Positions 1 to 64,000 are shown, numbered from the stretch's first letter. The stretch is DNA of 64,000 bases from Raillietiella orientalis (GCA_036172245.1 JAYWIR010000049.1:1116001-1180000); one strand, 5' to 3'. Notes: generated by a model from the sequence alone, not told the origin. Numbers and translations: made by a program.

Positions 1-900
1 CAACTGGGTACCCATGAAAGGGTCAAGGCATTTTTGACCCGCCTAGGAAAAGGAAGCCGCGTCATGATGCAAGTCGCATGCTGCTCATTTGAAAGCACAT
101 AGGCGGCGTTCTAGAAGGCTCACGAAAGGGAACAAAAGAGGTAACGGACCCCATGCTCTCCCTTTGAATCTCAAGAACCATCCAGTTATCACAAAGGAAC
201 TGATCTGGTTGACAAACCCACCGTCGGCTCATTGGGATCCCGAGGTCGCACGAATAACGATGCCCTCCTTCAGGAGATGGAAATTCCAAGAAAGTCAGCG
301 AGCCATCACATCAGCAAGTTGAGGGTGCGGTCCGACATTCAGCGCGTCCAGTCCACTGGACGAGCCAGATGGGACGACACCCTCTGGATGAACAAGCACA
401 GAGCTACCTGGTGTGGGGTGATCCCAGGAGAGGGCCACGATCAACCTCGAGAGCCAGATCTCCAGAAATCCAGCAAGCGTGTCCGGAGGAGTGGCGGAGA
501 ACCCTGGCACCCAGGGGCTGAGGGACCGTCGCTAGGCGCACGGACGGAGACGAAGGCGAACTCGCCCTGCCGAGTCCTCCTCGGCGATGTCTGATGAGTG
601 GTGTACTTCTGCTGCCTCTGGTCTGATGGATACGGTCTAGACCCGCAAGTTTTCACCTCTCCGGTCGAGCTTTCGTCCAGGAAGCGAAGTGGACTCCGAG
701 CGAAGACTCGCTCTCGTCGTCTCCCTCGAGTCACGAGGCCACGGTCTCCCTGACTATCAGAAAAGCCATTCAGAAAAAACGGATGGGGATCCCACCCGTC
801 CTTCGGATCGATGTGCAGCTGCCTTGATTTTGGCTTGCACCCAGGTGGCAATGACCTTCCAGGAAAGAAAAGATGGCTCAGAGAAAGGGCAAGAATACCA
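1..900 (-). mobile_element. Highly degenerate DIRS-like retrotransposon relic (gag C-terminus and RT N-terminus, running off the window edge)
   Basis: Minus-strand fragments across frameshifts and stops, in DIRS RT order: DTLAGFLEIWLSRL (~GRLxHFLEAW), SRGCRPIW (~GYRLEF), LLKEGIV (~LLxKGAI), GGFVNQI (~GFxSRLF), FQMSSMR (~FKMETLR), VKNA..FHGYPV (~DLKDAYFHVP). Motif resemblance only. Confidence 0.4.
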
Positions 901-2651
901 GGCCTCACCCTCCTTCCACAAAACCCACGGCAGTCTCAAACGCTGATCTGGAGAGAAAAGCGAAGAAAGAACCAAGTACTTCCAGCTTTTTTTGGAAGAG
1001 GAAAAAGCTGAGACGATGAAGGGGAAAAGGAGGAAGCGACATGACCGTGGCAGGCACCCACAAGGGGGTCCTCTGAGTCTGAGATCAGTGCTCCTCGGGA
1101 AAGCACCTAGTTGGCCGACTCTGACCTATGCCGAAGAGAGAAACGGGTGGCTGCTGTTGGCATGAAAGCAGGACCTTGGGTAACCTCGCGCGCAGAACTT
1201 TGGAGATGGGTCATTAGGGGGCAAGCAACCTAATGTTTTGCCACATGAATGGATCCTTTTGGAGGTAGAAGATCAGGCTGTTGGTTCACGAGCTCCGATC
1301 CCTCAGGCGGCTTTCCCATGTCAATGCTCTACTCCTTCTTTGCCTGTTTACCTTCTTGGTCATCCAGTGGAAAGGAATGCGCCAGATGGGAAGCAAACCA
1401 GGAGTGTTCACTTTCCGATAGGAAAGCCAACACTCGTGGTCCGGAGACTGGCGGAAGGGTGTTTATTTTGCAAACTTGGAGACGGCCTCCCCTCCGTCGG
1501 CAGTCCCCCAACAAAATGGCGTCAAAGTGCGCTGTGGACTCGCGCTCCTATCTACACAAGACGCACGAGCGTCCTCATTTCTGCTCAGATGGCTACTGCT
1601 TCCTTTGTCCTCGTCTCTGCCCCCTCCCGACCACGTTGCCCCTCCGGATGCACGAGCTGAGCCAAGAGTGACCTCCCGGGGGCTCGGGGCTTCCAGGAAG
1701 CCCAGATCCGCTCTAGCTGCCCCTTTTCCCAGGAACTCCGCAGGCCGCCCGCCACCGACTGAGCAGCGCCATCGGGAACCAGCAAGCATGTATTTCAGAA
1801 CTTCCTCACGGCGGCTAGAAAGTTCTAGAAAATCCAGGGACTCAGAACAGTTTCTTCCACCTCTTCCCCAGCTCCAGCAAACTCGCGGACAGGTTGATGA
1901 GTTTCCAAGGATCCTGAGTAAAGATCTGGAGCGCCATGCAGACGACGGCCTGGAGAAACAGCCACAGCAGCCACAGGATGAAGCAGAGAATACTGGAAAG
2001 GACGCAGCGTTGCCATCTCTCCCGCTTTGCTGTAAGGAAGGAGGGAACAGCAGGTACTCCTGCTGCGGGACTGCTGGCGCACTGCCAGTCTGCACGAGGA
2101 GCCGACTGCTCCTGGTTCTGAGGCACTGGGACTGCCAGTGCTCCACGATGCGAGGGTGCGCTTCTCGAGACGTCAGGAGAGCGACCGATAACTACTCGAC
2201 CTCTCCCGACAGATCCCTTGGCGTGCAAGCAGCAGCACGCCTCCTCGTTTCCCACTGCATCAACTGCGCCTGTTCCAGGTGGTTGGTTAGCGTCTCCAGT
2301 TCCGGGGAGGACCCGCGCGCGCAAACTGAGGAATGCCCCTGGAGAGGGACGGCGTTCCAGGGTAGGGTGAGAGCACATGAAGATGCGGAGAAGCGTGCAG
2401 TCGGAGAAATGGGTGCGAACCTTCCTTCCCACCATCCTCCTTTTCAGCCACCGAGCGACCCTGAGCCTGCACGCAGTTTCCTCCTCTCTCCAGGAACAAC
2501 CTCCCTCCTCCCCACCCCCACCTCCTGTTCAGACACGCGGGAGCAGCAGAGAAGCGCAAGCCTTCTGGCGGCTCGCTCGTCGAGGCGCACGCGCGGCGGA
2601 AGAGAAAGAAAGAGGAAGGGGGGAGGGAGGAGCGCGGAAAGGACCACTCAC

Positions 2652-2840
2652 AAGTAGGCCACCGCGACTGCAGTGACAAACTTCCCTTCCAGGGTGAACT
2701 CAACAAGGTTGGCCAAGAGGGCCTTTAGGTGGACGCTCTGCACCTGCAGCTCCTGGTACACGGCGAGGATGGTGCAGTTCTCCGTAACCGAGTCGAAGAG
2801 TAGCACCGTGTCATTCAGCAGCCCCACCAGCTGCTGCCAC
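2652..2840 (-). other. Isolated coding-like exon of an unidentified gene or gene relic
   Basis: 189 nt, stop-free, bounded by ttccag| and |gtgagt, symmetric phase, strongly GC3-biased codons: WQQLVGLLNDTVLLFDSVTENCTILAVYQELQVQSVHLKALLANLVEFTLEGKFVTAVAVAY. Neighbouring putative exons are frameshifted. Confidence 0.45.
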
Positions 2841-5800
2841 CTGGAAGTTCACAGGGGACTTATCACTCCACCTTACCTTTTCCTCCGCACCCACCCACCC
2901 CCCTTTCCTGGCGGGGGGGGCACATCAAGAGCCCTTCCGGTCCGAGGGGGAGAGTAAGGATGAGGAAGGGCGGGGTGGGTGGGCGGGTCTCGCCCTCCCC
3001 CCATGATTTTACTTGTTGCTGCTGCCCACGGAGACCGAAGGAATGGTGACGAACTGGAAGTCCGTCCGCGCTCCACCGCCACCCCCTGGAAGGCAGAATC
3101 GGTGGGCGGTCGGTGAGCTGCCAGAGCGCCTGCGCCCGCTGGTTGCTGCGAGACGGGCTCGGCGGCCCGGAGGGGGAGTGCACGGACGGATGCCGTGATT
3201 GGGGAGGCTGCAGCGAACCATCGTTGTCGTACCCTTATTTTTCCCTTCTTCCCCATCCCTCCCATTCCCTGCGGCCATTGTCGCCGGTCGCAGTCCACCG
3301 CGCCTCCGCGAAAAGGAAAAGGGCGGCAGCGTCGCCTCTTCACCCTTTTCCTAGACCCCATATGGAGCGGCAGCGATCCGGAGACAACGGGGGTCGCAGC
3401 AACGCGTCCAGAAGGAAGGGAGAAGGAGGGACGGAAAGGGGTGCGCGCCCGCGATCTCTCCGCCCCACCACAACCGCTCACAAAGATGCTGAACGCCAGC
3501 TGCCTCAGGGAGGCGTCCAACCGCCCAACCCGAGGGCCTCACTTGCCTGCAAGGATGGTCAGCAAAAAAGCGGTTCTCGCCAGAAGCTCCATCTGCCGGC
3601 GGCTCGCAGGAACCAAGTGGAGCGGAGGCGCATTACTCTCCCGCACTAATACCCCTCAGATGGAGCCACCTACAGACCCCCCCCCTCCCCTCTGCGCGCG
3701 CGCCTGCACATGCCCCCCGCTGGACGCCGGCGAGCGCCTTCTGAGCACGGCGGCAGCAGTGGTAAACTGCACGGCTCCTTCCTCCTCTTCCACCCTTCCT
3801 CCTCCTCCTCTGTCATGTGCAGCCGCAGCCGTTAACAGCTCGCTCCGCTTGCAGGGCAAGCATGCAAGCGGGAACGGTCGTATACCCCCCTCCTTCCCGC
3901 CACAGCTCGGAACGGCTCGGTCTCCTTGGAAACCTGACCCTTGGAGGTTTTCTCAGATCCGGAGGAGAGGGATACGCCGCTCTTTTCTGGACCTTGGAGA
4001 ACTCGATGTCACGTGACGTCCGGCGCTCGGCCACGGTCCGCCCTCGCTGGATTCCGTGCGCAAGTGCAAACAATGCACACCGCGCAGCACTATGCGCGCA
4101 ACATGATGCGCGCGCGTTGTGCACTCACCTGGAGTGCACGGAAGTCGCCTGGAACGAGGTTCGGTCAAACTCTCGGCTCCAGAAGGGCTGTAGAACAGGA
4201 AGCACCAAGACCACGCTCTCCATAAGGCTCTTTGGCCAGACTTACCGGCAATTGGTTCAGCCTTCGGTCCATGAGGATTTTCACAAGGAATTCAAGGGGC
4301 TGAAGTGGATGGCAAGGCGGCAGGAACGCCACCGAGAGCTATTTGAAAACCATCGGCGGTTCCGTCTTTATGGAAATACATTTCCATAAAGACACCGAAA
4401 ATCCTAGAGAGCTGGAAGATCTGGTGAGGTCGGATGATCTGATTTTCACAAGTCCCCTTACCTTCATTTCCCATGCAATGGGTCCTAAGGACCAATCGAG
4501 CAAATTCCTCAAGGCAAACAGCCAAGAACTTTCGTAGAACTTCGCGGCAACTAGAAGAGGCCTGAGGACAGAACGTTCGCAGGCAGCTGCCATTCTGTTT
4601 CCAAGGTTTCCATGGTGATCCAGTTAGAATGCTGCCTTGGGGAGCGGCGGGGCAAGGGTAGCAGCCAGTAGCTCCCACCCAGAATCGTTGCGTTTCCGAA
4701 GACACAGAGGACATCCCTCTTCCTCTTCTCTTAAGTATTTTGGAGGAGGAGTATTCGCACCAGTCTCTCGAGATTCATATGAGGAAACTGGCCATTGTCC
4801 ACGTTTTTCTGGATGGGAACTTTGGAAAGGCAGGAACTTAGGAGACTCCGTCCGCGTTCCGCTGTCGAGGCTACGAGAAAACTGCGTCCTGGGTGCTATC
4901 ACTCTCTTGTGCATCTCTCGGCTCCGGGAGCACTGCGCACTTGGCTTCTTCTCCCGACACCCTCTTTCCCCTTTCTTCCCTCCTCTGCTCTTCGTCTTTC
5001 TCCTCTTCCTCCTCCCCTCCATCGTCCAGCTAGCGGCTCATCGAAGGGCAGAAGGTGCGCAAGGCCGTCCTCTTCCGTGCCGCCGCCACCAGTAGACCGC
5101 AGCATCACGGTGGGCGAGGAAGACATCACCGACAGCAACACCTGGAGCCCTCGCTTCAAGGAACATTCGTGCATTGCCAGACTGCAGTTCGCCTCTGAGT
5201 TCCTCTCCCTTCGCCTCCAGAAACGAACAGGAGAGAAGCAGAGGAAAAAACTGCAGCGCTCACTCCAAAATCCTAGTCTCTAAAACAGGAATCTCGGAGG
5301 CACCGAGGTTCGCGGCTTCATCCCTCCCTTTTCGCCCTTGGCCCCTCCATCGCTCCACGAGAGCAACCGCTGCTCCGCTGCCACCTCTTCTGGAAAAATC
5401 GAAAGCTCTTGGGAGAGGCGCACCCAGGAAGAATCCTTTGCACTCAGAAAGGGAGAATGGACGTGTGAAGCTGACCGCGGATGCCGAGAAGCGAGGAGTC
5501 TCAAGAGAGACTGGGATTTTAGCGCACGAGGGAGACTTCGCCTCGCCTTGTCCTAGCTATGGGGCTCAGGCAGCGTCGTGGTACCTGGAAGAGTTCGCCA
5601 AATCTCTCCAATTCCCAAAGTGTGGTCGTTCGCTGCTCCACTTGTCGCCCCTTCTCTCTCCAGACGTAGTTCAAAGCCGAATGTTCACGATTCTGGAGAG
5701 AAGGAGGAGGTCTATTTTGACGTGCCCGGGAGTGACTTCCGAATAGGGTCCATCTTTTCTGATGGAGCGACACCGGAAAGGATGGGAGCACTCCCATCAT

Positions 5801-7699
5801 CTTGTCTTCCTTGTCTCCTGTCTCGGTCTACACTCTCTGAGCGCCTTGGAATAGGGATGCTGAGCTACTGCCACGTCCTTCCAGTCAGAGGCGATCCGTA
5901 CGGTTCTTCTCGGAGGTCCCCAAGGCGAGCCGCAGTAGCGGCGGCAGTTCCAGAACTCGCAGTTTCTCCCCGCCGCACTCAGGGCATCGTCAAGGCTACG
6001 CGAACGCATCGTTTCTGGAGCTGGTGGCTCCAGGATGAACTCATAGCAGGCAGAACTGGGAGCAATCGGTTTTTCCTCCCGGCATCATAGCCGACCGGTG
6101 GAACGGGAAAGGACCGGGACGCGAACCATCCAAGTGGTGCTCGTGAACTTCGGATGAGAACCAAAGCAAAGGCTGCGGAGGACACTCGTGAACGTCCGAA
6201 ACACTTCTTCTGCAGCCCGCACAGGTGCTAACACTGAGGTCGTCCTGAGCAGCAGTGTCCTGAAGGTGAGCTCTCAGTTGCTACACGCGGATGCGAGAGC
6301 TCTCGTCCACCGGGGACAAGAAGATGCGGTTTCCTCCGATAGGGAAAGGAGGCCCGCGTTTCCCATCGCTCACCCTGCCCGCCCACGTCTCATTCCCCGA
6401 TAACTGGCCTCCCTCAGATCCCTCTGCCCAGCGGGCGCCTCGGCCAAGCTGGATCCCTCTCTGCTGCATCGGTGAGGACAGGAGGCAGCGGCATGCATCC
6501 GATGAGGACGAGGGAGCGGAAGTATCGCCGTCCGCCGCACTTGCGGAACTCAAGGCGCTGAAAACAAGGGTGAGCAGCTGAAGATTCGAGGGGCGCCTCC
6601 TCAGCCCGGGAAGCTGGGGCACGGAGTGAAAGCTAAAGGGATGCTTTAAGTGGGTTTCCTTCGTCGGAGGCATCCGAGATTCGGTAGACTGCCAGCGTCT
6701 CCTTGGTCCGTTGGCGAAAAAAAAACTAAGCGGCTCATGTCAAAGAAAATCAGTGACCTTTTTCAGGGATTCCCGACAGCTCCAGGAGAAAGCGAAGAAA
6801 CTGAACGTGAGTCGATGGGCAGTCGGAAAGGTGAGTCGGCTCCAACGCCCTCCGGGAGGCGGCGAATGTTCCGCCTCACTGAGAGCGGGAGCGGACACGC
6901 GAATTTCTCGCGCATGCCCGGAGATAAGGGCCTTCCTAATCTGCGTGAGAGGCAACAAGAGGAGGGGGAGGTTATCGAGAGCGAGGCTGGAGATCTCCGC
7001 GAAGACAACTCACCTCCTACCTCTGGGGCCTCCGCAAAAGTCCGACCCCTTCCTTCACTACGGGAAGGTTGTTCTTCAGATGCTCGCTCTCCCCTTCCGT
7101 CTGCGGGGGGTCCGGAGCTGCTTCTCCTCCAATGTCCCATTTATCGCTCAGGTCTCCATCCTTGGAGCAAGCTGCTCGGAGACCCTTATTTACAGTTCCA
7201 TGAACAGGACGCCCGGATGCTCCATGGCGGCCGGATGCCACACCCAGATGCGTGTTTGTGTTTTTTTTCTTTTTTTTTTGTTAGAGGAGGGAGGAGGCAG
7301 TCCCAAGATGGAAGGCATTCTGGATCTCCCAGTTCTGGTGGACCTCGTGACCGTCCGCACGACAAACTCCAGTTTTCCACCAACTCCTGTTCGGTGAGCT
7401 GTCATCTCGCGGCAGAGGAACGAACTACATGTGAAAATTGTCCTCTCTTTCGTGTTTTTTTCAAGGACGAGAAAAAAAAAAGGGTCTTCCAGGTCGTCGT
7501 ATGTTCCAGGAGAGAGAGGGTTTCACAAGGGGAGAAACTTGTTCGAGGGCGGTTGAAAATTCGCTTTACACAGCCTCGGGTAGGGGAAGGGAGGAAGAGG
7601 TTTGAGAGGACAGCCAAGTTCGCAGCTTTTCGGGGGTCTCCAAATGAACGCGCGCGAAGAACACCCCCCCAAAAAGAAGGCAAACATCCAAGCAGGAAG

Positions 7700-10400
7700 T
7701 GCATCCCTCCCGAAAAGAACACCTAGAAGGCAACATCATCCCGAACTTCCCCACCCTTCCGCAACGGCTTTTAAGGCCTCGTTCCAAAGGACACTCACTC
7801 CGGCTAGGGACACAACCAGAAGAAGAGGAGCGAAAGGACGTTGCTCGAGTGCCAAAGGGATATTCTTGCGGTCGCCGGGCGTCGAGAGCGCCGTCAGCAG
7901 CTGGTAGATGGAGGACGGCTGGTGGAGGAGCCACCAGCCGTCCTGTCCTCCATCAGTCAAAAGAAAGATGTTCCATAGACTGCTCACTGTGAGCTTCTAC
8001 TCGCAATCTTCCGGACTTCGGGTGCACACCTTTTGGGGTACACCTCGCGCGCAGAAACTGGTAGGAAACGCGGTTCCGACAGTCCCTTCCGACTCGCTTG
8101 ATTGTCCGTCTACAGGACGAGGCAGCACTTGAGCGTGGATCCTGACTAGGAGGAAGAGCCGCCTACGTCACCTGTGGACTTGGAGTAACGACCACCCTGC
8201 GACCCCCGGAAGATGGAAGTGTCGCGTGAAGAAGGCAGTGCTGAACTCGCGGGACACCAGCTACCTCTCCTCACGCGCGTCCGCCTCCCGACAAGAAGAA
8301 GCGTGGCGGCGCCTTCCTTGTTTTCGCGCGCCTCGGTCCGCAGCTTCGGCAGGCGGTGACCTTCCCTCTCCCCTTCTTCCCTTCCCAAGTGGATTCAGTC
8401 GCGAGAAGCCCCAGAAATCCGCAGGGATGCTCCCGTCCCCCTCCCCTGCCGATCGAGAGAGTCGTCGGAAGCCCTCAACCGAACTGCTCAGGACAACGGT
8501 GGAGGAGAATGGAAACCTCCCTCGGCAGAGGTTCAACTCATCCTTGCCGTAAGACAGGATCACGTTGCCGAGAGTGGGAGTAGGTGCAACTTTCCCGCGC
8601 AACCAGAGGAGGTTGCCTCGTTTAACGAGGGCGTCGGGAAGGATGCGGGCCGCTCCTCGTCTCCAGCGGGTTCCTGCGCCCGCGAGATTCCGCAGCCTTC
8701 GCGCTGGTCTCCCAGCCGCAGGAGATTCGTGGCCTGGGGCATTTCTTTTCTCCTTCCTTCTCTCTCTCTCGTCTTTGCAAAGGAGGGAGGGGAGGAGGAA
8801 GCCATTAAGGTGCGCATCTTCTGGACGGTCATAGAGAAGGAGGATGACATGGAAAGAGGGGGGGAAGGGGGGGACAACTGAGGGAAGACCGACCGTTCCT
8901 TTCCTTTCATTTATTTTTTGGGGGAGTTTTTTTGCCTCCCCTCCCGAATACGCTCATTCCGAGTCCTCTGCCGCCACCGCCTATTCCGCTTCCTCTTGGA
9001 GACCCCGCGACGTCATTGTCTTTCGCTTGGGCGATTCACCTCGTAGCCAGAGGAAGAATCCTGGCGCCGGAAGCGTGAGACGGAGGCTGCCGCCTTTCCC
9101 TCCGCTCCCTTCTTCGCCGTCCTTGCTTCCCGGAGCTCCTCTTCCTCCTTGTTCTTCACGTCGTAAGCGGCGGACTTCCAGCCCGCGCGGCAGAACAGAC
9201 AGCTCATAGCGGAACGATCTTTCCTGGAACGCCAGCGATCCTCCCGGCTTTCTGGAACGAGAATGAGGTCGGAAGCCGCGTTCCCAGGAGGAACTTCCCT
9301 CTTTCCCCACCATCCGGGAGTGCCCAGCTTCCTGCTGCCAACCGATTCGACTGAGAGGTCGTCGAGTGTTGGAGCGGGAAGGCGTGTCCCGAAGGAGAGA
9401 GGGGAGGGGGAGTGGAGAAAGAGTCGAGAGATAAGATCCCCCTTCACGGGAGTAGGGAGGGTCCTCGCGAGCAGGCACCGACAAGAAGCAGGATGAAGCC
9501 GCTCTTCACTATTCTGAGTACGAGAGTAACCAGGTATCCTCTCGCCCCCGGATCCCGGATGCGTCTGTCCGTCCTCTCCGGCGCCAGTGGTGACCCGAGA
9601 ATATTTCGCCCGAAAAAGAAGGAAAAAAAACAACTTTGACTGACCGAAATTACGGTCCCGTCGTGTTTCCCAGAGCTTCAGCAGCAGCCGGGATGGAGGG
9701 GAAGGAGCTCAGACGATCCTTTCCGGAACGAAGGATGCTGGCGTCCGAAGAACAGCCGGTTGCCGGAAACGCGGCTTGCACAGGGGCTGCACCGGGAGAA
9801 CGGCGAGAGGAATTTATTTATTTATTTTTTTCTTCCGAAAAAGGGAAAGTTTATCATAAGTTTGGTTGCCCAAGGCGAAGCGACCCCGTCGCTGCGCCCT
9901 TATCGCTGTCGGGCGTGCGAGGCGAGGCAACCGCTGACCGGATGGGAGTTGCGGAAAACAAAGAGGGGGAGGGGCGTACCGAGAGACCTCTGAGCTCATG
10001 CCCGCTTCCCACGCGGGTGTTCCAGCCCTGGTATTAGTCATCCCGGATGAGATTTCGGCATGGAGGAGAGCGTGCGTGGGCTTTATCCCACCCGTTGACG
10101 AGCGGGCGAAATGTCGCTTCGCAGCGTCGCAGGAACAGCGGAAGGCTTCGAGCTCCACCCGGCTGGCTGCGCGCCGGAAAAAAGGTACAGATCGGAGGAC
10201 ACGAGGAACTCTAGACGAAACTGCAGCCGTTCTGAAATCGTCGAAGGCCGCTCTCGCGCAGACAAAGTCTCCCTGGGACTTTCGGCATGCAAAAAATCGG
10301 AGTGCGACCTCGCACGGTTTTCGGCGTCGCCCCTCGCTTTCCGATCGAGGGGGAATCGATGCGGCGATGCCTGGTACAGGATCTTTCTCGGGATCTTTCG
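7700..10400 (+). mobile_element. Degenerate R2/NeSL-type (restriction-like endonuclease) non-LTR retrotransposon relic
   Basis: Ordered but frameshifted motif remnants: VARVPKG (~7840), SVKRKMFHRLL (~7950), GNAVPTVP (~8065), RQ/GGDLPSPLLPF (~8350; cf. QGDPLSPLLF), PAD (~8445), RCRAC...LSSCP (~9904-10003; CCHC knuckle), VPALVLV (~10020; cf. PDLV), VSLG (~10270). Confidence 0.45.
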
Positions 10401-11046
10401 GGCTGGAGAGCAGTCGAGTTCACGATGCTGCTGCTATCAGCAGCGTGGAAGCGTTTCGGAAAGGCAACCGCTTCTCCTCCTCCACGAGCTCGTCCTCAAG
10501 CACTTGGATACGCAAAGCTGTGCAGTCCACCAGGAATTTACTTATTTGTACGAAATGTACAGAAATCTTTTCTGCCTCGGAAAAGAAAAAAAAAAAAAAA
10601 ACTGCATGAAGAGCATGTAAGCTGGCAGTCGACAGCACTCCACATTTGAGCGAACCGATCCGTGGGCCGAATCGGAAATGACGCATGTTTGGATCAGCTG
10701 TTCCCCTGAAGCCATCCCGGATCTGCTTGCTTGATGCCGTATAAAAGTCCTCCATAATGCAGTAATCGACTTTTAACGCCGAAATTATCTCCGAAGGCTC
10801 GTTGGTTGCATATGTGGCAATTTAATTCCCGGCTAGAATATCACGTATTTCCAGGACAAATGTTCGAAGCCTGATAATTTCCAGAAACTTTGTGTTGCAA
10901 GACCTGGGTAAGACGATATTATAGGAAAACTAGTAAAATATTAACTATCAAGTGGGAAAACAACGAAACGCGTAATTACATATTGTAATTATGGCTACTG
11001 AAATGAAATTACCGTTCAGTTTGATTTATTTCCTGGGAACGATTAT

Positions 11047-11600
11047 ATGAACAAGAAGGGGCACATGCACGGTTCTGTTTGGAGAAGCAGCTACCGTTAC
11101 GAACGCGTGCACTGTTTCCAAGGAAACCGCGCAAACCCAAAGATTGGAACCCACAGATTTTCACTCGATGAAAAGAGGGTGGACCGACAGAAGCAGCGAA
11201 CTTTCCTTCAAGTCGACTTGGCAACAAACTTCAAGGATGATTCGGGAATAGAAAGAACAAATCACGAGAGGATGCAGGCTACTTCTTGTTACACGGAAGG
11301 CTATCCATCTATCTGGATAGTGTTTGATCAGCGGCACCACAGAATAATCAAACCTCATTATTTTCAAAAGGACGTAAAGCTGAAACAAAGAATGTCTACA
11401 GAAGAATCGGAATCATTATACTCTTAGAACAACTACCGCTTTTCTTTTTTTTTTGTGTGGAGCTCCAACTTCATAATGATTAAACTGAATATTTTGGGCA
11501 CCCTGGTTGTTCCCTCAACTTTGGGCCGGAAGAATTTTCCTCCATGCGTTCGGATCATCCGTCCAGATGTTCCGAATAGGACTTTAAAGTGCTTTGAATC
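11047..11600 (+). mobile_element. Degenerate Tc1/mariner-superfamily (maT/DD37D-like) transposase relic
   Basis: FSLDEK (~FSDEK), YPSIWIVF...IKPHYFQKDVKL (~PxSxMVW...HFxxKGVK), then frameshifted GAP-like and FW..EEFPP-like remnants in the expected order. Confidence 0.4.
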
Positions 11601-12823
11601 ACTATAGCGCCGCTGAGCATCTGAAGCTGGTCACGCTCATGACACTGAGATGATAGGGACCTCCATGGACACTCTAGGCACAACGGACTTCCATAATAGC
11701 AATCACCTCCGATTAAGTAGTTATTTGACTTTCCCATCAGGAGGAAATGGATCAGCAGCAGCAATGGCAGAAGAAAACATCTGCAGAATGGGTTACACTT
11801 TTTATTCAAAAAACGAATGGCGTCGATGCTAGCAGAAGTTCTTTTGGTCGCTCAGTTTGCAAGGGGTTGCTCTACACGCATTGCTCTCGAGGAGGAAATC
11901 TTTCGGTCGACGAGTAAGTCCCTATCTGCGGAGCGCGAAGATGCTGCTGCTGCACCCAAAATAAAGGCACGAATCTTAATCTCAAGACTTCGCAGTCTGG
12001 CACGGTATGTTTCCTATCATTGCTGCTTCAGTCAAAGTAATTCGAAAGGTGATTTTTTGCATGAGCGAAAGTTTTTTCAAGGTGCAGACTGCTGAGATTC
12101 CATCGACAAATATTTTACAAATGACCATGACACGTCCTGACAACGGACTTTTCCTAATGGGGTAGTAGAAATGCAAAACTGGTTAGCAGAAATTATTAAA
12201 AGTATATTTCTTTTTTTTTTTGTCCAGGCTGATGATGGTCATCGGGAGATGAACAGTGGCGACAGCTGACCATAAAACAATCCCATGACGTGGAACATAT
12301 ATGCTCGAAGAATTCATCAACCTCCATCATTCAAAAGCACACCCGCGTGTTGGTAAAAAAAAAAAAAAAAAATCATTGGTTATTACGAGAGGGTTTCAAG
12401 TGTGTCGTTTGCATTATCTTCGACGGACGCCTGAAAAGAAATTGAGACCTCTCACTACGGAAGAGAAGGAATGCCCTTCCTCCATTCCTCTCAACTCACA
12501 TCCTACTTTTGAATTCATCGAACTCGGTAAGTAACTTTTCTGTGGTAATCTTTCTGTGGATTAATCCAACTAAACAGAGGCAGGGGTTGGATCAAATTGC
12601 TCCCCCCCTTTCCTTAAGAGGAAAAAAAAAAAAAAAAAAAAAAGCAGTGGCCGCTCTGCGAAAAATCTGCCTTTCACAAATATGAAGCAAGATAAGAAAA
12701 CGAAGAATCAAAGTGAAATTACTACAGTGAAAAATGACTTTATTTACACATCACCAGCATCAGTGCAGGGATTTGTTCTAGAATATGCAAATCACACACA
12801 CTTCACAAATCAAGAGGAGGGAA

Positions 12824-15800
12824 TTACCAGTGTTCCACCACGTTCTTCTCGGAAAAATGAAACCGATGTATTTTAAGAATTCCATCCTTGGAAGAGGAAG
12901 TCAGCTCGTGCTTGGCATTGCATTCGGAGAGTGGACGCCATTTCAATCTCGAAACGGTCTTATAGTGAGCTAATCTGCAGCCGTTAAGGAACTTTCACGA
13001 AAGGCTGCACGCACCTGTGAGATCAATTCACAATAGCACCGAATCTGAGGCACAGCAACTGAAACAACACGATGAATGCATGCATGAAAAAACAGAGTTT
13101 CTTTTCACCACAGTGTCTGCATGAAACAAGCAGAACACGATGCAGGAGCAAAGAAAGAAAGAAAGAAAAAAAAAACGTTTACAAAACAAATTCCCCTAAC
13201 GTATTGAGGTCCCCATTAGCCTCAGAAACACCTTAGACGAAACTTTACTTTGGGCAAAGAGCTTCCGCGAGACGCTGAGCATTCTGTTAATGCAAGAGGG
13301 CAACGTGGAGATGTACCACGACTACGACTAACTGCGGATGAAACGCCACAAACGCATTGAATGGATAAGAGGCAAACCTCAGACGCTTTTGCTGGTCAAC
13401 ACCAAAAGGATACGAACTATCGAGTAGCATCAACTCCCGCCAACATCCAGAAATTCGATTCCAAGTCCACAAAACGATGTGTCCATTTTCCAGACCAGCT
13501 GCCAACCCGTAGCTCTCGCCGTCAATTAACCTTTTGCAAAAGGCTACAGTAGTCACGGGAAAAGACTGTTCTAGAGATGGGCAAGCAGCCCCGTAGTCCC
13601 TCAGAGATGAGTCGCTGCTGGATGCGGCTCTGGTCCACAGCACTATTTTTTTGTCTCTTGATCCGGTAACGAAATAGCGACAGTCGTGAGACCAGTCGCA
13701 GCTCCAGATGATTCTTGTGTGTATGCCATTGCTGTTGTCAGAATACGCTGCAGTCGTAAATAGAAGAGTAGACCCTAGAAGGGCAAGCAAACTGGTTAGC
13801 CAGCGGGAATAAAGACTGTTTTGTCTCACGGCACGGGAACAGGAAAACCTGTCTCGAATTCTCTTCTGCGTGAGCAGCCGCTGCAGTTCATATCCGTGGC
13901 TGACTTATCACGCATACACCGCCGTATTCTAATTTCGCGAACCGAAGCTTCGACTCTGCAAATCAACATCCGAACACCTCCTCGCAAGAACACCTATCTG
14001 CACAAGATTTGTGTAAGCTACCGGGTTCTTACATTCGGGTAACTGAAACATGAAGGGCCAAAACGTAGGTGCACAAATGATAGAAAGATCCTGCCTACTT
14101 CCTTCTAAGAGTGCAGACTAGCACCCTCGCTCTTACAAAGCATCTCGAAAAGAGAAGAAGAAGAAGAAAAAAAAGGGCACGTCCAAGATGATACTAGAAG
14201 AGGTTCGTGGCAAAATTACAGTGACTTTCTGCGCAGGAATACATCACAAAAGAGCTGGATTGTCGAATTTTAAACTTCAAGAAACGTATTCATTTCATTT
14301 CATTTCTTTATTTTTTTTTTTCATGTCTTGCTGGTAAACAACGCACACGTCCGCGTGTGTACATGTACGCGAATACGTGCAATGTACACGCGCGCACGCC
14401 TCCAGGCTCCCTAATCCAGCCCGCCAGTCAGTCTTTACAACTGAGGTGACATCCTTTTGTGAGAGAAACAACAACCCCCTCGCATTTCCGCTTGAAACAG
14501 CCAACCTGTCAGCTGGAACCTTTGGGAGGTCCTGTTACAAAGTGTTCTTCCCCGGAAAACTCCAAGACAGCCGTTCCTAGAATGCTGAGCAGGATCCTCA
14601 GACCTACTATAAACTGATGTGAATGGTTGCAACGAGAGACAAACTGTTCCGCATGTACGGTCACGTGGCAACATCCAGAGAATACGCGGGCTTCGCACGA
14701 AATCCACGGATCGAGGTGGCGAGATGGAATTCGCGCAATTTTCGTCTTAGGTTCTTCTTGTTTGTTTGTTTGTTTTTTTCTCTTGGCAAAACGATCCAAA
14801 GATTATTTTCGTAGCTTCGAAACGCTTCAGGTGAAGAAACAAGACCACAGCAAGAATAACTCGAAGACACCTGCGCCTGGGAGACAGAGATCCGTCCCCT
14901 GGCGCCCAAGAGCACAATCCTTCCTTTCGCGAACGAAATGAAGTTTTGCTCCATAGCGAATGAAAAAAATCAATGATGAAAATTCAGGGGTTTCAGTGAT
15001 CCCCCGCATGACGAGTCTTTCGAAGCTTCCATTTGGTCAGCCAAAGCGCAACAGGTAAGGATCTTCCTTGGTTGCTGCTACCACAGAAGAAGAGCAAGAT
15101 TGGTTGCCAACCAAAACCGACGGCAGATCTTGGAAACAGATGAAAGGGTTATCTCGCCTTGCGCCGGTTCATCTCTGACTGATGTCAGGTTCTCGAATGC
15201 CTGACAGAAATCACGGTTCCCTGCTGAAACCTCTCTTCCAGAAACTGTGGATGCACCGAGTCCTTGCAACTGCTACTACAACAGTCAGATCCATTGCTGA
15301 GAAGGACAACCCGTGAAGATGAATGGGACACGGGAAATCTGTCAGGAAGGATAGCAACAGAAGCATCCATGCGCACCACTTCTGCAAAAAGACACTAACG
15401 GTAACGTGTCGTACACTAGGGCTCCACTCCAATGATTTGGAAAGAATTTTTCCCGCTGCTACGCCATCCAGTATAGTTCACCATGTATGGCTTTCTTAAC
15501 AAGCAAGCTGACACAACTCCTCAGAATGGATAAATGTTGTACATGTGTACCGATGATAGAAATCGGGGGTAAGGAAGGCAGGAATGCCACCTTAGGATCT
15601 CGATCGCTTAACGAAAGAGGGGCATCCTACCTACGATTATTTGGCCATAAGGTACCATTATTGTATCAGAAACGTACGCATCATTTTTCTGGAATTACAC
15701 TGCAAGCTAAAGAAAAACATTAATGAACACACACACACACAAAAAAAAAAGACTTATTGGTTACGGATGTTTAATCGGCTGGTTCTCTTGCTTAAGAATG

Positions 15801-18800
15801 GAATGAAATCGAATCTGTTGGTATGTGTGTAAAAACATACCAATTACATGTCCTCTGCTTTTTTTTTTTTTTAACTTTCCTTCTCTTAGGTTTCTTCTAA
15901 AACACTGGCCATGGGCAACCAAACTAGTGAACTCCTCCGTCAAAATACAAACGCACAGCGAAAGGCCGAACATTCCAATGAATGGAATCATTCACGGAAA
16001 AGGAAGTTTTTGTACAATTTATTCCACGCAAAATGCAATGATTGCTTTCTAATCCTGACCTGGCCTGATTAGAACAGTTTCTTTAACCACCCTCCCCCCT
16101 TTCCATCCGGAACAGCAAGGTGAGACCTAATTCACATATTCTTTTCCACAAAGCAACTGCATCGGAATCTGATATCTCATTAGACTGTCTCGATCTTCCA
16201 GAATTTCGCGTTCAGTTTAAAGTGCAAATCCTGAAACGTTTACAAACAAAGACTGTGAAATCCGATCCCCATCGTGGAAACTCTCAAGGTGAAACCGCAA
16301 GAGTTGTCGTTTCCCTTTGCTCGCTGCATCCAGTACAACCCAAATTTGCATCAATCCCAACAGACTCAGGTGAGATAGCACAACCTCCGTTTGTCTCAAA
16401 CCATGCCACCCTTCGATATGGGTCCGTTCCAGAATCAATCTTCAGCCAGCTGATCTGTTGCCCGATTTAAGACTCTCCTTATAATCAAATTGCACAACAT
16501 GTGCAGCCTTGAAAATGAAGAAACAACCATTTGAAATCACTCCGCATCAAATTGGGAGCTGCACACACCGAAGAACCTCAAATTCCTTAACATGACCTCG
16601 AATGCCTCAGTATACCAAATGTCTGATAAGTAAAGAATACGAAATCTTCTTAGAAATGAGATTTGCAAAGAGAGGATTCGTAACTCGGCAGTAATCTTAC
16701 AGCTATTTTAACGGACAATCTGCTGTTTTATCATTTAATCCATCCAATAACCATTTCCAGAACAGACATTCTGAAAAATCGAGAAAAATCAGTGAGTAGT
16801 AAACGGAGAGAGTTATTCTCTAGGGCATAACACAATCATTAGTTTGCGTAGATATGGGAAAGTGTTTCGTGTGAATCCTTTAAGAATGAAGATCGTGTTT
16901 AATCCAAAGCGAAATTCAGTTAATGTGGGTCTAGTGGGTGAGCAGTTACCATAGCCAGGTGCCCGCAACCTCTTCAATCTGAACCTATCGTCTTAAAGAT
17001 CGCCCCAAGAAAACGCACAAGAGCATCGTTTCTTCAGATAAAAGCGCTACCACTGCAAAAAAAAGGAAAAAAAAAAAAAAAAAAAGAGGCATGTTGTCAC
17101 GTTAGAACAGAAATCTGATTTCGAGGAAAAAGCTGTTATAAAAGAAATAACCAGTATCGGAAGAGCACTGGGACTTGATGAAAAGGAAGGCCAACGATGA
17201 AGATGTTCGGGAGCTGCTGGATTCACACGTGGGAGGACACCGCCTGATGATGATCTGCTTTTTGATCAACGAAGAGCCTTTGAAGAAGCCGGGATGACGG
17301 TGATGCCAAAGTGGCAATGTGCAGGCGAAGAGGTTCACCATGAAGGAATCTGAAGCTTCAGGACGTTGAGGCAAGAAATTGTGGATGCGGATCTCAACCT
17401 GGACCAAACCCGCCGACACACGCAAAGGAGTTCTGCCTCTGCAGGCACGTGCACGAAGACTTCAGGAGGAGAGCCCAGTCTGTGTGCACGAAGACTTCGG
17501 GAAAAGGGAGAGTCCAGCCCACGCTGTTAACATATTTCGAAAGGCAATGAAGATGCTTTTGTCGGTGTAACTCATCCTTCACGAATAACACTTGGAACTT
17601 TTTTGTCTTTTCTTTTGCTCTCTACAACTGATCTGTGACTTTGCTAACATAAATTCACACGTTGAGTGGATTCTTTTTTATTTTTTCCACGCAGTATTTC
17701 CTTAAAAAGCGAAGACATTCTCCCCTGCCTGCCTGGTTTCTATTAAGCTCGAACCAATTACATATTCCACGTACAATGTGTGTGTGTTCGAACATTGCGG
17801 CTATTTCACGAAACGAATTATTCGCACTAATCGCGGCCTGCCAGTATTTCTGAGGTACCTTACATCAGTGTCAAAATCATGACTTTGATGATAAGAATCG
17901 TGTGTGATGATAACATATCTATGTAAACCTGTGGTTATACATAATGATCTATCTGATTCGAATACCTGAGGACTCGGACTGTATGCTGAAATAATCTGAT
18001 CCAAACTTATCATCAACTTATACAAAAATCCAACCGAATGCAAACAAAGAAATGAACTTTTTTGGTACCGGCGAGCAGTCTTTATGACGAAATCGATCTC
18101 ACAATTGTAAGATTTGACTGATAATATAGCACACAAAAACAAACTGAATCCAAAACCGGTGGTCACGCAAAATAAGCGGAGCCGGAAGGCTTTACTCGTT
18201 TACATCACTTTACTCATTACGCTTCAGCAGCGGTGAAATCACAAAGAGAAGCTGAAAATCAGCGGTGCAACGGATGTTTTCGAAAGCCATTTAAGATAAG
18301 GAGCAAAATAGACGGGAAAAAAGCGTATGGGATTTCCGCATGTGCGAATTTCCAATTCTACGGATCAGCTGTTTGCTTCCTCCAGGCAGCCACTGTAAAA
18401 TTGTCAGATGGAGACTGATCATGGCCTTTCAAAGTAACTTCCCGTTGTCCACGCTCAGTGCTTCACGAAGTGTATTTTACTGCAACACTGAAGCACAACC
18501 GCAGTATAAATGTACTTCATGGGATTGATCCCGTGATCCTGAACACCGGTTTCCCATTCTAGCAATACGAAACAGTAAGCGTGAAATCCTATCCATTAGA
18601 ACCCGTAGATTGCGGCTGTCTCCTACGAACGCAACATACGATCAGCACACACGACTACTGATTAGGTTTCGTCATCAAAATTCATGGAAAAAGTTTCCAT
18701 ATACCTCATGACCGCTTTTCCTTTATCGATAATCTCAAAGCAAACCACGAAACAAAAAGTGGACAAAAAATCGAACTCCACCTCGATCAAAAAAAAAAAT

Positions 18801-21800
18801 TAAAAAAGCATCTGGTAACGCTGCTCATTGATAAGACAAGGACGGTTACTTAGAACGCCAGCCCGAGCAACAACCTAACCATATCGAAATAAGAGAGGAA
18901 GTTTCCAAAAAGTGAAATCGCACGAAATGTTTCGAATACACACGCCAAGTCCTTCAAGCTTCTCTAAAATTGCATCTTCATGGATCGCTGGTTGTCACCA
19001 AAACCAGTTATTGAACCGGGAGATACTCGCGAGGGGTTTGTACTTCTTCGTGAGCACTGCTAGCACCCATTTCTCCCCCCCTCCACCCCCACCCCACCAA
19101 GCTACAAAAAATACACCACAAAAACAGGGAACATCTTTTTGCCACGTGAATCGGAAATTTTGAATTCGAAAGGGAAAACATCACCTACTTCCAAATCCAC
19201 GATTTTTGCCGAGATCAACAACATACACAGTAGCAAGTCTTACTGCCTGTCTTCCAGTCATCCAGAGAATTGGTTTTTTCGAACAGTGTCCAAGTCCGAT
19301 CCCTGGAAACCGACAAAAGAAATGCATCATCAGGAGAAAACATCATCTGCGTCACTGTGAGATTGTGACGCTGCAAAGCCTGAACTTGTCTCCATGTTAC
19401 TGTTTCCCTAGAAAACGATGCGAAAGGAAAAAAGTCACTCGTTCTCACCACACTATAATTGATGCATCCACAGCCGAAGACGACTTTGCAGCTGAAGCAA
19501 TCAAATCGCCTCCGCAGCTGGCACACAGAGAATACACCTCGAAACTGTGTCCATATAGTTTATGCATTTCTGGCCACAAAGTGTGGTGCCTGAGAACATC
19601 TTCAGAAGACATTTCTAAAAATCCCGGTAACGTTTGCCCGGTCCAGCTTAAATCACCTTCCCCGAGCTTCCTATCGTTCCCCAGTTTCAGTTCACCGTCC
19701 CCATACACAGGCTTATTAGAAAGTCCTAATGCGGGAGCAAAGGCTCTGGTCGGAACACCTTCTACGAAGAAACCAATGAAAATAGCAAAACAATCTACAG
19801 GAGCCACCTACCATCACAGGCATAAGTCTCCGTGAAAGACAATCCAGTGGACTCCCTGAAATGTTTTCTGAAATTTTCTGGAGCTTGAAAAACTCGAAGA
19901 ACCTTTTCTTCTGCTCCGGATACGAACATCATTTCGTTAATAAGGCTGACACAAAATATCGCATGCCCGTGAATTTGTGGACGGGCCAATTCGTGCCACA
20001 GCTTCTGTGGGACAAAGAGAAGAATGACTTTTCCGAGGACTGAATACGCAGTGCATGCATGCGTGAAACGAATATGCCAACGATCGATGTTACTGATACG
20101 AATTCACACTTCAAGAGCTGTCCTGATGTAATTTCTGGGCCATCAAAAAAATACTTTGTACGAAATCTCTTTCCAGAAATAAGAACGAAAGGTTTCCGCT
20201 TTCGCGGCCGCCAGCTGGATGGCACTTCATGCCATACCGTAGCGGTACATAGCCATACCTTGCCGTTCACATTCTGTATTTCGATTTACCGCGGTGGACT
20301 TGAAAAGACATAAGCAGACTGAGTTTTTTTCATGCCAGGTGAGACCGAGACTTATAAGGCCATGAAATGAAAAGATAATGATGCTTCCAGAATAATACGA
20401 CTAGACTGCAAGGATGCTTACTTGATTGTGCATCGAAAATAATGCAAAAGACATAACATGGAGATTTCCACGAAAACGATGCTTCAGAACATGCTTTACG
20501 AATAAATAAGATGTATTAACGCGTATTTAGCATGTGTTGATGAACTGTACATGACATGCGTCTCTCGCGATTCTCCGATCATTTCAACGTGAACTTTCCA
20601 AAACTGGAGTAATGGACTTGCAATTATGCCTGATTGGAAATCACGTATCCTTGAAACTCCTCCTGAATTGAGGGATAAAAATTTCGCCTGATTCCCCAAA
20701 TCCGACTATACACCTACAGGTAAATTCCATAGGTCACTCGTATTTTCAGAACCGTTGCTGCATCGACAGTTAGAAGAATCCAATTTCAGATGATAATAAC
20801 GATTGGAAGAACTAATGGAAAGCTATGAACACCTTTTCGCTACTAATTTCCCAGTGTGGGTCAGCTTCTTTCTTAGAGGGGAAAGTGCACGCAACCCAAT
20901 CGCAATATATTCTTTGTGGGGTTTCCGAAAACCACACAAGCAGCTGTAAAACAGATAACAGATTAGCTTCCGGCGTGAAATAAAAGCATTTCAAAATATA
21001 ACAACTAAAGTCCCAATAAACGAGCATTCTCTAATCAATCTGCTTCCTAAAGTCAACTTCTTTCTGCATCTGCACCCTTTCAGGCAATACTATTGCGATT
21101 TCTTGTAGAAAATGGCTGTTTTTGTTTTGCTTTCACTTGTAACTACTGAACTGCTCTGTTCCTTTTAAAAACAAAATAAAAACAGCTGAGACTCCCGTTC
21201 TTGACGAAAATCCATTAAAAAAAACTTGAAATAAAGAAAAAAATCGCATAGCACGGCGTCTGCTTCCTCCACACACACACACACACACACAGGAAAAAAC
21301 GGATAACACACGATTCTTGTCTATTCTTGCTCGCACACAAACAAACGCTCCTGTACATTATACACAGTACTGTACATACTATACTTGAAGTACTGTGAGT
21401 GATTAGGGATCATGTCGCGTTTCAAAGGATTACTTTCTGATGCGTACGAATTGTAACCACCCTAATCACAGCAAACTGTACACGAAGACCATTCACACGT
21501 AAGAACCACAGAAGAAAGTCTGCTTATTATTTTCGAATTCCTCCTTTCGTTCCAACTAGGAAGGAAAAAACGAGAACACAATACCCCCTCGACGAAACTG
21601 ACAGATTTCTATCCTGGAGATCAAACATGTGAACACAAGCATCCAAGAACGTATGGAGCACAGTGCGGAAAATGGGACCAACGTTCCCAAATACATTTGA
21701 AGATCATAACCACGCATAAAAGTGTTGGATGAAAATCGCAGAATTCGGGATAGTAACCACGCGAAGAGGACCTCATCACTTTATGAGCATGGGAATCAAG

Positions 21801-24800
21801 GACCATCTCGCACAAACTTGAAGCCACTGTTTTACCAACAAGGATTTGAAAAGTTCTAACTGACAAAGGGAAAAGAAGGAAAGTACCTAAAAAAGCAAAT
21901 TACTGGAACCTTGTCCCCCCCCCCCCCAAAAGAATAAACACCAAGATACAAACCAGGAGGAATGGAGACAAACTAGATGACGAATCTGAGGATCGAAGAC
22001 TCATTTGCAATAGCTTGAAATCCATATGTAACTCTGATCCTCGTAGTTTTCCTTTTTTTTTGGGGGAAATTCCACGAAAAAATTGCAACTATTTGCCTTT
22101 TGTTTCCACATAATCAGACTTTGTGAGGCATTTTCCGTTTTGACAGATGCAGAAGCCAAATTATTCTCTTGGGTAGGAATCACGAAATATGGCTTGTTGT
22201 ATAACCACTTAAGATTTAATATATTACCCGAGTCATTATAATGAGGCGTCGCGGTAATTAAACGCAAACTGAAAACATAATCTCGGTTGAATTATACCGA
22301 ATGTGGTATGCATTGCTCTTCATTTGTACAATAATCAAAAAGAGATTACATTCCGAGATGTCCACAACGGGATATCCTTTTCCCTCTTTAATACGAGGTA
22401 TTTGAAGACAAAAACTAAATCAAAAGATTTAAGACCTTCATTCAAAGCATAGTTGCGCATTCATAATTAAAATCTGATTGGTTTGTTAGCATCACTGCTG
22501 GACCAGAACAAGACTCTACTGACAAGACCAATCACATTTTCCGGAAATAGAAAGTGTAGGATAGATTCTCGAACATTACCAAATGCCCAAAGGCTCCGAA
22601 AGCTTTAATAATTTTCTTTCATCCATACTCTGAGACTCTACAAGCATTAGTAATATATAGTTACGAACATATATTATCATTTTTGCCTGGAAATCAGTTT
22701 GATCAGTTCACAACACGTATTTATAAAATTCGAATTCATTTTGACTATTATCCCTCAGTCCGAAGATTAATGCCTCTTATTTTAATATAGACTGATATGC
22801 TTTTCCCTTAAAAGTTCTTAAAGGTTTTTTTTTTTTTTTTTTTTTTTTACTAACAGTCTTTAAATCACTGCGAGAAATGATTTACTTTAAAAAACACTCA
22901 ATATGATGAGCAACTCAGTATGATGCATTCGAAGCTGAGCAGTTCAACCTGCGCAGAAAAGCATTTGTAATGTATTAAATATACAGGCACTTTCAAAACC
23001 TCAAACTTTTCAAAATCTCAACTTTCTCAAAACTTTTCAAACTAATGTACAAGCTGTCCAGATGCAAGGGATAAATATTCAAATTTTTTTCGTAGTTTTC
23101 TTTGATCTGATTCCACTGAGCATCTTAAATAAGAAAAGATTTGTTTGATAACATGCCCACGTAAGGAAAAAACTGAGTAACACGTAGAAGATTACACGGT
23201 TTTCAATTATCTCATATCGATTCGGAATGTCCTCTGCATTTCTGGCATCCCTGTCTGATTTGGTAACTCAAGTTCATTGCAAACATCCCGTCATCCTATG
23301 CGTTCCTGTAGTAATGTTCATTGCAAAAGTCGTTTTCTTGTTTACGCCTTTGAAATAGTTGTGCCCACAAAACACAAAAAAAGTTCATCATCACTATCTC
23401 TCCTTTCTTTTACATTATTTCGTGGAAGTTATTTCCGATTTCTTTTCCTCTTTCGAGAGTCATCTATCTCCAACCAAACCAAACCTTTCGTTGATCTTGT
23501 ACAATTTGTGCCCAGATTTTTACTGAATAGTAGTTTTTAGCCACCTTGATGTGTTATTTCGTCGTAAACCCGTCATCTGACTCATGGAAAGGACTTTTCA
23601 AAATCAAGGCCAAGAATTTCGAATAACTGTTTTAAATATAGTCCTGACATCGAAATAAGCTCTGCACGTGTTCAACACAGGACATTTCTTTTCAAATCAG
23701 TTTTCCAGCGGCAATTTTTCTTGTTTTCTTCAACAAACTGCTTTATCTGCTGGACAAGCTTCCTGGAATTGACTTCTGGAAGCCTATTCAACATTATGTT
23801 CATGTGGAAAACGGGTTAGTGATTAAATACAAAGAAAAATAAATGTTGATATGGATTATGTTCGGAATCTAAACACAACTGGAAAACTAGGTAATCAGCT
23901 TCATGAATGATTTCACGAATCCCAAAGAAACACTTTGATTGGAAGGATTACTTTCGAAAGAGAAATTGAAAACCGGTAAAGAAGCAACTCCTAAATTCCC
24001 GCAAATATCTCTGTTATGAAAAATTATATCTGTACTGTTTTAAACTCAAAAAACATCCAAAACACATGCTTGCAAACGATGTTTCAGCTGTTTATTAACT
24101 GGAAAACAACAACAAACTCCTCAGTAAACTGAAAACTTTTTTTTTGCATGTTGGCAAACTTTAAAAGAAGCTTCCAATGACAGAACTTCGAACTCTGATT
24201 AAGTAGAGACATAGTACACCCAGGCTAAAGCCTACAAAAAAGTACCTTTACCGACAGATACATAAAATGAATTTCCAAAGTATTGTTCTCAAATGAGGTC
24301 TTAAGGTTCTCAAATAAGGTCTTTGAATTTTCAATTTCTAAATAATATTCTGTGTTGTAAAAGTAAATAACTGTCTGTCTAACTAGAATAACTGTCCGTA
24401 AATATCTGATTGAACATGGGAAATTTCACAACAAAAGGGTGCATGCAAACAGGCATGATCAATAGTTATTTTTTCTGACAATAAAAATTAAAGATCCTTA
24501 AATGAAGAAAAGCTTACTTGACAATGTGTGCTTGCATGAAGACGGGTTGTTTGATCTAATCCTGTTGACAGAAGGTATTTGCCATGCTGTTCCCAACTCA
24601 AATCTGTAATTTCACTTGTATGACCACCACATCCTTTTTTAGCTTGCCATGTTGTATTCTAATTTTTGTCAACTACAGAAACTGCACAATTGTTTGAACT
24701 TACCTGTTTCTGCCACACATATATAGCCCCTTGATATGTAGAAGCAGCAATTAAGTGAGCATCCCAACTCCAACATGCTTTATGGAAACCTGGAATGTTC

Positions 24801-25922
24801 CCTCCTGCAATCCCTATACATTGTGATTCAAGCCACAACTTATGATGATCATCAAACTTCCAAATAATAATCAGTTTATCAATAGCTGCTGTTAATAATA
24901 AAGGCCATTTCTCAGAATTCACTAATGGACACCACTGCACAGAAAACACCCAGTTTTTATGTCTACTCAACACTGATTCCAGATGGACAACATAGGAAAC
25001 ATCAGTTGTTGTCCACAAAACTGTTAACTTCAGATTAAGTGACAACTGTGTTCCAGGTTTGTCTTTCCCAAATTTCCAAAGACGCACTAATCCATCCTGA
25101 GCACCACTAGCTAGCAAGAAAGCATCTTCCTGAATTTGGCAAAAATCCAAGCAGCGCACCCAATCCTTATGGCCTTCCAGCCTGCTAATATTTTGGAAAG
25201 TATGACTACGTTCTTCACTCAAATAAAGATGAACAGCGCTGTCTTCTCCTGTCCATGCCAGCAGTATTCGTCCTTCCCAAATGGAAACCATCTGGATATC
25301 CATAACCAGATGGGAATTCCATTGCATTACTTGGATCAAAGAAGCATCTGCAGAAATTAAGATTGTTCTTTCTTTTTCCATTTAACATACCAGAAGAATC
25401 TGAATCATATTTCCAAACATGACATTCACATTGCTGATTGACTGTAACAATCAATAAACTCAAATCCTTAGATGAATGACAACAAATTCCAGAACATGCA
25501 TCTAAAGGCTGGGAACCTTAATAGAAAAACGCATCTGCAAATGATACCCTAATAATTCATTGACTAACCTGGAATTGTACATAGAAGCACTACTTGAGCT
25601 GTAGCTCCCTGGAACTGCCACACCTTTGTAGTGCAATCTTTAGATGCTGTCAACATGAAAGGATGCTGAGAGCACCCACAACATTTGAGAACAACAATTG
25701 TATCCTGATGTACATGCAGTGTCTGAATTGGTTTGAGATATTGGTCTTCCTGTTGATGAAGTACTTTTAAAGCACTAGAATTATGCAGCTAACCTGCATG
25801 GTACATACTACCAAAGCCTGACCAGAGGAAAAACACAAATGCTGGGGAGAACAGAAATCCAATGTATGCGCTCCCTGGGAACATGAAGCAGCAATATATA
25901 AAGTCTGATGTTCTAGATTCAT
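12824..25922 (-). CDS. Elp2: Elongator complex protein 2 (WD40 repeat), 10 exons, ~800 aa
   Basis: Exons 25922-25794, 25749-25569, 25516-25391, 25347-24704, 24658-24518, 20004-19812, 19761-19449, 19407-19244, 13774-13414, 12974-12824 join in frame (2403 nt). Diagnostic motifs: LEGHKDWVRCL, WHELARPQIHGH, SGAEEKVLRVF, PALGLSNK, TLWPEMHKLYGH, HNLTVTQM..LLSVSRDR, HTRIIWSCDWS..TGSRDK. Confidence 0.96.
12975..13413 (-). other. U12-type (minor spliceosome) GT-AG intron, last intron of Elp2, 439 nt
   Basis: 5' site |GTATCCTTTT. Branch site TTCCTTAAC (12991-12983) lies 8 nt before the 3' junction (GGCTGCAG|), with no polypyrimidine tract. Splicing restores the Elp2 C-terminus LAHYKTVSRLKWRP...SSSKDGILKIHRF. 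Confidence 0.92.
14570..14720 (+). mobile_element. Possible LINE (RTE/L2-like) RT C-terminal relic in Elp2 intron
   Basis: RDKLFRMYGHVAT resembles the RRxLRWxGHVxR motif, preceded by an RILR-like stretch. Short and decayed. Confidence 0.3.
15050..15350 (+). mobile_element. Possible LTR-retrotransposon RT/RNase H relic in Elp2 intron
   Basis: VRIFLGCCYHRRR (~VRSFLGLxNYYRRF) followed by ETVDA (~xTDAS). Weak. Confidence 0.25.
17150..17520 (+). mobile_element. Tigger/pogo-like transposase C-terminal relic in Elp2 intron
   Basis: ANDEDVRELLDSH...KRFTMKE...DLNLDQ resembles the Tigger C-terminal pattern DEDDVxELLDSH / FTxKEL / DPNxER. Ends in a ~34-nt tandem duplication (gtgcacgaagacttc). Confidence 0.5.
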
Positions 25923-25968
25923 TATTTCTGAAACAAAATAAGCTGGAAATGTTTCTGAAAGCCATATA

Positions 25969-25974
25969 TTTATT
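25969..25974 (-). terminator. Candidate polyadenylation signal (AATAAA) of the Ack-like gene
   Basis: Only AATAAA between the Ack-like stop (26057) and the Elp2 ATG (25922). Confidence 0.55.
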
Positions 25975-26056
25975 TGCTCCAGGTTCAAGGGACGCAACTC
26001 CCTTAATCTGCATCAGATCCTGTCTAACTCTAATACAAAGCACTGTCTGTTACACT

Positions 26057-29000
26057 TCAAACATTGGTGACATCGCTGCCAGCTGCCATCAACAGGCTGG
26101 CTGCACGAGGCACATCCCAAGCACACTGTCGCAGTGTTTCCCAAGGATTCTCTGGTGTGAACTGCTGTGCTTTCAAAAGCAGCTGGAGACGTATCAGTTT
26201 AATGGCATGATGTACATTCCAATCTGTATGATTTAATGCCAAAACACAGCTATTAGCATCTACTCCAGATCCAGATAACACTTTCATCATTATGCGGACT
26301 TCATCAGACTGAGCACCCTGAGCTTTTCCTTGTGTGCGTTTTGTGTTTGGGAGATCACAAGCAAATTCCAAAAGGTCTTCACAAGAAACATGGTCATGGT
26401 TTTTGTGAATAACCTTAATCAGCATCTCTTCAGAACCATTCTCAGAGAAATGTTCCAAATGTTCCTTCTCAAAACACTCACTGAAAGCACCATTAAAGCA
26501 TCAAATCTAATTCCCACCTGTAATTGCGAGGCATGGAAGGGGTACTGTTCTCCATTAGGGGAGGAGCAGACACAGGAACTGCTACAGCATTTGCATCATC
26601 CAACTGTTTGCCATCTTGCTGCACATCTTCCGCTTAGATGATGCATGATTAATCAATACTCGCATTTCTGGCTTACCAACACAACTGACATCGGGAAGCG
26701 AATTAAAAGATGTCTGTGATGACTGAGGTATAATCAGTGGATGCTTCCGTTGGTGACGAGGCTTATCAACTATGTAGGACTTATTTCTATCTCGAGGAGG
26801 TAAAGGAAGTGGATTCACACTTGGTAACAAGGAAACCATATCTTCCCTTGTAGGAGATAGGTTATCAAAAGAATCATGAGTAGAATTCAAAATATTCAAA
26901 GGAGAGGGTTTGCTAACAATCCGGGATCTACAGGAACTTTCTGGATACACATGTTGCATGACATCTGACTCCTTTTTGTAGGACAAATTCCTTCGAAGAT
27001 TAGTATGAGTCTCCTGTTTGTCCTTGGATCCTTTGACTGCTGCTTCATAAGTAACTGATGTACTTCTGGGAAAAGCCTTTAGTACAGGCTGCTGGATAAG
27101 TGCATTATAAGCAGCTTTGGCCTCCTCACTAATTGAGTCCTAATCTGAATAATCTCTATGTTCTGTCATGAGTGCACACTAACTTGTAGATCGTGGGAGT
27201 TGCTTTCTGGAAGAAGTTTATCACTCTTCAGATTTGCTTTATTCCCATGAAATTTGAATGAAAATTTCTTTTTTGATGGTGATGGGGGATATGCTGAAGG
27301 GTGACCAGCCTCAAGGTCAGTCTGCAATTCAAGCATGGATTTGCTTGCTATCTCTTTGGCAATTAAAATGGCAGCATCCAAATTCTTTTGATCTGTGGCT
27401 GAAATAGGCTTCACCTGTAATTCACCTAGAAAATGTTGCCAATTCCATAATCTTTCCATACCGTGGCCTGTTTTTTTTTGTTGTTATCTCGACTTAGCAT
27501 TTTGGCTGTTAATTCTTTGATTTCATTTTTCATGTTATGAGTTTCATCCTGATTGGATCCAAATGCGACAGTATTGCTTGAAAGAGCTCCCATAACTTCA
27601 TCCATCAGACTAGGGCCAAGATCCAACATTTCAAAACGAGGACTTTCAATGGCTACTTCTTCATCTGAAATTTCGTGATACTCATGCTCTGCTTTGCCCT
27701 CTTCCTTGAGGTTATCTATTGAGGACCAGCGTTGTTCCTCAGCAGGTCCAGTATTCCCATGATCTCCCACAGCCATTATGAGTGGTGCTTTGTCTGATAC
27801 TTCTGAAGACGGCCTTAGCACATTATTGCTTAAATCTTGGTCGTCTTGAGGCTTGTAAGGAGTAACTACTTGCCTAGGTAGCTGTTGATACTGATTTCAC
27901 AGTTCACCATGCATACACACTCACCCCAACCCTTACTTTATTGCCCAGAAAAGATATATCGCCAAAGTATGCACCATCCAGACCCACATGACCAGTGTGT
28001 TTGACATCGCCTTGAGGTGAACTTATCATTTCTGGGCATAAACGGCGTCTAGAAAGACGAATCTCTGAAAATATTCGGATATAATGAGCAATCAGAAGAG
28101 TTCTAACCTCCTCTAGCAAAAGTCTGGCCAGCAGAAGGAATGCTAGTTCCAAGGTAGGACACAGTGGAAGAAGGTTTAAACAATCCTGTTCTGCTGCTGT
28201 TGAGTACTCCTTTCCATACATAAGGGGCATCTGCAATAGGTCTGAAGCCAAAGATTATTTTGAGCAAGGAAATACAAAAAGGACCTTCTGTCTAACACTG
28301 TGATGATGTCACCCGCTTTATATGTCAAATGATTTAATTGAGAAGGTTGTTCACTGTCCGAAATAGCCTGCACTTGTTCAGGCCGGCACTACAAGCACAT
28401 CATTCTTGTTGCATCAAGGAACAGAATAACAAAAGTATACCTCTGGTAAAAGAACCATCATATCAGCAAAAGTGGGGCGTTTGTTGGGATCATGCTGCCA
28501 GCAGCAAAGCAGCAAACTGTAGATCTCCTTGGGGCAATGTTCTGGCATATCCAGCCTCTAAGTGACAAAAAGAACATAAAACATCTCCCAGTAACCTGTC
28601 CTTCTCAATCACAATAACTGTATTTAGATTATAACTATCTTGCTGAATAAGCTATTTTTGCTACACTTATATTTTAAAATCAAAGAACCTGTATATTAAT
28701 GTACTAACAGAGCACCTTTACAATCATTATCAAAATTAAAAGACTTAAAAAAGCTAGAGCACAAAGAAATATTTATGGACTTTTATATAAGTTCTCTCTT
28801 CTATTGCATTAGTTACTTATTAGTTTTCACTTTATTTTTTAACTTAAATCCATCCGAACTACACCTGTCCAAGCACAATACATGCAGACTTCTATACACC
28901 TTCACCTTTCACTCTTTCCTTTATCCTCGAAACTGTACACAGTGATCAAATTACCTGAAAGTTTGGCTTATCGATAGCTGCTAGAATTTGTTGGCCTGTT

Positions 29001-31154
29001 AAAGCAGCCCAAGGCTGAAAACCATAGCTGAACATTTCCCATAAAGTCACACCATATGCCCACATATCAGAGGCTGAGGTAAATCGCAAATAATTGATAC
29101 ACTCTGGAGCACACCTAATCAGGATATAGATATGTTCTGTAGCTGCCCTCACCAGGCAATGGGCAGTTTCAAATTAACATTGAAATTTGTCTGATAATAG
29201 TTTTTGCCCACTCCTAAGGCTCTGGAGAGTCCGAAATCCGAAATTTTCACATTGTTTTTGGAGAAAACCAGAATGTTCCGTGCTGCTAGATCTCTAGTTC
29301 ACCAAGATACTTCATGTTAGTTGTTCAAAAGTAACAACAAAATTGCCAATCATCCTGATTATTCACATCAGGAAGAAAAGAAATCCAATGTTTGCCAGCA
29401 GCAAACATACCAACATGCATGTGAAAATAAGCAATGCAAAGTTGGAGTAACTTTTTCCAATAAACAACTTGACAAGTTCATCATGCTATTTGGTAATAAT
29501 CAAAGCTAAACATCTACATGAACTATCCAAAGGAACAAATAAAGGTAAGGGGAAGAATTTCTGCAATAATCTCTCTAACATCACTAGTCATATCACAATG
29601 AGCATGCTGCTAGGCATTAGTCCCTTACCTGTGAATAAGGCGTTTGGATTCCAAATACTGCATTCCATCACAAATCTGAATAGCAAAATCACATAGTGTC
29701 AGCACATTAAAACTAGATCTCAATGCAGACTCTTTGAGGCACTCAAGCAAAGAACGAAGAGGTGCCAACTCAGTTACCTGCTCATCATCACGTTTTCAAA
29801 GCATAGTAATAAGCAACACTTACAAGCATCAAAGTACTAGTCTCTAAAACAACTCCATATAGCCTCACAATATGTTCATGATCAATGGTGTGCATAATAG
29901 CTGCTTCTTTCAAAAATTCCATAGGATTGTTTTCCATTCTTTCTTTGCTGAGACATTTGATAGCTACTTGAATCTGAAAATGAGTAAAAACATCTAAGCA
30001 GTTCAACATTCCTGGAAACACTCCTATTGTATGTCTACCAATAAAACATTCATGGAAAAAAACTACATTGAAAAGCTTGATTTTCATCTGTGCTTAGTGA
30101 AAATAAGTGATCAATGAGATAATAGCAAGAGTTTAAAATTTACTTATGTTTGTACAGGAAAAATAAAAAATGGATTACTGAATTAGAAAATTAATTACAA
30201 TCATTAGGCACATGCATGATAAATCAATTTTTTTTTTTACTGAAAATCCATGTAATTTTCACTGATCAACTGAAAGAGTGTCAAAGAAAAGCTACAAAAC
30301 ATCTGGCAAATTCATAAAATTTATGAATCTTATTAATTTATTTTACCCATACATTTTTTTTTTTTATAAACTAGAAATTTCTGTATACACTATGAGAAAG
30401 AACAAAATTACTTTCCCACATAATTTCACAGAATTTAGAAGCAAGTAAAATAATGCATGCCAACATGTAACTTGACACATCAAAATTCCAATGTATCAAA
30501 ATTCTTATACTCTCTCATTGTCATCGTTAGTCCATACGCCTTGCTGTACAACTCCGAACTCTCCAATACCAAGTTCTTTATTAACTGTTATTGCACTTGA
30601 TGGGATTATATGTTTATTAGGTACTTTTATGGAAGTTTTTGCTTGTGATCCTTTGGATACTGATATGACCGCAGAATCGCCGGCAAGTTTTTTTGGTTTA
30701 ATAAGCTGGAAATCAAACAGATGTATATTATTCCTTAATTAGCGAACTTCACTTCACATAGCTTATTACTACTCATATTATATATTCATATAAACGGGGA
30801 TTCTGGGCATGATTTACTTTTGCATTAATTTTTAAATATGCATTAACAAGCACAACTCAAACTTACTGAAATGATGAAAGATGCAATATAATAACAGATC
30901 ATTGTCAAATAACGTACCGTTTTGATTCTATTCAAGTAACTATGAGGATTATACTTTTGGTAATAATTTTTCAGTCTTCTAATTTCCGGTTTACTCATTC
31001 CTATTTGGAGCAAATCCTCATCACTTACGTACTTCATTTGAGAAACGTTCTGAATTTTAAGTTTAGTTTTCAGTGCACTGTAATAATGCTGCAATTCAGC
31101 TTCAATAAGAAATTCATAAAACCCTGGATTTTTGCATTGATGTAGGGATGCCAT
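26057..31154 (-). CDS. Ack-like: Ack-family non-receptor tyrosine kinase (PR2/Ack-like): SAM, kinase, SH3, CRIB, Pro-rich, C-terminal UBA-like; 15 exons, ~1058 aa
   Basis: Exons 31154-30918, 30705-30511, 29973-29824, 29777-29629, 29293-29153, 29114-28955, 28557-28441, 28388-28285, 28241-28108, 28064-27937, 27890-27462, 27414-27184, 27139-26677, 26632-26518, 26480-26057 join in frame (3177 nt). Motifs: [84 protein letters not shown]. Confidence 0.95.
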
Positions 31155-34100
31155 GTGGTGATTCTTAAGAAAACAAAGTCGAAAGATAAACTCTGTTGGG
31201 GTAATTTGTTTTCCACATAATCTCGTGTTCCATGATGAGTTCACAAATCATCATTTTATGAAATTCCTCTACCATTCTACCTTTAGTCCACAAAATGCAC
31301 GTTATGCATTTACACTTGAGACGCATACCAAGGATGAAATTTTACACTTTTTCCATGTTCAACAATTTAATCATGCCGAATAATGACGTTTACTGTTCAC
31401 ATCTTGACACATTTCAAAACGTTTTCCAAAACTGGATTTAAGAATTGGATTTCAGCCAGGGCTATCGCATATACTGTTATGTAAAATCCAAATGGGAAAC
31501 GCTTTAAAAATTGCTTATTAGAGATAGCCATCAAAAATTCGTTTGCTTTTTATTCTCCTGTACTGTATTTATTCCTTAAACTCTTATTTCACTATCAGGT
31601 TCTCTAATTTTGTAATTAAGATACTTTTGACTCTGTGTAACGACTTCTACAAGTATTTCAAATTGTATGGAATCGAAAAGTAAACTTTAAAAAAAAAACA
31701 GCATTGGAAATTCATTTTTGATTGAACTATAAAATATACAATGACGACAATAGAATCATTATTATTTTTTTATTCTTCGAAGCTTAATCATGAAATCAAC
31801 AGATGCTGACCGGACTTGAAATATCACTTGACTTCAGTTTGATATAGGAAATCGAATGTCCTGTATAGTGTATTTCCTCCTTGAAAATGCCAAGAAGCAA
31901 CATAATCAAATGATAATCCCAAAAGACTATGCAACTCATAATAGCCATAGAGTCCTCTACTTACGCAGTCAACACAAATGGTAAACCTAGAATATTGAAA
32001 TAAAAGAATGCTACTAGCCTGACAGTCTAAACAAATAATTTGGAATCAAATCATTGAAACTTAATGAAGCACATGCTTCGAATTATGCTTATATATCATA
32101 TGCTTATAAATGTATATACATAAATGCAAAGATAATGATGAAAAGTAATGAAAAATTCATTGATTCACCTGAAAGCATAAGGTGAAACTTTATTGTTTTT
32201 CATGTTAATGCAAATGTTTGGCAACTCAGAAGGTTTGCTCTAAAGCACGCTTATTTTTTATTTCAAATATGTTTCAACCTGTCTTCTGAAGGGCTGCAAG
32301 AAAGACCTCATAGGGGTATCAGCTCTTAGGAAGACAAATCTATGTTTTAATCATGAATCAATCTTCATATTTATTGACTGATGATTTTCGACTGATCTCT
32401 GCAAGAGCTGGAAGCTTCAATATATGCATAGCAAAGTGGTTTGTTCTATGCTGAATAATTGCCCATGATGACAGTCCACTAAAGCTGCTGTGGCTTTCCA
32501 AACGGAATTCTTAGTTTTATATGACACCAAGTTATCTCAGAAGCTTTCGTGTGAGATATGTCCACAACAAATGTAAGTTTTTCGAGTTATTCATAATCAA
32601 ATTGTATTTTCCAGATCAGATAAACTATGTGGTCTAGGAGTACATCTGAATAAGGAATTCAGATCAGATAATTCTTTCTAGCACCATTGTTTCAGTTTGG
32701 AAGAGATTTAAGAATAATAAACCAAAACTCTCTTCGGGTAGTTTCTTCGATGTGTTCCACACATCCATAGGTTTCCTTTTGCAAGTCCGGATAAATTTCC
32801 GAGTGAGCAGCGTTAGAAAACGGAAGAATTCATTCTTCCAGACTCATATCGGAGAAGTGTACATAATTATGTACATAGTCTTCGTTGCATTTCGTCGAAC
32901 AAGTGACCTAAAAGGAAGCAATGCATATTTTATCTTTATTGCATGATTCAAGATTTTCTCTACATTTAAGAGAACTCTTAGGCAAAGATAACTGTTTGCC
33001 ATGTACGCAAAAAGTTCCTTTCTCTTGTGCATTCATCAGTTTCAATAAAAATTATATGACCAGATTTTGCCGGCTTCCAAATTAGATAAATGAATTGTTT
33101 GGTAAGTGATTGCAAGACTGTCCTTAAATGCAACGGCTCTGCAATAGCTCCTAATTTTGTCTCTATGAACAAATCTTCATTTTTAGTCTCTTGCAAAAAT
33201 GTGGAAATGCAAAAGCTTATAGATGCCGTCCAATTTGAAGTTGCATACTAGTTGATCATCAGAAAATACTAAAGAAGCATGTTCTAAATTCAAAAATGCT
33301 TCTGCATCTACCTCCAGTGAATTTACTTTTGAATGGAGGACTTCTTCACCGCCAATAAAATAAGGAAGGCATTGTTGGCATTTGCTGTCTTTTTCAATTC
33401 ATTGATTGCAAAATTCTAACCATGTGAACATGGCTGAAATGTCAATCTCTACATGACTATGAAGTTGAGAGACAACTGCTGTTCAGAATATGGTTTCTTT
33501 CTGAAGGTGTGTGTGTGCTTTGTTTTTGTTTTTTTTCATTTTTCAATTGCACCCAACCACGACACTTGGAGAACTAATTATGCACGAGTCAGGAATTTCA
33601 AATAGGAACATGTCTTAATCTGAGCAAAAATACACAAAGGAAAATGCGAATTTCATTCCACCAAAAGCTTACAAGAGTGATTCACGTTTTCAGAGATGAT
33701 GCTAGAACTCCCTCAACGCAATATCGACTCGTGATATCAATGAGAATAAAACAAACATGTGGCTGATATGAACTTGAGAACAGAGTAAACATTTAAGAGT
33801 ACTCAGTTCAAATAGGGAAAATACGGAGATGCTTGAAAGCTAGCCGACCGCATACAGTCAAAACAAAGTGTTTGGTCAGGGAGTTCGTGTTGCCTCGTGT
33901 TTATTTGTCTCTTTTTGATACTTTTGCCATCTGTTCCTCGAATAATTAACAATCCTCGTCTTGAGTTGCAATTTTTGTGAGGTCTCACCGCTCACAGTAA
34001 ATTCACTGATGCATATGACCTCACTGCATTGCTGGACCTCGAGAGAAAAGCTACTGTGAGGTCTTTTTTGCACCTGTACCCTTGGTTTGAGACGGAAAGT

Positions 34101-37100
34101 ACAATAAAATAAGGGTTGAGTACTGATTATAAGGATTTAAGTTTCACCTCCAAGGAAGTCTAGTTTCCTCTGACGGCTATTTCTCTGATAGTAGGCTCGG
34201 AAAAAACTGCTTCCAAGAGTCTGGCGTGACTTCCGCAGACGCGACCAACTTATCACTAACTGATATCGAGAAGAGTGTCTTCATCCCAAAGAAAAACTGA
34301 GATGTTTGTGTTTCACTAGAATACCTCCAGGAATTCGTAATTGCTGATCTCTTTTTCCATTTCCTCTTCTCTATCACCTTCGTATGAGTGTCACACTTCT
34401 CGCATGTGCGATGTAATTTCTCCAACGCATATTGACTTCTAAACATTGCTGGTTGAGGAGTTCTACCCTGTTGAAGATATAGAAATTTCCCCTGGCTTCT
34501 TTACTGGACAACATGCTAAAACAAGGGTCCAATCCATGGAATGCAGACAGATTCTCTTGCTTGCCAAAAACAATCGATCCTTGCTATTAACTCTGCTGCA
34601 GTCGTCTCAAAGTCATATTGGCACTAAATTTAGAATTTAATTATACTGAAGCTATTAGTAGCAATTTTTTATTCGATTTTTCATTAGCTTGGATGACATG
34701 ATGTGCACAAAATTCCAGGCTGATGATGCTGTCAGTGTCTGATCATGGATACAGCAATAATTTGAATTCGTGATTGTTGAAAAATTTTGCTCATGATGTG
34801 CCAGCAGTTGCGTTTAAACATCAAAACAGAGTTAATGTTGGTATTTCTTATTTGTAAGGAAATCACGTTTTACATGTTGACTGATGTACCGAAGAAACAA
34901 GTTGTTTATGAAATGGAATGAAGCATTCCATCTACCACCAACTAATTCCCTTGTGATACCCAAATGGGAAACTTTTAATTTTTTTTTACAAGGCAGAAAT
35001 GCTAACTTGACCCTCGTGTGCTATCATTTAGAATTAGATATTAGCGCAGGCAATGGATAAACAAAGGGAATGGAATGATTTGGAAGCACTGAAGATATTA
35101 AGGGATTGATAGTTGATATGATAATCCAGAGAACAACTGAGGTTATTTAGTACTCCCAAATTGTTGTTCAAATTATTAAAATAGGGAAAAAATTTCTCAA
35201 TAGAAAGAGCGGGTTCGGTTCCATCTTTCTCATTGTTTAGGAAGTTCGAGCTTGATCCCTACGAAATCTAGAGACCCTAAGAAAATTCGTAGTTTAGCAG
35301 CAGCTTTTCGTCATTGCGGGTAGAGTTCCTATATCTGAGACCAACAGGGCATCCAGCATCCGCCATAAAAATAACTGGAAATTAACAAGAACTGATGCCA
35401 TCATTCATACACACTGAATTCGTTTGTACACCCTTGGGTGTTCTTGATTACTGACAATTCATATAACTTGGTTCGTTAGAATTTGCATTCGTTGGAGGAA
35501 CGAAGTGCTGGGAGTTTTGATCAAACCTGACTCTATGTCAGCCACCTGTATTTATTCATCATGAAAAGTAATACGTCAGCTTATTGAGTAGTAATTGTCG
35601 CGTGAACTTATTGAGGGGAACTTGTTGAGAGTAATGTATGCGTTCTTGAGTCTCTCGTGTTCGTTTGTTTCTTTTGAGGATCTAATTAGTTAATCATCAC
35701 ATAATTTGGGCATGCCTCACGACTAACGTCTACAAATGCCAGGTCTTAGAATAGGTATGTGTCGGTATGTACTTACTTTTTGTGTGAACTAAAACATTTG
35801 AATAAGAATGTTTTATTGGAATACCTCAATCCCAAATTACACCTCCTAGCTCTGCCACTTTCAGCAATCATTGCGGCCATGGTCAGAGACCTTATTTTCA
35901 TCTGTCCCAATCTTTTCCTTCATTTCTGTTATGAAATAAGCATCAAGGGCAACTGCGATGACGTAATACCAGATGCAACTGAAGAATAAAATCTATTTTT
36001 GAAAGGAATTCAATTTACCTAAAAACAACATTCCGTTTCTCATATCCAAAAGGTTCGTCGAATCGATTTCAAGCTGCTTGTGTACTTGCAGTGCACTGCA
36101 GCCGTACTGTATGACTCATTCAAGAATTCTAGAATCAACCTTTCACCAAGTTCTGTTTTCCTTCAGCTGAATACATGAATAAAATAAATAGCGATTGGTT
36201 CCTCTCAGCGATAAAAGGCAGCGGCCAATCTTCGAAACTTCTGGAAAATCTCCATGTCACGAGCATCTCTTCGGATCGAGGTTCAGATCCGGAGTCTCAT
36301 GCAAAGCCTTTGTCCATAGCTAGAAAGTGTGGCAATGAGTGGGAACTGTTTCTGAGTCACTGATAGATGTGAATGTAACTTTCTCTGCATAGGTGAAGAA
36401 AGGATGAGTGTTCTATGAACTTGTCATTTTTATTTTTTATTTTTCTCACCACCTTGCTTTGATCTTATCGATTTTATTACTTCGTGATGATTGCATCGCA
36501 TTTATATTTTCCATCAAAGCACGGAAAGAAACTAGATGGAGACCAGACCGAGGCAGACATCCTGATTAAAAGACACGAAAGTGAATCTTCACTGAGTATT
36601 TCTGGTTACCTTTCCCTTCATTTATGTGGAATGATATTAAGTTGCAAGAGATAAATTTCCACGCATGAGATCATTTGCATTTTCGTGTTTTTGTATTTTT
36701 ATCTTTTGCATTTTTTTTTCCAGAACTCCTTTCAACTGATGTAACCAATTTGGTCTCCAGATGTCTTCTTTAAAAAAGATGTCTACTCCATTTTTTGATG
36801 TCTCACTGTTACTCCATCAATTTACTCGTTTACTATACCTATATCTGCATCACGAAACGTTTTTGCTTTTGCTTTTGTCTTCCAGGCACTGTTAGTTTGT
36901 TTCCGTACAGAATGCCATTTCGGCTTTGTCATTTTCTTCTTTCACCCACAAGTCTCACAGAATCATTCTATTCATCCAAATGATTTTTTCGCATGATTTT
37001 TTCCCTTGGATTCTCGCCCGAGATCTCTGAAAGTTAAAGAATATTCACAAGAATTTCCATGCGCCAAAGAACGCGTCTTCCGATTCTCTGTCCACACCTT

Positions 37101-40100
37101 TAACAAGGATCATCTGAAGCATCCTTTTATTCACGTAAGGACTCTTAGCGAGAAAGCCACAGAGTTCTGCACAAATCCTCATCCGGGAATGCCTGAAATT
37201 TTTGCGTGTTCTCGTGTTTTTTTTTCAGGGCTGTCGCGTATTTTGACACCACAACTGCTCTTTCAGGCATGCGATTTCGCCACTCACTGGCTACTGTAAT
37301 TCGATTCGTCTAGCCTTCGTCATTCAATCCTGCAGAATCTTGTAACTAAGAGACGGGATTTCTCAGAAGGCGAAAAAATGCCTCCATACTGCTCCCACGA
37401 GCGCTGTTTGTTTGCCTTTTGTATTGCAAACCATACGGAACCCTTTGTGCACATGCCAGTAATTCATCCCAAAGTGAAGCTCATTCATGACAAGATCTTA
37501 CTCAGGCTGCAACAAAATCCGGAACGGCCACGTCAGATGCACTTAGATACCCGTACTACAGTGCTATAAAATTGGAAGTTGGATCCGCAGCGTTCTTCCG
37601 CGTCAATCTCAGGCCTCGTCGAGTTTTCTGTCTTCGGCATAGGATTGCACTCCGCCGCTAGCTGCATGCCAAGCAGATAGTTTGCCTTTTCCTCCCACGT
37701 ATTTCATCCTCCTCCTACATCGGTTCATAGGAACCACAACATGTCACAGATGCTTTCTTCTCCCTTGCTTCTGAGTGCTAATAAAAATACAATCATCCAT
37801 GTGATATTACGTACGTGCCACATATTACGCAGTTATGTTCATAAGGTGAATTATTTGCTTGTCTGATTTTTGTCTCACACCTCGGAAAAGGATATTTTCA
37901 ATATAAAATGCTGATAGGTATTTAAATGGCACATCACTTCCTTGATCTGTTTGCCTGATCTGACCTGTCGATTCGGTTCTAACGGATAGCGAGATGCACG
38001 TGTGATTTAAGTTCCCAAAATTCTGCAAATCAGCGAAGACATTTCACTGTCTTCTCTGTTTTGAAGGCTTTAAACTTCCCTCTCTGGAAACACCTCCGGA
38101 TCGTGCCAACCGTAAGCATTCTTTGTACGCCACGTTTTTATTCACTTCCAGATTACCATTATTCCGCTAACCGCTACAGTTTCCCAGACCTTTACTAGTA
38201 AAACGAAGATTTTTATAAGAAGGATGCTTCTTTTTCCCATTTCCAACTCACGCATCCTTTAATCTTCTAAACAGCCTCCGTGTTTACTCAGCAGTAGGAA
38301 ATAGTAATAGAAGAAAATGTTCTTCCAGTGAAAGCACTATCCTGAGAGTGCTAAGGGGTTCCAATCACGTGGTTCATTGTACTAAATTGTTCATTAATAT
38401 TATTGCATGATATCAAATCGTCGCTATAATTAATCAACATTTTTCATGAAAGCTAATTGTCATTCAATACTGATCAATTCAACTTGGAAATAGCATAGGT
38501 GATGAAAATCCTACTCTATCTGAAATCACTCTCTTCTCGAAACGTTGTGTTAAAGGTGTTATAAGCCTTTTTCCTACTGTCTTTATTGTTGATTAATCAC
38601 AATAGCTCCCGTAAAATGGGGGTGGGGGGTACACATTTCGCGTTGTAAGAGCCCTATGGGTTGTGCACGTAGATAATGTGATGCATGACAATGCAAGATA
38701 CATTTTATATGTTTAAAACAGATAAAATGTGTCTTGAACGGTAAAACAGTAAAATATCTATTTGTTCCTGTTAAAAGGAAGAAAAATAAAAACTTCATTA
38801 TCTCACTTAAAGTAAAAGGCTTCTAGAGTTTTGTTGATATGCAGCCCCCATAAACAAGTGTACCTTCAGCTCTATCACTCTCGCCGTTGAAACATCTGTG
38901 TTCTTGCGGTGTTTCATTCATGGAAGTTGGAATCAAATAGAATTTCACTTAATTAAAGCATGTGCTCGTATACCTTTAAAAAAACTGACAACTGATTACC
39001 AAAGTGAAATTTTTACCTGCAGCATGATTTATCACATTGTACGATAATTGTCTCCGTTTTTTTTGGCTGCGTTGTACGAATCCGCATTACTTGGAAGTCC
39101 ACGATATACATAAATGTGTTCTTATTTGCCTTTGGAATTCTTACTAGTCATTCTGATGATTTGGACAAGTGATATCCACATTAGTCTTTTAAAGAATGTT
39201 CATAGATATTGTTGATGATGCTTTCTTCATATGCTGAATTTTATTCATTGATGGTGTCTTTTTAAACGAGAGTATTTGCAAGTATACTGTTTTTTGACTT
39301 TCGACTGGGACTGGTGTTTATTAGATGTGCTCTTCTCTTTTGTTGCTTATCTAAGCAGACCCTGTTGCTAATCTTTGAAGAAACATCATGATGGTGATTC
39401 GGAGAAATGATCATCGTGTGAATTTCGTATCACATTTAGGTTGCATCTGGTATTATTCAACTCTGATTATTCAGCGGATTCGGTTTCAGTTTTCTATGTA
39501 CAATCTTCTGCTCTTTATTTATTTTCCCTTTAATGCAATCATGGTAAGTAAAACGAATTTGTAATACAGTCACCCTTAAAATTCTTACAAACATTTTCAC
39601 TTCAACTCTGTCTGTTAATCCTTTCTGGTTCTTCCTCCTCTTCACAACAGAAGTATTCAATATAAGTCCTTAAGCTATTATTAATTCTTTACTTATCATT
39701 GATTTTCCTGATATTCTTTCCTTTGATATCTTATTGTGAATTCCAGGTGAGCAGTCTCTTGGAATTATTAAATGCTTTTCTTACAGATGTCACGTTCAAT
39801 CTTCAATGTTGAAATATGGTTTGCTAACCACTTAATTGTTTCTCCAGATTACAGTTGATCCACTAAATTTCCTGTAGAATAACCATTCAATACCGAGTGG
39901 AGTACGCCCTCTATTCTCTGGTCCATTCTTAGGATCATCCTCAGTTTCAACCAGTTATTATAAACGCAGGATGCATATCATTCTGCAAATGAATCATCAG
40001 ATCTGATTTTGTTTATTTATGTATATTTTTTACTGTTTTAGGAACACTAGCACTCTGTTCTTTTTGATAGACACATTTATAAATAATATTCGTTTATTTT

Positions 40101-40824
40101 GTCGTAGTTCATTGTTTTAGGAAGTTAAATTGAAGTGTTTTAAGAAGTTTTAAGTGCTTGTAAAATGCAAACATAGTTCCAGAGTCGTCTTTAATAAATT
40201 ACATGCTGGAAAAATTTGTTGACAAAAATAAGAAACATGTCTTAAAGTTATATATTAAAACCGGTTTTTCAAAGTTTTGGTTAATAAAATGAATTTTTCT
40301 AAACGGAATTTTAAGAACATTAGATTGTTAACAATTATTTTGTTGTGATAAGACCGAAAAATTCTTTTATTCTGTTGTTTTTTTTTCAAACCTAAAAATA
40401 AAAAAACATTTTGAGATGATTCAATTATCAATAATCATCACTATTAATTGCAATCTGTGCTAAATTCATGTCATTTTAAGTAACACTACATAATCTAACG
40501 TTGGCATCCAGAAACTTGGTCATTCTGTCATAGTAGAAGGGATCGCTCTCCGTGGGAGTGTTTTCTATTTTTCGTGATTGCCGTGGAGTACTATGTGGGC
40601 CTTCTTAATGTCTAAAAAATGTGCCGTTGTATTATTAAAATTGTATAATACGCATGCCAAAACTGGACACGCTAGTTTTTCTGTAGTCAAATTGAAAGGA
40701 ATATTGTAAGTTACGATCCTTGAGAAACAAAGTCATTTGCTGTAGACGTAAATAACCTTACGAAAATGCTAAAGTAGCTGTTGTGAGATCTTTGTTTACG
40801 TGAAATCTCCGAATCTGTAGACGG

Positions 40825-41574
40825 ATGGGAGTTCCGGTGAACATACATGTTAAAGGTATGTGTTGTATTTCGTATATTTAGATTGATATGCAAGAGTGTA
40901 GAATCATCGATTGAAATGGTGACATTACTCTTGGGACCTCCCTATATATTCGTTTGTTTTCTGCGGAAATTGTGCATCTTTCAGAAAATTTGTAAATCAC
41001 CGAACCACCTATTTGCTGAATTTATGTCTTTATGAACAGACTTTGTTTAATGGTGTATTGCTGTTCTGTATTGTGATGTATAATCGAATCGTAATTCCAT
41101 CGGCCTTTTTTTTTTTTTTATTTCTTTTCAAAACGTTGTGTAAAATAATTGTGCTGTTTCTTGAATTACGCCATTACCTTCAGTTATACTTAACTGCAGT
41201 CAAGTTCATTAATGAAACAAATTACGTGCATTATTTTCAAAAATACTTCTTCCGATCATATTTTGACTCCTATATTTTGGTTTTCCTTTCAAAATATGTT
41301 TTTGAAAAGCAAATTGCTTAAGATAATTTTATTTATTTTTATTGTAAAACAGTCCCGTCATAATTGAAATATGTGATATTGCCATTTTTTTTTAGTCATC
41401 AGAGCCCGGGGTCTTCGAATCAAAGGAAAGAATGGTAATTAATTCTTTGCACATTTTAACTGTTTGAGGCAACACTGAAAATTTTTTGCAGCAGTAATGA
41501 CGAAATTTACATATATATTTTAAGGTGTTTAATTACCATGAAACACAAAACAAGGCGAGGAAAAACCACCTTAA

Positions 41575-41611
<37 letters not shown>

Positions 41612-43421
41612 ATATATAAAGGTGTTTTTTCACCATACTATCATTGTAAAGCATGCATTGATATCACAGTTTTACACTATACTAATAGAAATGAAACTAG
41701 TATTTTGGTTATATGACTTTGAATGTGAAGTTGCATGTTGAAATACAAATTTTGTTTGATTTCATTGAAGCATCATTGTTTCATATGTATATTTTCTTGT
41801 TTAATGTTTGTGATTATTCCTATGTTTTTATTATAAAGGGACCAATAATGTCTTTGTCACCATTAGTCTGGGGAAGGAAAAATTTCGAACTTCTGTTCGA
41901 TCTAAAACTCTTGAACCAGAATGGAATGAAGAAGCAGAGCTGTTAGTGAGTTATTGAATGTCTTTCTATTATTCATTCCATTTAGCCCTATTCCCAAACA
42001 TGGAAATACTGCAAAGTTAGTTCTTTCTGCATATCATGAAGTGTTTCATGGTGTCAAGGATGATTTTCTTGGAGAAGTGGTGATCTCCCTTTTTGATTTG
42101 GATCTCCGAGATTGGCCTGTTGGCAGGTACATACCGCATTATATGCAAAAAAAATAAAAAGCAGATGGTTGCAATTACGTGGTCATGGAGGCATTGATGA
42201 TGGCAAAGAAAGAGGAGAATTGGAAGTACATATTTCTTTCACATCTCAAGTCCTGACAGATGTACAGTCCAATGCAATTAGAAATAAAAGTAATTCATTA
42301 CAACACATATCAAATGCAGCACATGCATTAGGTGAGAAAGAAGGAAATGAAATTTTTTTTAGTTGATTTAATTAGGAGGGAGCCTTCTGAGCCTGCACAG
42401 GAAGAACATGGGAATGCAAAATGCTCTAAGTATGTTTCTTTATGTCAAATATCAGATTAGCTAGCATTCCTCAGAACACAAAACTAAATTCCATATTTCA
42501 AGAACATTTGGGTCAAATCTCCACTCTTCTCAATCAGAATGTGTAGATGAAGATGCAGTTTCTGAAGATAGTTCGGTAATTTGCTTTAGCAACACACAGT
42601 TTTTCTGAAATCATAACACAGAATGATCCATCACATAGTCGAACTTCTTCAACATCTGGCTCAACTTTTCAACATGATGGTTCCTATGAAGGTTTACATC
42701 TGGATTTCATAGGAACAAAGAATGATGACACACAAAGAGAAAATAAAGGGAAAAAACTCTTGAAGCAATCAGGAACCCAGTTATGTGAGAGCAACATTTC
42801 TAGAGGATTTCAGTCTAGTTACCAACTTAATAACTGTGAGAAATTCATTTAATTAATATCTAAATATTAATGTTAGAATCTTCATATGTGCCATGTACAG
42901 ATAAAGATTTGATGTGAATTTTCTTTTAGCATTCGATAGATTAACTCCCATATCGAATACACCAAAAGGAAAACAAAACTGTAGTCGAGGCGTAGAAAAA
43001 TGGCAAGAATTGGATTCTGTCAGTCATGAGGTAAAATATTATAATATAGTGCCCAATCTGATACACCAGATTTCCCTCTTTTCTATCTCTTGAGATCTCC
43101 AGGCAGTGTTGCCTTGATTTTTGTTTTTAATTGTTTTCAGTAGGTGGGATGTGTGACATAATTACTTTGGGTTTTAGGTTCTATAAATATTTTCATTGTT
43201 ATTGTAAATTGTACTTTGTATCAATGGTAATTAAAGCAACTATCTCTTTTCCATAGCGACTTATAAAGAAACTCTTGCAGCAAGACAAACTTATATCAGA
43301 ACAGGCTGAAATCATTGAAGATTTGCAATGTTATATTGACACCTTATTAGTACGCATCATGGAAAGTAATCCTTGCATTTTACAGGTTCCTTATAAGAAG
43401 TCCCAAAGTGCCAAATATTAA
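40825..43421 (+). CDS. Rip11: Class I Rab11 family-interacting protein (N-terminal C2, C-terminal Rab-binding domain), 10 exons, ~371 aa
   Basis: Exons 40825-40855, 41396-41434, 41839-41941, 41986-42126, 42165-42331, 42376-42429, 42475-42575, 42622-42835, 42930-43030, 43257-43421. C2: RARGLRIKGKNGTNNVFVTISLGKEKFRTSV..PEWNEEAEL..DDFLG..KERGELEV. RBD: EDLQCYIDTLLVRIMESNPCIL. Middle exons are inferred from phase only. Confidence 0.92.
41574..41617. repeat. (TA)n/(TATG) microsatellite
   Basis: Direct reading; lies in Rab11-FIP intron 2. Confidence 0.9.
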
Positions 43422-45640
43422 TATACAAAGCATTATTTTAATAACTGATATAGTTTTAATCAAAATATAATGAGATTTGCTAAAAGATAAAGCTTTATCC
43501 AATTATTTGTTCTTTTTTTGCGTATAGATAATATCTACCAATCATTACTTTGTTTGATATCTATCTATCATTATTTATTATTACTTTGTTTGATGTTCAA
43601 GGATACTTTTATATGCCACTCCTGCAGTGCAATAGTTACATATACATCAGTATATTAGATTTGTGGGTTTTTTAACCCAAACATGAGACAAGGAATATTG
43701 TAAAGAAAAATTCATTTGTCATAGAAAAGAGCAAAAAAAAAAACAAACAATATTGCCTGCCTAAACGTAAATTGTATCTGACATGCAATTCCTATTGACT
43801 GCTAATTTTTTTGCTAATACAGTGTAAGAGTGCATTAGGACCGAATTTGCTAGCTTGATTTCCGAATCGCGGTTCAGTAATCTGCAAAAGACCCTCACTT
43901 GATTCATGCGATACCATTATATCAAATAACCGAGCTTTGTTTTTTTATGTTGTGATAGACTAGTCATGAAACGTTTAAATGGTATTGCTGGAGTAGTCTA
44001 TTCCCAATTCAAGATGCGATTCATTCGAATCTTCAACATAACAAAAAGTACTTTCAGCAAGCAATTCTGCATCCTATTCATGGTCAGTTGTGATGGAATT
44101 TAACCATACCAAAAAGAATGAAGTAGTAACTTGATAGGAAAACAAAGAGATCTGTAAAGAGACGCATTTATCAACTGCAAATCATGAGAAGTAAACCGTG
44201 CAATTTCTTAGATACTTTAAAGAATTTAAGATCTTACTAACTTCGAAAATGTGAAGCAGGTTTCATTCCCCTGTATAGATCCGCTTATGCTCACACGCCA
44301 GATACAGGCGTCGGAACACTTCCGAAGCTGGAACGGCAGACGATATCATCTCACCCACGTGTTTGCGTAGAAACGTGCGTCAATAGTGGGAAATCGGGTA
44401 CAGAGCAGGTTCCTCCCAGGACTTGCACTCAAAGTTGCGAAATGCTAGTGTTGAACGCAAAAGAGATTTGGGAAAAATTGGTACATATCGTTCAGCATAG
44501 AAAATCGTGCTTTCGCCCTTTGAAGCGTGGTTTTCCTTGGCTCGGCATTTTGCACGTGTCGCTGCGGATCTTACTTAAAAGGGAAACAGTATGTAAGGGA
44601 TCCGCATAAGGAACATTTCAATCCAAATAGTATTGGGGGACTTTGAAGCAGGCGTGGATAATCAACAAATATGCAGGTACAAGAGCTCTAGCAAAAAAAG
44701 GAAAAAAAGCGTCAAACTAGTACAGAATTCTTGTACGTTTAATCCATTGCTAATTTTGTCTGAAAAAATCACAGCAAGATATCACATGTAGCATGTCATG
44801 ATTTGCTCTCCTATAAATTTGATCCCTATTTGATGGGGTGCTATATACTTGACAGTACTATCATTAAATGCATGTCCAATGTGCTGTTGAGCAATTTGCA
44901 GCTTGTCTGCATCATGGAATGTCAAGCAAATGCCTCCAAAGACCTTGAAAACTTTGGACAAGGGAGAGATTCATAAACATGTAATATGCAAGCTTAAGGT
45001 GATTTTGTATGCTTAAGAGAACATATAGAATGCCATAAGTATGGGCACACATCAAAGCAAAGTATCCTGCGTGTACCCTGTTGTCAGCACCCATAATTAT
45101 CTGCTTTCAGTGCATGACACTGCAGCAAAATATTACAACAGAAACTGCGTTTGAATGCAATTCTCACTGATACACCATGGTTTTAACTTTTGGGGTAACA
45201 CCAGAATTCAAGTGTATGTAACATTTAGGTAAGCTTTGGCAAGTCAGCTGTGGTTTCCCAGGATTGTAAACATATTAGCACAAGTAATAAATTTTTCAAG
45301 ATCATGGGAATGTTTTTTAGGTCTGTATTATTAATTATAAATCAACCTAAATTCAAAGAATATTAAAATAAATTCAAAAGACATATCAGTCATCAGCAAC
45401 TCATTTACTTGGTGAATGTTCAATGAGTTAATTATATTAAGGATGCACATTTCTTAATAAATGAACTCTAGGGTAATCAGACATCAATTTTAAAGGCTCT
45501 GGTTGAACAAATGGCCACCATATTTGTAGGTAGCAACACACAAACCCACTGAATGATTATAAAAAAATTAGAAACAAAAAAAAAACCCCATTAAAAGAGT
45601 TAGCCAAAATAAAATAGACATCATTTTTGAAAAATGGTTA

Positions 45641-47646
45641 CTATAATTCCATATTTTCACTGGTGTTTCTTCTTTCGAAATATTTAATGAAATTTTTAGT
45701 TTTCTTGAACTTTTGTATCTTCTGTCTTATCTGCTTCACAGAAAGCTGTGCTTGATTATTTGGATCACGAAATATTGCCTTATACAAGTTATGAACTTAA
45801 ATTGTAAACAAAATAAAGTACTTACTTCATAGTTTTCACCATGTTTATCTAGCATGGACTCAATCCATTTTGTTTGTTCAACAGAAAAACGTAATGGTAA
45901 TGGTTCACCTGTTCGGACCTTTATTTGCTCTTCAAATTTCTTTATAACAGCTGATTGTGCTAGTCCAAAAGATTCACTAAGTGCTTTAGTCTCCATATTG
46001 CTGTATCTATCCTTAATACAAAGTTATTATGCATTTAAATATAACTTTGAAACTTACTTTGAAAGATGGTATTGCTAGTATTTTATTTGAATCAAGTGCC
46101 AAACCTGCTGAAAGCATATTACTAGTTAAGGTCTTACGTTTATCCCATGTAGTCTTCAATGCTGTGCTAGCAAACAAAAAAATGCATTAGCAATTTCTGA
46201 AACTTAATTATGCATCATTTATGCATTTCTACCTTTTAATAAGCAATGTACATGTACTTAATTTGTTTTAGATGATAACTGACAAACATACTCAACTGAT
46301 ATTGAAAACAATTTACTGAAAGATTTTTAAAATGTGCCAAAAGTATGCTGATACACAGAAAGTGAATACAAAGGACTGAAACTTCTCTGGATTGATTCTT
46401 CATTCAATTCCCCACCAACATAACAGCAATTTCACTATCACAATGCTGATCAAGTTCAGTGTTAAATTGTGAGCATTTTCATCAGCATTATGTTTGCATT
46501 ATCAAGAAAACAATGAAAACATTTTAAGAAATCAATATAATACTGCAAATCTAAACTTGAATTTTCACATTAATAAAGTAAAAAAACTTGAATTTGCTCA
46601 TAAAGAATCCTAGAATTCATGTATGATGTGTAAATTTTATTGTAAAAGATTCAAAGGACTTTCATGAATGCTTATTGTCCTCATGCATTTTACTTAGAAA
46701 CATGCTTAAACATATGAATGAAAAAAACACACACACACCTTCTTTCATAAGAAATCCTTTCCAACATCACTGTAATTGCTAGAGTTTAGCATGCAAAAGA
46801 AAACCCTCAAATGGTATCCTAACACAGAGTATTCACTTTTCCTTAAACATTAGTCGAGTATGTTTCTGAATACAGTCTTGGTACAACTACCATTCTACAT
46901 TTTATTTCTCATCCCATACTGTGCCACTTTCTTTTAGCATTTCTAGCATATCAGAACCTAATATAAGAAAGTGAAACTTCTGTGTTTGAGTTTCTAAACA
47001 TGGTAATGTGTTTCCCTTTCAGAAGAAAAAAAATCTAATTTCTGATGGACTGCTATTCATTTCTCAGTTTACACATACATGTTGTATTCATCTCCACGAA
47101 TACACTCGTCTCTAGCAAACGTCCGATGTAAAGTATAATCATATAATGATTTTGCATTCAATCTGAGATCTCTGTTAAATACATGTGATATGATTATGCC
47201 TTAGTTTTAATAAAAAAAAAAAAACAATACTGACCCTATATTTCAAAATTTTACTGAATTTGTAGAAACATGAAATCGTCCAAGTTTCGCTAAAGAGCGC
47301 GCATATATTCGTTTACAGAGGGCAATTACTGAGTAATTTAAAAAATGATACGATGGATCTTTTCCATTAAGAAATGGTAAAAACTGGGGAAAGAGGGGGC
47401 TAATAACTCACTGAGCTTAGGTTTCATTATTAAAGTAACGATATTATGCAGCACTTGCCATTTATACAATCAGAACTGACGTTGCAAGATTTGCAAATTA
47501 TAAAAACTTATTCATAATTGCTATTAAGAAAGTAAATACCAATCAATTTCTGGAACTTTAGTTTGCTTTTTGTGAAGCTTTCTCCTATTTACATGGTACA
47601 GAAAGACTTTTCTTTTTCTTCTCTTTGATCCTGCTGGCTTACCCAT
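45641..47646 (-). CDS. NOP16: Nucleolar protein 16, 4 exons, ~179 aa
   Basis: Exons 47646-47540, 46166-46058, 46011-45826, 45778-45641. MGKPAGSKRRKRKVFLYHVNRRKL...WDKRKTLTSNMLSAGLALDSN...MLDKHGENYEAIFRDPNN..Q.SVKQIRQKI matches the Nop16 family pattern. Confidence 0.9.
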
Positions 47647-50600
47647 AGTTTTAGCATCTCCTTTTGATATGCTTCATCAACTAAAAAATGAGCTTTTTCA
47701 CACGCAAACTTCCTATATTAAACCATGTACATTATCCTAATGTTTCGTGAATACGAATGCAAACATTGATGGTACCACAAAACCTCGCTTAGGGAGCACC
47801 CAAAAGCGCAGCCCGTGGACGGCATTCCTGCCAACCACACCGAGAAGAAAGTGTTCTCCACAACTTCATCATTCAGAAGTCCTATTTTTTCCGAACGATT
47901 ACTTTTTGTTGGATGGACCATTTTTTATGCATCCATTAAGTCACTTTGTTAATCACACATGGGCGTGTACACAAAGGAAACCTACACAAAAAAGCTTCAC
48001 ATAAACCATAATCATAATTCCCAAATGGGTGTTTTTTCCGATATGAAAAGTTTCCTTCAACAGACTTTTCATTGTTTTTCAAAGATCTCGAACTGAAAGG
48101 AATCCAATTAAAATCATAAATCTTTTCTACTGCAAGAGCCCTATTCTCGTGGCTATTTATGCTTTCAGAATACTCTGTCGAAACTTTCTCTGAAAAAAAA
48201 AAAAAAAAAAGAAGAAAATGGAAAACTATTTTAGATTGCTCATTGCACAAATCTGTAAAACTTAAATTATTATGTGATTTCCATTATGGCATTTATGTTA
48301 TTGCATGAGTATTTGATGAATCGCAACACAATCAGTTTTTCATGTCTCAAATAATGATAGTAATATATTGAGTAATCCATTCTTTTATGAAACCAAGCAA
48401 CCCTCAAATGCTGAAGCATAAGCAGGCTAATAAATATAGATTAGCATGGAATTTGCAAAAATTTGAATGCATCGACAGTACCATTTTTCTATGGTACAAA
48501 TATAGAAAGAGAAACGGGACTAGAGAGAAAACAGGACTAAAAATTAAGTTGGAATTTAATTTGTATTTTCAAAGTGTGCCATTAGATACGAATCCATGTT
48601 ATTGGCTCATGTTTTAGGAATTAGGATTCATTTAGAAAGAACATATTCGGGGATATTATTATTTTTAAAATATAGCTATTAACAAAAATTGCCAACAATC
48701 CAAAAGCAATCATTCACACTGCAAAAATGAGAAATCCAGTAGCAAAATTAACAGCATTCTTAGAGAAAACATGTATAAAAAGAAAGGTGGATATTTAAAG
48801 ATAAAAACAAAGTGCACGATAAGCAAAATATAAGAATATCAATAGAAAAAAAGCATCGCTATAAACTTCAGACTTAAAAAACAACATGAAATCAGAGCAT
48901 AGTTAAGAAGCAAAGACTCTTCCCGATTAATAATACAGTTAAGAAACTTTTAAGAAAAACGTCAAGAATTTTTCATTTATTTAGATTCATTTTCATTATT
49001 TGTTCAAGAATAGAATTCGCATAATGGAAAGTTAAACCAGTAACTTCTTCATGTTCAGGACTGAAGCTATCTTGGCTGAACTTTGATAAGGAAAGCAATT
49101 CCAATATAGAGTTGAGATACTGAGATTTATGTGTCTGTTCTCAAGAAATGCACAACAGCTGTTTAATGCAGTCATGTATTTATGAAGATGTTAACTTATT
49201 CGACTATTAACATTTAAATGGACTTAGATTAACAGATTGATATTAGTTTTACTGTATGATCATTTTTTTGTGACTTCTTTTTATTAACTAGAACGTGAAC
49301 TGGAACTGCTTTATCTTTCAATTATATCACAGTAACGTTTAAATCAATAAATTTCCCTTCTATTAAGATCATACCATAACATTTTGTCCAAACTTTTCGT
49401 TTTTTTTTTGCGAGTGGTGTATCAAAATGTCGTACACTGAATAAAGAGGAAGAAAATAATGCCCTTTAGGTCGTGTTTTCATATGTTATGTGCCTTAGAC
49501 AAAAGAAGTAGCGTTGGTATGGCCGAATAAAATGATTTTGTGGAATTTACACGGTTTTCGTTTTTAAAAAAAAATGTAGAAAATCTTGGAAAAATATACA
49601 TGAAAAAGTCTGAAATTGAAAACGGAAAAAAGAGAAAGAGAACATAGTGGGGCTAAAGCAAAGAAACAACACTCTGTAAATAATAATTTTGTTCTTCCTC
49701 GGGAACTCTTAGTGGCATATTTATGGAATTTCGAAGATTTTTAAAAAAGACCATTGAAGTTTGATTTCTTCGAAATGCTCCAAACATTATGTTCACTTTC
49801 ACGAACATTCTAAGAGGAGAAAAGTTTCATTTTATTTTGTAAAGTTACTTTTGCAAATTCTTGCAGCGATTGATGAACAAAAGAGGCATGTGAGAGGTGC
49901 AATTCAACAATCTTTATTTGTCAGTTCGTCGTGGAAAATACAAATAGGAATTTTTGTCATCAAAATGTATCCTGCATACGTTTGCACCAGGGATGTGTAG
50001 AATCAAGAGCTGTAGAATGAGATAATGCACTGATTAAATGATCTTCAAAACATACCATTTGTTAATATTTTTGTTCTGATTTAAGAATTTTTCGACCTTA
50101 ATTATAATTCGTGATTTTGCGGTAAAAATGTTGGATTTTCAAAAAATAAAAAATAAAAATTTCCTGAAAAGTTTGCAAGACTATTTAACATTAATAATTT
50201 TTCATTACTGGAAGGATTTCGAAATTACTATGCTCAGATAAAGTTTTTTTTGAAAATTCGTTACTGAAGGAAAGCATTAGGAAATTAAACAGAAATATTT
50301 TCACATCCACGTGCAAGGTGCTGGCGACAGTTATGTAGAAGTCCGCGCATTTAGCAGGTGGGAAAGTATCCGGAACTGTTCCTCGACTTGTTCTTTGAGT
50401 ATTATTTGGAATATAATAATAACTATGTATGTGGTATACGTCTTGTTTTATGGACATTCTTTGTGTCGGGTCGATGTGAGGAAATTCTCAACAAAACCGG
50501 TGAATTGTAGTTGTGAATACTGAAAGTTCCTATACTGAAAACGTAATCGTAGGAAAAGAACCTCGTGCATTATAGATATCGTAGACTATAAATTTAATTT

Positions 50601-50712
50601 CTTCTATTCGTTTTATTTGTTTATAACATATGTCATTCCTTTATCATAGTTCTAAATAGATTTTGGGAATAAATAATGGAGGGAAATTAAACGGGGCATT
50701 TCAGATACTACA

Positions 50713-51980
50713 ATGAGGAGGAAAAAGTGTTCGAATGCCAAAGGGAATGGCGAACCCAAGCAGGTTCCCAAAACCATAGAGAACACGAGAGAATTTGATA
50801 TTTCCACAGTGAATAATGCCGACGATGAAATCAAATTTGAAGTGGAAGTTGACAAATCAGATTTTGTTGGAGATAAGGCAAAAACTCTCATCACAAGCTC
50901 AGTAAACCCAAATACGGTACGACCCTGTTTCTCTCCAAAACTTCATTACATGTTTTATTTAGAAAACTAAGATTTTAATGAAAGAATTGCAACGCATTTT
51001 ACCAAAATCAAAAATAATTTCTAGAAGAAAGGGCTCAATCAAGCGATTAATTGATGTTGCAAAAAATGAGTTTAGTAACATCTGTGTGATTAATGAAGAC
51101 CAGAGGAGACCAGGTGAGTTGTTTGAGTTTTGGCTTTAATATATGCATGCATCAGTTGCTGTGCCCTTAAAATATTCAGATTCTCGATCTGTAGCCACAA
51201 AGTTGCATTTTGATCAATGTTATTGGCCTTTAAGATAAGTCTGGCCATTTTTTCAAGCAAATACATTATGTTTTTACATTATATTTTACGTTATTGTGAT
51301 ATAAATCGTAGTTTTAGTAGATCCTTATGCCATTTTTTTGGTGTGTACATGTACATACATGCTTTACAAATATATACAGACATATACAGGTCTTTTTGCA
51401 AAGCAGCGCATCTTGTATGTTTGTTGAAATTATTTTAGATGGTTTGTTATTAATTCACCTTCCTGATGGACCAACTGCATACTTCAAATTGAGCAATTTT
51501 CGTAGCTGTAAGGATATCAAAGTAATCACTAAGTTCAAGTTTTAATTAAATATATTTAAATATGTGTATTTTTTTTTTTTTTAACAGAAGAACTTTCGGA
51601 ACATTAATTCTTATAGTCCAGAAGCAGTTATTACTAATTTCACCACATTACTGGGAAATCGTATAGCACAGTTATTGGGATCATTATTTGACACCCATCC
51701 TGAATTTCAAGGAAAAAGGATTGTCACAATTCATAATCAGAGAGATTACATTTTTGTCCGGCATCATTGGTATAGAATACATCAGAAAAACCTGTTAATA
51801 CCACATTTTAGCTACAACTTCCAAAGTGGAGATAAGGTGTCTCTGAAAGAACTTGGTCCACGTTTTACACTCAAACTTCAGTATCTACAAAAGGGGACAT
51901 TTGATAGCAAATATGCTGATTATGAATGGATCCTCCAGCGTCACAGCATGCAGTCTTCCAGGAGAAAGTTTTTGTTATGA
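50713..51980 (+). CDS. RPF1: Ribosome production factor 1 (Brix domain), at least 5 exons, ~262 aa from the first in-frame ATG
   Basis: Exons 50713-50916, 50963-51113, 51439-51521, 51588-51769, 51812-51980. Motifs: PKQVPKTIENTRE, VINED, HLPDGPTAYFKLS, NFTTLLG, HNQRDYIF, ELGPRFTLKL..LQKGTFDSKY.DYEW..SRRKF. Start codon uncertain. Confidence 0.93.
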
Positions 51981-52047
51981 GTATCAATTACTTGCATGCA
52001 CCTTGAGGAAGCACTCTGTTTTGATGATTTATCTCCAAATGTGCATA

Positions 52048-52092
52048 GTATATGTGTGTGTATATATATATGTATACATATATATATATATA
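52048..52092. repeat. (TG)n(TA)n microsatellite downstream of the RPF1 stop
   Basis: Direct reading. An AATAAA follows at 52303-52308. Confidence 0.85.
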
Positions 52093-53209
52093 GCCATACT
52101 GATACTGATAACAGTAAAAATTAATCAATCACAGCTGATGCCCCATAGGAGGAAAATCATTATAATCGTCAAGATTGAATTTGCTGGAAGAAGGTGGATC
52201 TCCAATTCCCATTGTTTCATTCCTCTGTTCACTGTCTAAAAGAAATGCCTATTAAAATTCTTTGCAAACATGAATTTACAATTTACAAAATGCTCCAGTT
52301 TTAATAAAGCATTTAGAAATCTACTGAACTAATGTTTCTTTTACGATTTTCGGATAGTTTTAACACCAGTTAAGTAAGCATTGGGCTTTCCAACAAAACA
52401 TCATTTTTTTGTTCAAAAAAATTGTTAAATCTCAGTTGCAATGCAAGTTGCTACCCATTGGAAAGGCGACAAAATTAATGTAGGGCTCGAAAATAAAGGA
52501 CATTTGCTTAACCAAGAGAATAAAAGACGTTTGACAAAATCTATCCTGCTACAAAATTAAAGTGCTCTTCAAAAACCTTTGTACTTCAGGCCAGGACCCA
52601 AACAAATTTCAAATGAGGAACTGGTATTACAAAACATATTATAAGTATATTACAAACTTGTACATAGGTTTTATAGACAGCTCTCAATCCACTAATGTCA
52701 TGACTATTCTCTACAATAATGCTCATATTTCTATAAGAAAAAGCTGCTGGTTTTTGTGCACTACATGCTGATGCTCTGGAAAAATGGCAACATGCTATAT
52801 GGTGAAATGGCTTATTTCCATAGAAAATGTGTCAAAAAAAAAAAAAATTAAACAAAAGGTACTTTCATAGCTATTATTGTTGCACTTCTCTGGTAATAAA
52901 CACCTTGAATGCCATGAAAGTGAGTATACAGACTATACTAACGAAGTGATCTTTGCAAATCTTTTGCATGTGAACTAAATACTGAATGAAACCAAGCAGT
53001 GAGAGGAAAACAATAATGAAACCAAGCACGTTATCGACAATGCAATCCATATCTCTTTGAACTCTCATCAAACTTTTTATAACATTATGTTCAATTTGAG
53101 TTTTTCTTTTTTTTTCTTGTTATCCAGTGCTTTCAACTATTTTTTGCAGCTCAAATATCATGCAAATTTGATGATGAATAAAAAAAATACAAAATCTAAA
53201 TAACAAATG

Positions 53210-56200
53210 CTAACAATCATAATACATACTGTATGCTTTTTCTGCTCCCTGATCAGTTACTTTTGGTCTGCCAGAACATGTATCTCCAGATAATCTTGGA
53301 TCAATTGAAAACCTAATCAAATACAGTAAAGTTACTCACTTAAAAGCATTGGAAAATAATGCATTCAAACCATGACAGTTCATGAAATAATTCAAGATTC
53401 AAGTTTCTTTCCATGCAAATTTGATTTGACCAATGCTCAAAGTACACAAGACTTTACTGAGATTGAATTTTTTTTTACTAATGCACATTGGGAATATGTG
53501 TGACTAATGAATAAACTCGAATTCAACTTGAATCAACTGAAGAATGCTGTAAATTTCAAATTCAGATAGACATTTTTTATTATCATACACAATACAATAC
53601 TCAATGTATAGAAAAAGCATTGAATACTGTTTGCTATTAATATAGCAATGACATTAAGCATTGATTTTGGTAGTACTAATTGGATATACAGTTAGAAAAC
53701 CAACATCATTTTGCCAAATAAGCTTGGAGCTTTTTATGTGCATCAGGTATGATAACTGCACACATACAGAAAAGAGGCAGCATGGGAATACAGAATAATT
53801 TCGTTCGCAATTATGAATCCGTTTAATAAATTATTTGGAATTGTTTTAAACAAATGTTATCTTGGTTGATTTGAATATTTTTCATTTGATTTTTAAAGGT
53901 AACAATCACCTATGTTGTTTCAACAATGCACAGGTTCCACCAGTAACAGCATCCATGCTATACATGTAAAGATAACCATTTGCAGTTGCAACTAGTATCA
54001 CATTCTGTTTTCCAATTCTGAAATTTTAAATTCGTTGTAACTTGACTGTTATTTCAATATGTAACTACTTTTGCTTACATAGTAATACCACACACGCTTT
54101 TTATGCCACTGAAGGGTAATTTTGCATATGCAAAACTTCTTCCTTGGAAAAGTACTTCAGTGACTTGAGAAGAAAAATAACTCGCTGAAAGAGAAACTGC
54201 TTTACTCAGGTAAGACATCCAACCATCTTCTGAACTTGCAGATTGAGAACTCAAACTAAAACATTAACTTTATGCACAAGTAATTTAAGCAATTTATGAT
54301 GTGTATTTAAGAGTTATGCAAAATCTGCGGAATTAATTTTGAATTTAAACTATTGCAAGAACAAGCATCTTACACCAAATTATCTTCTTCTAATTTAAAG
54401 ACATGAACTGTTTCAGTACTGCTGCTTGTACATAAATACTGATCATCTAATCCAAAAACTAAGGAATAAATGGTAACACAACGTGTTATTCCTCTGCGAA
54501 ATTCAAATGCTTTTGATCCATCTTGAACATTGAATACTCGAATCACAGTTCCTTTTTCAGATGCTGAAGCTATACGTGAACCAGATGAGGAAAAACTGAG
54601 AGCTACTAAGGAGCTATGATGTGCAGGAATCATAGTTTTTGCTAACTAGATAAAAAAATAAAACAAAAACATCATACAATGCATGAATTTTGAAATTTTT
54701 ACACTGCAAGTGACAACTTATCAAATTTAAAAATCAACTTATCAACTCATCAAATTTAAAAATTTTGAATGAAAAATACAACAAATATTTTCGAGACTAT
54801 ATACTTTGGAAACTTTATCATCTATTTTTGAAACTCATATATTTACTCTTTTTTTGGCTTGATTCCTAATTTATATTTTCTTGGTATTATCTTGAAAATA
54901 ATTCTATTAGGTTGATGGTCAACTCTATTAAGTCACCCTCAATTCAAACTGTAACAAGAATTATGGGATTTTTGCAAACATACGTTTAAAGGGAACATTA
55001 AATCCATTCCAATAGAATCATCAGTAAAGAAGCAATACATTTAGCATCTTTTCAAATTGACCTACAATTTAAACTTCATAGCAGATATTACAAATTGTAA
55101 AACTTTTTAACATTTTTTTTAAGTTTCTGTTTAAAGATTTTGGATATCTAAATAGATGCCAAATTACATTTCATGACTTAACTGAATTGCCTTTAATGCT
55201 CAATTCTACTCTAATCATACAATAAAATGTGAGATGTTTGCCTTGTTTTATTTACAGTGTATTTAAAATCAGTGGGCTACTTCACTGTTACATTACATTA
55301 CATTACTGTGGTATTCACATAAACAAAAGCCAGGGGAAACAAATGGCATGCAACTGCATCTTGAAACATACATGAAACTACCATCAAACTTGGACAATTA
55401 AACAGTACTTTTAGTATCTATGTAAATAAAATATTAATTATCAAAAAAAAAAATGAAAACATGATTTTGCAAAGGGTAGTTCCTTGCTGCACTAGCAAAT
55501 GATCCCATATATTAATGTAATCCAATGTGAGATGCAATATGTTTACAGTGATGATACCAATCATATTAAAGATAAGCGATCTACCAGAGAACCAACACGC
55601 TATAGTCCAAAATAAACTTAATTTTCGGATGCAATTTTTGCAGAAATACAGCAACTTCCTGATGAAGAAAAATCATTAACATCAAAACCATAAATCCTTG
55701 GGTTACAGATATTCATAGTGTTTCTTGTGTTTCATTTTGTCAGAACTCGAAAATCAAACAAACATGGTCTCTAAACAACTATTTGTTCAGGGTCAACAGA
55801 TTTACAATGCATGTACTGCACATGCTGATTAAACACGTACATAATAACCAAATAACATGTGTCCACGTATATATGTCACTGTAAAAAAGTGTGTATTTGA
55901 AGTGCATTTTCAACTTTTCTTTCTATGAACCGTATTTTGCATACATACAATAATTATATATGCAATTGTCACAAAAGAACTTACTTGCAAAGATAAACCA
56001 AATGATACACAGACAAAATATACTTGTGAGGAAGACAACATAAAAACATCAAAAAAGATCATGACAAAAGCACAAGTATCAGTGCATGCTCAACAGAGTT
56101 GGCCGTAATTTCAAAATTTGTAGAAAAAAGTGAAAACCTTGTCTAACAATCAGAAAACAAAAAACAAAAATACAGCCTATTTGACATTCTAAAAATGTGA

Positions 56201-58425
56201 AAAATGCCCCTATAAAATAAAAATTAAACACAGATCCAAAAAACAAATTTTATTACACAGTTTTCTCATAGATACTATGTTTTACAAAACAATACGAAAT
56301 ATCAATGAGAATTTCTATAGTAATGTTATTTTAGGCTGATATATTCAATTATAATATAGTTATTTATAATACCACTTACTAGATTTGTTGCATCAAAAAT
56401 CTGAATTTCTCCTATCTGACTTGATCCAGGATAAGCCAGAAAAGAACAATCTGCATTATTTGAAAGAGCACAAAGTCCCAATACATTTGAAGGTGTGCCT
56501 TTAATTGTATGCAAAACTTTCATATTATGAATATCATGGATGTAGAGTGCTTCTTCCAAGCAAACAATGAGTCTCTACAAGAGGATAAAAATATGGATTA
56601 TGAAAAATTTAAAGAAAAAAAATGAAGTAAAATAAAGTAAATTTTAATGTTTTAGTGAACAGATACTCTTGTGCATTTGTTATTTTCGAGTACAAATTTG
56701 CTGCATGGACTTTTGAGATACTAAATAAATCTAATAGAGAAAATAACAGAGATCAGAAAACGCTCTAATACTGAGATTACATTTCTTCTTAACATAATTT
56801 TAAATGTTGAATCATCAAAATGATTATACATTTAAAACTTAATATACACAATTATTGTAGTCTTCTAATGCTTCTTCACAAAAATTTTACATTACAAAAT
56901 GACTCATTTACTTCGATATAAATTTCAAACATATTCTCAAATGAGTCCTTCTTTGAATTACCCAAGTTCTTCTTTAATGCATATTGAGGGAATTATCGTT
57001 TATGTTTCTACACAACCATCTGAAAACAATGTACACACAAATGCAAAGTTTATTCCATAAAAAAGTATAGATTAGAAAATATATCATGAATTTTTCATAT
57101 AAAGATAAATAATAACTTACACTTCTATTGAGTTTTACGGAAAGTATGGTATTTGAATAACTATAATTGCAGATTTCTGTTCCTTTTTTAAAATGACAAA
57201 TTTTTAGTATTCGAGGGGATGACAATGCAACTACTGCTACAAGACTGCTTGAAAACAATCTTTCAACAATCAATACTTCTTCTCTTTCTAACAAGGAATA
57301 ACATTCATATTAGTTAGCTAGAACTTCTTATAATTTACTTTTATTTTTTTTAATAAAATTCCAAGCACAATCTGTTATTATATACATTTATAAACTAAGA
57401 AGATCAATCTAACATCAAGGAAAGCTTGCATCAATTGTTTCATTGTTTTTAAAATGTTCAAATTTTATTGTAAGGACAAAATAAATGTCATAAAGTTTTG
57501 CATAAAAAATTTATCTGAACAAAACTGTTCCAGTTTGGGCACAGTTACACAAGAATAATTCTGTATAATGAATCACAAAGCCTTTTTAATGCTATTCTCT
57601 AAATGCATGTTAATTCAACATGCTTCCAAATATCTCAAAGGGAATGAAAACACATTATGACAAATTAATACACAAAGGTGTTCTTGAAAATACTAATGAT
57701 GTTTCTACTGCAATCACATAACATAACCAAGAAAAGCATTTTCCATATTTGAAAAAGTTGAAAATGATTCACTAATAAAAAATTAAAAGGATATTTTCTT
57801 AATGATTTAGTCGCTTTAAATGGAAATTTCCAAAGTGCATGATCAATAACTACTATTTACCACTTTCATATACTTTTTCCAGTTTATCAAGTGAATTTAG
57901 AGCAAAAATTTGAAATCCATTCTTCATTCCCATAACTAGGGAGCTAAAATGAAAAAAAAAAAAAAAAAGGTTAGGATCCGCTTACTAATACTACTGCTAG
58001 GTTTTTAGTTCAGTTTTTCTCACCATGAATATGCATCAGAAAAATGCAAAAACAAAAAATTCAATATATAACATGGTTAATGCGTAGTGACATAAAATAA
58101 ATAATAAGCATTACATTACATGACATTAAAAGCTTACAACCTTTATTTTTTAAATTACATGCTTATGAAGACAATCTGATATGAAAAATAATTCAAAGTA
58201 CTGGGTAATAAGGATACTCAAATCACTAAATAATGGAATTTCTGTGAGTGATTAGAGTTATAAGCGGGATATACAAATGCAAAGCACTTCCACCAATGCT
58301 CAGGATATATATATTTAAGCCAAATACATATGTTTGGGCTACATCTGGGTTGCTTACGTGAAATCCTGATTGAGATTAACAAGGTAACTTTCTTTCGATG
58401 CATCCAAATCGTTAGGCGAAGACAT
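53210..58425 (-). CDS. WIPI2: WD repeat phosphoinositide-interacting protein 2 / Atg18a (PROPPIN), 8 exons, ~390 aa
   Basis: Exons 58425-58358, 57943-57861, 57287-57121, 56574-56380, 54645-54374, 54255-54079, 54017-53910, 53312-53210. Motifs: [65 protein letters not shown] lipid-binding motif, [10 protein letters not shown]. The last exon and stop are tentative. Confidence 0.95.
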
Positions 58426-61400
58426 GTTTCAGCAAATCACATTATATTTTAACTAACTTCAAGATCACAGATATTAAAAGCACACTAAGCTCGTGCATTC
58501 TTACGAAATTACTCTTAAGTATCAAAGGAAAGCGTTTCGTAGTAATTGCTTGCGTAGCATATTGAAAAGTTGCACTGCCACTGCACTTTTCAACTGCTCT
58601 ACAGAACTGAAGCAAAAGTGCCACCATACACATTCCAAATAACAATATAATAAGGGAAAAGAAAATGTATGCAATAGTACCTTAAACATCTACATGAAGA
58701 CGGCAAGAAAAAGAGATCGAAAATGATGCAATTTATCAGAATATAAACAGTACCTTTACAAAGATCAGGTAAGAAATTATCGTTGTTACGCAAACAAAAT
58801 ATATATAGCTATTGAATTCTGCAGTTTAGAGAATCAGATTTTTAGATAGCTTATTTCCGCCTCGCATAGTGAACACATATGGGAACTCTCGTATGTTATA
58901 CAAGATTATGATATATACTGACATATAAGATCATCTTTATGATATGCAAGATTAAAAATAATGTTGACATGATACCAAAAATGTGCATTATATTGTAAAC
59001 AGTTATTCATATTATTCGATAGCAAGAAAGAAAATACGAAATCGAACCCCAACAAGCAAAATTTTATAATAGCAAAGAGATCACTGAAATAAAATATAGA
59101 TTCGTGCAAGCATTCAACTAACTCGAAAATTTCACTACATATTTGAAATTCACTGCATATTTGAAATGTTTGATCATTCAAAACTCATTAAACTAAAATG
59201 TGAAAGCTCAAATACCTAACAAACTGAATGATTATCTCTAGTCGTCGTTTAGAATCTCCACTTTATTAAGTTTTTAATATCTATGAAGACTTTGATTTGA
59301 ACAGTAATTTGTACCAGTTGTCATTTTTTGAGCACATATATGCTATTAGCAACAATTATTAGTCGGCTATAGAATTTGAAACACCTCCCTATTCCTCTTT
59401 CATTCTTTTCATTGGATTGAATTAGCTAATATCGTACTGAATGTGAATTTATATAAAGACAGATAATCGTATTTGAACCCATCGTAAATGCGTATTGCGT
59501 GTACACAAGGCACAATAAAAAAAATGTTCTTTTCTTGGTTACCAGATACTCAGGAGTTCATTCATTAGTTGAAAGAGAAGTTCAGTAAATAAACGCATCA
59601 AACTCATCAGTTTTCTTTTCGAAATCCGAAATTATAGTAGAATTTACTTGTTTCTTAACGCTGTTATATTTATTTATTTATTTTTACCATTGTGATAATT
59701 GCAGGACGTCTTCAATCATTTATTTTTAAAGACATTCTATGCCTATCTACTTGAGAAATTTGGTTTAACACAAACTGCAAAAGATAAGCACTGAGAACTT
59801 TACTTTATTAGGTTTCTATTCTTAAAGTATCGGTGCTTTGTAGAAACTGCACCAAACATTTACTCAAGATCGCTTTTTATGGTCTCTTAATGTAGCAGTG
59901 GCACAAAAAAAAATGAAGCAATTAATTCTTCTGACGAGTTTGTCTATTAAGCATCCAGGAATCACTTATTACACCTTTCTATCTCCACAAGTAGATCCAA
60001 TCCCAGCTATCGTTTTAATGATGTTCATTCAAATGGATTAATCACTTGGGTTACGACTGATGAGAGGGAAATCACAAAGACCCTGTAGATTCACTGATGG
60101 ATTTGAAGATAGGAAAAGTGGCAAATTTATGAGTTATTTCAAGTTATTATGTTTTCATTCTATGCAAACGAAATGAAATGCTACTAAACTGTGGACACCT
60201 CACAACAAACTAAATAAAAGCGGAATATAGTAACATCAAAAATATTCCTGAATCTAAATAAGATTATTACTGTAAGGTTGGCATTGACATTCACATGCAA
60301 GCAAACCCTCTTGGAAACTTCTAGAGCCCCTATTTCGTCGCAGAAGTGCAGTAGATCTGTGCTGTAAATTAGTCCTTAACTTGGATGCTTGCCGTCTTCC
60401 TTTTGGAGATGGTAATCAGTTCAGGTGGTCGCTTAAGAGGCCATCCCCATCACGAGTGATAGGGTTTGGCGCATTGTAGTGATGCACTTCGCATCATAGT
60501 ATATGTTTGAAGAATATGATTGCAAAGTAGGAATTGGCATCTAAACATTAAAAGAAAAGCGAAAGTCCACATAAATGAGCAGTATGTCTTCGGACTGAAT
60601 AGTCTATAAATACAACATATAACTAGAGCACCACCGCCACCAAGGGTTTTGGAACATGCCTATATCACGTAATTGTAATATCAAAGCAAAAATATCAATG
60701 TGAAATCGGAAAAATTCTGTCTTATGACTTCATAATATAAACAAAAAGAGGAATGTTGGTAAAGGCCAAGTTATGTCAAGAGGAATCTCTAATTTTCATA
60801 AAGGTGCAGTAAGAATGAACTTTTTTTCGTATGTTAATTTTCATTTTTTTTATTCCCTTTACATTTCTCCCTGAGAGAATCCTGCTGGGCACACTTCTCG
60901 TTATCATAAGGATGTCGGAAGTATGTAATGGGAGTAAGAATGCACTATGTATGAATGAGTTTTTGTTTTTATTTGTATAACTATTTCAGTGTAAATAGTT
61001 TTCACAACAAACTCACCAGCGTCACCGGGCTGAAAAAGAAATTGGGGTTAATGATGTGTTAATGATGCTGTAGCATATACTACGGTTCAAAGCTTGAACA
61101 ATTCCATTCAGTATTAGAGTGAGTTGAGAAGATGAATATGTGATTGCAAACGAAACAATAGCCATGGATTCTGTACAGTCAAGGAATTATTACTCAACTA
61201 CGGCGGAAAAGACGTTTCACGTCTTCACTAAAGAAAGAACTGTTCCCCAGAGAAAAAAAAAATAAAGAAGAAAGTCCGTTTTTAATCGTAAGGAATGCAG
61301 TGAGAGTTCCAATTTAAGCCAAGCTTTTTCACTCTTCGGATAACACCTTTACGTTATGAGTAATTAGGAAGCTTTTTTTGTCCACTGTTCATCGATCGAT

Positions 61401-62039
61401 TCCCATTCCTGGGATAAATTTCGCTACTTTTGGAGATTGGTTCTCTTAATGTTTTACGACTAAAGCAAGGATAAATCTTATCTTCAAAATTTTCTCTGTA
61501 TCAAACAACGGACACTTAGTTTGCCAGCTGATTTTATATGCTGTTATCACATTTGTTTTTTTTCCTCCATACATGTCTTCTTGGAGCAGACAATGGATCG
61601 AGGAGTGGTAATTTTAGTTGGAGATTGCTTCGTTCAAACTACAAAGTAACGAGGAAGAAACTCGATCTTGGGATTTCACGGAGACCCAGAAAACTTCTTG
61701 TAGAGCCAAGACTTGAACTCTTCAAGATTTTGTCCTCTCTTAACGCCGCCATTCTAATATTGGCTTACTAGAAATTCCTTGGAGAATAGTGTGGCATTTG
61801 TGGCATAGTGTGGAAAACCGCATTTTCTCATTCTTATGTTTTGTGATGCTAAGAACATCGAAACAAGCACTTTAAATATATTTTCTAATTATTACATATT
61901 CTAATTATTATAATGTGTACTACGTGGCTTAGGCTATGGGTCGAGCATGCATTCGTGGACTGACTTAAGATTCTAATTCCAACTCATAATGCATGCAGCA
62001 GTGAGTCCTCAACTAATTTCTAAGTATGGGAATCTGTTC

Positions 62040-62385
62040 ATGCATTGGGGACCAGCTGTGAATTCAGCTGCTCCCTCACACCATGGTAATTGCAGTCTTC
62101 AGCTACAATGGGGGACTTTGTGAAGTCGACCAACCGTTGGTCTTGAGATACTTCAAGGCAACGCGTTCTCCCTTGAGCATACCTCATCGAATAGTTTCGG
62201 AAAACTTCTTCGAGCTGTAGGATAACTTTCGGAGAACCAGAAAGCACCAGAGACTTGTCCCCTTTGGTGTGCTTTGGATCCTTGCTGAAGGTCTTTCCCT
62301 CATTTGGAGCACTTCCAAATTGAGCCTGTTTGTACCGCTCTTAGCTACTCCAGAAAGTTTAGCTATCTCTTTTTGGGTAGATTTG
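62040..62385 (-). mobile_element. Decayed Tc1-like transposase N-terminus (helix-turn-helix region)
   Basis: STQKEIAKLSGVAKS resembles the Tc1 HTH (SQREIAKxLGVSKS), followed by frameshifted remnants resembling GRPxxT..xDR and KKP. Confidence 0.4.
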
Positions 62386-62389
62386 TACG

Positions 62390-63175
62390 GGGACTCAGGA
62401 TCGACTGGGAACCGTGATCAAAAGCTGTTCGCATGGAACCCTTCTCCACATCAGACCTCCAGGATCTCACTGGAGTTTTTGCTACTAGCACCAAGATCTG
62501 CGCCGACGGAGACTCCAGGCAAACTCATACTTAAATTCTTTTGCGCGCCCGCCGCGACCCTCCTCGGAACCCGAGGCGCCGTCCGGAAGGCAGGAACGAT
62601 TCTGTCCCGGCTCGACGCTTAAGAACCCCACCCATCTCCAGGACCGGTTGCTTCGACAGGTGAGTCGTTACACACTCCTTAGCGGATTCCGACTTCTATG
62701 GTTACCGTCCTGCTATCCATAGCAGCCAACACCTTTCATGGGATCTGATGAGCGTCGCATCAGGCACCGTAACCCAAGGTTTGGTTCATTCCACAGCGCC
62801 AGTTATGCTTACCCAAATAGACCCACTGGGTCCCCTTGGATCCGATAGTCCGAGCTTCAGCTTTCAAGCAAGCCAGACTTCTCACCCATTTCAAGTTCGA
62901 GAATAGGTTAATGTCGTTTCGGCCCGAAGACCTCGGATCATTCTCTTTACCGGATGAGACTCCGTTCTTTTTCCGCTACAGCAAGCTCCAGCTTTCCCGA
63001 GGGAAACCTTGGAGGGAACCAGCAGCTACCATATGGTTCGATTCGTCTTTCGGACCCCACGCCCGGTCTCCAACGACCAATTTGCACGTCAGGGGGCGCT
63101 GCGGGTCTCCACCAGACCACAAGCGGTGCCCCATTAGCTTCGTGCTGGCCAGGCATAGTTCACCATCTTGGTTGT
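62390..63175 (-). pseudogene. Dispersed, degenerate 28S (LSU) rRNA fragment
   Basis: The plus strand matches the reverse complement of conserved LSU core blocks (catggaacccttctccac, accaagatctg, ttacacactccttagcggattccgactt, gagaatagg, ggagggaaccagc, tttgcacgtcag, caggcatagttcaccatctt). Many substitutions and indels fall in normally invariant positions, and there is no flanking rDNA. Confidence 0.92.
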
Positions 63176-63199
63176 CATGCCGGCCTTGCTGTTCGTTTC

Positions 63200-64000
63200 T
63201 TCTATGAATCAGTAAACTGCAGTATGACTCAATACAGCTTTAGTTTTGGGGATCTTTCAATAACTGTGGATAAGTCTTACATGACCTTTGTCGCTGGGAA
63301 TATGCAACTTTCGCCTATGCAGCGCTTTTTCGGTTTTAAGCTCCGGTGGGTAGAGTGAACCTGCTCACAAAAATGGACCGCTTTTAAGAAGATCTGTTTG
63401 ACCGCACGCACATACTTCCGGAAGGAGCACTCTCTCCTCTTTGCCCACCTGCTGCCTCCAGACCACTCTTTCGCTAAAGTTGAAAAGTTGCATGATTTTC
63501 AGCAAGCTATCGGCTCTATGGCCGCCACTGAGAAGTGCGTATCCATGTCTTCTTACAACGAAAAATTGGAACGAGAAATGCTATATGCAATGTAGAATGA
63601 GATCTTTGCACGTTAAATGAGATCATGGATCTCATTTAGGAGGACATAGCAGAAGAGGTTGTTCTCATTGTCCAAAGAAGTAATGCATGATAATTTGCTT
63701 CGCTACAACAATCTCGGCTTCTCAACGACAACATCCATTGGCAGAACCTTCAATTTTTCCCATTTCTTCGAGCAAGTGTCTCTATATAGCTTTCCATACT
63801 CCTCGTATAGAAACCTCAACTTTGCAGAAAGCGCACTTTCTCCTGACATCACTTTCTTGGAAAGTTTGGACTACCGCAACTGTCACGAACAAGGAAGCAA
63901 ATGTTGACAGGAGTGGGGGATGTGTCAAGGCAGTGGAATGGACAAGAAGTGAAAGTCTCTCTTCTGCAACCAAAACAATCTTCTTAGACGATCACCTACT
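63200..64000 (+). pseudogene. Unidentified decayed ORF (single frame, scattered stops) abutting the 28S fragment
   Basis: ORF-track segments ending 63358, 63398-63595 and 63659-63907 are all in the same frame, with protein-like composition and no splice structure. Confidence 0.4.

Follow-up and report, generated by a model that had tools for sequence, protein, structure and literature searches.

The window, i.e., the whole 64-kb stretch of DNA that was analysed, carries two unrelated genes placed head to tail on the minus strand. The upstream gene is Ack/TNK-like and the downstream gene is Elp2 (Table 1). An earlier note had described a same-strand junction with only 134 nt between the two coding regions, and the stop codon, the gap and the start codon were all located on the minus strand as described. 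The other genes mapped in the window lie kilobases apart. An ORF at 47939-48283 of the minus strand, together with Nop16, was considered as a second tight tandem pair and control, and was rejected because the ORF had no family support.

Table 1. Features of the Ack-like/Elp2 locus (positions counted from the first letter of the window)
Feature	Position	Strand	Remarks
Ack/TNK-like non-receptor tyrosine kinase gene	26057..31154	-	ATG 31154-31152; ~13 exons, ORF chain; inner borders partly settled
Ack-like 5'UTR intron, likely conventional	31164..31328	-	donor-like GTATGC 31328 (6.0 bits); in CpG-retaining DNA
Ack-like stop codon, TGA	26059-26057	-	read on the sequence
Gap between coding regions	25923..26056	-	134 nt; 37% G+C; 1 CpG, o/e 0.22
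AATAAA	25969..25974	-	82 nt past Ack-like stop; continues as AATAAATATAT
Acceptor-like site 1, ctttcag	25955..25961	-	G 25955; 14 nt after AATAAA, within expected cleavage zone
Acceptor-like site 2, tttccag	25943..25949	-	G 25943
Acceptor-like site 3, cttattttgtttcag	25928..25942	-	G 25928; strongest; 9/12 pyrimidines; predicted exon start 25927
Elp2 gene	13287..25922	-	PDB ELP2 matches, tblastn of Elp2 representatives, N-terminal model
Elp2 ATG	25922-25920	-	134 nt past Ack-like stop
Elp2 coding exon 1	25794..25922	-	43 codons; 44-nt intron next, GT at 25793
Elp2 exons 2-4	25749-25569, 25516-25391, 25347-24704	-	
Later Elp2 exons	~24.6, 20.0-19.2, 13.9-13.3 kb	-	
CpG-depleted block	24001..30500	.	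o/e 0.00-0.46, 500-nt bins; covers Ack-like body, gap and first Elp2 exons, unbroken

The gene names given in the earlier note, Ack-like and Elp2, both held up in domain and homology searches. For the Ack-like gene, a SAM_TNK match (2e-25) was found, and the tyrosine-kinase exons matched PK_Tyr_Ser-Thr (5.2e-15 and 5.4e-12). The C-terminal 71 residues aligned end to end with residues 6-76 of the 78 residues of the TNK1 UBA domain, although this match is weak (E 0.15). The predicted product appears to combine the features of the Ack/TNK family, i.e., SAM_TNK, tyrosine kinase and, by the weak match, UBA, and its SH3 and CRIB regions were recognised by eye only. In the protein atlas, one Ack-like exon gave scores of 0.76. 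The borders of the last Ack-like intron are provisional, since the most evident pair, 26676 to 26481, is out of frame, with no effect on the stop codon or the gap. In the likely 5'UTR intron, the acceptor is a pyrimidine-rich AAG placed 9 nt before the Ack-like ATG, and a plausible cis donor lies 164 nt upstream of it.

The 240-aa exon of Elp2 matched human and mouse ELP2 (8ptx_B, 1.1e-27; 8avg_B, 1.2e-26). In the tblastn search, residues 170-754 of the Elp2 representative P0027 were covered, and relatives of Elp2 length in the representative search showed 29-41% identity. The predicted protein is a WD40 double propeller whose alignment with ELP2 extends along its length and takes in the N-terminus. 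Among the 40 best-matching Elp2 relatives, 22 align from their own residues 1-12 to residues 1-9 of the model. Judged by these alignments, the ATG at 25922 is the orthologous Elp2 start, and thus no upstream coding exon would be missing. The introns of the gene measure 44, 52 and 43 nt, and then approximately 4.5 and 5.5 kb. Homologue search with the 240-aa exon gave none at near lengths and two irrelevant WD40 proteins at longer lengths, and only generic WD40 clusters were found in the protein atlas. A metagenome scan for a related locus listed 80 loci, all of them generic WD40 matches; the best of these (L011, 66% G+C) was rejected as a bacterial-type WD40 gene.

Each element of the gap named in the earlier note, i.e., AATAAA, three tandem acceptor-like sites, 5 nt and the ATG, is present on the minus-strand sequence. 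The AATAAA likely serves Ack-like as its poly(A) signal. The longer stretch that it opens, AATAAATATAT at 25974-25964, also allows a TATA-like reading. The three acceptor-like AGs follow AATAAA at 14-41 nt, the last of them at 41 nt, and the pentamer AAATA (25927-25923) separates the third AG from the Elp2 ATG. Two upstream ATGs, at 26013 and 25965, lie in one frame (ORF 25789-26049), which runs across the Elp2 start but is not the Elp2 frame. Both would be removed if any of the three AGs were used for splicing. RNA folding of the gap predicted no significant structure (z -1.64). There are two copies of the 9-mer TTTCAGAAA in the gap and six in the window, where 3.1 are expected.

Three TTYCAG motifs within 40 nt occur once on both strands of the 64 kb, and this one place is the gap. 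In simulations with a first-order Markov model of the 51.4-kb AT-rich part, any such triple cluster was produced in 4 of 200 sequences. The acceptor located 5 nt before the Elp2 ATG scored 12, and a score of at least 11 within 12 nt upstream was reached by 2.1% of 2254 background ATGs. Among the other genes, Ack-like scored 11 and RPF1 7, and Nop16 and WIPI had none within 12 nt of the ATG. An impression that four of five genes carry an acceptor before the ATG was dropped, since by score only Elp2 and Ack-like are unusual. That a strong acceptor precedes the ATG in only these two of the five genes counts against an operon, and as one of the two, Ack-like, has a plausible cis donor, there is no sign of pervasive trans-splicing in the window. 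AATAAA alone is common, with 74 copies on the minus strand of the 64 kb.

Donors were searched with a matrix made from 17 donors of the window. Scanned with this matrix, the gap contains no GT of at least 2 bits. The nearest good donor (26676, 6.5 bits) is part of an Ack-like intron. On the minus strand of the AT-rich part (10.6-62 kb), 67 of 2853 GT sites reach 6.5 bits, i.e., approximately one per 770 nt. At sequence level, the site before the Elp2 ATG is a candidate unpaired 3' splice site.

The CpG landscape separates Elp2 from the other genes. In the 250 nt before the ATG, CpG o/e is 0.32 for Elp2 and 0.83, 0.93, 1.45 and 0.69 for the four other genes, in agreement with the claim that the gap is CpG-poor whereas the other genes start in CpG-richer DNA. 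Values stay at 0.09-0.53 across the 1.5 kb upstream of Elp2, which is the only one of the five genes that has no CpG-retaining DNA upstream. CpG-retaining, promoter-like DNA is found further up, at 30.5-32 kb and 32.5-39.5 kb. The regional CpG depletion argues against most nematodes, which have no CpG methylation. Taken together, the unique TTYCAG cluster, the orthologous ATG, the donor-free gap and the CpG exception are more than chance.

The lineage was approached through RPF1. Among the matches listed for the RPF1 exon, the named best ones were nearly all from arthropods, with 49-57% identity. In a quick tree, the window was placed on a branch of length 2.0 in an open pancrustacean polytomy, and the placement is weak for this reason. 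RPF1 looks arthropod-like, as from a fast-evolving animal lineage. In arthropods, spliced-leader trans-splicing is reported only in copepods and amphipods, and operons had not been reported there, according to the part of the source drawn on here (PMC7986045). The arthropod leaning of RPF1, in a phylum without reported operons, counts against an operon at this locus. Rfam search of the window, at gathering thresholds and with E up to 1, gave no spliced-leader family, of which Rfam holds few; its matches were only an LSU fragment and microRNA look-alikes of simple-repeat type.

The reading that we prefer, though tentatively, is that Ack-like and Elp2 are co-transcribed and that Elp2 is released by spliced-leader trans-splicing. 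The wider claim, that splicing into Elp2 uses a genuine 3' splice site and that the 5' end of its mRNA comes from elsewhere, be it a leader or an upstream exon, is fairly probable. The earlier note had proposed the co-transcription, and this idea is supported in part, as the sequence-level expectations that were tested were all borne out: an orthologous ATG, an unusual acceptor cluster, a donor-free gap and no CpG-retaining promoter signature. Co-transcription, use of the acceptor and a spliced leader in this organism are all three steps that we infer from this arrangement. Same-strand order, a short spacer and an unpaired acceptor before the downstream cistron are described as the layout of operons resolved by spliced leaders (PMC1488885, in part), and the adjacency and very short spacing are observed here.

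Under co-transcription, transcription of both genes as one unit would begin in the CpG-retaining promoter region of Ack-like, at approximately 31.2-32 kb, and the polymerase would read through the gap. The precursor could then take one of two routes. AATAAA may direct cleavage and polyadenylation of the Ack-like mRNA approximately 10-30 nt further on. Alternatively, a capped spliced leader may be joined in trans to the unpaired 3' splice site at 25928, or to that at 25943 or 25955. The trans-spliced Elp2 mRNA would carry only AAATA as its own 5'UTR. Because the acceptors lie within the cleavage zone, one precursor would probably yield either the upstream or the downstream mRNA. An either/or outcome of this kind has been put forward, in the part of PMC1488885 used here, for operons whose cistrons have hardly any DNA, or none, between them.

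A small promoter of Elp2 inside the gap is a rather unlikely alternative. In this case, AATAAATATAT would double as the Ack-like poly(A) signal and a TATA-like box, and transcription would start approximately 25-30 nt downstream, near the CA at 25945-25944, leaving an unspliced 5'UTR of approximately 20 nt. The spacing is suitable, as the T at 25972 and the CA at 25944 are 28 nt apart, which is a normal TATA-to-start distance. Both upstream ATGs would likewise be avoided by transcription that begins within the final 40 nt of the gap, and compact arthropod genomes contain tandem genes that are closely packed or overlap. The possible TATA box also counts against an operon, and so does the loose composite of poly(A) signal, acceptor and ATG, which is not rare and occurs in nine places of the window. 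Similarly, the T-rich stretch could be a downstream element of the poly(A) site, and under a gap promoter the TTYCAG cluster would be merely that. This leaves the window-unique triple cluster unexplained. The gap also has no CpG-retaining DNA, whereas all four other gene starts do, and the proposed start is a poor match to an initiator. Moreover, a TATA box is usually missing from genes of the housekeeping type, to which Elp2 belongs. As the other intergenic distances are of kilobases, nothing forces crowding here.

It is unlikely that the acceptor at 25928 is the cis 3' splice site of a long 5'UTR intron, with a non-coding Elp2 exon far upstream. This exon could be the Ack-like first exon, with the donor-like site at 31328 and a shared promoter and leader exon, or a separate exon in the CpG-retaining region at 31-39.5 kb. 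The first intron of Elp2 would then contain the entire Ack-like gene in the same orientation. The acceptor, a pyrimidine tract with TTTCAG, is of the type found at the long introns of the window, whereas the short introns of 43-52 nt have no such tracts, and Elp2 already has introns of several kilobases. The promoter-like DNA at 30.5-32 and 32.5-39.5 kb would suit such an exon, and the lineage, for which no spliced leader is known, would not require one. Against it, transcription would have to pass a canonical AATAAA located 41 nt ahead of the acceptor, and approximately 13 Ack-like exons would have to be skipped. Nested genes on one strand that have a leader exon in common are rare, the cholinergic locus being the textbook case. 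No upstream donor stands out either, given the 67 of 2853 GT sites with at least 6.5 bits.

A single dicistronic mRNA, with Elp2 translated by reinitiation or internal entry, or leaderless cleavage with recapping, is highly improbable; the short gap would suit it and operon-like loci without a spliced leader are described in Drosophila, but reinitiation would have to follow an ORF of roughly a thousand codons, which is very inefficient, and both the canonical AATAAA and the acceptor cluster would be without a role.

Only a few animal lineages are known to have operons resolved by spliced leaders, and how these arose is under debate. Should the junction of Ack-like and Elp2 be a genuine operon, the lineage would be marked as a user of polycistronic transcription. 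It would also give a clean case of a canonical poly(A) signal 14-41 nt before trans-splice acceptors. Since the signal abuts the acceptors, formation of the upstream 3' end and of the downstream 5' end would compete on each transcript. It is doubtful that this is a two-gene operon resolved by a spliced leader in a fast-evolving, gene-body-methylating, arthropod-like (possibly pancrustacean) lineage. If true, operons would have arisen independently once more among animals or would be far more widespread in them. In an arthropod outside the known trans-splicing groups, it would be a new case that merits a genome-wide survey. If instead a TATA promoter is squeezed onto the poly(A) signal, the locus would be an ordinary curiosity of gene crowding.

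Ordinary tight tandem genes share with this locus the short distance from stop to ATG, and in them the poly(A) signal and the core promoter use the same DNA. For such genes, neither the window-unique acceptor cluster nor the lack of a CpG signature would be expected, and the window is otherwise uncrowded. In the cholinergic ChAT/VAChT locus, two same-strand genes have one promoter region, and a cis acceptor lies just before the downstream ATG. In that locus, the small gene is contained in intron 1 of the large gene, and the two are linked in function. In contrast, the nesting here would be reversed, and splicing would have to skip a 5-kb kinase gene that has many exons and an AATAAA of its own.

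The C. elegans SL2-type operon also has AAUAAA, then a U-rich spacer, and then a UUUCAG acceptor before the downstream cistron. Its spacer is given as approximately 100 nt in the parts drawn on of PMC1488885 and PMC7986045. The gap differs from this type, with 41 nt from AATAAA to the last acceptor and a fold z of -1.64. In tunicates, a single leader serves monocistronic and operonic genes, and Ciona has mosaic gene-body methylation. Tunicate operons are alike in their very short spacers, i.e., a median of 1 bp in Ciona intestinalis and approximately 31-33 bp in Oikopleura dioica (PMC7986045, in part). For 16 of 18 Ciona operons, the upstream cistron is described as having no AATAAA within 40 nt of the poly(A) site, and that of Oikopleura likewise has none, in the part of PMC1488885 used here. 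The present locus departs from the Ciona type in its canonical AATAAA 14-41 nt before the acceptors, and no tunicate appeared among the named rows of the 120 RPF1 matches listed.

The C. elegans SL1-type operon is alike in the same-strand pair and in the canonical AATAAA of the upstream cistron. Its downstream trans-splice acceptor coincides with the poly(A) site or follows it directly, and each precursor is considered likely to undergo either 3' end formation or trans-splicing but not both (PMC1488885, in part). The difference is that here the acceptors lie 14-41 nt past AATAAA and that there are three tandem candidates. In geometry, the locus would fit the SL1-type, i.e., a canonical AATAAA and an acceptor adjoining a putative poly(A) site. 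As a whole, the arrangement appears to resemble the short-spacer operons, i.e., those of the C. elegans SL1-type and of tunicates, rather than the SL2-type.

The open frame of Ack-like, the Ack/TNK-like kinase gene, terminates with GTT TGA at 26059-26057 of the minus strand, and the ATG of Elp2 lies on the same strand at 25922-25920. The coding regions are separated by 134 nt (26056-25923, the gap), in which a likely poly(A) signal, AATAAA, stands 14-41 nt before three acceptor-like AGs. Minus-strand reading of the sequence reproduced every coordinate that the earlier note had assigned to this junction.

Coordinates of the junction and of the two flanking genes
Feature	Position	Strand	Remark
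SAM_TNK, Ack-like first coding exon	ATG 31154	-	2e-25
Tyrosine-kinase domain exons, Ack-like	29.8-30.1 kb and 28.9-29.2 kb	-	5.4e-12 and 5.2e-15
AATAAA	25974-25969	-	in gap, minus-strand reading
Acceptor-like ctttcag	G of AG at 25955	-	in gap
Acceptor-like tttccag	G at 25943	-	in gap
Acceptor-like cttattttgtttcag	G at 25928	-	in gap; AAATA, then Elp2 ATG
Elp2 N-terminal model exons	25922-25794, 25749-25569, 25516-25391, 25347-24704	-	built by coordinates

By its domain matches, the upstream gene was assigned as an Ack/TNK-type kinase. Its final 71 residues aligned end to end with a TNK1 UBA construct, and this weak match (E 0.15) agrees with 26057 as the natural C-terminus. The downstream gene was assigned as Elp2 from a 240-aa exon (24662-25381) similar to about residues 151-371 of human and mouse ELP2 (1.1e-27 and 1.2e-26), and additional exons extend to 13.3 kb. 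Of the 40 best alignments between the N-terminal model and Elp2-length representatives, 22 join model residues 1-9 to residues 1-12 of the other protein. Therefore, ATG 25922 is the orthologous start, with no upstream coding exon missing. The first three Elp2 introns (25348-25793, minus strand) are only 44, 52 (or 67), and 43 nt and have no pyrimidine tracts. Their acceptors are caacag, attaag, and ctgcag, and two of the donors are GTTAG, whereas introns of at least 200 nt in the window terminate in pyrimidine-rich TTTCAG or TTCCAG.

AATAAA alone is common (74 copies on the minus strand of the 64-kb window), and a loose composite of poly(A) signal, acceptor, ATG, and open frame was found at nine places. 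Three TTYCAG within 40 nt occurred once only in the 64 kb, both strands counted, i.e., at the gap; of 200 first-order Markov simulations modelled on the 51.4-kb AT-rich part of the window, just 4 contained any such cluster. The acceptor score counted pyrimidines from -15 to -4 and added a bonus at -3, and the highest-scoring site no more than 12 nt upstream of an ATG was used. The Elp2 ATG scored 12, and 2.1% of background ATGs (n = 2254) reached 11. A scan with a matrix made from 17 donors of the window detected no donor-like GT of at least 2 bits within the gap; the closest good donor, at 26676 with 6.5 bits, is part of an Ack-like intron. The acceptors are thus locally unpaired, as the earlier note had claimed. 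The junction observation is confirmed and statistically unusual.

The acceptors near other start codons differ. For Ack-like, an AAG acceptor rich in pyrimidines lies 9 nt before the ATG (score 11), with a plausible cis donor at 31328, 164 nt further up (6.0 bits), in CpG-retaining DNA; it therefore looks like an ordinary 5'UTR intron. RPF1 has TTTCAG 8 nt before the ATG but scores only 7, and Nop16 and WIPI/PROPPIN have no acceptor-like site within 12 nt upstream. Judged by these ATG-proximal acceptors, nothing in the window points to pervasive trans-splicing.

Across the window, CpG-depleted blocks form a mosaic with others whose CpG o/e is near 1, a pattern that we infer to reflect gene-body methylation. 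A continuous depleted block (o/e 0.00-0.46) extends from 30.5 to 24.0 kb and takes in the body of Ack-like, the gap, and the first exons of Elp2. Four other gene starts were mapped by homology and sequence reading. Over the 250 nt before the ATG, CpG o/e was 0.83 for Ack-like, 0.93 for Nop16, 1.45 for RPF1, and 0.69 for WIPI/PROPPIN (1.12 one bin further up), whereas it was 0.32 for Elp2 and at most 0.53 in its upstream 1.5 kb. The gap holds one CpG (o/e 0.22). By this comparison, Elp2 alone among the five genes has no CpG-retaining 5' DNA, and the contrast drawn earlier between a CpG-poor gap and CpG-richer gene starts holds. As indirect evidence, the missing signature would still be compatible with a CpG-poor promoter. 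The depleted block stops abruptly at about 24.0 kb, inside a 4.5-kb Elp2 intron (24517-20005), and the 3' two thirds of the gene show o/e 0.7-1.26, including exons at 19.2-20.1 and 13.3-13.9 kb. Elp2 is one gene across two compositional regimes, which could come from 5'-biased methylation of the transcription unit or young insertions in long introns.

Every reading compatible with the 134-nt gap is a rare kind of arrangement. Co-transcription of Ack-like and Elp2, as first proposed, is plausible and agrees with all available sequence-level tests. On balance, Elp2 would be entered via a real acceptor, with its 5' end taken from elsewhere. A spliced-leader (SL) operon is tentatively ranked first, because this exact junction form is common where leader trans-splicing and operons exist; the AATAAA-to-AG distance would place the acceptors within the cleavage zone. 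Somewhat less likely is a TATA-like promoter in the gap, with AATAAATATAT as TATA box and a start near 25944, but this accounts for neither the acceptor cluster nor the CpG result. One frame, out of frame with Elp2, holds two upstream ATGs (26013 and 25965) and overlaps the Elp2 start as far as 25789 (ORF 25789-26049). An unspliced leader beginning above 25965 would include these ATGs; use of any one of the three AGs as splice acceptor removes them, as does a start in the final 40 nt of the gap. The argument is weak because of the T at -3 of the second ATG. A distant cis 5' exon, shared with Ack-like or further upstream, so that Ack-like is nested in the first Elp2 intron, requires no leader but demands AATAAA read-through and the skipping of about 13 exons; it is considered unlikely. 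Dicistronic translation or recapping is very improbable.

Several other features were found in the window. Nop16 (47646, minus) and the Brix domain gene RPF1 (50713, plus) are ribosome-biogenesis genes placed head to head about 3 kb apart around CpG-retaining DNA, likely a bidirectional promoter pair. A 115-codon open frame (47939-48283, minus) with a long T-run and CAG in front of it lies on the strand of Nop16, ending about 290 nt before the Nop16 ATG, and matched no Pfam family; should it prove to be a gene's final exon, it would make a second tight tandem pair, with CpG-rich gap DNA. The last RPF1 exon (51588-51977, plus) has about 14 residues more than all homologs, between the conserved motifs RHH.Y and KV.LKELGPRF, which would be a lineage-specific insertion or else a short in-frame intron that went unrecognised, and the RPF1 N-terminus is much shorter than in relatives. 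Positions 1-10600 form a 10.6-kb block of 53-64% G+C (CpG o/e 0.6-1.2) against 30-45% in the adjoining remainder, the G+C falling sharply near 10.5 kb. Long open frames occur in each of the six reading frames of this block; none of 30 tested frames matched Pfam, no tandem repeats were found, and the block looks non-coding. At 62140-63291 (minus), where G+C is locally raised, a lone fragment of eukaryotic LSU rRNA matched positions 665-1888 of the 3401-position model Rfam RF02543 with 396 bits. Its coverage and score are both too low for a functional rDNA unit, and it is probably an rDNA-derived pseudogene or insertion. Simple TA/TG-rich repeats at 52030-52110 and 41554-41634 resemble the Rfam microRNAs mir-297, mir-1277, and mir-3688, but the matches reach 26-40 bits, the gathering scores being 81-90, and are almost certainly chance.

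Among 1.8 billion representatives, the best Elp2-length relatives were only 29-41% identical; the lineage is therefore isolated or fast-evolving. An RPF1 exon search gave 774 proteins, and the 120 matches listed were 49-57% identical; the named ones among them were arthropods except for one Priapulus, two Trichinella, and one Lineus. A quick tree was built from 46 of these 120 (28 named and 18 unnamed; the other 74 omitted for speed). In it, the RPF1 of the window formed a branch of length 2.0 within an open polytomy that also contained insects and copepods (SH-aLRT 86), a weak placement possibly affected by long-branch artefacts. CpG methylation is not known in most nematodes, flatworms, and rotifers, or in Oikopleura, and the strong CpG depletion argues against such lineages. 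If the species proved to be an arthropod with leader-resolved operons, the junction would clearly be of more interest. SL trans-splicing has been described in copepods and in amphipods, where, according to the cited portions of these sources, operons had not been reported (PMC7986045; PMC4664967; PMC5111886).

A metagenome scan for related loci returned generic WD40 loci only. As far as the cited accounts describe the known operon types, the junction is unlike the SL2-type operons of C. elegans, with their spacer of roughly 100 nt, and unlike Ciona, where 16 of 18 upstream cistrons have no AATAAA (PMC1488885; PMC7986045). Tunicate operons are alike in their short spacer. The SL1-type operons of C. 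elegans, in which AATAAA is kept and the spacer is little or none (PMC1488885; PMC7986045), resemble the junction in geometry, with its AATAAA shortly before the AGs.
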